Source: Dehalococcoidales bacterium (GTDB lineage: Bacteria > Chloroflexota > Dehalococcoidia > Dehalococcoidales > UBA5627). Taken from it: a stretch of DNA of 64,000 bases. Of this stretch, positions 1-64,000 are shown piece after piece. The position numbers and the translations under genes were made by a program. The notes beneath the pieces are model-generated. The model saw only the letters and a program-made list of their open reading frames with translations, did no database searches and had not been told where the DNA came from. Location of the stretch: contig DAOUFJ010000030.1 in the NCBI GenBank assembly GCA_034429935.1, forward strand, positions 47,261 through 111,260, in the 5' to 3' direction. Each line of letters begins with the position of its first letter. Within the stretch, counting starts at the first letter, position 1.

Positions 1-474
1 CTTATCCTTCAGGTATAACCAGAAAGCCAGCAGCATGAAGAACAGGCTGTAAACATCCAGCATGTCGATGCTGGATATCAGGAAGTTGAGATTCTCCAGT
101 GCCAGCAGGAAAGTCGCTAAAGTCGAGACCATCACGGAAAGCTTTAACTGTCGGCAAATCAGGAAGAGAAGTATCAGGTTGGCGATTCCGAAGAGGATGG
201 GGGGCAAGCGCCAGCCGATGGGATTGTCGCCGAACAGCTCGATTCCGCCGACGATTATCAGTTTGGAGAGGGGGGGGTGTTCGGGGCGGTCGGTGGTATG
301 CAGGTCGATAATGTTCTGGGCGTCCTTGATATAATAGGTCTCGTCGAAGATGTAGCCGTCGGAAGGCTGGGTAATGACGCTAAGGTGCATTACCAGCGAG
401 AACAGGACTATCAGAAACAGTCCGCAGTACTGCCAGTTGATGAACTTGAAAAATGCGAGTTTTATTTTTTCCAT
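1..474 (-). CDS. GT-C (PMT/ArnT-like, GT39-type) glycosyltransferase, N-terminal part; the gene runs off the left edge
   Basis: Own translation of the minus strand from ATG at 474: MEKIKLAFFKFINWQYCGLFLIVLF..GYIFDETYYIKDAQNIIDLHTTDRPEHPPLSKLIIVGG..GWRLPPILFG.. The DE..YY and HPPLxK motifs plus TM helices are typical of PMT_2/GT39. The frame is open to position 1 and overlaps the stop of the upstream GT2 gene by 13 nt. It is absent from the ORF track because it has no stop in the window. Confidence 0.75.
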   Translation of the reverse strand, partial: MEKIKLAFFKFINWQYCGLFLIVLFSLVMHLSVITQPSDGYIFDETYYIKDAQNIIDLHTTDRPEHPPLSKLIIVGGIELFGDNPIGWRLPPILFGIANLILLFLICRQLKLSVMVSTLATFLLALENLNFLISSIDMLDVYSLFFMLLAFWLYLKDK

Positions 475-1574
475 GTCAAGAAATTGTTTACAAGATAATT
501 CCAGAAGAAAGCCACGACAATACCAATCAGTACTGAAACAAGGTCATAAACACCGAAAGTAATGGCAAAAAGGTTGCTTATACCTATCTGTATCAGTGCT
601 CCGATGATGCATATCAGGTTGAAATTGACCAAACGTTTGAAAAACTCTCCGATTCCTTTGATGTTGCGGTCGGAGAAGGTGAAGAAATTGTTCAGAATAA
701 AGTTGGTGATGATGGCTGTCTCGATGCTTATAGTCAGGGCGATATTGCCTGAAAGAATACCGCTTGAAGTATCATCTATGGGAGTAAATCCAGCGAACCG
801 TGTCAATATTCCGTATAAACCGACATTTACGATAACGCCGCTGCCGCCGACGATGCAGAATTTAATAAACCTGGCAAGCTCGCCGGTGCGCTGCATCAGG
901 CTGTAGATATGCTTCAGGTAATCCATCTGCTGTTTTGCGTTCAGCTTGCTTTCGCCCCTTGTGCGTGTAACGAACATAAAGGGTACTTCCACCGCCGAAG
1001 CCCATTTCCCCAGCATCAGAATCTCCAGCAGTATCTTGAAGCCGGATGGATTCAATTTCGCTTCTTTTACCACATCCTTCTTTACTGCGAAGAAGCCGGA
1101 CATGGGGTCTTTTATTTTTCTGGTCGAAGGCAGGAACAGGTGTGACAGAAAGGCGGCGCCTTTCGACATAATCCGGCGCAGCAGGCTCCATCCCTCGCAG
1201 CCGCCCCCCTTGATATATCTCGAACCGATAGCAATATCGGCGCCGTTTTCAATAGCTTTAATAACCGAAGGGACCACCTCCGGCGGGTGCTGCAGGTCGG
1301 CATCCATTACGACGATAATATCGCCGGCAGCATACCCAAAACCATCCACCACTGCCGATGCCAGTCCTTTTTTGTCGTGCCTGACGACAATTTTGACAGG
1401 GTATTCGGCGGAAAGAGTTTTTACCAGTTCCTCCGTCCCGTCCGCGCTGTTATCGTCCATGATGACTATTTCGTATTTATAACCGGCAAGCGCAACCGCA
1501 AGCCTTTTTACCAGCGGCTCGATATTATCCTTTTCCTTATAGGTAGGTATGACCAGCGAAATGTTTTTACTCAT
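462..1574 (-). CDS. GT2 polyprenol-phosphate mannose/glucose synthase-like glycosyltransferase fused to a C-terminal GtrA-like membrane domain
   Basis: 370 aa. The N-terminus has the GT2 fold (LVIPTYKEKDNI, MDDNSADGT, VMDADLQHPP). The C-terminal ~120 aa contain 4 hydrophobic helices (FIKFCIVGGSGVIVNVGLY..FFWNYLVNNFLTW), as in GtrA. Confidence 0.85.
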   Translation of the reverse strand: MSKNISLVIPTYKEKDNIEPLVKRLAVALAGYKYEIVIMDDNSADGTEELVKTLSAEYPVKIVVRHDKKGLASAVVDGFGYAAGDIIVVMDADLQHPPEVVPSVIKAIENGADIAIGSRYIKGGGCEGWSLLRRIMSKGAAFLSHLFLPSTRKIKDPMSGFFAVKKDVVKEAKLNPSGFKILLEILMLGKWASAVEVPFMFVTRTRGESKLNAKQQMDYLKHIYSLMQRTGELARFIKFCIVGGSGVIVNVGLYGILTRFAGFTPIDDTSSGILSGNIALTISIETAIITNFILNNFFTFSDRNIKGIGEFFKRLVNFNLICIIGALIQIGISNLFAITFGVYDLVSVLIGIVVAFFWNYLVNNFLTWKK

Positions 1575-1741
1575 TTTAATAATAGTTTAATAATCGCACT
1601 CAGAAGATTTCGTCTATTCTATCATAAAGATGCGTATAAAAAAACCGATGCTATGCGGATATAAAAATTGGCCGCCGTTTTTCGGCTTGAAAAATTTTTA
1701 ATGTTGACCGGCTATCTGCTATCATATTATATAACGATATT

Positions 1742-2497
1742 TTGAAGCTGGAGATAGTATTTATGGAAGCAATGAGAACAGGTATATTGAATTTTTTACG
1801 GGAGCCGAAGCAATTGATTCTTCCCGACAGCCAGACACCGTATAGTTGCCCCGAAGAGCAATGCAGGGAAATACTGGATACCGTCATTCGTCTTTCGCAG
1901 GATGAATCCGTGAAAGAGCACTTCATCGGTTCCATAATGATACTGGAAAAAGGGCTTTTTTGTACCTATGAAATCCCCAAGCTGGTATTGATAGACGGGC
2001 ATCAGCGGCTGGTAACCGTCAATTTGCTTCTGGCGGCGCTGGCAAAAATTGCAGGCGATGACGGAAGCGGCGAAGTAACCAGTAAGTACATATATGACAA
2101 CTATTTTACCAACAATATATTGAACAGGGATGAAGACAGCGATGCACTTTATTACAAGCTGGTTCTTTCCTCGACCGACAACAAGGTTTATATGCGGCTT
2201 GTCGAGGGGAACGACCACCTGCCTCTTCCCTCTTCGCATCCGATGGTAAAAACATACAGGTTCTTCAAGGAGGCAATCGGTGAAAGCGGCATCTCTCCTG
2301 CCGATATCTACAAGGGAATCGGGAAGATTACCGTAGTGGACATCTCCACGGACAGGTGTTATGAGAACCCGCAGTATGTATTCGAAAACCTGATGGATTC
2401 CAAACTGACACTGGAACAATCCAAGCTGTTGCTCAAGTGGCTTTCCTGCCTGCTGGCGGTCACCTGTATCCCAGAGCAGATTCCGGTCAAGCGTTAG
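1742..2497 (+). CDS. DUF262 (ParB/Srx-fold, GmrSD N-domain-like) protein, short and with a degenerate N-terminal motif; possible gene remnant
   Basis: LIDGHQRLVTVNLLLAAL matches the DGQQR(L/I)T(T/S) core of DUF262. The usual IPxYQRxYxW motif reads LPDSQTPYSCP. There is no DUF1524/HNH half. The probable start is ATG 1763. Confidence 0.5.
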   Translation: MKLEIVFMEAMRTGILNFLREPKQLILPDSQTPYSCPEEQCREILDTVIRLSQDESVKEHFIGSIMILEKGLFCTYEIPKLVLIDGHQRLVTVNLLLAALAKIAGDDGSGEVTSKYIYDNYFTNNILNRDEDSDALYYKLVLSSTDNKVYMRLVEGNDHLPLPSSHPMVKTYRFFKEAIGESGISPADIYKGIGKITVVDISTDRCYENPQYVFENLMDSKLTLEQSKLLLKWLSCLLAVTCIPEQIPVKR

Positions 2498-2508
2498 GGC
2501 ATTATTTA

Positions 2509-2919
2509 TTATGCAATCTGCAAGCCCGGCTCCGGGGGGCCGAGGGCGAATATAGAATCTACCTTGATGATGCCGACAGCGGGGATGTCCATGTTTATCT
2601 GTTCTTTAACGCGTTTGGCGTAGCTGTCGTATATTTCTCCCGAAGTTTCGAACCCCTGAAAAGTTCCTTTTATCTGGTAGCCGACCGGCAGCATCTGGAT
2701 GCAGAATACGGTTACCACCGCTTTCCCTGTGGCTTTGAGGTTGTCATTGGTCTTGTATCCCCAGATATCGGCAAAAACGATTGTTTCCTGGTCTGTCGCA
2801 TATAAGGTTTCTTTGGGGACGGTATTCAAATTCCCTTCCGCATCGCAGGTAGTCAATACCTTGGGCAGAACGGGATTGGCGTTGAGCATTTCCATTACGT
2901 TCGGGGTCATTTTTGCCAT
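2509..2919 (-). CDS. pyridoxamine 5'-phosphate oxidase-like (FMN-binding split barrel) family protein
   Basis: 136 aa. The pattern LTTCDAEGNLNTVPKE...IVFADIWGYKTNDNLKATGKAVVTVF...GYQIKGTF is typical of small PNPOx-like proteins. Confidence 0.5.
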   Translation of the reverse strand: MAKMTPNVMEMLNANPVLPKVLTTCDAEGNLNTVPKETLYATDQETIVFADIWGYKTNDNLKATGKAVVTVFCIQMLPVGYQIKGTFQGFETSGEIYDSYAKRVKEQINMDIPAVGIIKVDSIFALGPPEPGLQIA

Positions 2920-3143
2920 TATCGGTCTCCTTGATTATCAATTCTTTTGAGCTTTGACAGAAATAGTATATATCAATATGAAATTTGATGCCATTCATAA
3001 TTAAAGAGAGAATATTCAACGTTTCACATCTATTGCCGAATATCGTTTTTGGGGGATTATCCGGGGATTCGATTCCATCCGGAACTACAGGAATTTTTTA
3101 CATTCTCATTGTCACTTCCGCCCTTAACATCTATACTATAATT

Positions 3144-5135
3144 ATGCCGCAGTTTAAAATCGTTTCCGATTTCGGTTTGACCGGCGACCAGCCGCAGGCG
3201 GTAAGCAAGCTGGTCGAAGGTCTCAATAATGGATATAAAGGGCAGACCCTGCTGGGTGTTACCGGCAGCGGCAAGACCTTTGCCATGGCAAACGTTATCG
3301 AACGCGTGCAGCGGCCGACGCTGGTCATCAGCCATAACAAGACGCTGGCGGCGCAGCTTTACTCCGAGTTCAAGGAGTTCTTCCCTGATAATGCCGTCGA
3401 GTACTTCGTCAGCTATTATGATTACTACCAGCCGGAAGCCTATATCCCGCGCACCGACACCTATATCGAGAAAGAAATCGATATCAACGAGGAAATCGAC
3501 AAGCTGCGCAATGCCGCCACCCGTTCGCTCTTCGAGCGGCGCGACGTGGTTATCGTCGCCTCGGTTTCCTGTATTTACGGTTTGGGTGAACCGGACGAAT
3601 ACCGCAGTTTCGTATTGAGCCTCGAAAAGGGGCAGGTATACCAGCGCAACGACGTCCTGCGTAAACTGGTGGATATGCAGTACGAGCGCAACGACATCGA
3701 TTTTTCAAGGGGAAAATTCCGCATCCGCGGCGATACGCTGGAAATCCAGCCGGCTTACGAGGATATCGCTTTGCGCATCGAGTTCTTCGGCGACGAGGTC
3801 GAGCGCATCATCAGAATCGACCCGCTCAGCGGCGAATTCTTAGCTGTTCTGGATAAAATCGACATCTACCCGGCAAAGCATTTTGTAACCTCCCATGAAA
3901 AGTTGGTACTGGCGATTGAAACTATCAAGCAGGAGCTTGCCGAAAGGCTGGAGGAGTTCAACAGGCAGGGGAAAGTGCTGGAAGCGGCAAGGCTGGAGCA
4001 GCGTACCAATTACGACCTCGAAATGCTGGCGGAAGCCGGCTACTGCAACGGGGTCGAGAACTACTCGCGCCACCTTTCGCAGCGCGCACCCGGCAGTTCG
4101 CCATACACTCTTTTGGATTATTTCCCGAAGGATTTCCTTCTCATCATAGACGAATCCCACATGACCGTTCCTCAAATACGCGGCATGTACAACGGCGACC
4201 GCTCGCGCAAGGAAACGCTGGTGGATTACGGGTTCAGGCTGCCTTCGGCGCTGGATAACCGTCCTCTGAACTTCGACGAGTTTCAGGGGCGCATCAACCA
4301 GGTCATTTTCACCTCGGCGACGCCTGCCGAATATGAACTTAAGAACAGTGCCCAGGTCGTCGAACAACTGGTACGTCCTACCGGGCTTTTAGAGCCGACT
4401 ATCGAAATCAAGCCTACGAACGGTCAAATCGACGATTTACTGGCCCAGATCAAGCTCAGGGTGTCCAGGAAAGAACGCTGCCTGGTGACCACGCTGACGA
4501 AAAGGCTGGCGGAAAAGCTGGCGGATTATCTTATCGAGATGGACATCAAGACCCAGTATCTCCACTCTGAAATCGAGACATTCGAACGCGTGGAAATACT
4601 GCGCGACCTGCGCCTCGGCGTCTACGATGTGGTGGTCGGCATCAATCTTTTACGCGAGGGTTTGGACCTGCCGGAGGTCAGCCTGGTTGCCATACTGGAT
4701 GCCGATAAAGAAGGCTTCCTGCGTTCCGAGGGGGCTCTCATCCAGACGATGGGCCGGGCTGCGCGCCATATCGACGGGCACGTTATCATGTATGCCGATA
4801 CGATTACAGGCTCCATGCAGCGGGCTATCGATGAAGTCCAGCGGCGCCGCCGCATACAGGAAGAGTATAATACCGAGCATGACATCACCCCGCAGGGCAT
4901 TAAAAAAGCCATCAAGGATATCACCGAGCGCGTCAGAGTAGAGGTTGCCGCCGAGCCTAAAATAGAGTATACTGCTATTCCTCAAACAAGAGAGGACATC
5001 ACCCGTCTCATAAAAGAACTTGAAAAACAGATGAAGGCCTTAGCCAAAAACATGGAGTTCGAGAAAGCCGCATTACTGCGCGACCGCATTGTTGAACTAC
5101 GGAGAGAACTTATTGTAAAGGAGTTGCCGGAATGA
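3144..5135 (+). CDS. uvrB: excinuclease ABC subunit B
   Basis: [20 protein letters not shown]...GVTGSGKTF (Walker A), a helicase motif set and the C-terminal UVR domain ([12 protein letters not shown]). The track ORF starts at 2985, but the conserved N-terminus begins at ATG 3144. Confidence 0.97.
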
Positions 5136-5284
5136 ACAATGAAGAAATCGTAATCGAAACCAAGCAGGAACGCCGCGAGAAGAAACAGCAAAAAAAGAAA
5201 GAGCAGATGCAGAAGCACGGCAAGAGCACGGCAAGGATTTACATCGATTCTCTTTTCAAGAGGTTAGCCAGAAAGAAGAAGTAA
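5132..5284 (+). CDS. small lysine-rich ORF (50 aa) overlapping the uvrB stop (ATGA)
   Basis: Own translation: [50 protein letters not shown]. The ATG at 5132 overlaps the uvrB TGA at 5133-5135. It is below the 60-aa track cutoff. Confidence 0.3.
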
Positions 5285-5292
5285 GTTCTCTT

Positions 5293-5351
5293 TTGGTATA
5301 CTGTCATTGCGAGTTCCGATGTATCGGAACGAAGCAATCTTTCTCGAATAG
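5293..5351 (+). repeat. hairpin repeat module, type A (GTCATTGCGAG - variable hairpin - CGAAGCAATCT TTCTCGAATAG)
   Basis: ggtatactGTCATTGCGAGttccgatgtatcggaaCGAAGCAATCTttctcgaatag. The inner hairpin is TTCCGAT/ATCGGAA and the outer stem is ATTGC/GCAAT. Confidence 0.8.
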
Positions 5352-5424
5352 ACTACGACCTGTTCCTCTGCTGTATCAAAGAGGTTAATGGATTATTGTT
5401 GTTACGAGGATAAAGCAATCACTC

Positions 5425-5715
5425 ATGTTAGATAAACAGTACTATATCTATTTAATGACCAATGATAATAATACTGTCATCTATACAGGTGTGACCAATG
5501 ACCTTAAAAGAAGAGTTTATGAGCATAAGGAAAAGTTTGTAAAAGGCTTCACGAAAAGATATAACATCGATAAGTTGGTCTATTATGAGGTATGCGGAGA
5601 CGTGATAGCGGCTATTTCTCGTGAAAAGCAGATTAAGGCTGGTTCGAGAAGTAAAAAAATCTCGTTGATAGAAAGCATGAACGATGGTTGGCGAGACCTT
5701 TATAACGAGTTATAG
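5425..5715 (+). CDS. GIY-YIG nuclease family protein (small stand-alone URI domain)
   Basis: YYIYLMTNDNNTVIYTGVTNDLKRRVYEHK carries the GIY..YIG motifs and a conserved Arg/Glu. 96 aa. Confidence 0.85.
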   Translation: MLDKQYYIYLMTNDNNTVIYTGVTNDLKRRVYEHKEKFVKGFTKRYNIDKLVYYEVCGDVIAAISREKQIKAGSRSKKISLIESMNDGWRDLYNEL

Positions 5716-5868
5716 GTATATAATGTCATTGCGAGTCCATTCCCAAAGGGAAGGCGAAGCAATCTTTCTCGAATAGTGATAATGGTGGATATTAGTAATT
5801 TATTCGGTAGAGATTGCCGCGTCAGTCGTCCCAATTGAGTTGGGATTCCTTCCTCGCAATGACACTGT
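5714..5868. repeat. two type-A hairpin repeat modules (direct copy 5725-5776, inverted copy 5809-5863)
   Basis: 5725: GTCATTGCGAGtccattcccaaagggaaggCGAAGCAATCTttctcgaatag. 5809: agagattgccg..tcccaattgagttggga..ctcgcaatgac (reverse orientation). Confidence 0.8.
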
Positions 5869-5875
5869 TAAAGAA

Positions 5876-6244
5876 ATGTCCTTAAAAGAAAAAGCGAAAC
5901 AACTAAAAAACGAAACCTATGCTCTCTATCTGGCTTCGAAAGACAGGAGAGTACCGTGGTATGCCAAGGCATTCGTGGTTGTCATTGTCGCCTATGCCTT
6001 GAGCCCCATCGATTTAATCCCCGATTTCATCCCTGTACTCGGTTATCTGGACGACCTGATTCTTATTCCCGCCGGCATCTGGCTTGCCTTGAAGATGGTT
6101 CCTCGTGATGTTATGGATGATTGCCGCGAAAGAGCCACACAGGAGATGGGTAAGGGAAAAACGAACTGGCTCGGCGCAGCCATTATCGTTGTCATCTGGG
6201 CGATGATATTGGGGCTGGTTATCTGGGTGGTGTGGGGGGAGTAA
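5876..6244 (+). CDS. DUF1232 (YkvA-like) membrane protein
   Basis: LSPIDLIPDFIPVLGYLDDLILIP is the DUF1232 signature. The track start at 5840 lies inside a repeat module, so ATG 5876 is the likely start. Confidence 0.75.
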   Translation: MSLKEKAKQLKNETYALYLASKDRRVPWYAKAFVVVIVAYALSPIDLIPDFIPVLGYLDDLILIPAGIWLALKMVPRDVMDDCRERATQEMGKGKTNWLGAAIIVVIWAMILGLVIWVVWGE

Positions 6245-6660
6245 GATAGTATTGTCATGCTGAATTCGTGAGGGACGAATGAAGCATCCGGGGAGGCGGA
6301 ATAAAAACTCAAAAGCCGCTCATGGTGAGCCTGTCGAACCATAACGGCGGAGTATTGAACCAGATTTCCGTTAAAACCCTTCGACACGCTCAGGGCGAAC
6401 GGAAATCTAATTTTTCTTTGTCACTCTGAGCGAAGCGAAGAGTCTCTATGCCGTTCGATAACCCGTTAGATTCTTCGTCCAGATTTCATCAGGACTCAGA
6501 ATGACAAATAGCTATAAAGAAACCAAGTATCCCTCATCCGTCATTTACTTTGTAAATGCCATCCCGACCAGTCGGGACTTATAAAATGGCTTCCCTTGGG
6601 GGAAGCTGTTGAGCGTAGCGAGACTGATGAGGGGAAGTAATCCGGGTGGTGTGTGGAGGG
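6245..6660. repeat. mosaic of at least 8 short hairpin repeat modules (types E, B, C, D, F and minor hairpins)
   Basis: Modules seen:
- E: 6254-6288, GTCATGCTGAAttcgtgagggacgaaTGAAGCATC.
- B (inverted): 6315-6348, gccgctcatggtgagcctgtcgaaccataacggc.
- C: 6363-6407, stem gatttccgtt/aacggaaatc around cgctcagggcg.
- D: 6420-6446, GTCACTCTGAGcgaagCGAAGAGTCTC.
- D (inverted): 6468-6506.
- F: 6589-6609, ggcttcccttgggggaagctg.
The same modules recur elsewhere in the window. Confidence 0.8.
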
Positions 6661-6834
6661 CTAAGGAGCTTTTTGTTGAGTTATCTCTTCTTTAATTTCT
6701 TTTTTAGGTAATGATGACAAAACCTGTTTTAATGTTCGCCAACAAGTTGCAATTAGAACTAAAGCAATGCCCACCACTATTGCTGATGAGTTAAAGATTA
6801 TTGCAGTAAGTTGTTCAGAAGCTTCCCAGGTCAA
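6661..6834 (-). CDS. possible small membrane protein (57 aa, TTG start)
   Basis: Own translation: (M)TWEASEQLTAIIFNSSAIVVGIALVLIATCWRTLKQVLSSLPKKEIKEEITQQKAP. A GGAGGA lies 6 nt upstream of the TTG. It has one TM helix and lies downstream of ftsK. Confidence 0.3.
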   Translation of the reverse strand: MTWEASEQLTAIIFNSSAIVVGIALVLIATCWRTLKQVLSSLPKKEIKEEITQQKAP

Positions 6835-6881
6835 AACATTCCTCCATTAAATTTTAGAATGCAATCAACCTTATCTCTCCC

Positions 6882-9359
6882 TTACCCCTCCGCCCCTCCG
6901 TCGTCAATCACTTTCCCCAGTTCTTCCTCCACCTGCTCCATCAGCCTGGCGGCACGCGGGTAGCCGATGTGCAGTTTACGCTGCAAGTACGAAGTCGAAA
7001 CCTGCTCGTGCTCCTTTGCCAATTCCAGCGCTTCCGCGAGTAGCGGGTCTTTGGGATATTCGTCCTTCTTCCCCGCAGTAACGATATCGGGAATTACCAC
7101 CTCTTCCAGCTTGAGCGAAGGGGCTTCGGCGCCTTCCTGCTGCTCGGGTTTCTGGCTGTTCCAGAAGTAAACCAGTCTTTCCACTTCGGAATCGGAAACA
7201 AAGCAGCCCTGCAGACGCTTGGGCTTGGCTTCTTCGGTAGGCATATATAACATATCGCCTTTGCCCAGCAGTTTCTCGGCGCCTACCATATCGAGGATGG
7301 TGCGCGAGTCTACCTGCGAGGTAACGGCAAAGCTGATACGCGTCGGGAAGTTGGCCTTGATTAAACCGGTAACCACGTCTACCGACGGACGCTGCGTTGC
7401 CACCACCAGGTGGATGCCGATGGCGCGGGCAAGCTGTGCCAGCCTGCACAGGATATGCTCCACTTCATCGAAGCCGGCCATCATCAGGTCGGCCAGTTCG
7501 TCTATCACCAGCACGATATTGGGCATCTTGTCCTTGCCGGTTCTGGTCTTGTTGTATCCTTCCAGGTTACGCGCTCCGGCGGCTGCCAGCTTCTGGTAGC
7601 GCATGTCCATTTCCTGGTTCAGCCAGCGCATGGCGTTCAGCGCCTTGTTGGTATCGACGATAACCGGAGTCATCAAATGCGGCAGGCTGTTGAACTGCAC
7701 CAGTTCCACCCTCTTGGGGTCTACCATAATCAGTCTGGTATCGTAAGGCGTATTGCACATCAGCAGGCAGCAGATGATAGCGTTCAAACAGACGGTTTTA
7801 CCGCTTCCGGTAGCACCGGCGATTAGAAGATGCGGCATCTTGGCGAGGTCTCCGGATATGGCTTCGCCTCCGGCGCCTTTGCCTAAGGCCATCGCCAGCT
7901 TGGATTTTGCCAGCAGCTTCTGGAAATTGTTGCTCTCGATGACGCTTCTTAAGCTGACGGTGCCGAACGAGCTATTGGGCACTTCGATGCCGACGGCGGA
8001 CTTGCCAGGAATAGGGGCTTCGATTCTGATGGTCGGCGATGCCAGCGCCAGCGCCAGGTCGTTGGAGAGGGAAGTGATTTTATCTACCTTGACCCTGGTA
8101 CGTGATACCTCTTCGTATCTCTCCCTGACGTTGCCGTTCTCGTCTCTCTCTTTTATCAGCTTGGTTTTGACATCCCAGCCGGGCTCGATTTCAAACTGCG
8201 TAACGGTAGGCCCGACGTTTATCTGGATTACCTTGGCGTCCACGCCGTAGCTTGCCAGCGCTTCGTCTATCTTATGTGCCCGCAGGGCATTATCCGCCTG
8301 CCCGTATTCCAGTTCGACAGCTTTGTCCAGTATATCGACGGGCGGCAGTTTCCAGCCGTCCAGCATTACCAGTGATGAAGATTGCCCGTACTTGCGCCAG
8401 ACATCCTGCGCTACCTGCGTTATATCGGATTTCTCCGTTTTTTCGGTCTTCTCCGGCCTCGGTTGTGCGGCGGCTGCCTCGGCTTCCTGCTTGTTCTTCA
8501 TGGCTTCGGCCACCAGAGAATCCGCAACCGGTTTCTTCCTGTCCACTTCTGGAGGAATCAAGACCTTCGGCGGGACTATCTTCTCGGTCAGCGGTTCGTG
8601 TTTGTCCGGCTCGCTGACAGGCTGCACTTTGGTTTGATGCTCTTTTACCAGCAGTACATCCGGCGGCGGCACGGTCTTCTTCTCCGCAAACTTCCTGTTA
8701 TAGTAGTCCGGTGTCTGAAGTGGCGTCTGATAGCCCGGTTTTTCCGGTTTGACCTGTGTCGCCGGCGATGTAAAAGGCTTCGTTATCCACATGGAGAATT
8801 TTACCCAGCCGTGCAGGCAGGCGCGCGGTGCAATCAGTATAATGCCCAGCACGAACAGTCCCGCTACCCTTAAAATACCGATAAATGTATCGTAGCTTAC
8901 GATGCTGCGTCCGAAGCTGCCGCCCACATCGGACAGCCCCAGTACCCCCCAGACGGCGAAGAAGATGGCGGCACCGCCCAGCCACTTGTTCCACAGGTAG
9001 AGCCTGTAGCGTTGTATGAAAGCGCCGAGCGGCTGGCGGTAGATTATGCAAAGAATGATGATAATCGCCAGCAGGATGAGTATGATTCCCCATCCCAGGA
9101 CGCCTATGGTATCGGTAACGGTGCCGGTAATCCAGTTATAAATGTTGTCCCACTGCCATGAGAGAACCGCCAGAATGGCGATTAACAGGATTGTGCGGCG
9201 CACCCATTTCGAAAAGAGAAAACGGAAGAAGCCCTTAACAGGGGAGCCTCCGCTGCTTCTTTTTAACGGTTTGGGAGCGGCAGCTCTTACCGGCTTCTTC
9301 TTTGCCGGGGGCTTTACTGCTTTGGAGGCAGGCTGTTTTTTAGCTGTAGTTTTTGCCAT
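6882..9359 (-). CDS. ftsK: DNA translocase FtsK/SpoIIIE
   Basis: 825 aa with N-terminal TM helices, a Pro/Lys-rich linker, the motor domain (LLIAGATGSGKTVCLNAII Walker A, VLVIDELADLMM Walker B) and a C-terminal gamma winged helix (STSYLQRKLHIGYPRAARLMEQ). Confidence 0.95.
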   Translation of the reverse strand: MAKTTAKKQPASKAVKPPAKKKPVRAAAPKPLKRSSGGSPVKGFFRFLFSKWVRRTILLIAILAVLSWQWDNIYNWITGTVTDTIGVLGWGIILILLAIIIILCIIYRQPLGAFIQRYRLYLWNKWLGGAAIFFAVWGVLGLSDVGGSFGRSIVSYDTFIGILRVAGLFVLGIILIAPRACLHGWVKFSMWITKPFTSPATQVKPEKPGYQTPLQTPDYYNRKFAEKKTVPPPDVLLVKEHQTKVQPVSEPDKHEPLTEKIVPPKVLIPPEVDRKKPVADSLVAEAMKNKQEAEAAAAQPRPEKTEKTEKSDITQVAQDVWRKYGQSSSLVMLDGWKLPPVDILDKAVELEYGQADNALRAHKIDEALASYGVDAKVIQINVGPTVTQFEIEPGWDVKTKLIKERDENGNVRERYEEVSRTRVKVDKITSLSNDLALALASPTIRIEAPIPGKSAVGIEVPNSSFGTVSLRSVIESNNFQKLLAKSKLAMALGKGAGGEAISGDLAKMPHLLIAGATGSGKTVCLNAIICCLLMCNTPYDTRLIMVDPKRVELVQFNSLPHLMTPVIVDTNKALNAMRWLNQEMDMRYQKLAAAGARNLEGYNKTRTGKDKMPNIVLVIDELADLMMAGFDEVEHILCRLAQLARAIGIHLVVATQRPSVDVVTGLIKANFPTRISFAVTSQVDSRTILDMVGAEKLLGKGDMLYMPTEEAKPKRLQGCFVSDSEVERLVYFWNSQKPEQQEGAEAPSLKLEEVVIPDIVTAGKKDEYPKDPLLAEALELAKEHEQVSTSYLQRKLHIGYPRAARLMEQVEEELGKVIDDGGAEG

Positions 9360-9384
9360 AGCATTTCACCATCCCGGTATGACC

Positions 9385-11055
9385 TTATACCTTGACCATC
9401 ACGGGGAGAATCATCGGACGTCTCTTGGTCTGGTCGAAATAGAATTTGTTAAGTTCCGCCCTGATTCTACTATCGGGGAAACCGATTTCAGCAGCAAATT
9501 CGCCCTCGTGATTCATGATTTTGGTTACGATATCGCGGCTGGCTTCCAGCATGTCCTTGCTTTCGTTGCTATCGACAAAACCCCTGGTGACGATATCGGG
9601 GCGCCCCACCAGTTTATCGTCCTGCTTTCTGACAGCTATTATGATTACCACGATGCCGTCGCGCGAAAGCATGCGCCTGTTGCGCAGCACCACGCCGCCG
9701 ACGTCCCCGACGCTCAAACCGTCTACATAAACATTCCCCGATTCGACCTTACCGGCTTTTTTACCGCCGAGCGTGGTCAATTCGAGGATATCTCCGTCTT
9801 CCAGCGTGAAGATTCTCTCTGCTGGAATTCCGACACTTTCGGCAAGTCTTGAGTGGAAACTCAGGTGTCTGTATTCTCCATGAACGGGGATAAAGAATCT
9901 CGGTTTTACCAGGTTCAGCATCAGTTTCAATTCTTCCTGGGCGGCATGGCCGTGAACATGTGTCTGCGCCATCCTGCCGTAATATACCTCGGCGCCCTGT
10001 TTGAAGAGGTTATCTACAGTCCTGTTGACCAGCGATTCGTTCCCCGGTATCGGGGATGCCGAGTAGATAACGGTGTCGCCTTTGATGATGCTGATTTGCC
10101 GGTGGTCGTGGTTGGCTATTCTAACCAATCCGGATGTAGGTTCACCCTGGCTGCCGGTGGTGATGATGACCACTTTTTCATGTGGCAGTTTGTGCATATC
10201 CTCTATTTTGGCAAGCACTCCGTTGGGAGCCTTGAGATATCCCAGTTCGAGCGAAATTTTTACCGTTTCCGTCATGCTGCGCCCGATGATAAAGACCTTG
10301 CGCTGGTGCTTGACGGCGGCATCGATAACCTGCTGCACGCGGGTTACCAGCGATGCAAAGGTAGTTACGATTACCCTCCCTTTAGCGTGGGCGATGATAT
10401 TCTCCAGAGCTTCCCCGACCACTTTTTCGGAAGGGGTATAGCCCGGCACTTCGGCATAGGTGGAATCGGAAAAGAGCAGCAAAACTCCCTGTGTGCCGAC
10501 CTGCGCCAGCCTCGAGAGGTCTGTTTGCGGGCCGGTTACCGGGGTATGGTCCAGTTTGAAGTCGCCGGTGTGCACCAGCGTACCGATAGGCGTCTGGATA
10601 ATCAGTCCTGCGGCGTCCGGAATGCTGTGGCATACCGGGAAGAATTCCACCCGGAACTTGCCCAGGTTGATTTGCTCCCCGAATGTTACCACGTTGAGTT
10701 GTGCTCCCGCCAGAGCCTTTCTCTCCTTGAGTTTCCCTGAGATAAGTCCTTTTGCCAGCTTCGTGCAATATACCGGAACGTTCAGCTGCGGCAGGATATA
10801 CGGCAGAGCGCCCACATGGTCTTCATGGGCATGAGTGATGCAGATGGCCTTGATTTTTTCCTTGTTTTCCAGCAGGTAGCTGATATCCGGAATTACCAGG
10901 TCGATGCCCAGCATCTCCTGTTCCGGAAACATAAGTCCCGCATCGATGACGATAATCTCGTCACCGTATTCCAGGACGGTCATATTTTTCCCTATTTCAC
11001 CCAATCCCCCGAGAGGGATTACTTTCAATTTACTTGGTTTTTTGAATTTTCTCAC
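9385..11055 (-). CDS. rnj: ribonuclease J (metallo-beta-lactamase/beta-CASP)
   Basis: 556 aa. VIPLGGLGEIGKNM, ITHAHEDHVGALP (HxHxDH), the beta-CASP region and a C-terminal domain. Confidence 0.93.
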   Translation of the reverse strand: MRKFKKPSKLKVIPLGGLGEIGKNMTVLEYGDEIIVIDAGLMFPEQEMLGIDLVIPDISYLLENKEKIKAICITHAHEDHVGALPYILPQLNVPVYCTKLAKGLISGKLKERKALAGAQLNVVTFGEQINLGKFRVEFFPVCHSIPDAAGLIIQTPIGTLVHTGDFKLDHTPVTGPQTDLSRLAQVGTQGVLLLFSDSTYAEVPGYTPSEKVVGEALENIIAHAKGRVIVTTFASLVTRVQQVIDAAVKHQRKVFIIGRSMTETVKISLELGYLKAPNGVLAKIEDMHKLPHEKVVIITTGSQGEPTSGLVRIANHDHRQISIIKGDTVIYSASPIPGNESLVNRTVDNLFKQGAEVYYGRMAQTHVHGHAAQEELKLMLNLVKPRFFIPVHGEYRHLSFHSRLAESVGIPAERIFTLEDGDILELTTLGGKKAGKVESGNVYVDGLSVGDVGGVVLRNRRMLSRDGIVVIIIAVRKQDDKLVGRPDIVTRGFVDSNESKDMLEASRDIVTKIMNHEGEFAAEIGFPDSRIRAELNKFYFDQTKRRPMILPVMVKV

Positions 11056-11057
11056 TT

Positions 11058-11681
11058 TTAAACCTCGAACATATTTAACTGTTTTGCAACGGGCTCAGAT
11101 TCCTTTTTCTCTTCCTTTGCTTCCACGGAATTTTTACTCTGGGCGATATATCCGGGAAGCTTGAGAAAATCAGCCTTGATTACGTCTTTTAAGTTTCCCT
11201 GATGCAGCGCTGCCGCCGGGTGGTACATGGCAACGTAAAGCACGCCATCCCTTTTCTCAGCAGTGCCATGAATTTTACTGATGCTCTTCTGCGGAAAGAA
11301 CATGGCCATGGAATAGCGGCCCAGAGTTACTATTACCTTGGGGCGGATAATCTCAATCTGTTTGTTCAACCATTGACGGCAGTTAAGTATCTCCTGAGGC
11401 AACGGGTCACGGTTAGCCGGAGGACGGCACTTGATAACATTGGCGATATAGACCTGTTTACGATTCAGATTGATAGAAACCAGCAGTTCGTCCAGGAATT
11501 TACCTGCCGGCCCTACGAAAGGACGCCCCTGCTGGTCTTCATGAAACCCGGGGGCTTCCCCGATAAACATTATTTCAGCATCTTCTGCGCCTTCACCCGG
11601 TACGACCTTGATTCGGGACCGGGCAATCTCACATCTCTCACAGCACCTAATATTCTCATAAAGCTCGCTAAGCGCTGACAT
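11058..11681 (-). CDS. uracil-DNA glycosylase, family 4 (Fe-S type)
   Basis: CERCEI..., FIGEAPGFHEDQQGRPFVGPAGKFL and HPAAAL motifs. Confidence 0.9.
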   Translation of the reverse strand: MSALSELYENIRCCERCEIARSRIKVVPGEGAEDAEIMFIGEAPGFHEDQQGRPFVGPAGKFLDELLVSINLNRKQVYIANVIKCRPPANRDPLPQEILNCRQWLNKQIEIIRPKVIVTLGRYSMAMFFPQKSISKIHGTAEKRDGVLYVAMYHPAAALHQGNLKDVIKADFLKLPGYIAQSKNSVEAKEEKKESEPVAKQLNMFEV

Positions 11682-11921
11682 TATTTCCCTGTATAAAGAA
11701 GTAAAAGTTTGAATCCCATCTTTCCACTATGATAACACGTGGTATATGTCAAGTCAATTAAATCGGTGGAGAAAGGCAGGATTGGCTGACGAAGAAAACT
11801 GCTTTTTCCTTAGCACCTTTTTCGATTTGCCAGCGAGCGATTCTCTTTACATTCCAGGGTAAAATCATAGATTTAAATGGTACAGCCCGTTTGCATTTGA
11901 ATCGAGACTTCTAATAAACTG

Positions 11922-11951
11922 TTAACACAATCTCTCTTGATATAGTATAAT
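11922..11951 (+). promoter_or_regulatory. candidate sigma70-type promoter (TTAACA - 18 nt - TATAAT) for the 11979 gene
   Basis: TTAACA at 11922-11927 and TATAAT at 11946-11951. AGGAGGGA precedes ATG 11979. Confidence 0.35.
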
Positions 11952-11978
11952 CATAAACAGCATTAACAGGAGGGACGC

Positions 11979-12374
11979 ATGATAGAACGGCAGGATATAC
12001 AGTCGGCATATGATGATATTGTGGCTCATATAGAGAAACAGAGCGGCAAATATGACACCTGGTATGCAGACACCACCTCTGACTGGAAGGCCACTATATT
12101 CAAGGAGCATAAGGTTCCGCCTAAAGGATACTGGTGGATGGTGCGGCAGTGCTATACGCCGATTGCCGCCAGGGCTGTTAAAGATTCGCTGGTCGAACTG
12201 GGGTGTAAGGCCGGGGACAACACGGAAGACGGCAGAAACGTGGTTTATGTATATGCCTATTTGATGAGCGAAATAACGAAGCAGGGCGATGAGGATGATG
12301 TTCAGGCTCCGCCGGCGGCAGAGACGCCGTCCGAAAAATCATCTGAACCTCCGCCTGCTGCGCCTCAGTCTTAA
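11979..12374 (+). CDS. hypothetical protein with an acidic/Pro-rich tail
   Basis: 131 aa, strong SD (AGGAGG), no family recognised. Confidence 0.5.
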   Translation: MIERQDIQSAYDDIVAHIEKQSGKYDTWYADTTSDWKATIFKEHKVPPKGYWWMVRQCYTPIAARAVKDSLVELGCKAGDNTEDGRNVVYVYAYLMSEITKQGDEDDVQAPPAAETPSEKSSEPPPAAPQS

Positions 12375-12469
12375 CTATAAAACTCGAACGTCGGTCATTT
12401 TTAAGTCGGGGATGCGTAAAAGTACCCCGGCTTTTTTACGCTCGTTGATTGTCCTTTACGAATTTGATA

Positions 12470-12830
12470 TGGTAAACAGTAGTGTCATTCTGGAGGCCAT
12501 AAGGGATGGCCGAAGAATCCGGGGGGGGGGAGAAGCAGCACAAAGGTATCTGCGGCAACAGGTAGGAAATTCTTTATTAACCATCGCTCCTCAGATGCTT
12601 CATTCGACCACCACAAATTCAGCATGACAAAAAATCGTCGTTGCGAAGACGCCTCAGGCGGATGAAGCAATCTCTACAATACACTCTAATTACCTCGCCA
12701 CGTATATATAATTAAAAGCGCAACCCCGACAATATTGAACGGTAGAGATTGCCGTTATGGTTCGACAGGCTCACCACGAACGGCTCTGTTAGTATTCGCA
12801 CAACCTGAGCCTGTCGAATGATGACAGTTT
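12470..12830. repeat. hairpin repeat module cluster (D 12484-12519, E-inverted 12594-12628, A 12637-12675, B 12759-12784 with partner 12805-12827) plus a G10 tract at 12521-12530
   Basis: GTCATTCTGGAggccataagggatggcCGAAGAATC; gatgcttcattcgaccaccacaaattcagcatgac; GTCGTTGCGAAgacgcctcaggcggaTGAAGCAATCTCT; ggttcgacaggctcaccacgaacggc. Confidence 0.8.
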
Positions 12831-12835
12831 TATTA

Positions 12836-13318
12836 TTAGAAAAGCGAAACGATGAAGAAGCCGGCCATCACCAGTATCAGTACGACTTTCATCAGGCTGC
12901 CGAAGAGGAAGCCGACGAGGGTGCCGAAAGCCGATTTGAAAGCCTGGTCTGCAGGTTTGCCTGCTGCCAATTCTCCGATAAGGGCTCCCAAAAGCGGGCC
13001 GAGGATAATTCCCCACATTTGAAAGATAATAATGCCCAGAAGCAATCCGATGGAGGCTCCGATAATACCCCATTTGCCGGCCTTGTATTTCTTGGCTCCC
13101 AGCAGCGGAGCGATATAATCCAGCAGAAGTGCGAATACCGTCAATGCGGCAAAGACGATGATGGTGGTAACAGAGATACGCTCCCAGTCCGTTCCGATGG
13201 CATAGATGAACAATCCCAGCCAGGCAACGGGGATACCCGGTAAAAACGGCAATATCACTCCCAGCAAGCCGACGATAATCAGCACCGCGCATATTATGGC
13301 GAAAATCACTGTTTCCAT
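12836..13318 (-). CDS. DUF456 family membrane protein
   Basis: 160 aa with 4 TM helices. The N-terminus IVGLLGVILPFLPGIPVAWLGLFIYA is typical of DUF456. Confidence 0.65.
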   Translation of the reverse strand: METVIFAIICAVLIIVGLLGVILPFLPGIPVAWLGLFIYAIGTDWERISVTTIIVFAALTVFALLLDYIAPLLGAKKYKAGKWGIIGASIGLLLGIIIFQMWGIILGPLLGALIGELAAGKPADQAFKSAFGTLVGFLFGSLMKVVLILVMAGFFIVSLF

Positions 13319-13752
13319 CTGTTTTTATCCTTTGTTTTCTTCAATTCATCGACCCTGCAATTATAGCAGATACCGTTATGGCAGCAAATCGTGGAGTGGC
13401 AATCAGGGCATTTCCATTTCTGTTCTTCCTTCTCAAGAAACTTATCCATCCCGTAATCCCGTATGTATTGCTGGTTCTCTATCATGCTCATGCGGTATCG
13501 TTTTTTATACGTGTCATCAAGCTTTTGCAATTTTTCACATGGGAAATCGGGACATTCGTAGCAGAACCGTATCTTTCTTTTACGTAATAAATCGCATTGT
13601 TTTTGCACGAAGGCGCATTTTCTGTCGCGCGGACGGCAGCCGGAGCAATATGTAATATCGACACCCTTGCCCTGAACATCGTTTTGCATCGCCAGGTATC
13701 TGGTACACAGCCCGCAGTTCATTCCGCAGGGCGCAATCAGTTCCCTTTCCAT
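13306..13752 (-). CDS. DUF3795-type cysteine-rich protein
   Basis: IAPCGMNCGLCTRYL...CSGCR...FCYECPDFPCEKL is the pattern of the DUF3795 family. Confidence 0.65.
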   Translation of the reverse strand: MERELIAPCGMNCGLCTRYLAMQNDVQGKGVDITYCSGCRPRDRKCAFVQKQCDLLRKRKIRFCYECPDFPCEKLQKLDDTYKKRYRMSMIENQQYIRDYGMDKFLEKEEQKWKCPDCHSTICCHNGICYNCRVDELKKTKDKNRWKQ

Positions 13753-14301
13753 CTATTTTATGCTCTCCGCCAGTTGCCGCCCCAGTCTGCGGGCGGCTTC
13801 GGTCAAAGCCGGATTATACCTGGCGTCGTCCGGTTTTAACGCCAGACCGCTGACGACAAATCTTTTATCTTCCGGCACCTTCATCTCCCTGAGGAAAAGG
13901 TTCAAAGTTCTCACCGTGTCTTCCAGCCCCGACTCTTCTGCCACGACAATGATTCCGGCGGCTCTGGCTTTATATGAAGTCTCGTGTTTATATAAAAAGT
14001 AGTTCCGGTCTATGAATGTCTTCATCTGGGCGGAAGCATTATAGTAGTAAACGGGGGTTGCCAGTATCACGCCGTCGGCTTCACGGAACTTGTCGAGAAT
14101 ATCGACCGCATCGTCCTGATGAGCGCATTTAGTTAAAGATGCACAGTTGATATGCCCGTCGCAGGGATGAATCTTGTACTGATTCAAAATTATCTTTTCG
14201 GTGGTTGCTCCCAGCTTTCGGGCTTCGTCCAGCGCCTGGTCGACAAGATAGCTGGTATTGCCTTTAAGCCTCGGGCTGCCCGCTATAGCTAAAATATTCA
14301 A
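13753..14301 (-). CDS. flavodoxin-like NAD(P)H-dependent FMN reductase / iron-sulfur flavoprotein-like
   Basis: MNILAIAGSPRLKGNTSYLVD..., VILATPVYYYNASAQMKTFIDR and a Cys cluster HPCDGHINCASLTKC. Confidence 0.75.
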   Translation of the reverse strand: MNILAIAGSPRLKGNTSYLVDQALDEARKLGATTEKIILNQYKIHPCDGHINCASLTKCAHQDDAVDILDKFREADGVILATPVYYYNASAQMKTFIDRNYFLYKHETSYKARAAGIIVVAEESGLEDTVRTLNLFLREMKVPEDKRFVVSGLALKPDDARYNPALTEAARRLGRQLAESIK

Positions 14302-14319
14302 CCTGTCCCCCTTTAAAAA

Positions 14320-14799
14320 TCATCTGCCGAGTTTTCCGAAAGATATATGATACAGCAGATAATCCCATGAATTTCCCGTCAGATTGCCGAGACGTGTCAT
14401 CCTGAGATTTAAATTGATAGCCTCTGCTTTTTCATCCCCGTATATATCCTCTAGTTTATTGACGGCATCCGCATCGGGGCGGGCGTTGGATTCAGCCCAG
14501 TACTGGGCGTAAATCAAGGCGACGGATTCATCTTCCGGGCAATTGGCAATGCTTCCTGAAAGCAGTACTTCGATTTCCTCAGGAGTCATTCCGCTTTTGA
14601 GAGCCTGTTTGGCATGGAAATAGGAGCAATAGCGGCAGCCGTTCACTGCGGTTACGGCCAGCATCAGCCTTTCCCTGAAGGCGGGGGATATTATGCCTTT
14701 ATCCTTTATTTCCCGGATTTTCTTCGTGTTTTTGATTAGAAACCATATGTCCCCGAAGAATTCACCGGGGTTTTTGTATGTTCTTTTTTTAAATTTCAT
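14320..14799 (-). CDS. carboxymuconolactone decarboxylase (AhpD-like) family protein
   Basis: The AVTAVNGCRYCSYFH CxxC motif is typical of the CMD/AhpD fold. Confidence 0.75.
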   Translation of the reverse strand: MKFKKRTYKNPGEFFGDIWFLIKNTKKIREIKDKGIISPAFRERLMLAVTAVNGCRYCSYFHAKQALKSGMTPEEIEVLLSGSIANCPEDESVALIYAQYWAESNARPDADAVNKLEDIYGDEKAEAINLNLRMTRLGNLTGNSWDYLLYHISFGKLGR

Positions 14800-14947
14800 G
14801 ATTTCCGCCGTTTATACGGAGCGGTGATATTTATATTCTGCCGTTGTGATTATAACACATTAACCGGTGGATTGGGGGGATGCCATATCTGAAAAATGAC
14901 AGGCTTGATTCATTGGACATCCTGTGCGGTTTATGCTAGCATTTCTT

Positions 14948-15313
14948 ATGGAGTATTACAAGCTGATTCTCCCAGAACATTTGAACCACAACGGCAAATT
15001 GTTCGGCGGCAACACCCTCAAGTGGATAGATGAGTTTGCCTATATCACCGCCAGCCAGGAGTTCCCCGGCAACGATTTCCTTACAATTGCCCTTGATAAT
15101 GTCGTCTTCAGAAAAGCCGTAGAGCTCGGAGAAATCATGCGCTTCGTGATTACCCTCAACTACCTCGGCAGAACCTCGGTACAGTATAACGTACGCACTT
15201 TCGGCACCAGGGAAAACAAGGATGTCGATGAAGTCCTCTTCGAGACCAGGATTACCTTCGTGGCCGTGGATGAAGAGGGCAAGAAAACCCCGATCAAGAC
15301 ACGGACGGGATAG
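14948..15313 (+). CDS. acyl-CoA thioesterase (hotdog fold)
   Basis: LPEHLNHNGKLFGGNTLKWIDEFAYITA is typical of the 4HBT/YciA type. The likely start is ATG 14948 (track start 14924). Confidence 0.8.
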   Translation: MEYYKLILPEHLNHNGKLFGGNTLKWIDEFAYITASQEFPGNDFLTIALDNVVFRKAVELGEIMRFVITLNYLGRTSVQYNVRTFGTRENKDVDEVLFETRITFVAVDEEGKKTPIKTRTG

Positions 15314-15319
15314 GGATAA

Positions 15320-16915
15320 TTAATTCCATTCACCATCCCAAGTAATAAAAATATCAGTGACTATGCCCATTTCTCCTTCAGGAATATACCATCCACCACT
15401 AGGAAAAAGAAAACTCGGATTATACTCTTCCCCTACTTCTAAAACATTAACAATTGCATCATTATTAGGTGGTCCATAACTATCAGTATTTCCAGTATCA
15501 TCTATATATATTATTCCTCTATCTGTTGTTTCAAAAACGACTAAAGCATGACCAGTATCAGATGGTATACCGTAACCAGACGAATCATTATAGTCAGATA
15601 AATCTAATGATACATAACCACAACGTATTCCGGCTTTTTCAGCATTGTTATGCAACATTTCTGCAAAATCGGCACAAATCCTTGGAGGATTGGGCTCTTC
15701 AATACCATCTATAATATTTTGTATTATATCTAAATCGACGTTACTCTCAGCACTTCCATAGTAAAATCCAAACAAGGAAATAGTATATTGGTAGGGATAT
15801 TCATCCGTTTCGTCTGACCGTAAGAAATCTAGTAGTTGTGCATAAGTAGGATTGGTAGCGTTTTTATTATTGATAAGAACAACAAAGTCACTATAACTAT
15901 TACTTAATACTCCATCTGGAGATTTAACAAGTCCTAGATAATAATTCTTGTAGGTACCAGTTTCGAAATCTATTCCTGTACTAGTGATTATTGTTGTTAA
16001 TATACTTGTAGTGGAAAAAGTTTTGATAGATGTAATTGTTGTTGTTTTGGTAGTAGAATTTGTTTTTATATCTGCACTCGTATTAATAGAATGTGTTGTG
16101 GTATTGTTGCTCTTCTTGAGAAATTCAGAGATTTGTTTATATGATGAACTAAAAAAATCTATGGTATTGTTTTTATAGGTAGCCATCGGTTCTACGCCAG
16201 CAAAAGCGAAAACTAAAAATGCGATTATGAGACATAATAGAGTTAATTTCATGCTTGGGTGTCTCCAGCTATTTCGTTTAACAATTCTCCATAACCATAT
16301 GAAGAGTACGATTTCGGCCAGGAAGATTAGACTACTAACAACTACATTTTCATCGAATTGTTGTGAGAATAGATTGATTCCGAACCAAATAAGAATACCT
16401 AGTAGAGAAAGTATGGAAAGATTTAAAATAATCCTATATAAAATACCTATGGCTTTATATTTTTTAGTATAGTAAACAAACCATCTGTCAATTGAAAAAA
16501 TAACGGAAAAACCAATTAGTAAGAAAATAGGGAATACTTCATTAGTTAACAAATTTATTGTTAAACCTGCTGATGAACAGAGGATAATTAAAACAATTGC
16601 TGTTCCCCATTTAGGAATTTTTATTCTTTTATTTGTTCTATGTGTGGGGGTGGTTTTTCCTGAATTATCTATTTGGGTTGAGGTTTTTTTATTAGAGGGA
16701 TTATTTTTAGTCTCTTCTGTTGTATTTGTATCTATATTTTGTCTTCCAAAAGCTTCCAGTAATTTATCCCATTCTTCAGGGGTTAATTTATTTTTTTGTG
16801 AGGGAATCCAATGAAGTTCTTCATTTTTTGATGCCCCTTTGCAGTGGCCGTTATGTTCTCTAGCAGATTCGATGCTAGAAAAGTGTTTCCCGCATTTAGC
16901 ACATATAATATCCAA
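15320..16915 (-). CDS. multi-domain membrane protein: N-terminal C2H2/C2HC-like zinc finger, ~6 TM helices, Thr-rich linker, C-terminal transglutaminase-like Cys-His-Asp domain
   Basis: CAKCGKHFSSIESAREHNGHC is C-x2-C-x12-H-x2-H-C. The hydrophobic block spans about aa 105-260. The Thr-rich linker reads TTKTTTITSIKTFSTTSILTTIITSTG. The C-terminus RICADFAEMLHNNAEKAGIRCGYV...GHALVVFETTDRGIIYIDDTG matches transglutaminase-core order. The region is AT-rich. Confidence 0.6.
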   Translation of the reverse strand: MDIICAKCGKHFSSIESAREHNGHCKGASKNEELHWIPSQKNKLTPEEWDKLLEAFGRQNIDTNTTEETKNNPSNKKTSTQIDNSGKTTPTHRTNKRIKIPKWGTAIVLIILCSSAGLTINLLTNEVFPIFLLIGFSVIFSIDRWFVYYTKKYKAIGILYRIILNLSILSLLGILIWFGINLFSQQFDENVVVSSLIFLAEIVLFIWLWRIVKRNSWRHPSMKLTLLCLIIAFLVFAFAGVEPMATYKNNTIDFFSSSYKQISEFLKKSNNTTTHSINTSADIKTNSTTKTTTITSIKTFSTTSILTTIITSTGIDFETGTYKNYYLGLVKSPDGVLSNSYSDFVVLINNKNATNPTYAQLLDFLRSDETDEYPYQYTISLFGFYYGSAESNVDLDIIQNIIDGIEEPNPPRICADFAEMLHNNAEKAGIRCGYVSLDLSDYNDSSGYGIPSDTGHALVVFETTDRGIIYIDDTGNTDSYGPPNNDAIVNVLEVGEEYNPSFLFPSGGWYIPEGEMGIVTDIFITWDGEWN

Positions 16916-16985
16916 TTGTAATTCTCAAACCGGGTAATTTTATGGTTATTATACATCCGTCTATTTTGTTGTCAATATAAATAAT

Positions 16986-17009
16986 AAAGGGGGATTTTAA
17001 TCCCCCTTT
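16986..17009. terminator. perfect 10-bp-stem hairpin (AAAGGGGGAT tttа-loop ATCCCCCTTT), bidirectional terminator-like
   Basis: aaagggggat ttta atcccccttt, with A/T runs on both sides. It lies between the hicB-side transcription unit and the start of the 15320-16915 gene. Confidence 0.55.
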
Positions 17010-17245
17010 ATTTCATAGTTTACAAATTTTGGATCATTGCGAGAAGTTCTTTAAGCGAGTCAATGATAATTGGTAGTAGCTCTTTAATTACTAATCCCAC
17101 CAAAACACCTTGAGCAATTTTGTACATTCATCGTAAGACCTCCCTGATATATTTTGAACAGCAATGTTACGATGATAGTTCAATAATATAATTTTATCAC
17201 TAAGAGGGTATATGCTCAAATTTAAGCGTTCCTAAAAATTTGTTC

Positions 17246-17476
17246 TTACACCGCAACCTCTATTTGTTCTACACTGTATTTTTCAGGGATAGGCTCGCCT
17301 TCTTCTATCATATGTTCCAAACATAATTGGATTACTTCGTTGATATTTGCCAAGGCTTCTTCTTTAGTCTTTCCCTGCGTAAAACAACTCGGCAGGACAG
17401 GTACTTCAGCGATAAAAAAACCGTCTTCGTCCTGCGTAATAACAACGGGTAATTTGAGCTTTTTCATTTTTAACAC
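17246..17476 (-). CDS. HicB-family (UPF0150) antitoxin-like protein, no hicA partner seen
   Basis: LPVVITQDEDGFFIAEVPVLPSCFTQGKTKEEALANINEVIQLCLE is the canonical HicB N-domain. Confidence 0.8.
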   Translation of the reverse strand: MLKMKKLKLPVVITQDEDGFFIAEVPVLPSCFTQGKTKEEALANINEVIQLCLEHMIEEGEPIPEKYSVEQIEVAV

Positions 17477-17589
17477 CCCGCTTGCTTTATAAGATGATTA
17501 TAACACAAATTCGTAGCAAGATAGCTTAAAATCCAAAATCCCCCGAAATCTTTTCGAAATCGAGGGCTTTTTAACGTCAAGAAGGAATA

Positions 17590-17862
17590 TTACTCCAGGT
17601 CTTTAAGCAGTTCTTCGGTAGAGTTAAAGCTCTTAACCCTTCCGGCAGCTATATCCTCATCAGCCTTCTTCTCGCCTTTCTGCCATTTTTTAGTCCAGAA
17701 ATAGGATTGACTTTTATCCACCAGTTTTTGCGGGACTAAAACTGCTCTGTCATTGATTATTTCGATTTCCACCAAGTCGCCTTCTTCAATTCCCATACTT
17801 CTGCGTATGGTGGCGGGTAGAGTAATTTGTCCATTGCGTGTCACTTTACTGTATGCCGGCAT
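17590..17862 (-). CDS. AbrB/MazE/SpoVT-family antitoxin
   Basis: VTRNGQITLPATIRRSMGIEEGDLVEIE is a swapped-hairpin barrel motif. It lies 9 nt downstream of the toxin gene. Confidence 0.8.
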   Translation of the reverse strand: MPAYSKVTRNGQITLPATIRRSMGIEEGDLVEIEIINDRAVLVPQKLVDKSQSYFWTKKWQKGEKKADEDIAAGRVKSFNSTEELLKDLE

Positions 17863-17871
17863 TTTTATCTC

Positions 17872-18141
17872 CTAGGGATTTCCCAGCGTTTCATCGTGCT
17901 GTCCGATATTACGCAGGATAATCAAATCTTCTTCAATCTGAAACGTAATTCTTATCAAACGGTTAACTCTGGCTTCCCAAATATCTTTTGTGCCCTTAAT
18001 TTTTCTTACCCTGAGAGCCGGATACCTTATATCGGCTAAAAGATTTTCTATGGCTTTTCGGGCTGATGTTTTTTGCTCTTCGGTTAATTCCTTCCAGGCT
18101 TTCTTGAAGCTTTCAGTTCGAGCAATTTGCACGATTACCAC
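17872..18141 (-). CDS. RelE/ParE-superfamily toxin
   Basis: 89 aa. ..FKKAWKELTEEQK...LRVRKIKGTKDIWEARVNRLIRITFQIEEDLIILRNIGQHDE is typical of RelE/ParE toxins. Confidence 0.72.
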   Translation of the reverse strand: MVIVQIARTESFKKAWKELTEEQKTSARKAIENLLADIRYPALRVRKIKGTKDIWEARVNRLIRITFQIEEDLIILRNIGQHDETLGNP

Positions 18142-18150
18142 CTGCGTAAA

Positions 18151-18177
18151 TACTATATTACAAAGTTACTATATTAC
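18151..18177. promoter_or_regulatory. two direct 11-bp repeats (TACTATATTAC x2, 16-bp period) just upstream of the toxin start; candidate TA operator
   Basis: tactatattac (18151-18161), aaagt, tactatattac (18167-18177). They lie 10 nt beyond the start codon at 18141. Confidence 0.45.
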
Positions 18178-18498
18178 TAATTTCTACAAATGTCAATCTC
18201 TCTTGAGAAAAAATTAATTCGTTACCAAAAACATATAGACTCTCGAAATCTTTACGAAATCATCAGCTTTATCCTTGAGAAATCCAACGACATGGTGTGC
18301 CCAATCATGCGCAATTGTTTTGAAGAGATATATAAAGCGAGTTATTATACTTCCGAATGTAGATGTGCCTGTGAGTGTTGACAAATACCGGCTCTTAGTC
18401 ATAGGATTGATAGGAGAGAAGTTATTTTGGATGCACCCAAAAGGAAAAATGATTTAACAACCTTGAATTAATAAAGAAATTAGTTATGGAGGAATTAC

Positions 18499-18783
18499 AT
18501 GAATCCTGAAATGGTAGAGAAATTGTGGCAAAGGTCGGGTGGAAAGTGCGAGTGTAAGAAAGCGGCACATAACCATCCTGGCGGAAAATGTGATAAGGTT
18601 CTGGTAAAAGAAATGCTGGATAAGGATGGGGAAGGAAGCTGGAAGATACTCCAGGTTTTTGTCAGCGGCGGCGAAAATATTAATGCCTACGCCATTTACT
18701 GCACCGAGTGTTTTCAGAAATTACCGAATGCTCTCAAAAAAGAAGGCCGATTTAGCGGTAATCTCTGGGGTACCAGCAAATAA
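18499..18783 (+). CDS. hypothetical Cys/His-rich small protein
   Basis: 94 aa with SGGKCECKKAAHNHPGGKCDK ... YCTECFQKL. The SD GGAGG lies upstream. Confidence 0.5.
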   Translation: MNPEMVEKLWQRSGGKCECKKAAHNHPGGKCDKVLVKEMLDKDGEGSWKILQVFVSGGENINAYAIYCTECFQKLPNALKKEGRFSGNLWGTSK

Positions 18784-18909
18784 GAGCACCTGCATAAGCT
18801 GATTTAAGAATTCGATTTGAAAACTTCTAATTGAATAATTGTTTTTTGTCTTTACAAAGCCTCCGAAATCTTTATGAAATCGGGGGCTTTCAATTCTATC
18901 AAATTATTT

Positions 18910-19845
18910 CTACTTACAGGTTTTCCCTGCAAGCGATTCCGCCTCTATGTAAATACGCAGGCATTCAGGATAGGCACTCTGTATATTTTTCTCGATGCGG
19001 TGAATCGATTCGTGCACCTGCTCCGCTGTGCTTCCCTGTTTGAAGCAAACTCCGAGGTTCAACAGCAAATCGTGCGGCCCCATGTACATTGTCAGTATCT
19101 CAGCCACGCTCTCAACCTGCGGGTCGGATTCGATGCGTTTTCTCATATCTGCCAGCGTTGCCGCGTCCACTCCTTCACCGAGCAGCAGGCTCCTGGTTTC
19201 GAAAGCAAGTATAAAAGCTACTCCCATGAGCAGAAGACCGATTAACATGGAGGCGATGCCGTCCAGATACGGGTTCCCCAGAATATGTCCAAAAAAGATG
19301 CCCAGGAAGGCGAAGATAAGCCCCAGCAGTGCGGCGCTGTCCTCGAGCACTACGGTATAGGTGCTGGGGTCTTTGGCTTCTTTTATGTATTGCCAGGCGC
19401 CCTTTTTACCTTTGAACTTGCGGAATTCCCTGACGGCTACCGAGAACGACCATCCCTCGATAACGGCAGCCAGCGCCAGCACGATATAGTTTACGGTTGG
19501 GTCGTACAATTCCGCTCCGGGGGCTACATGCCTGATGTGAGAAATGCCTTCATACAGGGATAAGCCGCCGCCGATGCCGAAGATGGAAACCGAAACCACC
19601 AGCGTCCAGAAGTATAATGCCTTGCCGTATCCGAACGGGTGTAGTTCATCGGCGGGTTTCTTAGCACGCTTCATGCCGTGCAACAGCAAACCGCCGTTTC
19701 CGGTATCCACAAGTGAATGAATACCCTCCGATATCATAGCCGAGGAGCCGGTGATTATTGCGGCTATGAACTTGATAACGGCTATTACCAGGTTACCGAT
19801 AACCGCTGCTACCACTGCAACTTTGGAACTGCCGTGACCTGCCAT
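18910..19845 (-). CDS. cation diffusion facilitator (CDF) family metal efflux transporter
   Basis: 6 TM helices, HSLVDTGN, and a C-terminal cytoplasmic dimerisation domain. The likely start is ATG 19845 (AGGAGA upstream); the track ORF extends to 19893. Confidence 0.9.
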   Translation of the reverse strand: MAGHGSSKVAVVAAVIGNLVIAVIKFIAAIITGSSAMISEGIHSLVDTGNGGLLLHGMKRAKKPADELHPFGYGKALYFWTLVVSVSIFGIGGGLSLYEGISHIRHVAPGAELYDPTVNYIVLALAAVIEGWSFSVAVREFRKFKGKKGAWQYIKEAKDPSTYTVVLEDSAALLGLIFAFLGIFFGHILGNPYLDGIASMLIGLLLMGVAFILAFETRSLLLGEGVDAATLADMRKRIESDPQVESVAEILTMYMGPHDLLLNLGVCFKQGSTAEQVHESIHRIEKNIQSAYPECLRIYIEAESLAGKTCK

Positions 19846-19995
19846 ATTTTCTCTCCTTGATACCTGATGTGCCGGTTGTTTATCATATGACACACCGGGA
19901 TAAAAATCAGTGATTTAGAATAAAAATAATATCATTTTGTTGAATTCGTGTCATCTCGAATATAATTGTGTAAAATGCCAGCCCTGTAAAAATTA

Positions 19996-21582
19996 TTGTA
20001 TAATCATCCAATACCGGCTGTAGAGAGGGAGATACGTGTGAGACAAAATCCTGGCATTTTAACGGGAATCAGAATTTTTTTGCTGTTTGTAATCCTGTGC
20101 GGACTGCTGCCTGCGGTTTCAGCCTGCCGGTCTTCCGATATCGAATTGACAATCATGCATACAAACGATAGTCACTCTCATCTGGATAATATTGCCCGCC
20201 TGGCAACTGCCATATCTGAAATACGGGACGAAGCTGGCGCCGGCAACACCATGCTGCTGGATGCCGGTGATGTTTTCGGCGGCACTGTTTATTACAGTCT
20301 CTATCGGGGGCAGGCCGACACCTATTTTATGGAACAGCTCGGGTATGATGCCATGTGCCCCGGAAACCATGAATTCAATGACGGAATCGAAACCTTTTCC
20401 TCATTTATGGGAAGTATCGATATTCCCGTTGTCTGTGCCAATATCGAGTTCTCGTCTGATAGTATAATGAACAAGCCCCCCCTCCCCTGGGTCATTATCG
20501 AAAAGAACGGGGAACGTTACGGAATCTTCGGTTTATTGACCGAGGAAACCATGGAAATCTCCAGCCCCGGAGAAAACATCGTAATAAGCGATACGGTAAC
20601 TGCTGCTCGTGAAGCGGTAGCAGATATGCAGGAGCAGGGGATAACCAAAATCATCGCCCTTACTCACCAGGGTTGGCAGGATGATTTGGACATTGCCTCA
20701 TCTGTCGAGGGAATCGATATCATTATCGGCGCACACAGCGCTATGGTGCCGGATGTTTATCCAACTGAGGTATCTGTCTTCGATGCGCCGACGCTGGTAG
20801 TCCAGGCCGGAGATTACCGCGAGTATCTCGGCAGGCTGGATGTGGTATTCGATAAATCCGGTGTTTTAAAAAGCTGGGCTGGGGAACTGATTGCTATCGA
20901 CGATACTATCGCTGAAGATGCCGGTATTGCCGCCGTGCTGGCTGTTTTACAGGAACCGCTAAGCGAGTTTATGAACGATGTAATCGGACAAACTGACGTG
21001 TTCCTTGACGGCGAGAATGAGAATATACGCAGCGGCGAGACCAATCTGGGCGACATGATTGCCGATGCTGTGCTGGAAAAGGTAAAGGCTGCCGGAACCG
21101 ATATTGCCATTGTAAACAGCGGCGGTATCCGGGTTTCTGTTCCGGCAGGCGATATCACGCGGGAAAAATTGATAGAGGTTTTACCGTATGAGAATTACCT
21201 GGTACTGGTTGACATTACAGGTGAACAGCTCATTGCCGCACTGGAAAACGGTGTAAGCCAGACCGAAGAATTGAAGGGGAGGTTTCCACAGGTAGCCGGC
21301 ATCAGGTTTACATGGAACTCGGCTAACGAACCCGGCAGCCGTATAGTAAGTGTCGAAGTCCGGACGGAGAACGGTTATATCCCCCTCGATGCAACAGCTA
21401 CTTACCGCGTTGTCATTAATGATTATATGTATGAAGGCGGCGACGGCTATACCGTTTTTCAGAAGGGGATAAATTACACCGACGTCGGCTTTATTTATTC
21501 GGAAATAATGATTGATTATCTGCAAAACAATTCACCGGTTTCGCCGCAAACCGATGGAAGAATTATCGACCTTGCCGAATAA
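19996..21582 (+). CDS. bifunctional metallophosphatase / 5'-nucleotidase, lipoprotein
   Basis: HTNDSHSH, GDVFGG and GNHEF metallophosphoesterase motifs, a 5'-nucleotidase C-terminal domain, and the lipobox AVSAC. The probable start is GTG 20038, because track start 19996 sits in a TGTATAAT promoter-like sequence. Confidence 0.9.
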   Translation: MYNHPIPAVEREIRVRQNPGILTGIRIFLLFVILCGLLPAVSACRSSDIELTIMHTNDSHSHLDNIARLATAISEIRDEAGAGNTMLLDAGDVFGGTVYYSLYRGQADTYFMEQLGYDAMCPGNHEFNDGIETFSSFMGSIDIPVVCANIEFSSDSIMNKPPLPWVIIEKNGERYGIFGLLTEETMEISSPGENIVISDTVTAAREAVADMQEQGITKIIALTHQGWQDDLDIASSVEGIDIIIGAHSAMVPDVYPTEVSVFDAPTLVVQAGDYREYLGRLDVVFDKSGVLKSWAGELIAIDDTIAEDAGIAAVLAVLQEPLSEFMNDVIGQTDVFLDGENENIRSGETNLGDMIADAVLEKVKAAGTDIAIVNSGGIRVSVPAGDITREKLIEVLPYENYLVLVDITGEQLIAALENGVSQTEELKGRFPQVAGIRFTWNSANEPGSRIVSVEVRTENGYIPLDATATYRVVINDYMYEGGDGYTVFQKGINYTDVGFIYSEIMIDYLQNNSPVSPQTDGRIIDLAE

Positions 21583-21707
21583 CGGATAAAAATATGTTTT
21601 ATATAAGAGAGGACTTTACACACAGCGGTATTTAAGGATAAAATGCGCATTACAATCGTTGTCAGATAAAATCTATCTTCAAGTAATTTATAGATTAAGG
21701 GAAAGAA

Positions 21708-22163
21708 GTGAGAAAACTACTCGAAAAAAGTAATTATCTTGTCCTTATAGCAGTTTTTTCATCGTTGTTGGCATCTGTAGCCGCGTTCGTATGGGGAGCG
21801 GTCAAGTCGGTTAAGGTCATCATCGATATTATTATAAATATCGGTTCGGAGGCTAATTTTATCGTACCCCTTATCGAAGTGATGGATATATTCCTGATTG
21901 CCACCGTTCTCTTTATCTTCTCGCTGGGCATGTACGAGTTGTTCATCGGGAAATTATCGCTGCCGCAATGGCTGGTTATCAAGAATCTCCACGACCTCAA
22001 GGTGAAGTTGAGCAGCGTGGTCATAATGGTCATGGGCATACACTTTTTGAAACACCTGGTCGAGTGGCAGGACCCGCAGGGAACTCTCTTCTTTGGCTTA
22101 AGCGTGGCTGTAGTTTCGGCCGCCCTGATCGCATTCAGTTACATCGGTTCTAAAAACGAATAA
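21708..22163 (+). CDS. YqhA (UPF0114)-like membrane protein
   Basis: 151 aa with 4 TM helices and an N-terminal pattern similar to the YqhA family. Confidence 0.55.
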   Translation: MRKLLEKSNYLVLIAVFSSLLASVAAFVWGAVKSVKVIIDIIINIGSEANFIVPLIEVMDIFLIATVLFIFSLGMYELFIGKLSLPQWLVIKNLHDLKVKLSSVVIMVMGIHFLKHLVEWQDPQGTLFFGLSVAVVSAALIAFSYIGSKNE

Positions 22164-22204
22164 TTTTCAATATAATGCGGCAAGCCTCAAATAAAAATAA
22201 GCCT

Positions 22205-22290
22205 CCGAATGTCATTCTGAATCTCGCTTTGTCGGGATGAAGAAGCTAAGGGTTATCGAATTGTATCCAAACTCTTCATTCCATTCAGAT
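22205..22290. repeat. hairpin repeat module type D (22211-22246) plus a degenerate partner
   Basis: GTCATTCTGAAtctcgctttgtcgggaTGAAGAAGC. Confidence 0.6.
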
Positions 22291-22664
22291 TGACAGTATT
22301 TCTTCATCCACATGTTCATCAACCTGTTTTTTGTTTTCGTTATCAACCTTGTGTGGCTGTAAACACTTTAAAAAATAATGTTTATATCTGTTTACAGATA
22401 AGGGACAGAAAGATAATTTGTTTTTACTATCTCTGGATTGTTAGTAAGGTATGATAGCAGCTATGATTGAGAACCGAATGAATTAATTCGTTGACAATGA
22501 AAATATCAAGAAGTAGAATGAATTGTATGTAATATTTTTATATCCTGCTTATTCCTTTTGGAATAATCTTTTCTCCCTTATTTTGCACTTCCTCTAATTA
22601 CAGTAAAAGGGAATATTAATAAAACTCACTTTCACCGTGGAATGATATTAGAAGATGAATCTAA

Positions 22665-23882
22665 ATGAAAACTCTGAATATAAAATCTAATACAAAAGCC
22701 AGAGGGAAAAATGAAGATACTAACAACGATGCAAAATCGCTGATTTTACATGATTATTTCAATGAAATAATCGAGAATACTCAGGAAGGTTTTTTCCTGA
22801 TTAATCTTACTACCCATAAACCGGAAATAGTTAATGAAGCTTATTGTAATATGCTAGGCGTCAGCCGGGATGAGGCTATGTCTTTAGATAATCGGAAATT
22901 TTTCGGTGATGAGATTGTAGAACAATGGGCGGTGGATTGGAATAAAGCATCGAAGGAACTGGATAAAACAGGTCATGATCAATATCTAACACAAACAAAA
23001 AATTCAAAGGGAGAAATTATTGATACCATAGTTCACCGTATAAAGATAAATGTTGGTCCGGGATATTTAATCTGTATTCATAAAGACCTTACTGAAATTA
23101 ATAAGTTAAGGAATGAATTGTATACATATCAATCCAGCCTGGAGACCAAAGTTGTTGGAAGAACAAAAGAGCTGGAAAAGCAAATTCAGAATAGAATCCA
23201 ATATAATCGGGCATTGGTACATGAACTGAAAACGCCGCTTGCCCCTTTATTATCGGCCAGTGAATTTCTTTGTTCCGAACTGAAGGATAAATTGACACTG
23301 GATTTTGCCAATATCATCAGGCAGGGAGCTTTAGATTTATCTAAAAGAATAGATGAACTGCTGGAGCTGGCCAGAGTGGAAACAGGGATGATGGCCATAG
23401 AGCCGTCTGCATGTAATATCAACTCTATTATAAATGATGTTGTAAATTATATAGAATCCGAGCTGATTAAAAGGAAATTATCTTTAGCCACGGATATTGA
23501 GATAGAAAATCCGGAGATTATCGCTGATGAAGAGCGTATCAGTGAGGTATTGCTGAATCTGTTAAATAATGCTATAAAGTTTACTCCGAGCGGAGGGAGC
23601 ATCAGCATTAAAGCGATTCAAAGGAATAAAAGAATATATGTGGATATTACCGATACGGGAATCGGGATAGCCGAAAAAGACCAGAAACATCTTTTTCAGC
23701 CGTATCATATGTTGGAGAATAAGATATCTCATTCAGGGGGATTGGGGCTGGGTTTATTCTTATCGAAAAGTATCATAGAGGCACATGGCGGGAAAATATC
23801 GGTAAAAAGCAAGCCGGGTGAAGGGAGCACTTTTTCCTTCTGGCTGCCTGTTGAAGGTAATAAAAAGGGAAATAGAAGTTGA
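22665..23882 (+). CDS. cytoplasmic PAS-domain sensor histidine kinase
   Basis: PAS region, then H-box LVHELKTPLAP, N box LLNLLNNAIKFT, G1 DTGIGI and G2 GGLGLGL. No TM segments. Confidence 0.9.
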   Translation: MKTLNIKSNTKARGKNEDTNNDAKSLILHDYFNEIIENTQEGFFLINLTTHKPEIVNEAYCNMLGVSRDEAMSLDNRKFFGDEIVEQWAVDWNKASKELDKTGHDQYLTQTKNSKGEIIDTIVHRIKINVGPGYLICIHKDLTEINKLRNELYTYQSSLETKVVGRTKELEKQIQNRIQYNRALVHELKTPLAPLLSASEFLCSELKDKLTLDFANIIRQGALDLSKRIDELLELARVETGMMAIEPSACNINSIINDVVNYIESELIKRKLSLATDIEIENPEIIADEERISEVLLNLLNNAIKFTPSGGSISIKAIQRNKRIYVDITDTGIGIAEKDQKHLFQPYHMLENKISHSGGLGLGLFLSKSIIEAHGGKISVKSKPGEGSTFSFWLPVEGNKKGNRS

Positions 23883-24556
23883 AATTTTTAATAATAGAAG
23901 ATGACCGGACAATGATAGAGCTTATCTCGTTGTTAATGAGAGTAAGCTGGCCGGAAGTGGAATTGATATCAGCTGAAAATGGAAAAGCGGGGATAGCGTT
24001 ATCGAAAGAACACAGCATCGATTTAATCATTCTCGATATCGGGCTTCCGGATATGGAAGGCTTTGAGGTATTGAAGGCGGTGCGTACTTTCTCCGATGTG
24101 CCTATTTTAGTATTGACGGTAAGGTCGAGCGAGACAGATGTAGTTAAAGCAATCGAGATGGGTGCTAATGAATATATAATAAAGCCTTTCCGGAACCTGG
24201 AATTTTTAGCCCGCATCAAGCTTTTGTTGAGGAAACAGGTATATCTGAAGGATGAGCAGTGTTTTAATATCGGCAAGTTTCTTTTTGATTTTTCACTGCA
24301 CAGGTTGGAATATGATAATAAAAAGATTGAACTCACCAGTACCGAAGCACTTATTCTGTACCACTTAATACGTAACCAGGGGCAGGCGTTGAGTTTATCC
24401 GTACTGTCACAAAAGATATGGGGGGAAGACTATCCGGGAAGTTCGGATGCCATAAGAGTCTATATCAGGCATTTAAGGCAAAAGATTGAAGAAGACGCCG
24501 GTAATCCGAAAATAATTATGACCAAGCTGGGAGTAGGGTACATAATAGAAAAATAG
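23879..24556 (+). CDS. OmpR/PhoB-type response regulator
   Basis: The receiver carries EDD, DLIILDIGLPDMEG, T and KPF. The C-terminus is a winged helix (LTSTEALILYHL... VYIRHLRQKIE ... GVGY). It overlaps the HK stop by 4 nt. Confidence 0.92.
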   Translation: MKFLIIEDDRTMIELISLLMRVSWPEVELISAENGKAGIALSKEHSIDLIILDIGLPDMEGFEVLKAVRTFSDVPILVLTVRSSETDVVKAIEMGANEYIIKPFRNLEFLARIKLLLRKQVYLKDEQCFNIGKFLFDFSLHRLEYDNKKIELTSTEALILYHLIRNQGQALSLSVLSQKIWGEDYPGSSDAIRVYIRHLRQKIEEDAGNPKIIMTKLGVGYIIEK

Positions 24557-24586
24557 TAATTATTTACCAATTAGACATTCTATAAT

Positions 24587-24620
24587 AATCGAGGCTATTT
24601 TAGTCCTCGATTATTTTTTT
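24587..24620 (+). terminator. rho-independent terminator after the response regulator gene
   Basis: AATCGAGG ctattttagt CCTCGATT followed by ATTTTTTT. Confidence 0.6.
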
Positions 24621-24814
24621 AGCATCTTCGATAAACCCGCCCTGAAATATTATGAAATCTTAAACTGTTTTAACAAATCATAAACTCTTTAAACAAGTTA
24701 TAAGCCCCGCATTTCGACATTATAAGCAAATAATCGTCAAATTAATTTGGTTTATAAGGTCTCTATTTTATATTTATTAATAAAGGGTCCGATACTTATT
24801 TATGAATGTAGAAA

Positions 24815-25225
24815 ATGAAAGTACTGCTTTGTACGGATGATAACAATACTCAAGAAGATATATGTTTGATTTTTAAACTTGCTTTTCCTGACTGCAACTT
24901 GATAGTAACCGCTACAAAAAATCAATGTATTGATTCGATAAACCAGAATCCGGATATTTTCATAGTAAGTGTAAATGATATAGATGGTACATTCGATTTT
25001 AACTTTATAAAAAAGCTTCGCAACCTATCTCCAAATCCTATAGTTATTATTTCTTCTACCTCCGATGATACCAGGGGGCCCGATGATATGGTATTGCTTA
25101 AAGTCATGAGGTCAGGAGCAGACCTTTATATCAGTGAGCCTGTAAATAATATAGTTTTTATAGCTAAGTTAAGGTCGTTGATAAACAGAGAGGTCAACAG
25201 AATTAATAAAAATAAGCCGTTATGA
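24815..25225 (+). CDS. stand-alone atypical (pseudo-)receiver domain protein
   Basis: CheY-like fold pattern, but the phospho-acceptor region reads PDIFIVSVNDIDG (Ser at the aligned Asp position, shortened loop) and the K-P motif is E-P (YISEPV). Confidence 0.6.
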   Translation: MKVLLCTDDNNTQEDICLIFKLAFPDCNLIVTATKNQCIDSINQNPDIFIVSVNDIDGTFDFNFIKKLRNLSPNPIVIISSTSDDTRGPDDMVLLKVMRSGADLYISEPVNNIVFIAKLRSLINREVNRINKNKPL

Positions 25226-25256
25226 CTTTTGGTTTTTTAAAAGGATATAGCTACTA

Positions 25257-25721
25257 ATGAGAATATGGATTGCAGATACAAATCCCGAAATAAAAGAAGA
25301 TGTCCGGCTGGCCTTAAATAGATGTCAGCCCGATTGGCAGTTATCTGTCGTTAGTACAGGAAAACAATGCCTGAATATGATAAGAGGTGGCAATTGCCCC
25401 GATGCAGTGATTCTGGGTATGCAACTATTCGATATGTCCGGGTTAGAGCTAACCGGGCTTATACGTGATGATTCCGATGTTCCCATCATATTTTTGTCGA
25501 ATAGCAAAGACGTAGAAGTGTTAGTGAAAGCCTTTGATGCCGGTGCTAATGACTACATGGTTTTTCCATTCAGTAAAGCTATATTTATGGCCCGCGTAAA
25601 AGCGCAAATCAGGAGGAGAATGTGGGATATTTGGGCAAGAGATAGCTCCATGAAGATGACGGCTGAACGGCAGGAATGTATATCTTTGTCCTGGAAACTG
25701 GGGAAACATCTGTCAGCTTGA
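25257..25721 (+). CDS. stand-alone pseudo-receiver domain protein
   Basis: PDAVILGMQLFDMSGLEL has Gly where the phospho-acceptor Asp is expected. K-P is replaced by F-P (YMVFPF), and only one N-terminal acidic residue is present (IADTN). Confidence 0.7.
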   Translation: MRIWIADTNPEIKEDVRLALNRCQPDWQLSVVSTGKQCLNMIRGGNCPDAVILGMQLFDMSGLELTGLIRDDSDVPIIFLSNSKDVEVLVKAFDAGANDYMVFPFSKAIFMARVKAQIRRRMWDIWARDSSMKMTAERQECISLSWKLGKHLSA

Positions 25722-25791
25722 TCCCTTCTCCATTATCGTATATGTAATCCTGATTTTGTTGTAATTAATCATGGATGTTTTGCATAAAGAA

Positions 25792-25850
25792 ATGGAGGTG
25801 ATGCCTATACAACATTTTATTACTGCGTAATAGGAATATATGAAAGGGAA
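25792..25850 (+). promoter_or_regulatory. leader repeat copy 1, containing a 12-codon uORF (25792-25830) and the SD of the lipoprotein gene
   Basis: atggaggtgatgcctatacaacattttattactgcgtaa...atgaaaggg. The uORF encodes MEVMPIQHFITA. Confidence 0.5.
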
Positions 25851-25862
25851 AAATGAAATACA

Positions 25863-26453
25863 ATGAGAAAATTATATGCTATTACATGCATTTTACTTGT
25901 AACTGTTTTCCTTGGTCTTGTTGGATGTACAGCAGAACCAGTGACGACAACAGTTACACAGACTAAAACTGTTACTGCTGCACCACAGACGGTAACAAGT
26001 ACGGTAACAGCGCCGACAGTAACTGTTACCCAATCAACAACTGAAGTTATAACCCAAACCGTAACGGCGACACCGGCAACCACTGTTCAGACTACATCTC
26101 AGTCAACTGATTCATCCACAACCACATCGCAGGGTGGCGATTTTGATCCGTCCCTTATTGTAATAGAAGTAGATAACGCTACAGGCGGCATGTTAAGAGA
26201 TCAAAATATCAGGGTAATGTTAGCGGAAAACAATGCCTTACTTATTAGAGGAGAACTTCTTTCCCCGACTCCTATGCAACTCATTGCGATTATAACTTGC
26301 ACATACTTTGACGAAAATGGAACTGAGCTTGGTGTTTCCGAAGAGCTTAGAATTCAGTGCCCCGGTTCCGGCTCAGTATCTACGTTTAGCTTTGAATATG
26401 ACAGTGAAAATCTTTCCAAAATTAGCAGATGTGTAATTATGGTTAATACGTAA
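25863..26453 (+). CDS. lipoprotein with a Thr/Val-rich tether and a C-terminal FxLYD-like beta domain
   Basis: Signal peptide plus lipobox (FLGLVGC), then TTTVTQTKTVTAAPQTVTSTVTAPTVTVTQSTTEV.., and a C-terminal ..ITCTYFDENGTELG... Confidence 0.72.
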   Translation: MRKLYAITCILLVTVFLGLVGCTAEPVTTTVTQTKTVTAAPQTVTSTVTAPTVTVTQSTTEVITQTVTATPATTVQTTSQSTDSSTTTSQGGDFDPSLIVIEVDNATGGMLRDQNIRVMLAENNALLIRGELLSPTPMQLIAIITCTYFDENGTELGVSEELRIQCPGSGSVSTFSFEYDSENLSKISRCVIMVNT

Positions 26454-26460
26454 TCAATAT

Positions 26461-26519
26461 ATGGAGGTGATGCCTATACAGCATTTTATTATTTCGTAAG
26501 TGAAATCTATGAAAGGAGA
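26461..26519 (+). promoter_or_regulatory. leader repeat copy 2, containing a 12-codon uORF (26461-26499) and the SD of the molybdoenzyme gene
   Basis: atggaggtgatgcctatacagcattttattatttcgtaa...atgaaaggagaa. The uORF encodes MEVMPIQHFIIS. It starts 8 nt after the stop of the preceding gene. Confidence 0.5.
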
Positions 26520-26524
26520 AATAA

Positions 26525-29413
26525 TTGAAAGAAGAAAATAAATCTTTAAAAGACGAAAAGAAACAATCCGGTGAAGTAACGAGAAGAGATTTTCTCGTAG
26601 GGGCCGGGACTGTGGTCATCGGCGGAGCCGTCGGCGCCGGATTACTTTCCAGTTGTAACGGCGGAGAAACTGTAACCAAGACAGTTGAAAAGACCAAGAC
26701 AGTTGAAAAAACAACTACTATTAGTGGAGATAGTGCAGTTACGGTTACGGAAACGGTAGGTGGAGGGGATGCTGTTACAGTTACTACCACTGTCAATGGT
26801 GGTGCATCTGAACCGTGGCAAGAAGTCGAGGAAACATATCTGCGCAGAAACAGGCAGGTCGGTTGTGTCGATGTTAAAAACGGTAAAGTTATCAGGCACA
26901 GACCGTTGCACTATGATGCGCAATACCCAGACCTAACAGGCCCGATGTCATTCACAGCTCATGGAAAAACTTGGGCTGCACCTATGAAGACTCCTTTGGC
27001 CCCCCAGGCACTGGCTTTCCGTGCATTAAAGGATAATCCGACTCGTCTTCGATATCCGATGAAGAGAGTAGACTGGGAGCCGGGCGGTGACCCTGAGAAG
27101 ATAAATGCTCAAAACCGCGGTATAAGCAAATATAAGAGAATTTCATGGGATGAGGCTACAACTATAATAGCCGATGAAATAACCAGGGTAGCCGAGCAAT
27201 ATGACCCATCGGCAATAGGCCAGCTTATCCGTGTAAGCTCCTGGAGTTTTGGCTTGAATGTACAGGGCGATGGTTTCTCCATTGCACCGTTCCTGCATTA
27301 CTATTTACTTTCAAAGTACGGAAAAACTATGACGGAGCGCCATTATACAGCTGACAGCCATGTAAGCGGTATAACCGGTTTGCAATTCTACTGGGGTACT
27401 CAATCATCGGGTTATGAAGACCAGACAGGCGTATTTAATGATATAGCCAATAACGCTGAAATGATCTTGGGTTGGGGATGTAATTCATTGACACGCGCCT
27501 GGTATGAAGGTGATGGAACGAATGTAGGTGTTTTGTGGAACTGGTTTAAAGAACTTGGAATAAAGAGAGTATTCATTAATCCCGATATGAACAAGGGTGC
27601 AGGCATACATGCCGATAAATGGATACCCATATTGCCATCTACAGACGGCGCTCTGGCATTGGCTGTGGCTTATATCTGGTTTACAGAAGATACCTATAAC
27701 AAGGAGTATATTGCCGATCATGCATACGGCTTTGATAAATGGCAGGCTTATGTTATGGGTGATGAAGACGGTATTCCCAAGACACCGGAATGGGCTTCAC
27801 CCATATGCGGCATTTCAACTTGGACTATCAAGGCTTTAGCCCGTGAGTGGGCATCCAAGGTAACATCAATATCCTATGGATTTAACGGTCATGGCGGCGG
27901 TATATGTAGAGGCCCATACGGTCCTGATGCAGCAAGACTTCAAATGTACCTTTTAGGTATGCAGGGTTGGGGAGGACCAGGAGTACATAACCTTAATAGC
28001 ACAGGTAGCGGTAGCGCAGCCACACCTCCGTCAATTGGAAGTGTTGGCGGTCTGTCTCAATTATATACTGCAATGTATATGAAGTTCGGGTACGCACCTA
28101 ATGCAGCCGATACAAACAGGCAGTTCTTCCCTGAAAACCTGGTACATCTTTTACCCACCGCCTCGCCTGAAAATCCTGTAGAATGGTGGGCATTCGAAAC
28201 CCCGTTTATTAAGCGTACTTATCCTATGGAAGGTTTCTCCGAGATCCATATGGTCTGGACTGGCGGTTCACACTGGACATATTCTTGGGGAGGTGGTTTC
28301 GAGAAGCTTAAATCACTTCGTAGTCCGAAACTGGAAACTATAATAAATCAGAGCATATATATGGAAGAAGGTCCATGTTATGCGGACCTAGTATTGCCCA
28401 TTATTCAGGGATATGAGGCCGGTGAAGATATTCAGGACGCTACAGGCCCGTTCCATGTGCTTTTCCACTATAAAGAAGGCATCAAACCTTTGGGTGAGGC
28501 TATGACTGACAAGGCTGTGTTGGGTGAAGTCGCCAAGAAACTTGGGATATATGAAGAGTTTACCGGCGGAAAGACCGACGCTGAGTGGGTTAAACAGGGT
28601 TTTGACAACTCAGGCTGGACTGATTTAATCAGTTGGGATGACTTTGTAGAAAAAGGATATGTCTGCCAGCCGGTAAGCGACGCTGCAACGGCCGATCCCA
28701 AGTCGCTGGCCTTCTATCAGGATCCTGCCAAGAATCCTTTGCGTACACCGACCGGTTTGCTCGAATATGAATCAAAAGACCTCGAGGACAACTTCCCTGA
28801 TGACAAGGAAAGAAATCCTGTTGCTCACTTTGTAATAGGGGGCTCCGAGGAATCGGGCTGGAGCCATGATGAATCTCTGTCAAGCGAAAGGGCCAGAACT
28901 TATCCCCTGTTGATAGGAGTAGCTACATCTGATTTTGGGTCACATGGTTCATATTATAATATCCCGTGGTTAAGGGAAATCACCCGCACTATGTATAGCG
29001 ACGGATACTCCTATACAAAACTGTGGATGAATACTGCTGATGCCGCGGCTAGGGGTATTAAGGATGGGGATCTGGTCAAGTTCTATAACGAGAGAGGAGC
29101 CGTACTGACCTGTGCTGAAGTAAGCGAAAAGATAATGCCCGGAACATTGCAGATATCACAGGGACAAGGAGACGATTGTATTATTCGAGAGGCTCTTAAC
29201 AGAGGTGGCAATGCCAGCAGCATATGTCCGGTGGGTAATCAATCTCCTCATGTCAATGGTCAATGTACATACACCTTCCTGGTAGAGGCAGAGAAAGTTA
29301 CCGGAGACCAGATGGACGAATGGAGAGAGAGCTATCCTGAAGCATTTAACAGGGAATATGATCCGGCTTATGGGCAATCATATAGAAATATGGTTGTAGA
29401 GGGAGGTGAATAA
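26525..29413 (+). CDS. Tat-exported, lipobox-bearing molybdopterin (bis-MGD) oxidoreductase alpha subunit, pyrogallol-transhydroxylase / resorcinol-hydroxylase-like (no N-terminal FS0 Cys motif)
   Basis: 962 aa with a TTG start after AAGGAG. Twin-arginine motif (VTRRDFLVGAG) and lipobox (LLSSC). A T/V-rich insert follows (TVTKTVEKTKTVEKTTTISG..AVTVTTTV). From memory, LRYPMKRVDWEPGG, YKRISWDEATTIIADEI and FINPDMNKGAGIHADKWIPILPSTDGALALAVAYIWFTEDTYNKEYI resemble AthL. No CxxCxxxC cluster motif is present. Confidence 0.85.
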   Translation: MKEENKSLKDEKKQSGEVTRRDFLVGAGTVVIGGAVGAGLLSSCNGGETVTKTVEKTKTVEKTTTISGDSAVTVTETVGGGDAVTVTTTVNGGASEPWQEVEETYLRRNRQVGCVDVKNGKVIRHRPLHYDAQYPDLTGPMSFTAHGKTWAAPMKTPLAPQALAFRALKDNPTRLRYPMKRVDWEPGGDPEKINAQNRGISKYKRISWDEATTIIADEITRVAEQYDPSAIGQLIRVSSWSFGLNVQGDGFSIAPFLHYYLLSKYGKTMTERHYTADSHVSGITGLQFYWGTQSSGYEDQTGVFNDIANNAEMILGWGCNSLTRAWYEGDGTNVGVLWNWFKELGIKRVFINPDMNKGAGIHADKWIPILPSTDGALALAVAYIWFTEDTYNKEYIADHAYGFDKWQAYVMGDEDGIPKTPEWASPICGISTWTIKALAREWASKVTSISYGFNGHGGGICRGPYGPDAARLQMYLLGMQGWGGPGVHNLNSTGSGSAATPPSIGSVGGLSQLYTAMYMKFGYAPNAADTNRQFFPENLVHLLPTASPENPVEWWAFETPFIKRTYPMEGFSEIHMVWTGGSHWTYSWGGGFEKLKSLRSPKLETIINQSIYMEEGPCYADLVLPIIQGYEAGEDIQDATGPFHVLFHYKEGIKPLGEAMTDKAVLGEVAKKLGIYEEFTGGKTDAEWVKQGFDNSGWTDLISWDDFVEKGYVCQPVSDAATADPKSLAFYQDPAKNPLRTPTGLLEYESKDLEDNFPDDKERNPVAHFVIGGSEESGWSHDESLSSERARTYPLLIGVATSDFGSHGSYYNIPWLREITRTMYSDGYSYTKLWMNTADAAARGIKDGDLVKFYNERGAVLTCAEVSEKIMPGTLQISQGQGDDCIIREALNRGGNASSICPVGNQSPHVNGQCTYTFLVEAEKVTGDQMDEWRESYPEAFNREYDPAYGQSYRNMVVEGGE

Positions 29414-29416
29414 ATA

Positions 29417-30229
29417 ATGAAGGTTTTTGTTTCTGATGTTGAGAAATGTCTGGGATGCTACTGCTGCCAGATATCCTGTAAAGATGAGTACTGCGGTAAT
29501 GACTGGATGCCTTATTCCAAGCCGCAACCGATGACAGGGCAATTCTGGAGGAAAGTAGAAGAACATGTTAGAGGTACTGTTCCTAAGGTAAAGGTTGCAT
29601 ATATTCCAACTGGGTGTATGCACTGTGATGACGCTCCCTGCATCAATGCATGTACTGATAATGCGATATACAAGAGAGAAGATGGAATGGTCATCATTGA
29701 TCCTCAGAAATGTACAGGACAACAGCTTTGTATAGATGCATGTCCCTATGGTGCAATCTACTTCAATAACACGCTCAACATAGCCCAGAAGTGTACCGGA
29801 TGCGCCCATTTACTGGATAGAGGCTGGCCTATAAAAGAGCCGAGATGTGTCGATTCCTGTGTTGCGGGAGCATTAGTGTTCGGAGAAGAATCCGATTTCA
29901 GTGCAGAAATAGCTCAGGCTGAAGCATTGAAGCCCAATTTCGGCGAGACGCCGGCGGTTAGGGTTCACTATCTCAACCTGCCCAAGAGGTTTATTGCAGG
30001 ACTGGTATATGATCCTGCTGTTGAGGAAGTAGTTATCGGTGCTACCTGTACCCTTACAGGTGCTGATGGTACCGTTACTGCTACTACAGACGGGTTCGGA
30101 GACTTCTGGTTCGAGGGTTTGCAGGAAGGCACCTTCTCGCTAACGATAGAGGCTGATGGCAAGACCAAGACTATAGATAATATCAGCACCGAGAAAGATG
30201 TCAACCTCGGAGAACTGGCATTATCCTGA
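29417..30229 (+). CDS. 4Fe-4S ferredoxin-type beta subunit (DmsB/BthL-like) with a C-terminal Ig/carboxypeptidase-regulatory-like beta-sandwich
   Basis: CLGCYCCQISC, CMHCDDAPC, CTGQQLCIDACP and CTGCAHL cluster motifs. The C-terminal VVIGATCTLTGADGTVTATTDGFGDFWFEGLQEGTFSLTIEADGK is CarboxypepD_reg-like, as in the transhydroxylase beta subunit. Confidence 0.88.
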   Translation: MKVFVSDVEKCLGCYCCQISCKDEYCGNDWMPYSKPQPMTGQFWRKVEEHVRGTVPKVKVAYIPTGCMHCDDAPCINACTDNAIYKREDGMVIIDPQKCTGQQLCIDACPYGAIYFNNTLNIAQKCTGCAHLLDRGWPIKEPRCVDSCVAGALVFGEESDFSAEIAQAEALKPNFGETPAVRVHYLNLPKRFIAGLVYDPAVEEVVIGATCTLTGADGTVTATTDGFGDFWFEGLQEGTFSLTIEADGKTKTIDNISTEKDVNLGELALS

Positions 30230-30275
30230 AATATATTCGTATAGCTAATCTGTGTTAGCTGTATAACTCCAAAAT

Positions 30276-30312
30276 ACTGTAGAGGGTGGGTTAAAACCTC
30301 ATCCTCTACAGT
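30276..30312 (+). other. strong 15-bp-stem hairpin (2 G-U pairs) after the beta-subunit gene
   Basis: actgtagagggtggg ttaaaa cctcatcctctacagt. No U-tract follows, so it is not a canonical terminator. Confidence 0.5.
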
Positions 30313-30378
30313 ATACCAGGCTGATGGGTAGTCAGCAGAGACTTTTTAGAATAAGCAAAAAAAGGAGGAATAAGGAAC

Positions 30379-30966
30379 ATGAATAATACTGTTAGAGCAT
30401 GGTTATTTCGTGTTTTAGTTTTAGTCGCAGGAGGTTTACTGGTATTCACATGGTTTCAACCCTGGTGGAGTGCCTATGTTGAAACGTTGAGCGAAACCGC
30501 GGTTATAATTCATCCGTATGGTTTTGAATCGTTTGCTCCGCCGGAGTATGAATACTTGATGAGAGGTGCTGCCGATAAAATGCCCGGCTGGTTTACCCCT
30601 TTTATGTGGGCATATATGGGATTAGCTGTAGTAGCCTTGATATATAGCCTGTTTGCCAACAGTTCCAAAGGTATTAGTATCGGCAAATTTAGGATGTCAT
30701 TGCCCACGTTACTTGTTGCCGGTGTCGGTTTTTCTTATATCGTTGTTGTTATAGCGGCTTATCTTACCATCAACATAAATTGTCAGGAAATGTTTAATAT
30801 GCCTATAAATGGACAAGTATATATTGAGGTGTTGAATAAGGAAGCCAGCTGGGTAACCGGTTCTCTGAATAACGGTTTTTGGATGGCATGTGGCGTAGGC
30901 CCGGGATTACTTCTATTATCCTTACTTCGCAGGTTCATCGTTGGTAAATCCAAGGTTAGTGCATAG
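30379..30966 (+). CDS. integral membrane protein (about 5 TM), candidate membrane subunit of the molybdoenzyme
   Basis: 195 aa, hydrophobic helices, strong SD (AAAGGAGGAA), no family recognised. Confidence 0.55.
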   Translation: MNNTVRAWLFRVLVLVAGGLLVFTWFQPWWSAYVETLSETAVIIHPYGFESFAPPEYEYLMRGAADKMPGWFTPFMWAYMGLAVVALIYSLFANSSKGISIGKFRMSLPTLLVAGVGFSYIVVVIAAYLTININCQEMFNMPINGQVYIEVLNKEASWVTGSLNNGFWMACGVGPGLLLLSLLRRFIVGKSKVSA

Positions 30967-30971
30967 GAATT

Positions 30972-31019
30972 TTCTATCTGAGCTATATACCGAAAGGAGA
31001 TTAGCTCAGATAGAAAAAC
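30972..31019. other. perfect 15-bp inverted repeat with an 18-nt loop
   Basis: ttttctatctgagct atataccgaaaggagatt agctcagatagaaaa. Confidence 0.5.
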
Positions 31020-31139
31020 TGTTCCGGGTACCGCCTGGGGAATGATAATGCAGGTAAACATGGTGCCCAAAAAATTGGCCTCTGTCACCTGAAAAATGCG
31101 GAATAACTATTAGTATAATTGAATGCGTATCGGGTCATT

Positions 31140-31811
31140 ATGAACAAAACTGAATTAAATAGAATACTTTCAAAACTGGATCCGTATAAGATACCGTTTG
31201 ATTTAGCTGTGATTAATACTGCTGATATAATTCCACGGTACATGGGGTATTCCGATAGCTATTCCTGGGGAACGAAGGATCTGCCCGGCAACATCAAATC
31301 TATTGTCGTCTATTTATTTTTTACAGATAAAGCATTCGATTATTATATAAGGGATACTTTTACACCTCGATTAATATATTTTATGAAAAAACATTTCTCA
31401 GAGTCGACTATTTATGATGATTATAAAATTCTGAGAAAGGAAGCTGCTGCTCTTGCCGGATTAGGCAAAATAGGGCGTAATTCACTTTTATTCAGCAATA
31501 AATTTGGATTTAATTGCAAGATAGATTTATTTTTAACTGAAATAGAATTTGATCACTACGATAATGCAGGTATTGATGACTATCACCTTGAATATTGCCG
31601 GAATTGTCGGGACTGTATCAATTCTTGCCCAATGAGTTGTTCTATGGATTTCAATATAACGGATTGGGAAGAATGCGATCGATTTATATCTCCGCAAATT
31701 CCGACTCCCATGAAAATGTGCCGTAGTTGTATCACAAATTGCAGATATTCTAACGAGATTCACGCGAAAAATTTAAAAGAGTTTAAACAGAATGGACTAC
31801 TATTGTTTTAG
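31140..31811 (+). CDS. QueG/reductive-dehalogenase-superfamily-like Fe-S protein (short form)
   Basis: KEAAALAGLGKIGRNSLLFSNKFGFNCKIDLFLTEIEFD resembles the QueG core. CRNCRDCINSCP is a 4Fe-4S motif, and CRSCITNC is a second Cys motif. The track start at 31119 is TTG; ATG 31140 is likelier. Confidence 0.45.
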   Translation: MNKTELNRILSKLDPYKIPFDLAVINTADIIPRYMGYSDSYSWGTKDLPGNIKSIVVYLFFTDKAFDYYIRDTFTPRLIYFMKKHFSESTIYDDYKILRKEAAALAGLGKIGRNSLLFSNKFGFNCKIDLFLTEIEFDHYDNAGIDDYHLEYCRNCRDCINSCPMSCSMDFNITDWEECDRFISPQIPTPMKMCRSCITNCRYSNEIHAKNLKEFKQNGLLLF

Positions 31812-31880
31812 TTTTAAGCGTCATGATGGCGGGAGAAAACAAAATTACCGGGGATATTATTTTAATATAAAGGATGCCGT

Positions 31881-34013
31881 ATGAAAGTACTTCTTATTTT
31901 TCCCCCGAACTGGTCGCCTTACAGGCCATATTTAAGCTTGCCATCTCTCAGCGCTTATTTGAAAAGCAACGGCATCAATGTGATACAAAAAGACTTCAAC
32001 GTAGAAGCCTATAACATAATTATGTCCAAGGATTACCTTAAAAAGCTGGAAGTACGGTTGCAGAAACAGTTCGATGTACTGGATTCAAAAGATAACCTGA
32101 TGCCCGGTCTTGAACAGGAATATTATTGTGATCTTTTTAAAGCAAAGGCCGGTTCCGCATATATAGCCAGGAAAATAGAGTATGCTAAAGGGATTTTTAG
32201 AAGCAGAAGCAAGTTTTATGACATCAATGAGTTTGATACTGCCTTTAAAATCCTGACTCAGATGCAATCAGTTGTCTCAATAGGGAGTTTCCCTTCCGGG
32301 CAAGATTTGTTTTGGCCTCTGAATGTAAGAATCCAGAGGTCTTTCGAGGATATTAAAAAAATTACACAAAACGGGAACGAAAACCCGTTCTTAGAACTTT
32401 ATGAGAATAATTTGCTTCCATTTATACTCAAGGAAGACCCGGATATCATCGGCATTTCGATTATCGGTGAATCCCAGCTTATTCCGGCGCTTACTCTATC
32501 ACGATTGATCAAGGCGCATCATAAAAAAGCACATGTAGTGGTTGGCGGATATGCCATTTCAATGCTTTCCGATGTATTGATAAAATATGAAGAGTTTTTT
32601 ACTGATTTCTTTGATAGTGCTGTGGTTGGCGAAGGTGAACGTCCTCTATTAAAACTTGTACAGAATATATCGAACGGAAAAACATTGGACGATGTCCCGA
32701 ATCTGATTTATTCCGTTCAAGGGAAAATACGGGCAAATGAAGTTTTCCCGCCCGAGGATATGAACTTATTGCCAACTCCCTGTTTTGAGGGAATGCCGCT
32801 GGATTTATATCTAAATCCGGAACCGGTGTTACCGATACTTTCGTCAAGAGGATGCTACTGGGGCAAATGCGCTTTCTGTTCAAACAACGAATCCTGTCAT
32901 GGGAAGTACCGGAGACGGGACCCTAAAAAAGTTGTCGATGATATGCAGGAATTATCAAAAAAACACGGAGTAACTAATTTTGCCTTTTCCGATGAAGCTA
33001 TCTCTCCGGGTTCAATGAGTTCATTGTCCGATGAACTTATTAGCAGGGAGACGCATTTTAATTGCTCGACCAATGTAAGATTGGAGCGTCAATTTACAGC
33101 CGAGCTATGCAATAAGATATATAAAGCCGGTTTCAAATTGCTGTACTTCGGGCTTGAATCGGGGTGCAACCGTATCCTTGATCTCATGGACAAAGGAACT
33201 ACAAAGGAGACGGCTGTCGAAGTTTGCCGAAACGCTCATAATGCCGGCATCTGGAATCACTTATATACATTTTTGGGCTTCCCGACTGAATCCTGGGAGG
33301 AAGCACATGAAACTATCGAATTTCTGTTCTCCAATAAGAATGTAATAAACTCTTTCAGTCTCGGCAATTTCGTCCTTAACAAAGGGGCATCGTTGCTTAA
33401 CGATCCTGAGAAGTACGGGATAAAAAATTATGATGCTGGGCCGCATAAAGATTTTTGTCTTGCATATGATTACACAGTAAATTCAGGTTTAACAAGCAAT
33501 GAAGCCATGGAGTTAAGTGAAAGATCTCGCAGCAAAATAATCGAAGAATATGATACCAAAGAGATTTTTAAATTAAACTATGAGGATATTCTTTTGTACC
33601 TCTCTCATTATGGAAATAGCGCCTCTCTTTTAAACATATTGACTCCCCCCAAAAAGGAGAAAAAGTTCCCTCATGAGACAATTACAAAAAAATCGATCCC
33701 CAAAATCAAAAGTAATATTGTATTGGACAGGCTCAGGTTTAACATTTTAGATATTGAAAGTAACATTGCCGAAGACAAAAACACGCCTGTATATCCGGAG
33801 ACAAATCCGGTGCTCTTCAATCTGGTTTCCGGTCAAATATCACCTGTTAATCCTTTATTCATGGAAATTCTTACCCTGTGCGATGGCAAGAGAAATGTAC
33901 AACAAATCGCTTATGTATTATCCCAAAAATATAACGGCCAGGTTTTTAAAATAGAAGAAGACTGTATAAAATTCCTGAATATTTTGGAAAGAGAAGGATA
34001 TATTATTTTCTAG
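31881..34013 (+). CDS. B12-binding radical SAM enzyme with a C-terminal PqqD-like (RRE) domain
   Basis: 710 aa. MKVLLIFPPNWSPYRPYLSLPSLSAYLKSNGI is the class-B N-domain. SSRGCYWGKCAFC is the radical SAM cluster. The C-terminal ..VNPLFMEILTLCDGKRNVQQIAYVLSQKYNGQVFKIEEDCIKFLNILEREGYIIF shows the PqqD-family pattern. Confidence 0.82.
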   Translation: MKVLLIFPPNWSPYRPYLSLPSLSAYLKSNGINVIQKDFNVEAYNIIMSKDYLKKLEVRLQKQFDVLDSKDNLMPGLEQEYYCDLFKAKAGSAYIARKIEYAKGIFRSRSKFYDINEFDTAFKILTQMQSVVSIGSFPSGQDLFWPLNVRIQRSFEDIKKITQNGNENPFLELYENNLLPFILKEDPDIIGISIIGESQLIPALTLSRLIKAHHKKAHVVVGGYAISMLSDVLIKYEEFFTDFFDSAVVGEGERPLLKLVQNISNGKTLDDVPNLIYSVQGKIRANEVFPPEDMNLLPTPCFEGMPLDLYLNPEPVLPILSSRGCYWGKCAFCSNNESCHGKYRRRDPKKVVDDMQELSKKHGVTNFAFSDEAISPGSMSSLSDELISRETHFNCSTNVRLERQFTAELCNKIYKAGFKLLYFGLESGCNRILDLMDKGTTKETAVEVCRNAHNAGIWNHLYTFLGFPTESWEEAHETIEFLFSNKNVINSFSLGNFVLNKGASLLNDPEKYGIKNYDAGPHKDFCLAYDYTVNSGLTSNEAMELSERSRSKIIEEYDTKEIFKLNYEDILLYLSHYGNSASLLNILTPPKKEKKFPHETITKKSIPKIKSNIVLDRLRFNILDIESNIAEDKNTPVYPETNPVLFNLVSGQISPVNPLFMEILTLCDGKRNVQQIAYVLSQKYNGQVFKIEEDCIKFLNILEREGYIIF

Positions 34014-34068
34014 TGTTTAAGAGGCGGGTAAATAACCTTTGCTTAGATAATAATGTAAGAGGTTTATA

Positions 34069-35145
34069 ATGGCAGAATTTGAGTTTTCTATCCCGTATAA
34101 CAATGATATCGATACGCTAAACGAAGTCTTCCGGTTAAAAAAACTGGGTAGTAACAGTATCAGGGAGATCTATCTTTCGGGGCCTCAGGAGTTTTCCGGC
34201 TCGGGCAGGGAATGCCCCCCGATAGATATGCTTGCTTTCAAAGAGATTGTGGATAAGATACACAATGAAGGAATCCGGGTAAATTTAGTCATGAATTCGA
34301 CCTGTGAAGGAGGCGAATGGTATTCCCCCGATGTGATAAGGACAAAGATGGAATACCTGCGACTTGTACATAAAGAATACGGTGTAGAAGCGGTAACGAT
34401 GGCTAATCCTATCTATATAGAGGAGATCAGGAATCGATTCCCGGACATAGAGATATGCGCATCGGTATTGGCTGATGTGGACTGCGTGCAGAGGGCGGTC
34501 ATCCTGAAAAAGGCCGGAGCTGACGTTATAACCATCGATATGAATATCAACCGTGACATAAAAGTGCTTAAAGAGATAAAGAAAGCTACCAATGTAGAAA
34601 TAAAACTGATGGTAAACGAAGGCTGTCTCTATAAATGCCCCTACAGGAAATTCCATTTTAATTACACTTCACATAATTCAAAACAAATGTCTGTTGATAG
34701 CAGGGTATTTTTCAATAGATGCCTTCGCATAGCAGCTTCAGACCCTTCCCAGGTTTTAAAATCCAGCTGGATAAGACCTGAGGATATCTCTAAATACGGC
34801 GAAATAACCGGCTTTTTTAAGATCGTGGGCAGGGAAATGCCGGGGAGTAAAGTAATTAGATGTGTTAAGGCATATATGCAGGAAACCTGGGACGGGAACC
34901 TTCTGGATATTTTGTGCGCCAGTTTAAATAATTTCAATACGAACTACGGTATTTACCTGGATAATAAAAAGCTTGAAGAAAATGGATTCTTTGAAAAGGT
35001 TAGTTCATGCGATAGAGACTGCAACCGGTGTCACTACTGCGAGGAATTGGCTAAAAAACTAATCAGTTTTAATAACTATTCACAGGAACTTAAGAAAGAT
35101 GTGACGGACGTACAAAAATTACGGTTTAAGGGGACAACAAAGTAA
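34069..35145 (+). CDS. TIM-barrel protein with peptidase-U32-like motif order (UbiU/UbiV/RlhA/TrhP superfamily?) and a C-terminal Cys cluster
   Basis: IREIYLSGPQEFSGSGRE..., IRVNLVMNS, AVTMANPIYIEEIRNRFPDIEICASV, GADVITIDMNINRD, IKLMVNEGCLYKCPYRKFHF and a C-terminal CDRDCNRCHYC. The assignment is by pattern only. Confidence 0.4.
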   Translation: MAEFEFSIPYNNDIDTLNEVFRLKKLGSNSIREIYLSGPQEFSGSGRECPPIDMLAFKEIVDKIHNEGIRVNLVMNSTCEGGEWYSPDVIRTKMEYLRLVHKEYGVEAVTMANPIYIEEIRNRFPDIEICASVLADVDCVQRAVILKKAGADVITIDMNINRDIKVLKEIKKATNVEIKLMVNEGCLYKCPYRKFHFNYTSHNSKQMSVDSRVFFNRCLRIAASDPSQVLKSSWIRPEDISKYGEITGFFKIVGREMPGSKVIRCVKAYMQETWDGNLLDILCASLNNFNTNYGIYLDNKKLEENGFFEKVSSCDRDCNRCHYCEELAKKLISFNNYSQELKKDVTDVQKLRFKGTTK

Positions 35146-35187
35146 ACATCCGATATCAAAATAAAATAGAGTATTTGTAAGAAGATC

Positions 35188-35568
35188 ATGAAAATAGACG
35201 ATCAAAACAATAAAAATATAAAAAAGTCCAAGCTATCCATAAACCGAAGAACATTTTTGGGGTTGGGAGGGAAAATAGCGATTGTAATTGCCTTCGGTGG
35301 TTTAATTCGATTATTGGAGCGGGATAATAAATTCGAACGGCCGCTGACAGCTTTACCGGAGGATGAATTTCTGGCCCTTTGTAGCAGATGCCAGAAATGT
35401 ATAGCAGCCTGTCCCTATAAAGCGACGACTCCTGTTCTTCTTAGTGAAAGCGTGACCAGCGCCGGTACACCTAAACTGGTCAGCTCGTGTTTATATGGCG
35501 ATAAGAGTTATATGGGATGCCCCGGCTACTGTGCTATGGAATGTCCTACGGGCGCTTTGCGGCTATAA
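35188..35568 (+). CDS. Tat-signal 2x[4Fe-4S] ferredoxin (NapG/MauM-like)
   Basis: NRRTFLGLGG twin-arginine signal, CSRCQKCIAACP and C..C...CAMECPTGAL. Confidence 0.68.
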   Translation: MKIDDQNNKNIKKSKLSINRRTFLGLGGKIAIVIAFGGLIRLLERDNKFERPLTALPEDEFLALCSRCQKCIAACPYKATTPVLLSESVTSAGTPKLVSSCLYGDKSYMGCPGYCAMECPTGALRL

Positions 35569-35580
35569 AAGGATTGTATT

Positions 35581-36426
35581 GTGACTAAGATAAGAATAAT
35601 TCGTATCATAACGGCTTTACTATTTATCGGGTTAATTGTCTGGGGTGTTTTCAGTAATTTCAGGTACGGCGGCCTGTGCTCTTTTGAAACCGCCTGGCAT
35701 ATCGGTACACTGGAACTCGGACTTGCCTGCCCCCTGGGTTTTTTACAGAGGTGGCTGGCCGGCGGCATTCTTTTCCCCCAATGGTTCCCTGCAGTATTAG
35801 CTATACTCTTGATTATCATACTGGGTAAAATCTTCTGCGACTGGTTTTGTCCCACTGTTCTTATGAAACGGTCGTTTAAAGGTAAAGGAATCTTTGAATC
35901 CAAATACAGTATATCTCCTGCAAAGATGAAGGGAGAATCGTATTCCCGCTATGCTATTCTGGGCGGGGTGTTGCTATCGACGTTTTTATTCGGATTTCCC
36001 GTTTTTTGCTATGTTTGCCCTATCGGACTCTTTTTTGCTTTTATATTTGCCGTAATAAGCCTTTTTACAGGACAGGTGTTGATCTGGCAATTGATATTAT
36101 TTCCTGTTTTACTGATATTCGAACTATACATTTTAAAACGATGGTGCCGTTCAATCTGCCCACTGGGAGCTTTAATGGGCATTTTCGGCAGTCTCAATCG
36201 TTTCTTCCGGCCGACTGTTAAAAAAGACAAGTGCCTTACTTCACAGGGTATAAATTGCCAGGTATGCCGGAAAAATTGTTCTGAAGGGATCGACCTGGTC
36301 GATAGCAAGGGTAATTTTGCTCAAAGAGAGTGTACCAAGTGCCTGGAGTGCTACGAGAAATGTCCGGCAAAAGCCATAGAAATACGGTTGTTTACTCCTT
36401 TCCGTCGAAAGAAAAATAAAGAGTAA
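35581..36426 (+). CDS. NapH/MauN/NosR-type polytopic membrane 4Fe-4S protein
   Basis: CPLGFLQRW, CDWFCP, CYVCPIG and RSICPLGALMG (CX3CP repeats), plus C-terminal CQVCRKNC and CTKCLECYEKCP. Confidence 0.75.
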   Translation: MTKIRIIRIITALLFIGLIVWGVFSNFRYGGLCSFETAWHIGTLELGLACPLGFLQRWLAGGILFPQWFPAVLAILLIIILGKIFCDWFCPTVLMKRSFKGKGIFESKYSISPAKMKGESYSRYAILGGVLLSTFLFGFPVFCYVCPIGLFFAFIFAVISLFTGQVLIWQLILFPVLLIFELYILKRWCRSICPLGALMGIFGSLNRFFRPTVKKDKCLTSQGINCQVCRKNCSEGIDLVDSKGNFAQRECTKCLECYEKCPAKAIEIRLFTPFRRKKNKE

Positions 36427-36485
36427 CTATATAACAGAACCGGGCATCATAAATAAAAAGAACCATTGGTTTCGAAGATAATAGA

Positions 36486-37031
36486 ATGTGTATTTACCGG
36501 AATAAGTCATTAAATCCCGTTGCCTTTATTACCCTGGCAATCGTTATCGCTGTTTCATCCCTTGTTGTAACGGAAAGAGTTACACGTATAGCGATCGAAG
36601 CGCAGCAAGATACGGAAACACTTTCGTTATTGCAGCAAATATTCACTGATACGGATTATTATTCTTACAATGCCGATACGGGGATCTATATTGTATACGA
36701 TAACAGCCGTAATGAAATAGGTTATGCATTTTATGGCTCGGACAGGGGGTTTAGAAGTGATATTACTGTTCTTATCGGGCTTGAAGACAAGAAGACGATA
36801 AAAGGGATTGTTGTGGTTCGACAAAGTGATGACTATCAATACTGGCAAAGGCTGGTCTATGGTAATTTCTTCGAACAGTTTAAAGGATTGAAGATAGAGA
36901 ACTGTTTTATTACGGGATATGGCTTGGGGTATGGGCATGTGGATGCGGCATCGGGAGCGACTATAAGTTCATGGGGTGTAACGGATGCAGTGAGAAAGGC
37001 GGCTTTGGAAAAGGTTAAATTGATGGAGTAG
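36486..37031 (+). CDS. membrane-anchored FMN-binding (FMN_bind) domain protein (NosR/RnfG/RdhC N-domain-like)
   Basis: N-terminal TM helix, and C-terminal VDAASGATISSWGVTDAVRKA (the SGAT-S flavinylation motif). Confidence 0.75.
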   Translation: MCIYRNKSLNPVAFITLAIVIAVSSLVVTERVTRIAIEAQQDTETLSLLQQIFTDTDYYSYNADTGIYIVYDNSRNEIGYAFYGSDRGFRSDITVLIGLEDKKTIKGIVVVRQSDDYQYWQRLVYGNFFEQFKGLKIENCFITGYGLGYGHVDAASGATISSWGVTDAVRKAALEKVKLME

Positions 37032-37418
37032 GACTTTAGCCTTTTGTGTGCATTACAATGGGCATCACAGTGTAGGACATGTATCTACTTACCATTGAAT
37101 GTAGCAGGAAGGCTTCATTCTATTAACTGTCGTTTGAAATCTATGCCACCACTCTATTCCAGAATTCCAATTTGTCTATCGCCTCTATTTGTATCAAATG
37201 GTTGGAGTTTATTATTCCCATGGTTGTTGTATGTGTAATTGCTGTTATCCCATGTATCTAGTTTTATCCTGCTTATGAATTACATCTAAGTACTGAAAGC
37301 CCGATGCCTTTGCTTGTAACATTCAGACCTTCGAAGTCCTGTGTCTTTGGCTACATCAACGAGAAGTACATCCCTGGCGATTGTCTTTTTAAAATTGTGT
37401 TTTGTTTTTATAGCCTCT

Positions 37419-38012
<594 letters not shown>

Positions 38013-38014
38013 TT

Positions 38015-38200
38015 TTATTTGTTATACTCCTTTTTTGATTTACGTCCTCCTCCTAATTTTCTTTGTCTACAATAATTTAGTTCCAATACTACCCAGTCTC
38101 TAGCCAATTTAACTCCTTTAATTTCACCTTTGGCTAATAACCGCCTTACTTGACTGGTGTCTAATCCTAGCTTGATAGATGCTTCTTTTACACTATACAT
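38015..38200 (-). CDS. excisionase-family helix-turn-helix protein (Xis-like)
   Basis: MYSVKEASIKLGLDTSQVRRLLAKGEIKGVKLARDWVV is the excisionase/MerR-type HTH_17 pattern. 61 aa. Confidence 0.7.
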   Translation of the reverse strand: MYSVKEASIKLGLDTSQVRRLLAKGEIKGVKLARDWVVLELNYCRQRKLGGGRKSKKEYNK

Positions 38201-38206
38201 AGTTAT

Positions 38207-38230
38207 ATTATACCTGTATACAGGTATAAT
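38207..38230. promoter_or_regulatory. 24-bp perfect palindrome (ATTATACCTGTA|TACAGGTATAAT) in the divergent promoter region of element B
   Basis: It lies 7 nt upstream of the xis-like start and contains TATAAT (38225-38230) facing the 38307 gene. Confidence 0.5.
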
Positions 38231-38306
38231 TTCAAGGCAAAAATGAAGAAAAATTTATTGCCATGTATATTGTGTATCTGATGTATCAAATAGTATTATT
38301 ATCACT

Positions 38307-39011
38307 ATGGAAGAAAGCGAATATAAGAGAACAAAAGCTATATTAGATACGGCTAAGAAAAGAGACGTTCCTGACTTTGAGCATACATTAGATATGCGTA
38401 ATGAATGTATTAGATTATTAATGATAAATTTGGTTCAATATCGACCTTTCATTGAGAGGATGAATCAATTAAGACTGAAATATGAGAAATGTGATGAAAT
38501 AAAGGAAAGACCATTAGCTTCAATAGAATCTCTGAGTCAATCTTTCCAAACTATGAAAAAGCAGGCACAGGAATATCTTAAAGATATTTCATCAATTGTT
38601 AGTGATTATGGTCTTAATCCTGATTGGGCAAGAGAACTAATACATGAAGGTATTAATGATTTTGATTCATTAGCTACTGGATTAGATTGTAAAACCATAG
38701 ATGAAGAATTTAGTTTTAATATAACTTGGAATACAGAAAAATTGTCTAGTAAAAAAGAAGCCTTTGCACAAGTAAAAGAGCAATTTAACGAACAATGGGA
38801 TTTATATGAGCAATATTTAAAAAGTATTGGATTTAACAAAAGAAGAAAAAAGGGAGCATTAGGAAATCATGTTATATGGACTTTTAAGAAAGTATGTTTG
38901 CATATGGCATGGCATGAGTTAGCTCAAGACGAAGGTTTATTAAACGCAGAATCATTAAGGAAACCAGTTTATCAAATTATTAAATTATTAGGGCTTAATT
39001 CTACTAATTAA
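38307..39011 (+). CDS. hypothetical protein (element B)
   Basis: 234 aa, helical, no family recognised. Confidence 0.55.
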   Translation: MEESEYKRTKAILDTAKKRDVPDFEHTLDMRNECIRLLMINLVQYRPFIERMNQLRLKYEKCDEIKERPLASIESLSQSFQTMKKQAQEYLKDISSIVSDYGLNPDWARELIHEGINDFDSLATGLDCKTIDEEFSFNITWNTEKLSSKKEAFAQVKEQFNEQWDLYEQYLKSIGFNKRRKKGALGNHVIWTFKKVCLHMAWHELAQDEGLLNAESLRKPVYQIIKLLGLNSTN

Positions 39012-39144
39012 AGAGATAGATGCCTAAGAATAAAGTTAAACTTCAGCATCATATCTAATTAGAGAATATAATTATCTCCTATAGCGTCAAGGATTAAAAA
39101 TCATATCTATACATTCGGAGAAATATTAAGGCATATAAGTTAAT

Positions 39145-39267
39145 TTATTTGCGTTTTTTGGGCTCAGTAAACTTCGGCAATTCTACGCCATCGCCTGATC
39201 TATCAGGTTTGCCACTCTTAGTTATTCTAGGCGGATTACCTTGTTTTTGTGTCGGAGTTCCTTTCAT
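39145..39267 (-). CDS. small basic ORF (40 aa) with a strong SD, not in the ORF track
   Basis: Own translation: MKGTPTQKQGNPPRITKSGKPDRSGDGVELPKFTEPKKRK. AAGGAGGA lies 5 nt upstream of ATG 39267. Confidence 0.45.
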   Translation of the reverse strand: MKGTPTQKQGNPPRITKSGKPDRSGDGVELPKFTEPKKRK

Positions 39268-39409
39268 TTTGTCCTCCTTGTTAAAAAACAAATCCATTGT
39301 AGCATAAATTCAAAACGATATACTATCAAAGGTGGGTAATTTTTTATTTATCTCTTTTTCCCAATATTACTACTGAAAAAAGTATGTTAGCCTTTTATTA
39401 AGGTGAAAA

Positions 39410-40375
39410 ATGGAAAAGAAGAAAACTGTATATGAAATACATTCTGGTAAAAGTGCTATTGAATCAGATATTCCAGAAGTAGACTATATTATCGAACAAA
39501 AGCTAAGACATCAAGCCAAGATTGCAGTAATAGGAAAATGGAAAACTGCAAAATCATTTTTAACTATACAGCTAGGTATGGCTATTGCTTCGGGTAATGA
39601 TTTTCTAGGATTTAAAACCACACAAGCCAATGTTCTGTATGTCAATTTTGAAATCTCAGAAGAGATGTTTGCTCAAAGAATACAGGATATGAATCATGCT
39701 CTTAATTATAATCTTGATAATTTTAATTATTTAACCATTACTGACCTTAGCTTGGATTTGCATACACAGGAACTTGAGGAAATTCTGACACAATGTATTA
39801 CTGAGGGATTTAATGTTGAAGTTTTAATTATTGACCCTAGATGGAAAGCGGTTAAAAGAGACAGTAATCAGGATGAAGTAATTAACGCCTTTTGTACACA
39901 CCTTGACCAGATTATTCAGAAGTACAAATTGGCTGTCATTGTTGTTCATCATGAGGGTGCTAGTACATCCTCAGATAAAGCTGGTAAAGGTAGCACGGTC
40001 TTTGATGCTTGGCTTGATGGTTGGTTTAAGATTAAACCACAGTCTTTAGACAATAAAGTAAGAGAAATAGATGTGTGGTCTAGAGATAGTGAAAGAGAAA
40101 CCATTATAGCTACCTTTAAATATCCAATTCATGAAGTGTCATCAAACATGGTAGCAGAAAGAAAGGCAAAAACGGATAAAGCTAAATTAAGCATACTTGA
40201 ATTCATTAATTCGGGAAGTAAACCGGAAAAGGAGGTGAGATTCTATGTACTAGGTAAGGGACATACTGACTATGCTTACTGGAGAGCGAGGTCAGAATTA
40301 TTAAAAGAAGGAATAATTGAAGTGGAAAAAGCTTCAGGTCCAGGAAATAGAAAAATCATTTCATACAAGAAATAA
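39410..40375 (+). CDS. RecA-fold ATPase, AAA_25/RepA-like (replication/helicase-loader type found on integrative elements)
   Basis: IAVIGKWKTAKSFLTIQLGMAIASGNDFLGFKT (Walker A variant), VLIIDP (Walker B), VIVVHHEGAS..KGSTVFDAW. Confidence 0.65.
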   Translation: MEKKKTVYEIHSGKSAIESDIPEVDYIIEQKLRHQAKIAVIGKWKTAKSFLTIQLGMAIASGNDFLGFKTTQANVLYVNFEISEEMFAQRIQDMNHALNYNLDNFNYLTITDLSLDLHTQELEEILTQCITEGFNVEVLIIDPRWKAVKRDSNQDEVINAFCTHLDQIIQKYKLAVIVVHHEGASTSSDKAGKGSTVFDAWLDGWFKIKPQSLDNKVREIDVWSRDSERETIIATFKYPIHEVSSNMVAERKAKTDKAKLSILEFINSGSKPEKEVRFYVLGKGHTDYAYWRARSELLKEGIIEVEKASGPGNRKIISYKK

Positions 40376-40395
40376 ACTAGAAAAGGAGATAATAA

Positions 40396-40701
40396 ATGAG
40401 TTTTGCATCTTATTTAAAGCGGGGGAAAAATTATCCTACACTTACATGTGATACTTGTGGACAACCAATTCAAGATGTTACCTCAGCTATAATAACATTT
40501 AAAGATTTGAGCGGATGTCCAATAAGCCATGCGACTGGCATATATCACAAGGTTACATGTGACCCTGGTCATGAAGTTCAGCCTTATTGCGATGAACTTC
40601 AAAGCTACTTGTGCCAATTAGTTTTTAACTTAAGGCTAGGAAGAGTAGTAAATAAAAATAGTAAGCAAATAATCATTGATATTCCACAAGATGAACTATA
40701 A
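40396..40701 (+). CDS. hypothetical protein (element B)
   Basis: 101 aa, SD AAGGAG upstream, CDTCGQ motif. Confidence 0.5.
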   Translation: MSFASYLKRGKNYPTLTCDTCGQPIQDVTSAIITFKDLSGCPISHATGIYHKVTCDPGHEVQPYCDELQSYLCQLVFNLRLGRVVNKNSKQIIIDIPQDEL

Positions 40702-40995
40702 ATTATAAGGGTTTTTAAAATAGAAACTGCAGTTTCTTAAAACTATTTGATTGAATATTATATATTAAGTAGATATTTCGGGTCTCTAGCATTTTTGTCA
40801 AATGTTCAAATATTTGATTATTTGATTATTTTTTATAAGAGTCCGTTAAAAAGAATTCTAGCTTTGACTTATTAACATTTTAGAATTATAACAGCACAAG
40901 ATATATACATTGTATCTGTTATTGATTTAGGTTTATATTTAAGCGGCTAGTTAGCTATTTGACAATATCAATAGCAGTCTATTAGGGTAAAAATC

Positions 40996-41304
40996 TTAAT
41001 ACCATCCTTGTCCGAATAGTGATTTAAAAACACCTGTAATAGCGGTTATCCCACCACCTATTATGAGAATCCACCCTAAAACAGGCATTGTGACTTGATA
41101 ATAAGCGCCATCCCTCAATTCAGTATAACCTTCAAATCCCGTTATATAGCCGACATATATAATAAATCCACTAATTACTAATGCAAATAAAAACCCTAAT
41201 AACCGCCATAAACCACCTTTTTCAGCACAACTCTCCGCGACAAATTTAACCAAGGTAAAAAGAAATATAAAGGGGAGTAAAATTAACCAACCAAAAAATC
41301 TCAT
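40996..41304 (-). CDS. small membrane protein (3 TM)
   Basis: 102 aa, hydrophobic. Confidence 0.5.
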   Translation of the reverse strand: MRFFGWLILLPFIFLFTLVKFVAESCAEKGGLWRLLGFLFALVISGFIIYVGYITGFEGYTELRDGAYYQVTMPVLGWILIIGGGITAITGVFKSLFGQGWY

Positions 41305-41516
41305 AATGACGTCACTCCTTAAATATCTATTTCCCTTTATTATGGGTTATGACAACTCCCTCCCAACCAGTTAAAATAGTCTAAAAAGAAGTCTTTTTGG
41401 GTTTTGTTTAACTATGCTAACCCTTTTGCCTATAGCTAGGGGTAGTTCGGTTATATAGGTTAATAAAAGTGTATATATAAATATCACAATCACGGCTCTC
41501 ATAAACGGATTTTATT

Positions 41517-41984
41517 CTAACTTACACGCCAGGTCCATTTTTTTTCAATGATTCCAGTCTTGCATTTCGGGCAGGTTTTATCAACCATCTCTATCACTGT
41601 TTTAACATTTTCTGATTTGCACTTGGGGCATATTCTTTGATCTCTCCTTTTATTAGTTCCATATGAGTGAAACATGCTGTATTTACAATAATAATATCGC
41701 ACAGATCTGTCATTGTTATCTTCAGCCCCTTCATCGTCGCCTATGTCTAATTCGAACTGGTGCAAACAGTTCAGGCAGACACAATCCGAATTGTAGCCTG
41801 TTCGATCTAAAATCATTTGTTTAGTCGCTTTTTTGCCAAGGATTTTACGAATTGTTCTGCCCTCATCGGGATGTGGGCAAACGATTCTTTTTCCGTTATC
41901 ATCAATTACATAAAGATATCCGCCCCAACCTTGCGGCAGGGAGAAATGACAGTTATTGCATATATAATCGTTTATATCTGGCAT
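41517..41984 (-). CDS. hypothetical multi-zinc-ribbon protein
   Basis: CNNC..CPH, CLNC and CPKC..CPKC pairs. Confidence 0.5.
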   Translation of the reverse strand: MPDINDYICNNCHFSLPQGWGGYLYVIDDNGKRIVCPHPDEGRTIRKILGKKATKQMILDRTGYNSDCVCLNCLHQFELDIGDDEGAEDNNDRSVRYYYCKYSMFHSYGTNKRRDQRICPKCKSENVKTVIEMVDKTCPKCKTGIIEKKWTWRVS

Positions 41985-42238
41985 ATTCTAATATCCTTAT
42001 TTAACCTACCATTGATTACAATATAAATTCTAATACTGGGCTACTGCCACTATTAACTATTCTTTTTAATATTGGTTATCACCATAATTGTTGTATTTAG
42101 GACAGAGTATTTCCTCATTACCACAAGCTTTTGTCCGCTGACCTGAACCCAATGTAATAGGCTGTTAATCGACTTTTTTAATTTTACAGCATCAATGACT
42201 ATGACAGGGTTGCAGGTAACCAGACTGCGATAGCTTTC

Positions 42239-42883
42239 CTACTCTTCATAAATAGTTACCTTCAGATATGCATCACAATACTCTAATGTCATTGGCGACA
42301 CGCTTGTCAATATTCGCAAACTATACTCGCCACTCACGGGGGCGATGAAAGCGAATTTCCAAGGATAACTTTGTATGCTTATGTCTATCATATCGCCTTG
42401 ACGACGTAAGGATTGTTTAATGGTGTCTCCAAACGGGTCTTTTACATCAGAAATTACCGGCACTGGGTTAGTAAGTGCAAACTCTTGCCTAGCTCCACTA
42501 CTAAAGGAATAGCCTTGTAAACTTACCTCTCCTTCAACTCTGCTACCGGCTTCTACCTGAAAGCGGAAAGTGCCGCTATCTAGTGCCTCTTTAACCATAT
42601 CTGAGTTGTTTAGCCATAAATAATAGGGCACTGGTTTAATATCCTTTTCTAGCACTTTGGGAGGCGTGGGGGTTAGCTCTGATGTGGCATAGGAATACTC
42701 CACTACTGTTTCTGTATACATTTCTCTTGGAGTTGAACCTGTATCAGTTGCTGTCTTTTGAGTGTAAAAAGCATAACCGAGAACAGCTCCTAGACAAAGG
42801 CTAAGGATAATTATTACCGCTATCAACAATCTGTTAATCATTTTCGGACTTCTAAGAAAGTATAATAAGCCTATAATTTTCAT
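42239..42883 (-). CDS. membrane-anchored extracytoplasmic protein
   Basis: N-terminal TM (LLIAVIIILSLCLGAVLGYAF), with a beta-rich remainder. Confidence 0.5.
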   Translation of the reverse strand: MKIIGLLYFLRSPKMINRLLIAVIIILSLCLGAVLGYAFYTQKTATDTGSTPREMYTETVVEYSYATSELTPTPPKVLEKDIKPVPYYLWLNNSDMVKEALDSGTFRFQVEAGSRVEGEVSLQGYSFSSGARQEFALTNPVPVISDVKDPFGDTIKQSLRRQGDMIDISIQSYPWKFAFIAPVSGEYSLRILTSVSPMTLEYCDAYLKVTIYEE

Positions 42884-42964
42884 TTGTCAATCCTATATAG
42901 TGTCAATTATCATCTAAATGTGCCTAATTACTTTCCGCATTTTAACATTATATCTAAATAAGGA

Positions 42965-43171
42965 GTGTTGAGAGTGGGAAGAAAGAAACCACAGAAGCAA
43001 GAAGAAAAGATTGAGCGGATATTTCTTACTTTCACCGAGGCACAAGAATTTCTAGGAGTAAGCCACCAGACTATATATAAGCTAATGAAAGAGGGTTTAC
43101 CCTCTCACAAGATAGGTAGGAAGCGGGTTTTTTTGAAGGAAGACCTTACCAAGTGGATAAAAGAGCATTAG
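42965..43171 (+). CDS. excisionase/MerR-type helix-turn-helix protein
   Basis: LTFTEAQEFLGVSHQTIYKLMKEGLPSHKIGRKRVFLKEDLTKWI. Confidence 0.72.
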   Translation: MLRVGRKKPQKQEEKIERIFLTFTEAQEFLGVSHQTIYKLMKEGLPSHKIGRKRVFLKEDLTKWIKEH

Positions 43172-43299
43172 ATTTTAATTTTGAGTAAATTCCCAGAGTG
43201 GACTTAGAAAAACAAAATATTATCTCAAAATAAGTTGACCCGTACCAATATAACATGAATACAGTCGTATTTAGCTTTAGTTTGTGAACATGTTCAGCT

Positions 43300-44118
43300 T
43301 TAGACTATAGGACTATTACCCCTATTGTTGTGAACAGTTTTAAGAGCATCCTCAAATGTTAATGAAGCTGAATAACGTTCAACCATGCTTAAGGTAGTCC
43401 ATCCTCCAAGCGTTTGTACTACTCTTGTAGATAGTCCACTCTTTACATTATGGACTGCAAAGCCTCTTCTGAAACTGTGAGGATTACATTTAATACCAGT
43501 CTTAAATGCTAATCTTTTAAGCATAGTCTGTATACCGCTAGTATCTATGCCAAAGCTATCATTATTATTAAACCATGTTTTTACTATATCATTACCACAT
43601 AAGCACTTACGATAGCGATTACCTTTACCAAGTACAATGACCGTGCCTTCCATCCAATCAAAGTCCTTAGCTTTCACATTAGCAGCTTCAGAGACTCTCA
43701 TCCCACTATGCCAAAGTAGAGAGATAATAGCTCTATCCCTTCTAGGACAAGCATTTATTAATGTTTGATATTGGGCTTCGGTTATTGCTGGAAGTAACTT
43801 CTTTTGCCGTTTTGGTGCTTCTACAAGTGTGATAGGATTATTCTCTATATGTTCATTTTTAAATAACCAATTACTTAGTGCTCTTAAGCATTTGAAGTAA
43901 TTCCATTTTCCATTTGAACAGCTTAGATTATCAAGGAAATTCTTTATACCATCAGGGCTTAAAGGATATCCAATGAAGCGTTTTAATCTCCATTCATAAT
44001 CTGAAATTGTTCTTGCAGATAAACCATTCGCTCTACTTTTTAAAAAGGCAGACAGCATTTGGCTTGTGAACAGTTGTTGTTCTTTTGTGAACACTTTGAA
44101 GCTGGAATTTGTGAACAC
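43300..44118 (-). CDS. tyrosine recombinase (XerC/D-like) of element B; candidate C-part of an att-spanning integrase
   Basis: Core-binding domain (LSARTISDYEWRLKRF) and catalytic residues in GMRVSE, GKGNRYR, HSFRRGF, LGGW and ERY. The frame stays open upstream to att copy 2. Confidence 0.9.
   Translation of the reverse strand: MFTNSSFKVFTKEQQLFTSQMLSAFLKSRANGLSARTISDYEWRLKRFIGYPLSPDGIKNFLDNLSCSNGKWNYFKCLRALSNWLFKNEHIENNPITLVEAPKRQKKLLPAITEAQYQTLINACPRRDRAIISLLWHSGMRVSEAANVKAKDFDWMEGTVIVLGKGNRYRKCLCGNDIVKTWFNNNDSFGIDTSGIQTMLKRLAFKTGIKCNPHSFRRGFAVHNVKSGLSTRVVQTLGGWTTLSMVERYSASLTFEDALKTVHNNRGNSPIV
44065..44117 (+). promoter_or_regulatory. three direct TGTGAACA motifs (44065, 44086, 44110); further copies at 37884, 43283 and 43329. 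Candidate integrase-binding sites of element B
   Basis: All six copies are in the same orientation. They flank both sides of the att core and occur in different reading frames. Confidence 0.45.
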
Positions 44119-44177
44119 TTTATGTTCACTATTGGAATGCTCAGGGGATGTTTTTAATGGATTTTGAAGCTGAATTT

Positions 44178-44222
<45 letters not shown>

Positions 44223-44338
44223 GCTGATGAATAATCTGTTATCACCTGTTTTTACGTTTGGAATCGTGATTTTTCAAAAAATCTAAAATCCATACTCAAT
44301 CGTAAAATGTTACTTCATTTTTCCCCATTATTTTCAAT

Positions 44339-44362
44339 CCGTTAGCAAATGGTTAGCAAAAA
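44339..44362 (+). promoter_or_regulatory. tandem GTTAGCAA motif (CCGTTAGCAAatgGTTAGCAAAAA), distal arm of element A
   Basis: A near-identical 24-mer occurs at 51385-51408 in the same orientation. Confidence 0.5.
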
Positions 44363-44450
44363 GTAATTATTTTAAATAAACATATTGACTATCCACATAC
44401 CTAGATGTACAATCCCTTTAAATGTATTAGCTACTAAAAAAGATTTATAA

Positions 44451-44618
44451 ATGTCTGATAACGCTAAATTACAGCAATATATAAATGAACTATCTGCCCA
44501 AACTAACGATCCTATCCACATAAGATTAATTTCTGCATACATTGGTGCGAATCCGAAAGAATCGATAGAAGAAGAACTTGGAAAGATATTAATCGAGATT
44601 ATAGAAAATGAAGATTAA
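44451..44618 (+). CDS. small acidic ORF (55 aa) overlapping the start of the ABC ATPase gene by 11 nt; not in the ORF track
   Basis: Own translation: MSDNAKLQQYINELSAQTNDPIHIRLISAYIGANPKESIEEELGKILIEIIENED. The stop is at 44616-44618 and the ATPase ATG is at 44608. Confidence 0.5.
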   Translation: MSDNAKLQQYINELSAQTNDPIHIRLISAYIGANPKESIEEELGKILIEIIENED

Positions 44619-47094
44619 TAATCTTACTATAAAGGGATTCCGTGGTTTTAATGATGAGAGAACTATTGTTTTCCATCCTAAACTTACTACGATTTATGGC
44701 CGAAATAGTTATGGAAAAACAAGTATAACTGAAGCTGTTGAATGGCTTTTTTACGGTAAGACGTCTAAAGTCGAAAAGGGAGAATCTAAAGATGAATACA
44801 AAGGTTCATATCGTAATTGTCACCTTGAAAATGACGATAGCGTATATGTAAATATTAGTCTAAATATTGATGATCAACAAACCACATATTCTGCAAAATT
44901 AATAGATAAAGATAATTACTGTAGGTATATTAATGGAGAAATAGTTGATCAATGGCCAATAGACTCTGAATCAGCTAGTATATCTAGACCTTTTATAATG
45001 CAACACGCTCTTAAGTATTTACTCCTAACCCCTCGTGATTCACGTTTTACTGGTTTTACAAAATTACTTGGATTTGATGAGTTAGATATAATACAAGCCG
45101 ATTTCATTTCGGTATGTACTAAAATTAAATCAACATTACCAACTCAAGTAACTAAATATATCTCAAATATTAATAATATTGAAAATCGATTAGCCGCTTG
45201 TTCAGATTTAAAAAATATTTATAAACTGTTTAAAAAGGGAGAAGGTTCTTTTTCTGACTTTGTTATTTGTGTTAATACTGAATGTACAAGTCGTATTCCA
45301 GTTGATACCCCAGAAGATAAAATAATACCGAGTTTGTTAAGAATACGTGATGACGCAGTAAAAAAGATTTACTCTGGAAGTATTAATTTAACTCCATTTT
45401 CTGCCAATGATAATACTAACAATTCAGCAGATTTAGAATACTTTCCAAATTATGCATCGGAAGAATTAATACAAAGTTATTGCGGATTACTTGCCCTTGA
45501 GACTTATAAGGTAATAAGTGATGAAGCTGAATTTTATCAGATTGGATTGTCATTTTTGGCAAATAATCCTTACATTTGTCCTTTCTGTAATCAAAAAACT
45601 AATGACAGCATAAATGAACATATAAAAAAGAAACACCAGGAATCAATAACTAAATCTGAAAATGCAAGGGTGTTATTAAAACAAAAACAAGAAATTCTTA
45701 CCTCATTGTCAGAATTAACTCAACGATTAGACAAATGCCAGAACAGACATATATCCAAACTGAATGCTTTTCTAAAAATTAATGATTCTTTTGAAAAATT
45801 AAATGAAATTTTATCACCAATGCATGAACCATATTTAATAGCTATCCGTGATGCAATTAAACAACTAACTGCAATTAAAAATCAATTGGATCAATGTTTT
45901 AATAATATCACTAAGTCAATAATTTCCTTACAGAATTCTATTCAGCAATCTAAAGAAGAAATTACTATAATTCAAATTCTAGGAAAAGAGCTAATAAAAT
46001 ATTCAGGGGTATTATCTTCTTCTATATCAACAATATCTCATTTTATTTCACCAATGGCCGATGCTAATGAAATACTTAAACATGAATTGGATTCTATAGC
46101 GAAGACTGAAGATATCAGTCTACTAGTAGATTTAAAGGAAAATCTTAGCCATATTAAAAAAGGTATGAGAATCAACTCTATCCTTGATAAACTACCGGAA
46201 CTAAGAAAAACAGTTGAACAGTATATTGGTTTAAAAATGTTTAACGCGGTAACAAAAGAAATGACCGATGATGTAATGTCTTGGTATAAACAAATTCGAA
46301 CTAAAGGTGATCCTGATGTGCATTTTACTGGATTCGATATGGACAAAACTAAATCAGGAGATATTAAACCAAAACACATTAAAATTAATGCCTCATCGTA
46401 TGGTAAACAACTTGTAAGTGCAGTATCATCTCTTAGTGAATCTAAGCTTAATGCACTAGGTCTTTGCTTAAGTATTGCAACTAATATGAAACCAGATTGC
46501 CCATTTGATTTCCTTTTTATTGACGACCCTATTCAATCTTTGGATGACGCCCATGGGGAACGTTTTATAGATATTATTCGAGATCTTGTTGATAGAGGTA
46601 AGCAAATAATTCTACTTTCTCATAATAAAACTTGGATTGATAGTGTTCGAAAAGGCTGTCGTTCAATTAATGGATTTTGTTATGAAATAACAGGCTACGA
46701 TAAAAATGGCCCTATAATAATTCAAGAAGATTGGTGTACTTGGAAGCAACGTCTTGATAGAATTAGTGCAATAGCGAACAATACGAATTCTAGTAGTCTT
46801 TCGCTTCAAGATGCTGAAAGTGAAATCAGACTTGCTATATCAGAAATGACTTGTACATTATACTTAAAAATAAAAAATATACGTAAAGATTCCAATAGTA
46901 TGAATTATTCTAAGGTAGTAAAATGTTTAACTGAATGTAATATTCCCAATGTTTTAACTGATTGTATTGGGCAATCATTTAATACTATTGACGACTCTCA
47001 TCATAATCCAAACTATAATCCAGACCCAGATAGGATTAAATGTTATTTAAATTATCTATATGAGTTATCTAAATACTTAAATGTCCAAATCTAA
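44608..47094 (+). CDS. SMC/Rad50-like ABC ATPase with a long helical insert carrying a CxxC motif and a ~140-aa C-terminal extension (AAA_13/RloC-like architecture)
   Basis: Walker A GRNSYGKTS (aa 31-39) and Q-loop PFIMQH. A ~440-aa helical insert carries ICPFCNQ (aa 323-329). The signature-like motif is LSESKLNALGLCLSIA, Walker B/D-loop is FLFIDDPIQSLD, and the H-loop is ILLSHN. The C-terminal domain (aa ~690-828) is uncharacterised. Confidence 0.82.
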   Translation: MKINNLTIKGFRGFNDERTIVFHPKLTTIYGRNSYGKTSITEAVEWLFYGKTSKVEKGESKDEYKGSYRNCHLENDDSVYVNISLNIDDQQTTYSAKLIDKDNYCRYINGEIVDQWPIDSESASISRPFIMQHALKYLLLTPRDSRFTGFTKLLGFDELDIIQADFISVCTKIKSTLPTQVTKYISNINNIENRLAACSDLKNIYKLFKKGEGSFSDFVICVNTECTSRIPVDTPEDKIIPSLLRIRDDAVKKIYSGSINLTPFSANDNTNNSADLEYFPNYASEELIQSYCGLLALETYKVISDEAEFYQIGLSFLANNPYICPFCNQKTNDSINEHIKKKHQESITKSENARVLLKQKQEILTSLSELTQRLDKCQNRHISKLNAFLKINDSFEKLNEILSPMHEPYLIAIRDAIKQLTAIKNQLDQCFNNITKSIISLQNSIQQSKEEITIIQILGKELIKYSGVLSSSISTISHFISPMADANEILKHELDSIAKTEDISLLVDLKENLSHIKKGMRINSILDKLPELRKTVEQYIGLKMFNAVTKEMTDDVMSWYKQIRTKGDPDVHFTGFDMDKTKSGDIKPKHIKINASSYGKQLVSAVSSLSESKLNALGLCLSIATNMKPDCPFDFLFIDDPIQSLDDAHGERFIDIIRDLVDRGKQIILLSHNKTWIDSVRKGCRSINGFCYEITGYDKNGPIIIQEDWCTWKQRLDRISAIANNTNSSSLSLQDAESEIRLAISEMTCTLYLKIKNIRKDSNSMNYSKVVKCLTECNIPNVLTDCIGQSFNTIDDSHHNPNYNPDPDRIKCYLNYLYELSKYLNVQI

Positions 47095-48415
47095 CTTTTT
47101 GTATCATTCCTTGTTCTATAATGTCTTCAGGGATACCTTTTCCCCAACTATCAATAAGTAATAATCTAGCTTTAGAATCATCTATGTCAGCGCACAATCG
47201 AGCATATGCACTGGCTAAACATCCCTTAGCTTGTTTTACTAAAGGTCTCCAATCATCGTTAACTTGTTTATGCGGAATAACGCCCTGACGCACGCCAAAT
47301 AAAGCGGAGCAATCTTGAAATGTTTTCCAGTAATCCATCACTTTGGCACGTTCCCGGCGAGTTGATGTCGCTGGATTAACTATCCTCAGAAATCGATCAG
47401 TTCCATAATTCCAGATGTCAGCTTTGCTATCCTGAAATATTCCGAAGTCCATGACACCATCGAAACGCCTTAGTCCTTCACGTCTCAATTGAAGTTCCAA
47501 CCTGGATACCGGGCTTTCACCATCCCAGCCGTTTTGAATCCATAATGGCTTTATATGCCCGTGTCCTTTTATGGCTATTTCATAGGTTTTATCGTAGAAA
47601 CGGCAGGCGATACCCCCACGCCCGAAATGATAACCCGTATTGCGAATTCCCCTTTTATAATCACCGCCGTAATAAATATCCTTATCTCTTAATCTGGTAA
47701 CTACCTGGCTTTTGCGATTTATATCCGGCAAAGGCATGATTTTATCAACACATAAATCAGCCCTTGAAACAGTGCAGTATTCTAAATAAATCCATTCATT
47801 AAGAAATTCAATTACTTCTTTATATGCCTGAATATCGCCCAATCTCCAAAGGTAGGGAGAACGAAATATTATCCTTATCTCTGGAGAAGGGTTGCCCCCT
47901 TTGGCATCAGGCATGATCTGTATTTCAATATCACCATTATTGATCACATATTCATAGCCACCTTTAGAACCATGAGATTGAATCATGAATTCTTTATTAA
48001 ACCAATCTACAGGAAACCCTTTCCTGCTCTTATACCCACCTGAAACAGCCTGTAGCTTAGCATCGCTCAATTTTTGGAACTCATAAGGGTTGATATACCT
48101 ATCTACACCAAAATTCAATTCCAGAGTGTCCACCCCAACAGCTAAGATATCCGGGTACAGTTTTTTATCGATTTTATAGCTGTTGGTGGTGTTAGCAGCC
48201 CCCGTGAGACAAGGGAACGGGGGCTGCTTATCGGGGCTATCCTCGATGCTGATTATTTCAGCTCCATATTGATTTAGCAAATAATCAACAAGGGGATTTT
48301 TACCCTGTTTGTAATCGTTATTCTCGACTATATCATCAATTTCAGCACCGTAATTATTGATAAGATAATCCACTAATGAGGATTCACCTGGTATATATCC
48401 ATTATTTTCCGTCAT
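47069..48415 (-). CDS. rolling-circle replication initiator-like protein (Rep_trans family pattern)
   Basis: VGVDTLELNFGV, SRADLCVDKI and GRGGIACRFYDKTYEI resemble the Rep_trans family. The N-terminus carries a tandem motif LVDYL(I/L)N(N/Q)YGAEI x2. Confidence 0.65.
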   Translation of the reverse strand: MTENNGYIPGESSLVDYLINNYGAEIDDIVENNDYKQGKNPLVDYLLNQYGAEIISIEDSPDKQPPFPCLTGAANTTNSYKIDKKLYPDILAVGVDTLELNFGVDRYINPYEFQKLSDAKLQAVSGGYKSRKGFPVDWFNKEFMIQSHGSKGGYEYVINNGDIEIQIMPDAKGGNPSPEIRIIFRSPYLWRLGDIQAYKEVIEFLNEWIYLEYCTVSRADLCVDKIMPLPDINRKSQVVTRLRDKDIYYGGDYKRGIRNTGYHFGRGGIACRFYDKTYEIAIKGHGHIKPLWIQNGWDGESPVSRLELQLRREGLRRFDGVMDFGIFQDSKADIWNYGTDRFLRIVNPATSTRRERAKVMDYWKTFQDCSALFGVRQGVIPHKQVNDDWRPLVKQAKGCLASAYARLCADIDDSKARLLLIDSWGKGIPEDIIEQGMIQKVRFGHLSI

Positions 48416-48758
48416 CTACCGCACCTTCAAACAAAACATTCAAATCTTTAACACTAACAAAGCAATACCGGCATAAACCATATTTCTTATTGAAATTGAT
48501 ACAAAGGAATCTATTTCTGATAACTTCTTTTGATTCATTGCTTATCCATACACGACAATTGCACTTTTTGCAATAGAATTCAGTATCAACAGAAATAGGC
48601 TTATCCTTTTTAATACCACCAACAAACACAGGAACAGGCGAGCCGTTAAACGTCTTTTCATTAGTAACTGGTTGCCAATTCTTTTCATATTCTATTTCTT
48701 GTTCATTCCGGTGATCCCTTGGATCGTCTCCATTCTCAAGATTTGTATTTCTATTCAT
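48402..48758 (-). CDS. hypothetical Cys-rich protein (element A)
   Basis: 118 aa with CKKCNC...CRYC. It overlaps the rep start by 14 nt. Confidence 0.5.
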   Translation of the reverse strand: MNRNTNLENGDDPRDHRNEQEIEYEKNWQPVTNEKTFNGSPVPVFVGGIKKDKPISVDTEFYCKKCNCRVWISNESKEVIRNRFLCINFNKKYGLCRYCFVSVKDLNVLFEGAVDDGK

Positions 48759-48787
48759 AATGTCTACTCCTTAAACTCTGTTCAGTT

Positions 48788-48823
48788 AAGGCGATGGCTG
48801 GCTTCCGCCTCCACCATCGCCTT
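48788..48823. other. GC-rich 10-bp-stem hairpin in AT-rich DNA (AAGGCGATGG ... CCATCGCCTT)
   Basis: 16-nt loop, lying between the xis and rep-side genes. It is a candidate origin, attenuator or terminator. Confidence 0.4.
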
Positions 48824-48842
48824 TTGCCATTTTCGCTTTTTT

Positions 48843-49019
48843 CTAAAGACCAATTTCATGGTCTTTAATCCATTGCTCTAAGGATACTTTGGATATCCTC
48901 AAACATCTGCCTACCCGAATACTGGGTAGTTCACCTGATGCCAGCATTTCATATACCTTAGATCTACCGATGCACAGCACTTCTTGCACTTCTTCAGGCT
49001 TTAACAATATCTTCTCCAT
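48843..49019 (-). CDS. excisionase-family HTH protein (Xis) of element A
   Basis: MEKILLKPEEVQEVLCIGRSKVYEMLASGELPSIRVGRCLRISKVSLEQWI. AAGGAGGG precedes ATG 49019 (the track ORF extends to 49133). Confidence 0.75.
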   Translation of the reverse strand: MEKILLKPEEVQEVLCIGRSKVYEMLASGELPSIRVGRCLRISKVSLEQWIKDHEIGL

Positions 49020-49042
49020 AATTCCCTCCTTTCCATGTTGAC

Positions 49043-49159
49043 AATATTCGTTTCCATGTATTATTATGTCTATAATAGTTATAACAAATAGACGTTTGAA
49101 GTGTAAATAATATTCGTTTAGACGCAATATCATACTAAAAAATTCGCTAAATATTCGTT
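49043..49159 (+). promoter_or_regulatory. three direct AATATTCGTT motifs (49043, 49109, 49150) in the divergent xis / orf352 control region
   Basis: gacAATATTCGTTtcc, aatAATATTCGTTtag, taaAATATTCGTTaaa. Confidence 0.4.
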
Positions 49160-49171
49160 AAAGGAGAAAAT

Positions 49172-50230
49172 ATGGGAGCTTGGACAACGCCAGAAGTAAA
49201 AAATTTAATTATAAAAAACTGGTTGTATTTAAAAAATAAAGGATTGAAATGTACAGCATTGGAAGTGCGTAAATTCACATTAAACGATCCGTTGGTTAAG
49301 ACTAAGAAATATACGAATATTCCCGATATTCGTGTAATTCAAAAGATTATTAAAGGAGCTAAGGAAGCTTTAAAATCCATATCAAAATCAGAAGATATGA
49401 TTGATGAAATATGGACACCAGCTTTATTAACTAAGGTCAATTTGCCTGATAATTCAGTCCCTAAAGTGGTTGATGTATGGAAATATTCCTTATGCACATT
49501 CGAAAAATTTACAGATAGACAGGCAAAATGGGCAAGTGTTTTATATCATTTTTTTGATGATATTACTCTGCTTTGGTTTTGGTCTCGTGTTTATGCAAAC
49601 CATGAATTAATTTCAATAGCTGTAGGGGAACCTAATGATACTCGTATATCTGACTCTAATGCTTTTTTCAGCCATTGGGGAAAAAAGACATTAGATGCAA
49701 CCGACTATTTTTATAAAATTAGATATGATTGGGATAACACCTTATTTCTTCCCATAGCAAATGATGGAGAAGTAATAGAGGAGTTATTACATGGAATTAA
49801 TGATCCTAATATGATGATTGTGAAAAACCTGATTAAAGATGAAGAAGAAATTAATCAAAGAGATGAAGAATTAGTTGATTTAATTCATGATTTACCTACT
49901 TTAAAAGCACTCAACTTTGATTTTGAAACTAAACTGGTTTATTTGAGATTTTTTAATTATATTCTGAAAGGTTCTAAGTGGAATGAGTTATCCGCTCAAG
50001 AAGCAATCGATATTATCAAGCAATTGAGAGCCTGGGTTATATCTAAAAAAGAGGAGATGCAAGGTAACAAAAAATCCCGCAGCGAAGAAAAAATAGATTC
50101 TTTTGAATTGGACAAAGAAAATACTATTTTTATCGAAGGAGGTATTGATGAAATATTGGATATGCCTGTTATGCCAGCGAAATTACTAAAAAAGGTTGGA
50201 TATCGGGTATGGACAGGGGGTGAAGAATGA
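49172..50230 (+). CDS. hypothetical protein (element A), ATGA-coupled to the integrase gene
   Basis: 352 aa, SD AAGGAG, no family recognised. Confidence 0.55.
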   Translation: MGAWTTPEVKNLIIKNWLYLKNKGLKCTALEVRKFTLNDPLVKTKKYTNIPDIRVIQKIIKGAKEALKSISKSEDMIDEIWTPALLTKVNLPDNSVPKVVDVWKYSLCTFEKFTDRQAKWASVLYHFFDDITLLWFWSRVYANHELISIAVGEPNDTRISDSNAFFSHWGKKTLDATDYFYKIRYDWDNTLFLPIANDGEVIEELLHGINDPNMMIVKNLIKDEEEINQRDEELVDLIHDLPTLKALNFDFETKLVYLRFFNYILKGSKWNELSAQEAIDIIKQLRAWVISKKEEMQGNKKSRSEEKIDSFELDKENTIFIEGGIDEILDMPVMPAKLLKKVGYRVWTGGEE

Positions 50231-51378
50231 GAGGACATATTACAAAAAGAGGCAAAGACAGTTACTCAATTGTTATCGAGCTTGAAAAAGACCCGATAAC
50301 TGGCAAAAGAAAACAACACTGGGAATCCGTAAAGGGCACTAAAAAAGCAGCCGAAAAAAGGTTATCAGAACTTGTTAATCAACTGGATAATGGCATATTT
50401 ATAAAACCAGATAAAACTACTTTAGCAGAATACCTTGATAAATGGCTAAAAGATTATGCATTAGTTAATTTATCCCCAAGAACCGTCGAAGGTTATGAGC
50501 ATATTATTAAACGTCATATTATTCCAGCTTTAGGGAATATCATGTTAAGTCAACTCAAGCCCGAACATTTACAAAAGTATTATGCAGATAAGTTAAAGAG
50601 CGGAAGGTTAGATGGCGAAGGAAGTTTAAGTACAAAGACAGTAAGACATCATCATGTTACTATTCATGATGCACTTCAGACAGCAGTTAAATGGGGTTTA
50701 ATTATAAGAAATCCTGCTGATGCAGTAACTCCGCCAAAACCGCAACGTCATGAAATGCATACTTGGAATGAAGAAGAGATAAATAAGTTTTTAGAAGCTG
50801 CGAAGTTAACAGAATACTATCCGATATTTTATTTGGCATTGTTTACTGGTATGCGCAGATCTGAAATATTAGCACTTAGATGGCAAGATATAGATTTTAT
50901 ATATTCTCAAATCTATATCAGCCGGAGTTTACATCATTTAAGAGACGGCAGTATTGTTATCAGACAACCTAAGACAGCTAAAAGTAATCGTAAAATAGCA
51001 ATATCGCAATCAGTATTAGCAGTTCTTGAAGAATATCGTGATAAGCAGGAAGGTTTACACTTGTTATCAGGTAACCCTTTAACCGATGATAGCTTGGTGT
51101 TCTGTCATGAAGATGGTAATCCTTTGTTACCGGATACCATAACTCATGCATGGATTAAACTTGTCAGGAAAACCGGATTAAAAAATATAAGGTTGCATGA
51201 TGCCAGACATAGCCATGCATCGTTGATGTTAAAACTTGGCATTCACCCAAAGGTTGTTCAAGAGAGATTAGGACATTCCAGTATTCAAGTTACATTAGAT
51301 ACTTATAGTCATCTTGCCCCGGGGCTTCAAGAAGCAGCAGCAGAAAAGTTTGACCAGATGCTAAATTCACATGTCTAA
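50227..51378 (+). CDS. tyrosine integrase (phage-integrase family with an N-terminal AP2-like/SAM-like arm and core-binding domains)
   Basis: MRGHITKRGKDSYSIVIEL..DPITGKRKQ (arm-binding N-domain), GMRRSE, HDARHSHAS, LGHSSIQVTLDTYSH. Confidence 0.93.
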   Translation: MRGHITKRGKDSYSIVIELEKDPITGKRKQHWESVKGTKKAAEKRLSELVNQLDNGIFIKPDKTTLAEYLDKWLKDYALVNLSPRTVEGYEHIIKRHIIPALGNIMLSQLKPEHLQKYYADKLKSGRLDGEGSLSTKTVRHHHVTIHDALQTAVKWGLIIRNPADAVTPPKPQRHEMHTWNEEEINKFLEAAKLTEYYPIFYLALFTGMRRSEILALRWQDIDFIYSQIYISRSLHHLRDGSIVIRQPKTAKSNRKIAISQSVLAVLEEYRDKQEGLHLLSGNPLTDDSLVFCHEDGNPLLPDTITHAWIKLVRKTGLKNIRLHDARHSHASLMLKLGIHPKVVQERLGHSSIQVTLDTYSHLAPGLQEAAAEKFDQMLNSHV

Positions 51379-51384
51379 TTTATT

Positions 51385-51408
51385 CCGTTAGCAATCCGTT
51401 AGCAAAAA
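51385..51408 (+). promoter_or_regulatory. tandem GTTAGCAA motif (CCGTTAGCAAtccGTTAGCAAAAA), tRNA-proximal arm of element A
   Basis: It matches 44339-44362 and lies 53 nt from the tRNA 3' end. Confidence 0.5.
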
Positions 51409-51415
51409 TAGAAAA

Positions 51416-51449
51416 GCCCCCGAAAAATAACTAATTCGAGGGCTTTTTT
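51416..51449 (+). terminator. rho-independent terminator after the integrase gene
   Basis: GCCCCCGA aaaataactaat TCGAGGGC followed by TTTTTT. Confidence 0.6.
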
Positions 51450-51460
51450 AGCTTTGAAAT

Positions 51461-51535
<75 letters not shown>

Positions 51536-51552
51536 TCAACACCACTCTCTAA

Positions 51553-51582
51553 AGTATAATCCTTTATAGCTTGCGATGTCAA
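51553..51582 (-). promoter_or_regulatory. sigma70-type promoter for the tRNA (TTGACA - 17/18 nt - TATACT)
   Basis: Minus strand: TTGACAtcgcaagctataaaggatTATACTttagagagtggtgttga-CGCGGGG. Confidence 0.55.
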
Positions 51583-51618
51583 AGTAAGCGCAGGCAATGC
51601 AGCGTTCGGGATAAACCG

Positions 51619-52956
51619 CTATTGTGCCTTTTCATTCTTTTCCGGACGCCATTTTTTCAGGCGTTCGGCTACTTGTTGTTCGTTGCCCTGGTCGCCGGGC
51701 GTATAGAACTTCTTATCCTTTACAGAATCCGGCAGGTTTTGCTGTTCCACGAAATGCCCTTCGTAATCGTGAGCGTATTTATAGCCTTTGCCGTAGCCGA
51801 TGTTCTTCATCATGGGTGTAACCGCGTTGCGCAGGTGCAGAGGCACCGGGTCGTTTGAGCCTTTCTTGATTTCTTCCTGTACCGCTGAATATGCCGCATA
51901 GACGGAATTGCTCTTGGGCGCGGTGGCAAGATAAACGGCAGCTTCCGCCAGCGCCAGGTTGCCCTCCGGCAATCCCAGGAAATGCACCGCCTGCTGTGCC
52001 GCCATGGCTACTACCAGCGCCTGCGGGTCGGCCATGCCGACGTCTTCGGTGGCGAACCTTACCAATCGCCTGGCTATATACAACGGGTCGTCTCCGGCTT
52101 CCAGCATCCTCCCTAGCCAGTAAAGAGAAGCATCCGGGTCGGAGCCGCGCATCGATTTATGAAGGGCGGAAATGGTATCGTAGTGTTTGTCTCCGCCTTT
52201 ATCGTAGGATATGGCCCTGTGCTGGATGGTATCCTCGATGGTGGCTAAGACGATCCTGCGCCTGCCGTCGGCATCCGGAGAAGTCGTCAGTGTAGCGGTT
52301 TCCAGCGTATTCAAAGCGGCGCGTGCGTCGTTATTGGACATGGTTATCAGGTAATCCAGCGCATCGTCTTCTATCTCTACTTTATATGCTCCCAACCCTC
52401 TGAGAGTGTCTTTCATGGCATGCAGCAGGATTAATTTTATCTCCTCCTTGGTTAGCGGTTTCAAGACGAACAACTGGGAGCGGGATAACAGTGGGGAGAT
52501 AACCTCGAAAGAAGGGTTTTCCGTAGTGGCGCCGACCAATGTTACCGTGCCGTCCTCCACGAAAGGCAGGATGGCGTCCTGCTGCGCCTTGTTGAAACGG
52601 TGGATTTCATCGATGAAGAGTATGGTCTTTTTCTTGTTGAGCAGGCGGCGTTCTTTGGCTTCCTCAATGGTCTTTCTGAGGTCGGCGACTCCGGCGCTGA
52701 CGGCGGATACCGGGCTGAAATGAGAGGAAGTAGTATTGGCGATGATGTTTGCCAGCGTCGTCTTGCCGCTTCCGGGAGGCCCCCAGAGCATTATCGAAGG
52801 CAGGCTGCCGGACTCAATGGCTCGCCTTAAAACCCTGCCTTTTCCGACGATATGCTCCTGCCCGACGAACTCGTCCAGAGTGTTCGGTCTCATGCGCGCC
52901 GCCAGCGGTGCTTCTTTCAGTTTCTCTTTCTCGAACTGCTGCTCGAACATGTCCAT
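51619..52956 (-). CDS. rarA: replication-associated recombination protein A (AAA+ ATPase RarA/MgsA)
   Basis: LAARMRPNTLDEFVGQEHIVG, MLWGPPGSGKTTLA, FIDEIHRFNK and a C-terminal MgsA domain. Confidence 0.93.
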   Translation of the reverse strand: MDMFEQQFEKEKLKEAPLAARMRPNTLDEFVGQEHIVGKGRVLRRAIESGSLPSIMLWGPPGSGKTTLANIIANTTSSHFSPVSAVSAGVADLRKTIEEAKERRLLNKKKTILFIDEIHRFNKAQQDAILPFVEDGTVTLVGATTENPSFEVISPLLSRSQLFVLKPLTKEEIKLILLHAMKDTLRGLGAYKVEIEDDALDYLITMSNNDARAALNTLETATLTTSPDADGRRRIVLATIEDTIQHRAISYDKGGDKHYDTISALHKSMRGSDPDASLYWLGRMLEAGDDPLYIARRLVRFATEDVGMADPQALVVAMAAQQAVHFLGLPEGNLALAEAAVYLATAPKSNSVYAAYSAVQEEIKKGSNDPVPLHLRNAVTPMMKNIGYGKGYKYAHDYEGHFVEQQNLPDSVKDKKFYTPGDQGNEQQVAERLKKWRPEKNEKAQ

Positions 52957-52985
52957 CGTTTTTTCTCTGACCGGTTATGAATTTT

Positions 52986-53001
52986 TAGAACTATAGTTCT
53001 A
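52986..53001. promoter_or_regulatory. Cheo-type LexA (SOS) box candidate, TAGAAC-TATA-GTTCTA, overlapping the rarA promoter
   Basis: A perfect 16-bp palindrome with a GAAC-N4-GTTC core (52988-52999), directly downstream of a minus-strand TATAAT (53003-53008) and 30-45 nt upstream of the rarA ATG. Confidence 0.5.
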
Positions 53002-53179
53002 TATTATACCGGTGATTCAAGGAATATACAAGGGGTTTTTGATATTTTTCACATTGTCGTTTCACAATGATACTTCTCTATCTGTCATGCTGGATGGTGG
53101 TGCAAATATAGCAATAATCGGCTCTCCTCGGATGTTGAGTTCCCGTTTGTCGGAACTCAGTATGACATTCTTATTCGTA

Positions 53180-53695
53180 TTAAAAGCGTCTCATCTGGTT
53201 TTTAATGGTATTGATAACCTCTTCTGGATTGGAAGTCGAGAATACGAACAGCTTATATTTATTGGTCTTAAGCTCGACCACCACTCTTTTATAGCCGATA
53301 CTGGTATATGCCAGAGTCAAACCCTGTTTGAGTTTGGCCATGCGCACGCCCCAGCCGCCGTATGCCAGCTCCATCCTTTCGTCTGTATATACGTCGGCAA
53401 TATCGGTAAACGGTGTTTCGAACTTGATAAAGCCGAAGGATGCCTTCAACTTGTATTGCGTGATGCTGATATCCAGTTTTCTTAAAGTGGTCAGGAATAC
53501 AGTGATTCCCAGCATTAAAGCGGCCATTATCAGCCATACAAATGCCGGGGCGTCCTCGTCAGGGATAAAATTGCCGGATAACTGGAGAAAGAAGAAGACC
53601 AGGAATAAAACCCCGATAGCTCCTTCCATGAAAATAACGTAGTACATGAATTTGAATGGGATGGTTTCGCCGTAGATTTCATCGTAGTCTCTCAT
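53180..53695 (-). CDS. membrane protein (2 TM) with a C-terminal PH-like/unknown domain
   Basis: 171 aa, hydrophobic N-half, no confident family. Confidence 0.5.
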   Translation of the reverse strand: MRDYDEIYGETIPFKFMYYVIFMEGAIGVLFLVFFFLQLSGNFIPDEDAPAFVWLIMAALMLGITVFLTTLRKLDISITQYKLKASFGFIKFETPFTDIADVYTDERMELAYGGWGVRMAKLKQGLTLAYTSIGYKRVVVELKTNKYKLFVFSTSNPEEVINTIKNQMRRF

Positions 53696-53799
53696 GCGGT
53701 TAGTCCCTTTCTGTTATTTTTATTTTAACTTCCGCCGCGCATTTCTCGATTCACCAAGACAGAGTATGAAAATATCATTGCGTCATTTCAAGCCACTCA

Positions 53800-53890
53800 T
53801 TTATCGGGGTGATATTATATTCGAAGCCGCTTAGTTCGACAAGCTCACCACGAGCGGCGTTGTGGGATTTTTAGATTGCTTCGGCCTGTG
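53800..53890. repeat. hairpin repeat modules (type B 53827-53859; half of type A 53872-53886)
   Basis: ccgcttagttcgacaagctcaccacgagcggcg; tagattgcttcggcc. Confidence 0.6.
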
Positions 53891-53919
53891 TTGTTCCCGC
53901 ATATATGAAAGCATTCATA

Positions 53920-55245
53920 TTACTGGTATCTCTTGACCTCAAAACGGTAGAGCTGTACTTTTTCGTAAGGCATGATGCCGGCTTTCTGGCGGCAGATGCT
54001 GATTTGCTGTTCTGCAGTGTCCACTCCTTCGAGGTCCGGCAGCAGCAGCCCTTTACGGTAGTCCCTTTCCACGATAACGCCGTATTTTTTCGGGTCTAAC
54101 TGGCTGACATCTGCGACGGGCTCGGGTTTTGTCAGCACGTCAACCTTGTAATCTAGGTGTTTCAACTCATCTGCTGTAACGGGAGAGAAACGAGGGTCTC
54201 TGGTCGCCGCACTGATGGCGTTGGAGATGATTTCCTCGGCTATATTATCGTGTGCCGGTTCGAAGGTTCCGATGCAGCCGCGTAGATTTCCGAATTTATG
54301 CAGAGAGACGAAAACCCCCGCCTGCTCCTCGAAAGTGGGGGGCAGGGGGTCGGGGGGAGCTATAACTGTCCCCTCCGTGATATAGGTTTCTATGGTTTTC
54401 TTCGCCAGTTCTACCGGCTCCGGCAGCTCTTTATCCTTAGCTTTCTTTATTATCAACCCGGCATATCCGACGACGCTGGAGTAATCACCTGAAGCATCTC
54501 CGCTGGTCTGGTGCTTTACCAGTTTCGCTTCCCTGGCGCCCAGTTCCTTGGCAGCCGCAATCAGGCTGACGACCGGGCCGAATCCGCACATCGTGATATT
54601 GTATTTCTGAACGCGGCTCAACAGCTCGTCCTCATCCAGTTCCAGTATCGGCTCAATTGCCAGGTTGTCCTTTTTGAGCGCCGATTCATGGGATTCGTAG
54701 TGCGTCATATCGCTGGAAGCAATGATTAAGGCATCTTTTCCCGAATCTTCGATGGCTTTGACAATGGCGCGCCCGATTTCGCGGTAGACAGTTCCGGTGG
54801 CATAGGTGAGGATTATGGGAACTATCTGGATGTCTTTATTGAAATACTGGAGGAACGGCAGTTGTACCTCTATAGAATGTTCCGATATATGTGCCAGGCT
54901 GTCTTCGGATAAGAACTTGGAATTTGCCAGGACTCGTTTCGCCAGTTCGGAATCGATTTTAACATTTCCCAGCGGTGTTTTCCATGTTCCATCGGTCATT
55001 ATACTGAAAGGTCTTCCCATGCTCGTGTGGTTCGGCCCCATGATAATGCAGGTGCCCTTTATTTTTACTCTGGAGATAGTTGCTCCGGCTACGTTCCCCG
55101 AATAGATATAGCCGGCATGCGGCATTATCAGTCCGATAGCATCTTCTTTTGTGGCTTTTTCATCGACCATTTCCGATATCATTTTCCTGAGTTCGGAAGA
55201 AGAACCGGGATAGAATTGACCGGCGACTGCCGCTTCTCTGTTCAT
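53920..55245 (-). CDS. AmmeMemoRadiSam system fusion protein: Memo-like (protein B) + AMMECR1 (protein A)
   Basis: [25 protein letters not shown].. is the Memo family. The C-terminal [21 protein letters not shown] is AMMECR1. The likely start is ATG 55245, overlapping the radical-SAM stop (ATGA); the track ORF extends to 55374. Confidence 0.85.
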
Positions 55246-56273
55246 AACTTTCCCTCCGTATCGGTTCTGAAATTCAGGTCTGCCCCGCAGTAACCGCATT
55301 TTCCCTCTTTTAAGCCGAGCAGCTTCGTCTGATATCCGTGTCTCTGTACGGTCATTTTGCCGCAGGCATAGCAAACGGTGTTTTCGCTGTCATGCCCGGG
55401 GATATTTCCGGCATAGATAAACTTAAGGCCGGCTTTTTTGCCGATATCTATGGCATGCTCCAGCGTTTCTACCGGGGTCGGTTGAACGTCCGTCATATTG
55501 TAGTTCGGATAGAACCTGGTTACATGCCAGGGTGTAAGTTCTCCCAGTTCTTCTTTTATCCAGCGGGCGATGCCTTTCAGTTGAACATCATCGTCATTTA
55601 TGCCCGGGACGATATTGGTAACCGCCTCGACATGCATATTCCACTTCTCTTTAGCTCTTTTGGCATTATCGAGAATGCCTTTCCAGTGGCTGATTTTTGC
55701 CAGTTTCTTGTACGTCTCGTCATTGAAACCCTTTATATCCACACGGTAAGCATCCAGGTACGGTCCGATGGCATCCAGCGCTTCCGTAGTCATATATCCG
55801 TTGGTAACGTAAACAGTATAAAGGCCGCTCTCCTTCGCCAGTTTTGCCGAGTCAAGCGTGTATTCGAACCAGACGGTCGGTTCGTTATAAGTCCAGGCGA
55901 TTCCCCTGCAATCATATCCCTTTGCCAACATTACCGCTTCCTGAGGTTGTATTTGCCGTCCGTGCAGTGGTATATCTACGCAGGAGATTTCCCAGTTCTG
56001 ACAATCCTGGCAGTGGAAGTTGCAGCCCCAGCCTCCAAGTGAGAATACGTTACTCCCAGGGTAGAAGTGAAACAGGGGTTTTTTTTCGATGGGGTCGACG
56101 GCTGCCGATGATGTCTGCGCATAGTTGAGGTTATAGAGATTTCCGTTTTTATTTTGATACATTTTGCAGACGCCTGTCTTATCGACGGCGATGTTGCACT
56201 GCCACTGGCAGGTGTTGCAGCGCACGCGCGAATCGGTCAATTTTTCATAAAGCAAAGCCTGATGCATAATCAA
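55242..56273 (-). CDS. amrS: AmmeMemoRadiSam system radical SAM enzyme
   Basis: N-terminal [13 protein letters not shown], the radical SAM cluster [15 protein letters not shown], and a C-terminal Cys pair. It sits with Memo/AMMECR1. Confidence 0.85.
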
Positions 56274-56484
56274 CCTCAGCCATATTATACACTATCTCGG
56301 GAGCCTTTTGTTTTATTGTTTATCCAGTATGAGCGGTTTCCTGTTTCCTTCCCTGATGGATGTATCAGCGGTGCAGCTTTCTTTTTTTGACACTGAAAGT
56401 GTAAAGGAATAGTATTTTATATACTAAAAATTCCCTCCGGAAAATCGAGCGGTTTCTCCACTTTCCGGCGACAAGCAGGCGATA

Positions 56485-57867
56485 GTGAATCAACCGGAAA
56501 ACAAATTAAGTAAAAATGTCATTTTAGCCGTAGCTACCATGACCTCGTTCCTGACTCCTTTCATGGGGTCTTCCATCAATATCGCTCTTCCTGCCATAGG
56601 CGAGGAGTTTTCGATGGATGCCGTATCCATGAGCTGGGTTGTCAGCGCCTATCTGCTTGCGTCGGCGGTCTTTTTATTACCTATCGGGAGAATCGCCGAT
56701 ATATACGGGCGTAAAAAGATTCTGTTGTCGGGGATAATCGCCTTTACGGTCTTTTCCTTTTTAGTAGCAATTACCACATCGGCGCCGGTTTTAATCGCCC
56801 TCAGGGCTTTACAGGGCGTCGGCAGCGCTATGATATTCGGTACCGGGGTTGCCATTCTTACTTCGGCTTTTCCTGCCAGGGAAAGGGGCAGGGCGCTGGG
56901 GATAAACGTGGCATCGGTCTATATGGGGCTTTCCCTGGGGCCTTTTCTGGGCGGAATCCTTACCGAGAACTTCGGCTGGCGCAGCATCTTCTGGGTCAAC
57001 GTTCCGCTGGGTTTGATTGTAATCTTCATGATACTTTGGAAGCTCAAAGGCGAATGGGCGGAAGCGAAAGGAGAAAAGTTCGATTTCGTCGGTTCTTTTA
57101 TCTATGGAGTCAGCCTGGTAGCCGTGATGTACGGACTATCGTCGCTGCCGGGACTGTCGGCTGTCTGGTTTTTGCTGGCAGGGGGACTCTGCCTTCTGGC
57201 TTTTATCGGATGGGAATTGAAGACTCGCAGCCCGCTGCTGAATCTGAATCTGATAAGGCATAACGTGGTTTTTGCTTTTTCCAATATGGCGGCGCTTATA
57301 AATTATAGCGCCACCTTTGCCCTTGCCTTTCTTTTGAGTCTTTACCTGCAATATACACAGGGGATGAGCGCTCAGACCGCCGGTCTCATTCTGATTGCGC
57401 AACCTGTGGTGATGGCGATTGTTTCCCCGATTGCAGGCAGGTTATCCGATAGAATACAGCCACGTATATTTGCTTCTTTAGGTATGGCGTTGACCTGCGG
57501 CGGCCTGCTGTATTTCAGTTTTATAGACGACGGCACGGCGATGGGAGTGATTATCCTTGGGTTAGTGGTCGTAGGTCTTGGACTGGCTCTTTTTTCATCG
57601 CCCAATACGAATGCCATCATGGGTTCCGTCGAGAGCAGGTATTACGGAGTAGCCTCGGCAGTATTGTCCACGATGCGCATGATAGGGAATATGTTCAGCA
57701 TGGGGGTGGTAACCCTGTTATTCTCCCTGTTCATCGGCAGGGTCGAGATTACTCCCGAGTATTATACCCCTTTCCTGCAGAGCATGAAGACGGCCTTCCT
57801 GATTTTTGCCGCTCTCTGTTTCTTCGGCATCTTTGCTTCTCTGGCCAGCCGTAAGTCAGCGAAGTAA
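56485..57867 (+). CDS. MFS transporter, DHA2 (14-TMS, EmrB/QacA-like) family
   Basis: 460 aa. GRIADIYGRKKIL (motif A) and 14 hydrophobic segments. Confidence 0.9.
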   Translation: MNQPENKLSKNVILAVATMTSFLTPFMGSSINIALPAIGEEFSMDAVSMSWVVSAYLLASAVFLLPIGRIADIYGRKKILLSGIIAFTVFSFLVAITTSAPVLIALRALQGVGSAMIFGTGVAILTSAFPARERGRALGINVASVYMGLSLGPFLGGILTENFGWRSIFWVNVPLGLIVIFMILWKLKGEWAEAKGEKFDFVGSFIYGVSLVAVMYGLSSLPGLSAVWFLLAGGLCLLAFIGWELKTRSPLLNLNLIRHNVVFAFSNMAALINYSATFALAFLLSLYLQYTQGMSAQTAGLILIAQPVVMAIVSPIAGRLSDRIQPRIFASLGMALTCGGLLYFSFIDDGTAMGVIILGLVVVGLGLALFSSPNTNAIMGSVESRYYGVASAVLSTMRMIGNMFSMGVVTLLFSLFIGRVEITPEYYTPFLQSMKTAFLIFAALCFFGIFASLASRKSAK

Positions 57868-57984
57868 GAAGCATCAACCGTTTGTCTGTTTGTTTATCCT
57901 CTGATTGTGTCTTGTTAATCTTGTATCAATCGGCGTAAAATAGCGGCATGTGGTTGACTATACTGTTATGGATTGATATAAAAG

Positions 57985-58632
57985 ATGAGAAAGTACAATG
58001 CAGTCATTTTCGATATGGACGGAACCCTGCTGGATACCCTGGAAGATATTGCCGGCAGCGTGAATTACGCCCTGGGCAAGCTCGGTTTCCCTACGCGTGA
58101 TATATCCCAAATCCGAAAGTCCGTTGGAAACGGGGTCGTACGTATGCTGGAGCTTTCGCTGCCCGGCGGAACAAGAAATCCCCGTATTAACGATGCCGTC
58201 AGCCTTTTCAAACAGCACTACAGCAAAAATTACAGGAACAAAACACATCCGTATACAGGCGTCACGAATTTATTGCAAAATCTTTCCGCAAGCAATTATA
58301 AGCTGGCGGTTATCTCCAACAAGTACGATGAAGCCGTAAACGAATTGAATGCCTTCTATTTCTCGAAATATATTACTGTTGCCATCGGTGAGAAAGATGG
58401 TATCAGGAGGAAGCCGGCTGCCGATATGCTTTTAGCGGCATTGAACAGGCTTGGTGTTAAAGCGGACGAGTCGGTTTATATCGGCGATTCCGAAGTTGAT
58501 ATCGAAACTGCTTTAAATGCCGGTGTCGATTGTATTTCCGTTGCCTGGGGATTTCGCGACCGGGATTGGCTTAAAAATCACGGCACTAAAACAATAATCG
58601 ATTCACCGTGGGAACTGGCGGCATTGTTATAG
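57985..58632 (+). CDS. HAD-superfamily hydrolase (phosphoglycolate phosphatase-like)
   Basis: VIFDMDGTLLDT, ISNK and YIGDSEVDIETALNAG. Confidence 0.85.
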   Translation: MRKYNAVIFDMDGTLLDTLEDIAGSVNYALGKLGFPTRDISQIRKSVGNGVVRMLELSLPGGTRNPRINDAVSLFKQHYSKNYRNKTHPYTGVTNLLQNLSASNYKLAVISNKYDEAVNELNAFYFSKYITVAIGEKDGIRRKPAADMLLAALNRLGVKADESVYIGDSEVDIETALNAGVDCISVAWGFRDRDWLKNHGTKTIIDSPWELAALL

Positions 58633-58698
58633 GTTTCTGCCTCCGATATTATTCTCTTTAAAAAAATATTTACAGTTATTACTTTAATGGGTTTTATT

Positions 58699-59493
58699 AT
58701 GAATATACCTTATGCAAGGTGGTATGAAGCAATCGGAAAAAGAAGGTCATACCGTACATACGATAAGAACAGGCCTGTCGAAGCGGAGAAACTGGCGGCT
58801 CTCGATGCGGTATGCAAAGAGTTCCCCCCTTTTACTCATGCGCGGGCTTGTCTTGTAACCGAATCTGTGGAAAAGGTATTCAGGGGCTTGGTGGGGGCCT
58901 ATGGCAAGGTTAAAAATGCCCCTGCCTTTATTGTTTTTGTCGGTAATACGGAGAGCCCTTTTTATAATGAGCAGACAGGATATACAGGGGAAGGTCTTAT
59001 CTTAGAAGCGGCAGCTTTGGGATTGGATACATGCTGGGTCGGCGGTGCATTCAGTCGGGAAAATGTTGCTTCTCTGATAGAGGTCGGTAACACTGAACGG
59101 GTGTTGGCTGTATCTCCGGTTGGATATGCCATTAAATCCGAAACATTCGAAGATAAAATTATGGCAGGTTTCGGACGCCATCATAAGCGGCTGCCTGTCG
59201 ATAAACTGGTCAGCGGCTTGAGTTACGAACAGTCTCCCGATTGGATAAAGTCTTCAATCGAGGCTGCCAGGCTGGCTCCCTCGGCGTTAAACCGCCAGCC
59301 GTGGGGATTCGATATCGAAGAAGATGCAATCACGGTCTATATCAGGAGCAAGGGAACTGATACAGGGATTCCTTTCCGCCTGGATTGCGGGATTGCCATG
59401 CTGCATATGGAAGTAGCGGCTCTGAATGCCGGATATAAGGGTAGGTGGGAGTTTTTACAGTCTCCACAGGTGGCGAGATTTAGGGTGGGTTAA
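58699..59493 (+). CDS. nitroreductase family protein
   Basis: RRSYRTY, two-lobed nitroreductase pattern, LAPSALNRQPW. The likely start is ATG 58699. Confidence 0.78.
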   Translation: MNIPYARWYEAIGKRRSYRTYDKNRPVEAEKLAALDAVCKEFPPFTHARACLVTESVEKVFRGLVGAYGKVKNAPAFIVFVGNTESPFYNEQTGYTGEGLILEAAALGLDTCWVGGAFSRENVASLIEVGNTERVLAVSPVGYAIKSETFEDKIMAGFGRHHKRLPVDKLVSGLSYEQSPDWIKSSIEAARLAPSALNRQPWGFDIEEDAITVYIRSKGTDTGIPFRLDCGIAMLHMEVAALNAGYKGRWEFLQSPQVARFRVG

Positions 59494-59504
59494 TCGAAAT
59501 TTGT

Positions 59505-59635
59505 TTAAACTGTTATTGCGGGGAGTTTCTGTATAAAGGACGACGAAGCAATCTCTACCGTTTTTTATTAACTAACTTTTGTAGGGACGCTCATTACCTG
59601 TCGATATTTAAAAAGTTTTGAACGTCCCTACAAAT
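59505..59635. repeat. hairpin repeat module type A (59512-59559) plus an 11-bp-stem hairpin TTGTAGGGACG...CGTCCCTACAA (59579-59632)
   Basis: GTTATTGCGGGgagtttctgtataaaggacgaCGAAGCAATCTCTACC. Confidence 0.65.
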
Positions 59636-59644
59636 AATATGTCT

Positions 59645-60343
59645 TTAAGCAGCCCCGCCGCTGGCCAAACGCGCTTTACGTTGTTCCAATCTGGATTGCG
59701 CCTGAGCTATCATAACGTCCTTGTCTACATCATTGTTCATATCGCCGAACACCTGCTCGAACTTGGCATCGGCAACATCGGCGCGCCTCTGGATGCGGTC
59801 TGCTACGGCATCGACGGAAACATCACCGCCTGCGGAAGTGATCTTACCTGCCTGGCGTATAGCTGAGACGGCGCTTTCCTTGGCTTTGGTTGCCCTGTCC
59901 ATCGCTTCGAGGCGCTGTACCTGCTGTACCATGTTCTGGTATCTGGTGCGCAGCGTGGAGGTTGCTTCGGCAAGTGCCTGTGCCGTTTTCTGTCCTGTGG
60001 TAATCTCCTCGTCCTTTGTTGACAGGCGCTGTTCCAAACCGATCAATCTGGCTTCCATCGGAGTGGCGAGGTGGTCGTTCTCAGGTTTATTGTCGCTCAG
60101 TATGAAATCGATATTCTGATTGAGTTCCTTGATTTGTGCTTTAAGCTGTTCCGCATCGCGTTTTACCGTTTTTACATGACCGGCCGCTGCCGCTGTGGCA
60201 TCTTCCAGGTCTTCGAGAGCCGATTCCAAATCCCTGACATACTGCTTGACCGCTCCGATAGAGTTCAGGTCGACAACCTTGTCAAGTAATGAGTGCGCTG
60301 CGCTTAATGCAGCTATGCGTGCTTTTTCAAATAAACCTGCCAT
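59645..60343 (-). CDS. pspA: PspA/IM30 family protein
   Basis: 232 aa, all-helical. MAGLFEKARIAALSAAHSLLDKV...AVKQYVRDLE.. is typical of PspA_IM30. Confidence 0.88.
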   Translation of the reverse strand: MAGLFEKARIAALSAAHSLLDKVVDLNSIGAVKQYVRDLESALEDLEDATAAAAGHVKTVKRDAEQLKAQIKELNQNIDFILSDNKPENDHLATPMEARLIGLEQRLSTKDEEITTGQKTAQALAEATSTLRTRYQNMVQQVQRLEAMDRATKAKESAVSAIRQAGKITSAGGDVSVDAVADRIQRRADVADAKFEQVFGDMNNDVDKDVMIAQAQSRLEQRKARLASGGAA

Positions 60344-60417
60344 TATGTTTCCTCCTTTTATTTCCTGTTTGGTTATATATTTTACAACAGTTTTATCTCA
60401 AATATCAGAGGGTATCC

Positions 60418-62727
60418 TTACCAGCCTCTCGAACCGCCGCCGGCATGCCCTCCGCCGCTGAATCCTCCGCCGCGACTGCCTCCGCCTCCCCAGCTTGAAG
60501 ACCCCCCGCCGCTTCTCGAACCCCAGCTCGAAGAGCCGCCTCCGCTGCGTCCGCCGGAAGAAGAACCGGAATACCTGGTGCCCCATGAAGAAGGCGGGGC
60601 ATTTCTTGCCGCGAAGGGTGTCGGGATAAATATTGGAATAACGGTACTGGCATTATTAAAATCCCTCTTTGCCAGAGTATATGCTTTCTCTGCCGCTTTT
60701 TGGGATTTTTCAGCCAGCGCAATCTTCATTTCCGTATCGACTACGGTATCGAACAAACGCAGGGAATCCTCTGCATCCGCCAGGGATTTTTTAGCTTGCG
60801 TTTTTACCACCCCGCTATGGTCCTGTATATATTCTTTAGCTATGGATACTTTGGAAGTGGCGTCGCGTTTGGCGCTGGCGGCTTTGGCTCGCAGCCTCTC
60901 CGCTGCTTCGTGTTCGTTGCGCGCCTGGATGAGTATATTATCCGCAGATTCGTTGGCTTCACGCGCCAGCCTGCATACCATGAAGAAATCCGGTTTTTCT
61001 TTATTCAATTCGCTGCGCGATTCCTCGACTTTCTTTTCGGCGGCTCTCAGATCGTCTTCGAGGCTTTCGCGGATGTCATCGTCGTATTTGTTTATATAAT
61101 CACAGGCTTTTTTAATATCCGCTTCGGCGGCATCGATTTCAGCCGGAAAGTCCCGCTCTGCCGCTTTCAGATTAATTTCCAGTTCGATTATAGATTTTAT
61201 AAGCGACTCGGCTTCGGTAAGCCAGTTATTGCCTTTTTCGACCATATCCATGGCCTTCAACCAGTCCTGTTCCTCATGTTTGGCGGCCAGAACGGCTTCA
61301 TGGTAAGCATCCGTTGCCCAGTCGATGCGGTTTTCCGCTTCGGTGCCGTTGCCGCGCACCGATTCCCATGTGCTTTCCGCATATTCCATAAACAGCCTGT
61401 TGAATATGTCTCTGCCATTATCGATTTCACTCTTAACCGTTTCAATGCGTGCAGCCAGAGCCGGAATCGCCGATTGCGTTTCCTGTTTCTTTTGGGGCAA
61501 TTCTTCCAGCGTCTTTGTGATGTGTATCGCCTGTTCCATAGCGGCATCGGCATATTTAAGCGCTTCGGCGGGTTGTTTCTTTTTCGATAAAACCTGTGCC
61601 TGTTTCAGCGTCGCTTTGCTTCCGGCAATCAGCTCGTTTACATAATCCGTACGGTATCCGCTATTCTTCAGTTCTTCCTGTTTAGCCAGTATCCCGTTTA
61701 CCAATGAGTTGAAGGCTTCAATTTTTTGGGGTATGGCTTCGATGGCATTCTGGATTTCGGATAGCTGTTTTTCCACATCGTTTATGGCTTCCCGTGTCTC
61801 CCGCAGTCCTTCAAGAATCTTTCTGTATTCCGGTTCGATTACCTTGAGCTGTTCTTCTCCCAGCTTCGGATTTTCCGGGTCTCCGGCGCTGTGCGATAAT
61901 TCACTGTAGGTTACGGAGCAATGGTCAAGTCCTTCCCTGGCTTTTTCCATGCCTTCCTTGAGCGGTCTGGCTTCATCCGCAGTTACTTTTTCCGTTATGA
62001 CATCCACTTTAATTTCCAGCATCTGCATCTTTTCGGTCAGCTCATTTATTCCCGAGGCCGCTCCCTGTTTTGCCAGTACGGCTTTTTGCCTGGCAGCCTG
62101 CTGCCTGTTGCGGTTTTTGCGATAGGTATTCAGCATGAACGAACCGGGAACGATGCACAGAATCAGGATGATTACCAGCGGAGCTATCCAGCCGTTCGAT
62201 GAACTCGAAGATGCAGAACTGGTAGTGGTTGTCTGGCTTCCCTGTAAGATTAAATTCTGTATATCTTCAAGCCCTACGATTACTCCGTCGGCGTAATCGC
62301 CGCCGGGGAAGAAAAAGTTCATGTTATCTATTACATCCGGCCATCTGTCTTCGAGAAGGTTCCCCCAGTAAGAGCCGTAGTACAGTCCGGTTTTCTGCTC
62401 TTCCAGAGCGATGATGATTACTATCAGGTTGTTCTTGCGTTCGCCGTCCTGCCCCTGCCAGGAAGGGCTTTGCTGTTCCAGTTGCTCCTCGTAGAGGTCG
62501 AGATTACCGGTGTTGCCGTAGGTTTCGATTGTCCTGATGCGTACATCGGCGCCGAGGTCTTCCAGTTTGGCTGCGGCGGCTTCGACGTTATCGATATTGT
62601 TACCGAATAAGCCGGCGTCGTCGATGACGGTTATTTTATCCGTATCTTCCGCCGATATTGCGACAGGGCAGATAAAAAGCATCGATAGGGTGAGTAAACC
62701 GGCTAAAAAGAAAACAATTTTACGCAT
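60418..62727 (-). CDS. TPM-domain (YgcG-like) membrane protein with a ~480-aa cytoplasmic coiled-coil insert and a Gly/Ser/Trp-rich tail
   Basis: Signal peptide, TPM-like domain (ITVIDDAGLFGNNIDNVEAAAAKLEDLGADVRIRTIE), TM helix (WIAPLVIILILCIVPGSF), long heptad-rich region, and a C-terminus ..GGGSSSWGSRSGGGSSSWGGGGSRGGGFSGGGHAGGGSRGW. Confidence 0.72.
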   Translation of the reverse strand: MRKIVFFLAGLLTLSMLFICPVAISAEDTDKITVIDDAGLFGNNIDNVEAAAAKLEDLGADVRIRTIETYGNTGNLDLYEEQLEQQSPSWQGQDGERKNNLIVIIIALEEQKTGLYYGSYWGNLLEDRWPDVIDNMNFFFPGGDYADGVIVGLEDIQNLILQGSQTTTTSSASSSSSNGWIAPLVIILILCIVPGSFMLNTYRKNRNRQQAARQKAVLAKQGAASGINELTEKMQMLEIKVDVITEKVTADEARPLKEGMEKAREGLDHCSVTYSELSHSAGDPENPKLGEEQLKVIEPEYRKILEGLRETREAINDVEKQLSEIQNAIEAIPQKIEAFNSLVNGILAKQEELKNSGYRTDYVNELIAGSKATLKQAQVLSKKKQPAEALKYADAAMEQAIHITKTLEELPQKKQETQSAIPALAARIETVKSEIDNGRDIFNRLFMEYAESTWESVRGNGTEAENRIDWATDAYHEAVLAAKHEEQDWLKAMDMVEKGNNWLTEAESLIKSIIELEINLKAAERDFPAEIDAAEADIKKACDYINKYDDDIRESLEDDLRAAEKKVEESRSELNKEKPDFFMVCRLAREANESADNILIQARNEHEAAERLRAKAASAKRDATSKVSIAKEYIQDHSGVVKTQAKKSLADAEDSLRLFDTVVDTEMKIALAEKSQKAAEKAYTLAKRDFNNASTVIPIFIPTPFAARNAPPSSWGTRYSGSSSGGRSGGGSSSWGSRSGGGSSSWGGGGSRGGGFSGGGHAGGGSRGW

Positions 62728-62939
62728 GATTTCCTTTTTGATAAAGATAAACCGGACTGGTGCGGCGATAGCCGGATTAGAAGGATACGCTGTTTATAAA
62801 CCCGGCTGACAGCCTGAAGTGATTTAGATTATGATAGAAAACATATCCGATGTCAATCATGTGTTAAATCATCGGGAGACTAGGCTTATCAGGACGGAAA
62901 AGAAATCCCCGGTATTCTGCCTGGTAAATTCGCCGGCTG

Positions 62940-63245
62940 TATTATTTTTAACGGTAGAGATTGCTTCGTTTTTCCGCAGGAAAAGCGAAGCAATGACAGT
63001 TTATTACCTTTTCTTATAGTGGGTTTGTCGAAAGGGCTAAAGAGCCGCTCGTGGTGAGCCTGTCGAATCATAGCGGCTTATATTATTATCCCACCCCGGA
63101 TGTTGAGTTTCGGCAAGCTGGAACGAAATCCCGAGTTATCGGGACTTCATTCGTCCATCACGAATTCAGCATGATAGAAAGAAAAGGCTTCCCTTGGGGG
63201 AAGCTGTCATTGCGATATAATCGGGATGACTGATGAGGGAAAAAA
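62940..63245. repeat. mosaic of hairpin repeat modules (A-inverted 62953-62999, B-inverted 63044-63077, minor hairpin 63129-63144, E-inverted 63145-63175, F 63186-63206)
   Basis: ggtagagattgcttcgtttttccgcaggaaaagcgaagcaatgacag; gccgctcgtggtgagcctgtcgaatcatagcggc; cttcattcgtccatcacgaattcagcatgat; ggcttcccttgggggaagctg. Confidence 0.8.
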
Positions 63246-63282
63246 GAGGGGCTTTCGCCTCTCTAAATCTGTTTACACTTAA

Positions 63283-64000
63283 TTAAATCTGCGGCTTTCT
63301 CTTGTGCCAGTCGGTAGCCTGCTGGTAGGCATGGGCGACTTTCAGAATATTTCCCTCGGCGAAGGGTTTGCCGATAACCTGCACGCCTATCGGCAGCCCG
63401 TCGGCAAATCCGGCCGGTATGGAGATTGCCGGGACGCCGGCAATGTTTATGGGAATCGTAAATACATCCGAAAGATACATTTGAACGGGGTCCTGTACTT
63501 TCTCTCCTATCTTAAAAGGCACGGTGGGGGAGGTGGGGGTCACCAGCGCATCGTATTTCTCGAATGCCTGCTCGAACTCCCTGCGGATAAGCGTGCGCAC
63601 TTTCTGCGCTTTGAGGTAATAGGCATCATAATAACCGGCAGATAGAGCATAGCTGCCCAGCATGATACGCCGCTTTACCTCGGGCCCAAACCCGATTTCG
63701 CGGGTCTTCTCCATCGCTTCCCACATGTTCTCCGTATCCTTGTAGGAAAAGCCGTATTTTACGCCGTCATAGCGTGCCAGGTTAGCCGAGGCTTCCGACG
63801 GGGCGATGATATAGTAAACTGCCAGGGCATAAGGGGTACTGGGCAGCGATACGTTCCAATCGATTATGGCGCCCAGTTCCTCCAGTTTAGCAACAGAGGC
63901 TTTAACAGCATCCTCGACCTCTTTCTGCATTCCATCCACGAAATACTCTTTGGGAACGCCGATGCGCATGCCCTTGATGTCTCCCGTCAGGCATTTCGTA
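63283..64000 (-). CDS. gatA: Asp/Glu-tRNA amidotransferase subunit A, C-terminal part (gene continues beyond the right edge)
   Basis: ..GMRIGVPKEYF..., AYYLKAQKVRTLI, FTIPINIAGVPAISIPAGF..GLPIGVQVIG. The frame is open to the window end. Confidence 0.9.
   Translation of the reverse strand, partial: TKCLTGDIKGMRIGVPKEYFVDGMQKEVEDAVKASVAKLEELGAIIDWNVSLPSTPYALAVYYIIAPSEASANLARYDGVKYGFSYKDTENMWEAMEKTREIGFGPEVKRRIMLGSYALSAGYYDAYYLKAQKVRTLIRREFEQAFEKYDALVTPTSPTVPFKIGEKVQDPVQMYLSDVFTIPINIAGVPAISIPAGFADGLPIGVQVIGKPFAEGNILKVAHAYQQATDWHKRKPQI

Follow-up and report, generated by a model that had tools for sequence, protein, structure and literature searches.

The window analysed here is a stretch of 64,000 nucleotides from a Dehalococcoidales bacterium. 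Six open reading frames lie on its + strand between positions 31119 and 37031, separated by gaps of 12–69 nt (69, 55, 42, 12 and 59 nt, in order) and located downstream of molybdoenzyme genes, in agreement with the initial annotation; the start given there (31042) is no gene boundary and falls inside the 152 nt that separate the membrane subunit gene from the first of the six. The features of the region are the following.

22665..25721, + strand: regulatory genes, as a group
22665-23882, + strand: PAS histidine kinase (Pfam HisKA/HATPase_c/PAS_9)
23879-24556, + strand: DNA-binding response regulator (receiver domain visible in the translation)
24815-25225 and 25257-25721, + strand: two single-domain response regulators (receiver domains visible in the translations)
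25863..26453, + strand: lipoprotein-like protein with lipobox LVGC, T/V-rich linker and C-terminal beta-rich domain
26525..29413, + strand: MoA, Tat-exported, lipobox-bearing bis-MGD molybdoenzyme catalytic subunit, homologue of the pyrogallol hydroxytransferase large subunit
29417..30229, + strand: FeSB, iron-sulfur subunit with C-terminal Ig-like (CarboxypepD_reg) domain, homologue of the pyrogallol hydroxytransferase small subunit
30379..30966, + strand: memC, membrane protein with several hydrophobic segments (judged by eye), always after MoA-FeSB
30970..31017, + strand: intercistronic hairpin with perfect 16-bp arms and no T-run, directly after the memC stop codon
31119..31811, + strand: minimal QueG/RdhA-fold protein, 230 aa (TTG start; the alternative ATG at 31140 gives the 223-aa JGI call)
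31881..34013, + strand: class-B (cobalamin-type) radical SAM enzyme with C-terminal PqqD/RRE peptide-recognition domain, 710 aa (rSAM-RRE)
34069..35145, + strand: U32-family TIM-barrel Fe-S protein, 358 aa, with non-canonical Cys pattern and extra C-terminal CX3CX2CX2C
35188..35568, + strand: short NapG/MauM-like Tat-exported ferredoxin, 126 aa (Tat motif NRRTFLGLGG)
35581..36426, + strand: NapH-like polytopic membrane Fe-S protein, 281 aa, with two CX3CP motifs and C-terminal two-cluster ferredoxin domain
36486..37031, + strand: membrane-anchored FMN_bind (RnfG-like) protein, 181 aa (flavinylation motif DAASGATISS)

MoA matches the Pfam families Molybdopterin, Molydop_binding and AhtL-like_1st and is a full-length homologue of 4v4c_A (PDB; 315 bits). 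Its leader contains, by sequence, the Tat motif TRRDFL, the lipobox LLSSC and a T/V-rich linker. FeSB matches Fer4_11 (92 bits) and CarboxypepD_reg (38 bits) in Pfam, and 4v4c_B (PDB) across residues 4–267 (188 bits). MoA-FeSB-memC is predicted to be a Tat-exported, lipid-anchored homologue of pyrogallol-phloroglucinol transhydroxylase. Compared to AthL, Asp174-Ser175 is retained in MoA, and His144 and Arg153 are replaced by Trp and Ser, respectively. The membrane protein memC, for which no family was found in Pfam or NCBIfam, is the presumed membrane anchor; it follows MoA-FeSB in L169, L170, L171/L010 and L016, its C-terminal part is present at the contig start in L091, and its start lies at the end of the L009 locus.

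The region of the hairpin (30955–31125) folds with −53.4 kcal/mol (z = −4.9), and a hairpin is found at the same position in four other distinct loci (L169, L170, L171, and L016), marking the boundary between structural and accessory genes. No terminator-like sites were detected on the + strand between the six genes. As the gaps are short, internal terminators are absent and the conserved hairpin is confined to the structural/accessory boundary, the six accessory genes form the distal half of a single operon of approximately 11 kb, of which MoA-FeSB-memC is the proximal half. A copy of the whole arrangement is present in a JGI metagenome (L008, 99% identical), and the arrangement is therefore not an assembly artefact. 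The operon sits in a low-GC stretch adjoining integrase genes and a tRNA-Met. Upstream, the two single-domain response regulators are kept in the orthologous operon L169 (69% and 59% identity). The lipoprotein-like protein has no match in Pfam or NCBIfam; its C-terminal domain weakly resembles the repeat of "fam7" proteins (E 0.0024), which adjoin the rSAM gene in L010/L171, L006, and L091.

The last three genes had been assigned to a Tat ferredoxin, a CX3CP membrane Fe-S protein and an FMN_bind protein, which is borne out by the Pfam and NCBIfam matches and the motifs. The 126-aa protein matches the NCBIfam models NapG (45.6 bits) and MauM/NapG (39.5 bits), both under cutoff, and its homologues adjoin NapH-like genes in L169 and L010/L171. 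The 281-aa protein matches Pfam Fer4_5 (37.1 bits) and, all under cutoff, NCBIfam NapH (74.9 bits), napH_ (72.9 bits) and NosR (39.9 bits), with the CX3CP motifs reading CDWFCP and CRSICP. The 181-aa protein matches Pfam FMN_bind (48.7 bits) and, under cutoff, an RnfG-type NCBIfam model (54.7 bits); a homologue (45% identity) lies directly upstream of the rSAM-RRE gene in L091. No ApbE gene is present in the window. NapH paired with an FMN_bind protein from its own gene has been described as an electron-transfer class tied to respiratory oxidoreductases; in that study (Meheust et al., 2021, PMC8238504), 539 of 2465 clusters had FMN_bind as a separate gene, which makes this the less common layout. 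The three genes fit this published "NapH-like" flavinylated transmembrane class and are not novel. In sister loci, DUF4405 membrane proteins, which form a cytochrome-b-like family, take the place of the conduit, as would befit an electron module that can be exchanged.

The 710-aa protein matches Pfam Radical_SAM (73.4 bits) and B12-binding (33.3 bits, GA 32.1), and the PqqD-like domain noticed at its C-terminus scores 31.9 bits (residues 644–708), above the Pfam GA of 23.4. In the AF2 model (pLDDT 87.6), residues 613–705 form a domain of a beta-strand and three helices; the best PDB match of the C-terminal region is PqqD (5sxy, E 0.03), and the top Foldseek matches of the model are OxsB, TsrM, MgmA, and CysS. 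The domain is conserved in the family, with 15 full-length sequences aligning through it and a precomputed PF05402 match in many homologues, and the cluster motif C325-X4-C330-X2-C333 is invariant in the family alignment. The best NCBIfam match is TIGR03975, a RiPP C-methyltransferase family (129.6 bits, under the cutoff of 281.85). The PqqD score above the Pfam threshold, the modelled RRE fold, and the nearest families, RiPP C-methyltransferases and MgmA, argue for chemistry on a peptide or protein. Several rSAM-RRE paralogues occur per genome, one per operon.

It is quite unlikely that the target is a short RiPP precursor encoded elsewhere, or too short or divergent to be recognized, with the U32-like protein as tailoring enzyme or leader peptidase. 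Such a free peptide would suit the canonical RRE and the closest curated family, and some genomic contexts would be consistent with it: a paralogue in D. mccartyi follows an MFS transporter gene, PqqD-less relatives follow peptide ABC transporter genes, and a QueG-like homologue is located within an NRPS/radical-SAM cluster (L173). However, a search within 300–4000 nt of 13 rSAM paralogues yielded no conserved small ORF (15–20 aa or more), in line with the earlier remark that no precursor gene is visible, and the operon contains no peptidase or exporter gene. Moreover, its intergenic gaps are too short for a precursor, the context is consistently one of respiratory enzymes rather than natural-product genes, and the enzyme scores below the TIGR03975 cutoff. 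Neither a precursor peptide nor a riboswitch was found that accounts for the rSAM-RRE/U32/QueG-like trio.

The likeness of the 230-aa protein to QueG and RdhA stood up, with scores that are weak yet agree across NCBIfam (QueG 31 bits, RDH 30 bits; cutoffs 160–200), PDB (QueG 5d6s, E 3.5e-6; PceA 8q4h, E 4.6e-6) and Foldseek (AF2 model, pLDDT 62.7; best match QueG with TM 0.49, followed by PceA and MMACHC). The evidence for a nitroreductase-like, putative cobalamin-binding core with two [4Fe-4S] motifs is thus weak but consistent. The motifs AGLGxIGRN...FGFNCKID, CxxCxxCxxxCP and C...CxxCxxxC are invariant, and the protein has no Tat signal and no tRNA-binding domain. The family is rare, with 10 word-index homologues and 36 representatives at E ≤ 1e-30 among 1.84 billion. 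The 358-aa protein was correctly placed in the U32 superfamily (Peptidase_U32, PF01136, 26.0 bits, GA 22.4); among solved structures the U32 core 5d88 is closest to it (E 4e-13), and it has no NCBIfam family match. C79, C130, C186, C190, and C218 are invariant, and C314, C318, C321, and C324 nearly so. The protein has at least 725 homologues, with several paralogues per contig. At family level in Pfam and NCBIfam, no curated family at cutoff characterizes the rSAM, QueG-like or U32-like protein, and literature searches found neither a published description of the six-gene combination, which the initial annotation had not recognized as a described pathway, nor an account of these three proteins.

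In six distinct loci (window/L008, L169, L170, L171/L010, L016, and L091), the rSAM-RRE gene comes directly after MoA-FeSB-memC; in L009 it lies 5.7 kb from these genes. Co-conservation of the six genes is only partial: three distinct loci contain NapG/NapH, three contain U32 and two contain FMN_bind, and the mini QueG-like gene is limited to the window and, accompanied by U32, to the neighbourhood of an exported xanthine-dehydrogenase-type enzyme. In L169, the true orthologous operon, the QueG-like gene is missing and an extra DUF4405 gene is present; L010/L171 retain just rSAM and NapG/NapH, and L170 just rSAM and DUF4405. The accessory block is a mosaic rather than a fixed six-gene unit, with rSAM-RRE as its constant element. 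This varying gene content, and the low-GC surroundings with integrase genes and tRNA-Met, could be taken to mean that a mobile region brought an unrelated cassette beside the molybdoenzyme operon; such an incidental juxtaposition is disfavoured and highly improbable, as the two halves of the operon lie side by side in six distinct loci whose sequences have diverged, the hairpin at their boundary is conserved and no terminator or promoter signal separates them.

Across the six loci, MoA identity is 45–72% and rSAM identity 61–70%; between non-orthologous loci MoA is just 44–46% identical and rSAM 61–68%. Such a difference is what one would expect if a conserved accessory protein were paired with a variable catalytic subunit. 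It also bears on the idea that the three cytoplasmic enzymes are catabolic and process, after uptake, the small molecules that the exported enzyme uses or produces, such as phenolic or heterocyclic compounds derived from sediment organic matter. The AthL-, AOR- and XDH-type families each contain enzymes of anaerobic aromatic or heterocycle degradation, U32 oxidases and QueG/RdhA enzymes act on such rings, and the substrate-binding residues of MoA differ from those of the pyrogallol enzyme, suggesting diverse substrates. Nevertheless, a catabolic role is unlikely, given that rSAM carries an RRE domain and is more conserved (61–70%) than the substrate-defining catalytic subunit (about 45%), and that the operon has no transporter or downstream pathway genes.

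A wider pattern, missed in the initial annotation, is that the U32-like and rSAM-RRE families recur beside exported Mo/W enzymes from three unrelated families. U32-like genes lie directly downstream of such enzymes in all six loci examined, which cover the three families: DMSOR-type (window, L169), AOR-type (L007, L175), and XDH-type (L172, L174). In each of the six, a near-identical Tat-lipoprotein leader is present on the exported subunit, which is MoA in the DMSOR-type loci and the Fe-S subunit in the AOR- and XDH-type loci. In L172 the QueG-like gene occurs with U32, a NapH-like gene and another radical SAM gene, encoding a HemN-like class-C enzyme, and more distant rSAM-RRE paralogues adjoin reductive dehalogenases. 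The counts come from a small sample of about 20 informative loci. In L090, L015, and D. mccartyi L001, where it follows MarR and MFS transporter genes, rSAM-RRE has no Mo enzyme nearby, and the target is therefore not always MoA, FeSB, or memC. Likewise, U32-like genes occur beside Mo/W enzymes without rSAM in L174 and L175, so that the three cytoplasmic enzymes need not act together.

The suggestion that the module tailors a cofactor or electron carrier, with an rSAM methylase, a U32 hydroxylase and a B12 reductase modifying a quinone, pterin or corrinoid of the adjacent chain, finds some parallels here. The HemN-like class-C enzymes, to which the L172 radical SAM belongs, include menaquinone methyltransferases, and methylation of menaquinone by MenK/MqnK and hydroxylation of ubiquinone precursors by UbiU/UbiV are known. 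NapH homologues act as quinol dehydrogenases, the three unrelated enzyme families that U32-like genes accompany all use a pterin cofactor, and the QueG-like model also resembles the B12-processing enzyme MMACHC. Characterized U32 oxidases hydroxylate ubiquinone precursors without O2 (PMC11574389). Still, we consider tailoring somewhat unlikely: the conserved PqqD/RRE domain points to a peptide as ligand, a single shared cofactor is hard to square with several paralogues in each genome (one for every operon), and the window contains no genes for quinone or pterin biosynthesis.

Among the possibilities raised at the outset, a maturation and electron-supply system for the exported molybdoenzyme is the one best supported, by synteny; we tentatively favour a cytoplasmic, O2-independent maturation module whose substrate would be a polypeptide of the exported complex and which would be coupled with an electron conduit of its own. 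From the genes, domains and recurrent synteny, we infer the substrate, chemistry and direction of electron flow as follows. MoA-FeSB-memC would be the outward-facing, Tat-exported, lipid-anchored enzyme served by the accessory half. The NapH-like, NapG-like, and FMN_bind proteins would constitute a split NosR/PceC-type conduit, passing electrons from the cytoplasm or membrane through the NapH Fe-S clusters and the extracytoplasmic ferredoxin and flavoprotein to FeSB and MoA. The rSAM, U32-like, and QueG-like proteins are cofactor-rich and show no export signal at their N-termini (by eye). The C-terminal RRE of rSAM may grip an unfolded polypeptide stretch, of which the enzyme would modify an unactivated carbon, most likely by C-methylation; the U32-type protein may add or handle an O2-independent hydroxylation or oxidation, and the mini QueG-fold protein may be a B12/Fe-S reductase, working on the same target or keeping the corrinoid reduced. 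The target would most likely belong to the exported oxidoreductase complex and receive its modification ahead of Tat export; peptide or subunit modification, proposed earlier as a separate possibility, is compatible with the maturation reading and is probably its chemistry. To our knowledge, no modified residue has been described in any DMSOR-family or transhydroxylase-type enzyme, and RRE domains are so far known as binders of small-precursor leader peptides rather than of enzyme subunits or Tat leaders. If correct, a system-specific maturase would occupy the operon slot held elsewhere by accessory genes of the TorD, NarJ, or PaoD type.

Dedicated radical SAM maturases are encoded beside exported enzymes in known systems, such as anSME with sulfatases and QhpD with quinohemoprotein amine dehydrogenase. 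As there, one cytoplasmic radical SAM enzyme is found per exported-enzyme operon and paralogues track operons; unlike the window enzyme, anSME and QhpD are SPASM-type, lack B12 and RRE and have known target residues. PqqD/PqqE and MftB/MftC, in which an RRE and a radical SAM enzyme initiate peptide-derived redox cofactors, share the PqqD-type RRE and the redox-enzyme context, whereas the window enzyme is B12-dependent, not SPASM-type, and has both parts in one chain, and no PqqA- or MftA-like precursor was found for it. TIGR03975 (PoyC type) and MgmA (PDB 9ccb), its best-scoring family and structure, share the N-terminal cobalamin-type Rossmann domain and radical SAM barrel, and MgmA, which methylates a glutamine of methyl-coenzyme M reductase, sets a precedent for the modification of a large enzyme by a B12 radical SAM protein. 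In contrast to these, the window protein scores far under the curated cutoffs, has a CX4CX2C cluster motif and a C-terminally fused RRE, lacks a precursor gene, and is syntenic with exported Mo/W enzymes.

The 230-aa protein shares the core motif and two ferredoxin-type cluster motifs with QueG, RdhA, and CblC/MMACHC, its best structural neighbours, but lacks the tRNA-binding C-terminal domain of QueG and the Tat signal and N-terminal half of RdhA. Like UbiU/UbiV, RlhA, and TrhP, the U32-like protein has a U32 TIM-barrel core and invariant cysteines suggesting Fe-S binding; it differs in Cys spacing (C130...C186-X3-C190...C218, versus CX6CX15CX3C), in its extra C-terminal four-Cys motif and in its location after exported Mo/W enzyme genes. 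The Pelobacter transhydroxylase is cytoplasmic and redox-neutral. The homology of the window enzyme to AthL/BthL of Pelobacter acidigallici (PDB 4v4c) extends over the full length of both subunits and takes in the Asp-Ser pair at the Mo site as well as the C-terminal Ig-like domain of the small subunit. The window enzyme, in contrast, is predicted to be Tat-exported and lipid-anchored; genes for a membrane subunit and for electron transfer come after it, and its substrate-pocket residues corresponding to His144 and Arg153 are replaced. Finally, the conduit resembles NapH-like systems, including NosR and PceC/RdhC, in having a polytopic PF12801 protein that carries CX3CP motifs and, on the cytoplasmic side, Fe-S clusters, and in its extracytoplasmic FMN_bind domain with an SGAT-type flavinylation site beside an exported respiratory-type oxidoreductase; it differs in that FMN_bind is encoded by its own gene, a short Tat ferredoxin (NapG-like) is added, and the partner is a transhydroxylase-type molybdoenzyme, absent from the published list (PMC8238504).

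The operon that holds the six genes starts at approximately 25.9 kb, downstream of genes for one histidine kinase and three response regulators. The initial annotation had set the beginning of the six-gene cluster at 31042, which is not a gene boundary and falls in the spacer behind the preceding gene; the start codon of the first gene is TTG at 31119 or ATG at 31140 (the JGI call in L008, a 99%-identical metagenome copy of this arrangement). Within the operon, the search for + strand terminators and promoters returned nothing beyond shuffle expectation, with no terminator-like site between the genes. The features of the region are:

from ~25.9 kb, lipoprotein gene, first in the operon, followed by MoA (bis-MGD subunit), FeSB (Fe-S subunit) and memC (membrane protein)
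30970–31017, hairpin with perfect 16-bp arms, immediately 3' of the memC stop
31119–37031, + strand, filled by six ORFs with gaps of 69, 55, 42, 12 and 59 nt: QueG-like, rSAM-RRE (B12 radical SAM enzyme with a C-terminal PqqD/RRE domain), U32-like, NapG-like, NapH-like and FMN_bind
37419–51535, mobile DNA of low GC (0.30–0.37) directly 3' of the operon, with genes for an HTH fragment, an AAA_25 protein and an SMC-like ATPase
43300–44118, minus strand, tyrosine integrase
50227–51378, plus strand, tyrosine integrase
51461–51535, tRNA-Met

The operon is located at the edge of an integrated element. Elsewhere in the window, at 53920–56273 on the minus strand, a Memo-AMMECR1 fusion gene adjoins a radical SAM gene; this pair, unrelated to the six-gene block, is the common AmmeMemoRadiSam trio in fused form. 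Large ORFs (352–769 aa) without a Pfam family at E ≤ 1e-5 were found at 15320–16915, 47069–48415, 49172–50230 and 60418–62727.

Over their full length, MoA and FeSB are homologous to the two subunits of pyrogallol-phloroglucinol transhydroxylase (MoA to 4v4c_A at 315 bits, FeSB to 4v4c_B at 188 bits). The Mo-site Asp-Ser pair of AthL, in which Ser is the Mo ligand, is conserved in MoA, whereas the substrate-pocket residues His144 and Arg153 are replaced by Trp and Ser. In contrast to the cytoplasmic transhydroxylase, MoA carries a Tat motif and a lipobox (LLSSC), together with a T/V-rich linker. FeSB has a C-terminal Ig-like domain, and memC contains several hydrophobic segments and matches no known family. 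We regard the transhydroxylase-like enzyme as a known enzyme in an exported form.

The Tat-lipoprotein leader is nearly identical on the exported molybdopterin, Fer4 and Fer2 subunits of three unrelated enzyme families. It follows the pattern M.E.KK..GE[VI]SRR[ED]FL...LLAAC, then a T/V-rich linker, and its conservation reaches unusually far upstream of the twin-arginine motif (26525–26700 in the window and, in the related loci that we designate L001–L175, from 5706 in L007, 127 and 5084 in L175, 2941 in L172 and 5693 in L174). That the RRE domain might read this leader is unsupported, because operons without rSAM-RRE carry the same leader, and we keep the idea as speculation.

The Radical_SAM, B12-binding, PqqD and Peptidase_U32 domains proposed in the initial annotation all scored above their Pfam gathering thresholds. 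In the 710-aa rSAM-RRE protein, PF04055 was found at 73.4 bits and the B12-binding domain PF02310 at 33.3 bits (threshold 32.1). The cluster cysteines C325, C330 and C333 are invariant in 15 aligned sequences and form a CX4CX2C motif (C-YWGK-C-AF-C; residues 325–333, window 32853–32879) rather than the canonical CX3CX2C. Foldseek placed the AF2 model (pLDDT 87.6) closest to the B12 enzymes OxsB, TsrM, MgmA and CysS, of which MgmA is the methyl-coenzyme M reductase glutamine methylase. The protein is classed as a class-B (cobalamin-dependent) radical SAM enzyme, with putative cobalamin binding and methyl transfer. At its C-terminus, PF05402 scored 31.9 bits (threshold 23.4), the model contains strands at 613–618, 642–647 and 653–655 and helices at 658–666, 673–684 and 688–705, and the top PDB match is PqqD (5sxy), all of which point to a canonical PqqD-type RRE. 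The closest curated family of the whole protein is the RiPP C-methyltransferase TIGR03975, at 129.6 bits and well below the cutoff of 281.85 bits.

The U32-like protein (358 aa) matched PF01136 at 26.0 bits, above the gathering score of 22.4, and PDB entry 5d88 at E 4e-13. Unlike the characterised U32 oxidases, which share the cluster motif CX6CX15CX3C (PMC11574389), it lacks this motif; it has invariant residues C79, C130, C186, C190 and C218, plus C314, C318, C321 and C324, and is Cys-rich and Fe-S-like. The family is large (at least 725 matches). In all six loci examined for this, the U32-like gene lies directly 3' of an exported Mo/W enzyme, which is of the DMSOR type in the window and L169, of the AOR type in L007 and L175, and of the xanthine-dehydrogenase (XDH) type in L172 and L174.

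The QueG/RdhA-like assignment of the 230-aa protein agreed with motifs and PDB matches and found little in profile searches, with no Pfam match and only ~30 bits in NCBIfam (QueG, 31.1 bits against an equivalog cutoff of 200; RdhA TIGR02486, 30.1 bits against 160). The protein has no PF13486 match, no RR motif and no C-terminal tRNA-binding domain, as the chain stops after the second cluster motif. Solved structures of QueG and PceA are matched at E ~4e-6, and an AGLGxIGRN...FGFNCKID core followed by eight cluster cysteines (two [4Fe-4S] motifs) is invariant in the family. The AF2 model is of moderate quality (pLDDT 62.7), and its closest structures are QueG (TM 0.49, E 1e-3), PceA and MMACHC. 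Based on these PDB matches, the invariant residues and the model neighbours, the protein is best described as a putative minimal member of the QueG/RdhA fold superfamily, in which a nitroreductase-like cobalamin core precedes two [4Fe-4S] motifs. This mini QueG-like family is rare, with 36 representatives at E ≤ 1e-30 among 1.84 billion. Beside an exported Mo/W enzyme the gene recurs once, in L172, where it is frameshifted and belongs to the series XDH-type operon, U32, QueG-like, HemN-like class-C radical SAM, NapH-like and DsbD_2. A homologue with 41% identity (L173, 10001–10774) occurs in a context unlike that of the window, within an NRPS cluster that also encodes a glycosyltransferase and three radical SAM proteins.

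Approximately 20 informative loci were examined. The rSAM-RRE gene lies directly 3' of MoA-FeSB-memC in six distinct loci (window/L008, L169, L170, L171/L010, L016 and L091), and in L009 it is 5.7 kb away from these genes. The initial annotation had treated the six genes as one cluster, and across the loci this held for the position of rSAM-RRE, but not for the surrounding accessory genes, which vary. L169 is the true orthologous operon (identity of 72% for MoA, 70% for rSAM, 79% for U32 and 76% for NapH), in which the QueG-like gene is missing and a DUF4405 gene is extra. Elsewhere in the MoA-linked loci, identity is 44–46% for MoA, 61–68% for rSAM and 65–74% for FeSB. Around rSAM, NapG-like plus NapH-like proteins occur in three distinct loci (window/L008, L169 and L010/L171), DUF4405 cytochrome-b-like membrane proteins in three, U32-like proteins in three, FMN_bind in two, FmdE in one (L010/L171) and a beta-rich repeat protein, "fam7", in three (L010/L171, L006 and L091); the window lipoprotein is a weak relative of "fam7". 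In L007, an rSAM-RRE with 60% identity follows a Tat-Fer4/AOR (tungsten-type) operon and U32. A chance juxtaposition of cassette and molybdoenzyme operon is most improbable given the recurrence in six loci. That rSAM-RRE, the U32-like and the mini QueG-like protein (hereafter the cytoplasmic trio) catabolise an aromatic substrate or product of the enzyme would fit the enzyme families, but the RRE domain and the conservation pattern make this unlikely.

Dehalococcoidia have many homologues of rSAM-RRE, and single genomes contain several paralogues; few close relatives were among the matches listed in a metagenome scan. In Dehalococcoides and Dehalogenimonas, paralogues with 43–48% identity are found among reductive dehalogenase genes (L001, L004, L013 and L017). 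Other paralogues, in L090 and L015, stand alone. The paralogue of D. mccartyi CP019999 (L001, 7729–12133; 45% identity) lies between rdhA/rdhB pairs and appears to be part of a marR-MFS transporter-rSAM unit. Many strains, with 28 clustered sequences, conserve it at ≥90% identity, and it is named "PqqD family peptide modification chaperone" or "B12-binding domain-containing radical SAM protein" by NCBI. A short metagenome contig (L089, 4–2767) carries tandem paralogues with 49% and 66% identity to the window protein. Relatives with ~35% identity and no PqqD domain (L018–L088, L093–L168) abound in Anaerolineae and Caldilineae, downstream of genes for Opp-type peptide ABC transporters, and are common in Nitrospinota too, often as tandem paralogues. 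Their surroundings (peptide ABC transporters or tandem paralogues) are unrelated and added little.

The initial annotation had seen no precursor gene, and our searches agree. We clustered by blastp all ORFs of 20–110 aa within 4 kb of 13 rSAM-RRE paralogues, and every conserved cluster was the shadow of a larger gene, so that no small ORF is shared; nor is any ORF of ≥15 aa shared within ~300 nt on either side of the paralogues. A nearby precursor gene of the kind that marks a RiPP cluster was not found, and the gaps in the operon are 12–69 nt. The ORF behind FMN_bind (37044–37238) was rejected as a precursor, having no homologue. Pfam and NCBIfam revealed no leader peptidase or exporter among the operon genes, and in Rfam the tRNA alone reached the gathering threshold, with chance-level matches in the operon and no riboswitch. 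A small conserved ORF (45–77 aa; TTIGI..TK..L..N.APGQ.YDGFI.QLIDLWE) immediately precedes operons for exported Mo/W enzymes from each of the three families (L009 17393–17617, L016 4423–4656, L172 2619–2819, L174 5280–5477, L175 4830–4970); the window has the two-component regulators there instead. This ORF was rejected as a precursor too, as it is ribbon-helix-helix-like, occurs in operons without rSAM and is missing from the window. A cryptic RiPP, to which the RRE and the transporter-linked paralogues would point, is doubtful indeed in view of the precursor that was not found and the respiratory context.

Our tentative reading, the leading one among several, is that the cytoplasmic trio forms a system-specific cytoplasmic maturation module that modifies an RRE-held polypeptide. 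We infer this from the conserved accessory and variable catalytic subunits, the presence of one paralogue per operon, the operon position, which other molybdoenzyme operons give to accessory genes of the TorD, NarJ or PaoD type, and the hairpin boundary. The hairpin lacks a T-run (fold z = -4.9) and has counterparts of different sequence at the equal position in four other distinct loci (L169 8282–8331, L170 8483–8524, L171 9175–9216 and L016 9302–9337). It would separate abundantly needed structural genes from accessory genes needed in smaller amounts, and may be an mRNA-stability or attenuation boundary. In such a module, rSAM-RRE would perform O2-independent C-methylation, the U32-like protein O2-independent hydroxylation or oxidation, and mini-QueG B12/Fe-S reduction; the target would most plausibly be a component of the exported complex, modified before Tat export. 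As a common target memC was rejected, since an HMM search found no memC-like anchors with AOR- or XDH-type operons. Against a maturation module, rSAM-RRE is also found away from any Mo enzyme, and U32-like proteins also occur without rSAM.

Tailoring of a cofactor or quinone by the trio is a less probable alternative: the fact that L172 has a class-C radical SAM, the descent of NapH from quinol dehydrogenases, the pterin cofactor common to the three enzyme families and the UbiU/UbiV precedent (PMC11574389) speak for it, and the conserved RRE and the pattern of one paralogue per operon against it. It is a long shot that the trio builds, without oxygen, a redox cofactor derived from a peptide or protein, as an anaerobic equivalent of PQQ, CTQ or mycofactocin. 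Along this route, the rSAM would contribute C-C or C-methyl chemistry, U32 would hydroxylate independently of O2 and the B12/Fe-S protein would carry out the reduction; the cofactor would reside in, or travel with, the exported complex, wiring the outward-facing Mo, W and corrinoid reductases of Dehalococcoidia to the membrane. The Dehalococcoides lineage, at least, is quinone-independent. Such a cofactor would explain the RRE without a RiPP cluster, the occurrence of the family beside unrelated exported redox enzymes (AthL-type and AOR-type, with RdhA for the distant paralogues) and the fact that D. mccartyi, with its streamlined genome, has kept it.

In anoxic sediments and aquifers, Dehalococcoidia belong to the most abundant bacterial groups. 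If true, these proposals would imply either that molybdoenzymes carry a new kind of post-translational modification or that a new cofactor is made anaerobically, and would give RRE domains a role outside RiPP natural products. If the exported enzymes work only with a dedicated B12 rSAM-RRE maturase and a U32 oxidase, heterologous expression and functional assignment of the whole enzyme group will depend on both. Cultivated D. mccartyi keeps one paralogue (e.g., CAI83640.1 of strain CBDB1), and the question is therefore experimentally accessible in a bioremediation-relevant organism.

Earlier Dehalococcoidia genome papers noted "pyrogallol hydroxytransferase" genes and nothing further on these operons, and read the many exported "pyrogallol hydroxytransferase-like", AOR-type and XDH-type enzymes only as catabolic markers (PMC4959651, PMC3971608). 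The initial annotation recognised no described pathway in the six genes. This stands for the cytoplasmic trio: literature searches, including those on Dehalococcoidia, returned no description of its association, and neither the trio nor the systematic way in which it accompanies exported Mo/W enzymes has been described. It does not stand for the electron module. Profile searches explained the last three proteins as Fer4/NapG, Fer4_5/NapH and FMN_bind, as had been proposed. The NapH-like protein has a Fer4_5 domain (37.1 bits), and the FMN_bind protein (48.7 bits) carries an SGAT motif and, as read by eye, an N-terminal hydrophobic segment. Scores are below the NCBIfam equivalog cutoffs for NapH (74.9 bits, cutoff 234) and NapG (45.6 bits, cutoff 269), napA and napB are absent, and no ApbE flavin transferase is found among the annotated window ORFs. 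In sister loci NapG/NapH give way to DUF4405 proteins, in keeping with an electron module that can be exchanged. NapH-like Fe-S proteins with a separate ApbE-flavinylated FMN_bind protein have been proposed to transfer electrons across the membrane to or from extracytosolic oxidoreductases (PMC8238504). A PF12801 membrane protein is likewise clustered here with an extracytosolic FMN_bind protein, and we assign the three genes to this published NapH-like flavinylated class with fairly high confidence. Its characterised fused examples are NosR and PceC (PMC8238504), in contrast to which the FMN_bind and NapH domains are here on separate genes (NosR score 39.9 bits, cutoff 1000).

Follow-up and report, generated by a model that had tools for sequence, protein, structure and literature searches.

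What do two overlapping genes, one of them coding for a protein of only 55 aa, do at the end of an integrative element in a genome of the Dehalococcoidales? The earlier note on the window (i.e., the whole stretch of 64,000 nucleotides that was analyzed) took them for a candidate new defense or abortive infection pair built around a Rad50/RloC-like ATPase. The sensing of foreign DNA is increasingly seen as a general role of SMC/Rad50-like ATPases, as in Lamassu, Wadjet, RloC and PARIS-like systems, and the coupling of DNA sensing to effector activation is understood for few of them. Our analysis indicates that the module is most likely an undescribed variant of the known bacterial anti-phage suicide systems.

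Two Overlapping Genes at the End of an Integrative Element

The module and the element that carries it, designated element A, comprise the following features:

44177..44230, no strand assigned: att repeat, which duplicates the 3' half of tRNA-Met and marks the tRNA-distal boundary of element A
44385..44413, + strand: promoter-like site, TTGACT-17-TACAAT, 38 nt 5' of the small ORF; putative promoter for both genes
44451..44618, + strand: micro-protein gene, coding for a 55-aa acidic three-helix protein, obligate partner of the ATPase (ORF call, homologues, dN/dS)
44608..47094, + strand: ATPase gene, coding for an ABC ATPase of 828 aa, of the Rad50/SbcC/LmuB type, whose coiled coil bears a zinc hook and whose C-terminal domain has a HEPN fold
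50227..51378, + strand: tyrosine integrase of element A, which adjoins the tRNA and mobilizes the module (Pfam Phage_integrase, Phage_int_SAM_3 and Arm-DNA-bind_4)
51461..51535, − strand: tRNA-Met (CAT), integration target of element A (ARAGORN and Rfam tRNA)

The ORF call recovered both genes with the positions and sizes that had been given in the earlier note, including their overlap of 11 nt, and the 55-aa protein is indeed acidic (family median pI 4.9). We found more than 300 homologues of the ATPase, each aligned across 100% of its length, and the dN/dS of the small ORF was 0.06–0.17, indicating a real gene under purifying selection. Taken together, these values place the two-gene feature far beyond chance. 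The promoter-like site was the top consensus match within 44100–47400 (10/12); as the total of such sites in this interval was not above that of shuffled controls, the support for the putative promoter is positional only.

Direct repeats of 54 nt, corresponding to the 3' half of tRNA-Met and 89–100% identical, were located at 37819–37872, 44177–44230 and 51460. From the positions of the tRNA-Met and of these repeats, element A extends over about 44231–51460, i.e., it is a 7.2-kb integrative element at tRNA-Met with the two-gene module at its tRNA-distal end. The att-distal cargo position proposed before is therefore correct, the module standing at the far end and the integrase beside the tRNA-Met. 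It had also been described as the only non-mobility cargo of the element; the module is cargo, but its exclusivity cannot be fully affirmed since element A also encodes proteins of 352 aa and 118 aa without known function. The integrase at 43300–44118, just 5' of the module, is part of a second, tandem element (about 37873–44176), whose tRNA-proximal boundary is the same att repeat at 44177–44230. A Logan contig of 7,296 nt (L002), both of whose ends fall within the att repeats and overlap by 13 nt, was considered as an excised circle of element A; it is uninformative in this respect because an assembly break explains its ends equally well.

A Rad50-Type ATPase Closest to LmuB

Within the ATPase gene, the following parts precede the C-terminal domain:

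44608..44967, + strand: N-terminal half of the ABC head, with Walker A GRNSYGKTS at residues 31–39 (the AF2 model shows beta strands and a P-loop helix here)
45076..46296, + strand: antiparallel coiled-coil insert, about residues 157–563 (AF2 model, Rad50/SMC fold matches)
45577..45588, + strand: CxxC zinc hook, C324/C327 (translation, invariance, Rad50 hook profile match)
46297..46704, + strand: C-terminal half of the ABC head, with signature SAVSSLSESKLNALG, Walker B/D-loop FIDDPIQSLD and H-loop LSHN

The motifs quoted in the earlier note were found again in the translation (GRNSYGKTS at 44698–44724, YICPFCNQ at 45571–45594), and so was the layout that it described, split ABC heads with a CxxC hook on a long coiled coil. 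In an alignment of 33 sequences of the family, Walker A, Q-loop, signature, Walker B/D-loop and H-loop were invariant or nearly so, and C324, P325 and C327 were invariant in all of them. The family profile matched the zinc-hook fragment of Pyrococcus furiosus Rad50 (1l8d) over residues 313–375 (E = 9.4e-4). In the AF2 model (mean pLDDT 83.4), two long helices (157–319 and 333–563) form the arms, with a short beta-hairpin between them. The best Foldseek matches were Rad50 and then SMC proteins, the C-terminal head half matched the C-terminal half of Rad50 heads, and the Pfam matches were AAA_23, AAA_15 and SMC_N. With its catalytic motifs intact, the enzyme is predicted from the sequence to be a competent ATPase.

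Among the profiles of defense libraries, the best match was LmuB of Lamassu (LmuA-LmuB-LmuC; DdmABC). The PADLOC profile PDLC03859 covered residues 1–698 with its positions 3–598 of 611 (E = 7.7e-30), a score that is below those of the true LmuB in the nearest operons (1e-51 to 1e-55). It is precisely such LmuB proteins that come closest to the family from outside it; they lack the C-terminal domain and are encoded in true three-gene Lamassu operons (SIR2-like, a protein of ~210 aa in the LmuC position, and LmuB). On the other hand, the 828-aa protein had no match to Pfam AAA_13 (PF13166) at E < 0.1, and its relatives match this profile only at positions 217–385 and 530–583 of 713. Of the former label "Rad50/RloC-like" the Rad50-type fold and hook stand, whereas by sequence the protein is nearest to LmuB and not to RloC. 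The PADLOC candidate PDC-S06, a single-gene ABC ATPase, showed a weak likeness at the hook and Walker B, with E-values much weaker than those of LmuB. One alignment to PDC-S06 (L066) entered the C-terminal domain; the link was discarded, as the C-terminal domains alone gave no match.

A Family-Specific HEPN-Fold Domain

The head is followed by a domain for which the earlier note could place no motif:

46705..47091, + strand: family-specific five-helix HEPN-fold domain, residues 700–828, putative effector (domain model, Foldseek, invariant residues)
46816–46830, + strand: Ex3R motif E737-x3-R741, in the second helix of the domain (translation)
46999–47004, + strand: His-His, H798-H799, where the third core helix of the domain ends (translation)

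The domain is present where it had been described, with a size of about 129 aa instead of ~140. Its model had a pLDDT of 90 and a pTM of 0.84. In the comparison with the PDB by Foldseek, ~35 of the top 50 matches were HEPN proteins (TM 0.5–0.62, E-values 0.04 or higher), the nearest solved folds being HepT-type toxins; thus, where a non-effector fold would have spoken against the proposal, the fold similarity points to an effector one. In HEPN domains, helix 2 carries a conserved acidic residue, usually within Ex3[KR], and core helix 3 ends with the motif Rx4-6H (PMC3710099); core helices 2 and 3 are often separated by an insert. The four-helix up-down bundle of the superfamily is found in the predicted fold, and E737-S-E-I-R741, on the long second helix, agrees with Ex3[KR], R741 being invariant and E737 nearly so. 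R715, R741, H798, H799 and Y803 are invariant even in the most divergent members (23–30% identity).

The position of H798-H799 corresponds to the catalytic His of Rx4-6H. However, the canonical Arg of this motif is absent, with E/T/T found 4–6 positions before the His (ETTDDAHH). In the 828-aa protein the stretch reads T793-I-D-D-S-H-H, and the family pattern is T-x4-H-H instead of R-x4-6-H. Since the Arg is replaced by Thr or Glu, the domain could be non-catalytic. On the strength of the modeled fold we consider it a probable non-canonical HEPN domain and a putative RNA-cutting effector.

Searches of Pfam, PADLOC, NCBIfam and PDB sequences with the domain gave no match to a HEPN-family profile, and a profile search over 1.84 billion representatives found it only at the C-terminus of this ATPase family. 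Several other identities were discarded. A Pfam scan of 23 of the domains gave weak matches to DUF4317 (best E 1e-3) that were judged spurious, no profile supported an initial guess of DUF4145, and a fused C-terminal domain of LmuA was rejected after comparison by hhalign with the proteins in the LmuA slot of the nearest Lamassu operons (probability <1%).

A Micro-Protein Co-Inherited with the ATPase

The 55-aa protein has a conserved core, DP[IV]H.RL..A[YR]..[DN]P...[ML]E.EL..I..E, and near-invariant H23, R25, A29, P35, E40, E42, L43 and E49 (alignment A4). If the small ORF were not conserved beside the homologues of the ATPase, the pair would lose its basis. We found a homologue immediately upstream of the ATPase, with the same overlap, in all 28 of the 28 genomic loci that could be assessed, in more than 12 phyla. 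A distant branch on plasmids retains the same layout. Besides, the two proteins co-diverge (Spearman 0.59, Mantel 0/2000). The database homologues of the micro-protein are all stand-alone proteins of 54–95 aa, and none of them was found with a partner other than this ATPase.

The micro-protein showed no similarity to Pfam, PADLOC, LmuC-slot proteins, the C-terminus of SbcD or the PDB, nor to known antitoxins. The idea of a truncated LmuC was abandoned after hhalign detected no similarity to the ~210-aa LmuC-slot proteins, and the same comparison with the ~185-aa proteins encoded upstream of long LmuB-like ATPases was also negative. In the same way, the Rad50-binding domain of SbcD/Mre11 was rejected, no PDB chain being similar, so that the analogy is one of position only.

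Distribution and Genomic Neighborhoods

The ATPase family is patchy, the 1.84 billion representatives containing 75 clusters of it at 50% identity, and is known almost only from uncultured anaerobes. We found only two distant copies on plasmids, none in the INPHARED phages and no real match in IMG/VR. Of the 13 genomic contexts sampled, ~10 carry mobile-element or defense genes and 3 or 4 consist of ordinary metabolic genes. The contexts include integrative elements, Tn7-like elements and plasmids, with SIR2, TIR/NB-ARC, RM-like genes and AbiE as neighbors, and several copies are located in chromosomal defense islands, where STAND, SIR2 or RM-like genes adjoin them and no element is close by. 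Housekeeping or repair operons, which would have pointed away from defense, did not turn up; none of the 13 neighborhoods had an SbcD/Mre11 repair-nuclease partner, nor a conserved third gene such as LmuA.

Comparison with Known Systems

The closest parallel is Lamassu, in which LmuB and LmuC sense DNA ends, leading to the release of the effector (PMC12663957). This effector, LmuA, is a separate protein of the operon that binds LmuB/C through its C-terminal domain, and LmuB has a coiled coil that may or may not carry a CxxC hook. The long LmuB and the ATPase have in common the Rad50/SbcC-type heads, the CxxC hook and the hhhhDD form of Walker B, the LmuC slot is occupied in the module by the small gene that overlaps the ATPase start, and the genomic lifestyle is likewise mobile or defense-island-like. 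The differences are that the module has no LmuA gene and carries instead a putative effector fused to the C-terminus of the ATPase, a domain unrelated to LmuA of the nearest operons, and that its upstream protein has 46–95 aa vs. about 180–210 aa, with no detectable similarity. As LmuA is lacking and the RloC/PrrC signature fails too (see below), we place the module in neither of these families.

HEPN-toxin systems such as RnlA/RnlB, LsoA/LsoB and HepT/MntA also combine a HEPN-fold effector with a small partner in the same operon, a plausible inhibitor, and the RNases RnlA and LsoA are restrained by small labile partners (PMC3710099). Unlike them, the module has a partner that is neither a nucleotidyltransferase nor RnlB-like, and a HEPN domain with the motif T-x4-H-H that is tethered to an SMC-like ATPase of ~700 aa. 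Rad50-Mre11/SbcCD-type complexes, which process DNA ends and are the proposed ancestor of Lamassu, resemble the module in the fold of the head, the coiled coil and the zinc hook. They are near-universal and vertically inherited, with an Mre11/SbcD phosphoesterase encoded next to the ATPase; the module differs from them in the lack of a nuclease partner, the much shorter coiled coil, the added HEPN domain and the mobile, patchy distribution.

Proposed Function and Alternatives

We propose, with about an even chance of being right, that the two genes make up a conflict module that is self-contained and moves horizontally, its most likely role being defense or abortive infection, and in which a Lamassu-type sensor, an RloC-like fused HEPN effector and a micro-protein regulator would work together. 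None of the computational checks that were run went against the defense pair suggested in the earlier note, which stands as a candidate. According to this proposal, which is modeled on Lamassu and RloC, the ATPase would dimerize via its hook and/or heads and serve as both sensor and switch, responding to aberrant DNA, e.g., DNA ends or intermediates of phage replication. ATP-driven engagement or disengagement of the heads would shift the two C-terminal HEPN domains relative to each other, so that they could form a metal-independent RNase site from the helix-2 Ex3R, the invariant His-His and the Tyr. This site would cut tRNA or mRNA and arrest the infected cell. The translationally coupled 55-aa acidic protein would be an obligate subunit gating the ATPase switch, most likely an inhibitor or antitoxin that keeps the effector or the heads off or, alternatively, a minimal adaptor in the position of LmuC.

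The weak point for a catalytic role is the missing Arg of Rx4-6H, together with the weak E-values of the fold matches. A Lamassu-type sensor with a non-catalytic C-terminal domain could be considered instead, the HEPN-fold bundle being an interaction or ligand-binding module, as in the R-less or H-less HEPN of nucleotidyltransferases or MtlR. The ATPase itself would then produce the effect, by binding or clamping DNA or by excluding plasmids or other elements, or an effector gene at another location would do so. Non-catalytic HEPN domains have been described (PMC3710099), there is a Lamassu clade without the LmuA effector domain (PMC12663957), and the LmuA C-terminal domains of short Lamassu are helical bundles of 5–6 helices. 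We consider this unlikely, given that a cluster of five polar residues remains invariant down to 23–30% identity, as the residues of an active or ligand-binding site typically do, that no third gene is conserved in the 13 neighborhoods, that the domain is dissimilar to LmuA of the nearest operons, and that R-less HEPN families with substitute basic residues, probably active, are known (PMC3710099). An addiction module, with the ATPase as toxin and the labile acidic micro-protein as antitoxin, would mainly stabilize its carrier element or plasmid, with no dedicated phage sensing. This would fit the overlapping genes with the antitoxin first, the carriage on integrative elements, a Tn7-like element and plasmids, the AbiE toxin-antitoxin pair beside one copy and the precedents among HEPN toxins. 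Yet a Rad50-like ATPase of ~700 aa, its motifs intact and its hook present, is costly for a simple toxin, and several copies are in chromosomal defense islands with no element close by; an addiction function alone is quite improbable. Toxin-antitoxin and defense roles are not mutually exclusive.

RloC is the best-characterized DNA-break-responsive ATPase that switches a fused RNase, a hook-bearing ABC protein acting on a HEPN tRNase upon DNA breaks (PMC2610378, PMC3458546, PMC3874168), and its single-chain plan (ABC ATPase, Rad50-like hooked coiled coil, C-terminal HEPN-superfamily domain) and size (804 vs. 828 aa) are those of our protein. Besides, the D-loop is of the DDPxxSxD type, Ser or Ala precedes the conserved His as in RloC, and some members exceed the gathering score of Pfam AAA_13 (P0050 with 53 bits, L069 with 42). 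The module might then encode a divergent RloC orthologue, i.e., a wobble-nucleotide-excising anticodon nuclease under the control of its own zinc hook and DNA-dependent ATPase. However, the triad of the RloC/PrrC nucleases, Arg-X3-Glu-X36-52-His (PMC2610378), is absent, as had been suspected: we found E737-x3-R741, 56 residues and then His-His, and past R741 there is a single Glu, E746 at +5, a position that varies in the family (E/D/Q/V). The matches to AAA_13 are confined to the hook and Walker B and never reach the C-terminal nuclease part of the profile, the C-terminal domain family is separate and its profile recovered no RloC-like protein among the 1.84 billion representatives, and the top defense-library profile is LmuB. 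RloC is moreover described as self-regulated, without an obligate partner gene, whereas here an upstream micro-protein is obligate. With both the nuclease triad and the AAA_13 coverage failing, we reject membership in RloC, and descent as a divergent orthologue is very improbable. Hardly credible at all is a housekeeping SbcC/Rad50-like DNA-repair ATPase, as in the public names "Nuclease SbcCD subunit C" and "double-strand break repair". The fold and motifs are those of Rad50/SbcC, but no SbcD/Mre11 partner appears in the 13 neighborhoods, the distribution is patchy with a variable and often mobile location, every NCBIfam Rad50/SbcC score is far below the cut-off, and the HEPN-fold domain is additional.

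Returning to the conflict module that we favor, a bolder version would make it a Lamassu/RloC hybrid in both evolution and mechanism, in which a DNA-end-sensing, zinc-hook, SMC-like switch drives a fused HEPN RNase with an unprecedented Arg-less site of Ex3R, His-His and Tyr, gated by the micro-protein as a minimal equivalent of LmuC or of the Rad50-binding helix-loop-helix of Mre11/SbcD. We put this forward tentatively and regard it as possible rather than probable. If true, no smaller SMC-type immune sensor-effector of two polypeptides would be known, and the module would offer a tractable model of how SMC-like ATPases convert DNA sensing into effector activation. More generally, with sensor and presumed effector in one chain plus a co-inherited micro-protein, the module would be a minimal system in which to dissect their coupling. 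The family connects two lineages that are treated apart, Lamassu with its separate LmuA effector and RloC with its fused HEPN, and indicates that a HEPN domain became joined to a hook-bearing ABC ATPase on more than one occasion. Catalogues of defense systems probably miss it, since the small gene is overlooked by several annotation pipelines and the ATPase is labeled in public annotation as SbcC, AAA ATPase or orphan LmuB.

Gene content of the tandem elements

We have analyzed a two-gene module formed by a small ORF and a Rad50/LmuB-type ABC ATPase, whose anatomy, conservation, gene coupling and context could be observed directly. Its genes lie where the earlier note placed them, at 44451-44618 (+, 55 aa) and 44608-47094 (+, 828 aa) with an overlap of 11 nt. 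They are cargo of element A, one of two integrative elements found in tandem at a tRNA-Met gene, since the 3' half of this tRNA is repeated at 44177-44230 and 37819-37872; with the copy at 51460-51513 there are three att sites sharing an identical core of 46 nt. Element A extends over approximately 44231-51460 and element B over 37873-44176, with a tyrosine integrase and an HTH_17 excisionase-like gene belonging to each of them. The G+C content is 29-32% in the element A region versus about 45-55% in the flanks, and the tRNA was the sole RNA family found there with Rfam.

Features of elements A and B (window coordinates, strand where assigned)
38307-39011, 40396-40701, 40996-41304, 41517-41984 and 42239-42883: five ORFs of element B (101-234 aa) without Pfam or PADLOC match
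39410-40375: AAA_25/KaiC-like ATPase, cargo of element B
43300-44118: integrase of element B, adjoining the tRNA-proximal att of that element
44451-44618, +: small ORF, first gene of element A
44608-47094, +: ATPase, second gene of element A
47069-48415, -: weakly Rep_trans-like protein of 448 aa (Rep_trans match E=1.5e-3), element A
48402-48758, -: 118-aa ORF, element A
48843-49133, -: HTH_17 protein, element A
49172-50230, +: 352-aa protein of unknown function, element A
50227-51378, +: tyrosine integrase of element A, adjoining the tRNA-proximal att
51461-51535, -: tRNA-Met, integration target of element A

This gene order bears out the proposal that the module occupies the tRNA-distal end of element A. 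The small ORF starts 38 nt downstream of the top promoter-like site of the region (TTGACT-17-TACAAT, 44385-44413). At the other end, the stop of the 352-aa ORF overlaps the integrase start by 4 nt; this ORF had no match in Pfam or PADLOC and only a marginal one to PCNA in the PDB (E=1e-3), and it accompanies the integrase in all copies of element A while being absent beside ATPase homologues elsewhere. The 448-aa protein contains an internal N-terminal duplication (…SLVDYLINNYGAEIDDIVENNDYKQGKNPLVDYLLNQYGAEIISIED…), and the 3' end of its gene overlaps convergently that of the ATPase gene by 26 nt. A Logan contig of 7,296 nt (SRR17288839) corresponds to window 44193-51488, nearly exactly element A from att to att; its ends overlap by 13 nt, which could reflect either an excised circle or an assembly break at the repeats.

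The small ORF as partner of the ATPase

The small ORF is a real gene and an obligate partner of the ATPase. A homologue encoded directly ahead of the ATPase was detected, with an HMM based on six of the small proteins, in 27 of the 28 loci with upstream sequence present, and the only locus missed (L034) proved on inspection to have a divergent copy, so that the pairing suggested from the window is kept beside the homologues. Across phyla the two genes meet in the same ATGAAGATTAA-type junction, the stop codon of the small ORF being placed 11 nt into the ATPase gene. The encoded micro-proteins share the core DP[IV]H.RL..A[YR]..[DN]P...[ML]E.EL..I..E and are mainly acidic (median pI 4.9), with dN/dS values of 0.06-0.17 over the non-overlapping core. 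Their pairwise divergence is correlated with that of the ATPases (Spearman 0.59, a value reached in none of 2000 permutations). Database matches to the small-protein profile were exclusively stand-alone proteins of 54-95 aa, all without Pfam domain, and the two that were inspected both adjoin family ATPases, including an 877-879-aa subfamily. Searches of Pfam, PADLOC and the PDB gave no entry similar to the small protein. In a subgroup with ATPases of 831-832 aa (L008, 5829-6047, and L074, 6829-7047) the usual stop of the small ORF is gone and the frame reads 36 nt further, giving 72 aa (…HREDKKPDGPRIPGIQ) and an ATPase overlap of 47 nt.

The ATPase and its C-terminal domain

The motifs that had been picked out in the large protein were seen on translation (GRNSYGKTS at 44698-44724, YICPFCNQ at 45571-45594). 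It matches AAA_23, AAA_15 and SMC_N in Pfam, and Rad50, SMC and SbcC in NCBIfam, the latter all sub-threshold. Its top PADLOC match is the Lamassu SMC-like ATPase LmuB (E=7.7e-30, residues 1-698 against profile positions 3-598 of 611). The alignment-based AlphaFold2 model (mean pLDDT 83.4) has a split ABC head, long antiparallel helices at about 157-319 and 333-563 with C324 and C327 on the short hairpin linking them, and a C-terminal bundle of five helices. Foldseek against the PDB placed Rad50 on top, followed by SMC, cohesin, MukB and JetC, and in the family profile residues 313-375 match the zinc-hook fragment of P. furiosus Rad50 (1l8d, E=9.4e-4). Since the Walker A, Q-loop, signature, Walker B (IDDP), D-loop and H-loop show no or almost no variation among 33 homologues, the ATPase looks catalytically competent.

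The C-terminal domain (CTD, residues 700-828) is conserved throughout the family. R715, Q734, A736, E739, R741, E776, C777, H798, H799 and Y813 are invariant in the 33-sequence set, and R715, R741, H798, H799 and Y803 in the most divergent set. Sequence-profile searches gave no placement for it. When 1.84 billion representatives were searched exhaustively with HMMER, the CTD was found in 75 clusters only, always at the C-terminus of proteins of ~825 aa or fragments thereof, so that the domain is specific to this ATPase family.

The model of the CTD alone (AF2, pLDDT 90, pTM 0.84) retrieved HEPN proteins as about 35 of the top 50 Foldseek matches in the PDB, including HepT/MNT-HEPN toxins, AF_0298, a T. 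thermophilus HEPN, YutE, HI0074 and the prophage HepS (TM 0.5-0.62 and probability 0.9-1.0, yet with E-values of at least 0.04). The hallmarks of HEPN domains are a bundle of four helices in which an insert separates helices 2 and 3, an Ex3[KR] acidic residue in helix 2 and an Rx4-6H motif at the end of helix 3 (PMC3710099). The CTD has the bundle with its insert and the Ex3[KR] motif (E737-S-E-I-R741), and half of the third one: the invariant H798-H799 pair is correctly placed and the Arg position is occupied by Thr/Glu (T-I-D-D-S-H-H in the window). HEPN families lacking this Arg exist, and other conserved basic residues may substitute for it (PMC3710099); R715 and R741 would be the candidates here. 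By fold similarity, with weak E-values, the predicted structure points to a non-canonical HEPN domain.

Distribution and genomic neighbourhoods

More than 300 homologues of about 825 aa were found, with 42-57% identity over 100% of the query and public names limited to 'hypothetical protein', 'AAA family ATPase' or 'SbcC'. Scanning one genome per species, we have recovered relatives that span the full length, at 33-55% identity, from Chloroflexota, Planctomycetota, Acidobacteriota, Desulfobacterota, Omnitrophota, Armatimonadota, Gemmatimonadota, Steroidobacteraceae, Bdellovibrionales, Eubacteriales, Binatia, Aerophobus and one CPR genome (Kerfeldbacteria). Sequenced phages and IMG/VR yielded no member of the family. 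A distant branch (32% identity) is located on two plasmids, of Nitrosospira (NZ_AP024517, L069 3832-6454) and Bradyrhizobium (NZ_CP147713, L071 3829-6432). There, a 65-66-aa ORF shares 29 nt with the start of the gene for an LmuB-like ATPase (about 817 aa). This ATPase has a TCPMC hook, a helical domain at the C-terminus and a motif '...ANHQPVGY' aligning with 'DDAHHAP.DY' of the main family. In Bradyrhizobium the annotation splits the ATPase into two CDSs, so the gene may be disrupted; it adjoins an AbiEii/AbiEi pair.

Neighbourhoods of the module
1: element A in the window
2: Dehalogenimonas element with integrase, ArdC and Fic
3: SIR2_2 and DUF3800
4: TIR/NB-ARC and NB-ARC/TPR STAND proteins, DUF1156
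5: SNF2-NOV_C helicase, STAND kinase, NB-ARC/TPR, DUF1156 methylase
6: ResIII helicase with N6_N4 methylase, FtsK, HD
7: TnsD/TniQ and integrase
8: Nitrosospira plasmid
9: Bradyrhizobium conjugative plasmid, adjoining AbiEii/AbiEi
10: variable spot beside thyX, first of two syntenic genomes
11: the same thyX spot, second genome, with an integrase fragment
12 and 13: ordinary metabolic contexts

Mobile-element or defence genes, or a variable spot, were found in 11 of these 13 distinct neighbourhoods, and an ordinary metabolic context in the other two. None of the 13 had an SbcD/Mre11-type partner, nor was there a conserved third gene among them. In the two syntenic metagenomic genomes (L072 and L073, about 6100-11300) the module lies between thyX and a Zn-ribbon/polyprenyl-synthase/PGK block. 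The content beside it differs, with a MarR regulator in one and DUF5658 plus the integrase fragment in the other, suggesting a recombination hotspot.

Relationship to RloC and Lamassu

RloC (804 aa) combines an ABC head, a Rad50-like zinc-hook coiled coil and, at the C-terminus, a HEPN-superfamily anticodon nuclease, which is switched on by zinc-hook mutations and, via the ATPase, by DNA breaks (PMC2610378, PMC3458546, PMC3874168). The overall design is common to the present family, but the triad that defines RloC (Arg-X3-Glu-X36-52-His) is absent from it, and Pfam AAA_13 matches some members at the hook and Walker B only, never covering the C-terminal third of that profile. The family is therefore RloC-like in architecture yet outside RloC, and membership of RloC/PrrC was rejected. 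In this family, a hook-bearing ABC ATPase and a HEPN domain appear to have been fused independently of RloC.

In the genome scan, the nearest relatives outside the family were ATPases that lack the CTD, measure about 715 aa and carry a CxxC near residue 360; they match the LmuB profile at 1e-51 to 1e-55. Upstream of each there is a ~210-aa protein overlapping the ATPase start, and ahead of the ATPase their operons also hold a 460-520-aa protein that matches SIR2 weakly, which is the order LmuA-LmuC-LmuB. LmuB variants carry zero, one or two CxxC hooks, the long ones have a Walker B of hhhhDD type, and in some Lamassu clades either LmuC or the effector domain of LmuA has been lost; LmuC directly precedes LmuB, as the SbcD C-terminal domain precedes SbcC (PMC12663957). 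The present family is without LmuA, for which reason membership of Lamassu was rejected, and the LmuC slot is occupied by the micro-protein. With hhalign, no similarity was detected between the CTD and the LmuA proteins of the ~715-aa-ATPase operons, or between the micro-protein and the LmuC-slot proteins. That the micro-protein is a minimal LmuC-like adaptor sitting on the coiled coil is a serious alternative to the role as inhibitor or antitoxin, which we favour given the acidity of the micro-protein, the first position of its gene and the precedent of RnlA and LsoA, HEPN RNases restrained by small labile partners (PMC3710099).

In Bacteroidota we also found ATPases of ~1040 aa whose CxxC is located near residue 530 (L052-L060). 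In place of SbcD they have upstream a conserved ~185-aa protein with the motif KYKIEN..FSSRKI, and instead of SbcC they are probably part of long-type LmuC-LmuB pairs of Lamassu (Mucilaginibacter, Chitinophaga, Pontibacter).

Proposed mechanism

The earlier reading of the module as a defence or abortive-infection pair stands as a candidate. We would describe it as a candidate SMC/Rad50-like immune ATPase coupled to an effector, belonging to neither Lamassu nor RloC/PrrC and distinguished by having a micro-protein as obligate partner and a HEPN domain of non-canonical type. We infer DNA sensing, RNase activity and a role in defence, and by analogy the best-supported model would join a Lamassu-type sensor to an RloC-type output. 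The ATPase dimer would sense aberrant DNA, either ends or replication intermediates of an invader, and ATP-dependent movements of the heads would shift both C-terminal HEPN domains, which once repositioned may create an active metal-independent RNase site and lead to translation arrest. Translational coupling would supply the micro-protein in fixed proportion, and the micro-protein would gate the switch.

The host

Elsewhere in the window, a 710-aa ORF (31881-34013) had no relatives in the PDB. The region of 22-41 kb is of low G+C (30-43%) and surrounds a 962-aa molybdoenzyme (26525-29413) of the pyrogallol-hydroxytransferase/DMSO-reductase family (E=1e-92 to 4v4c), because of which the host is probably an anaerobe.
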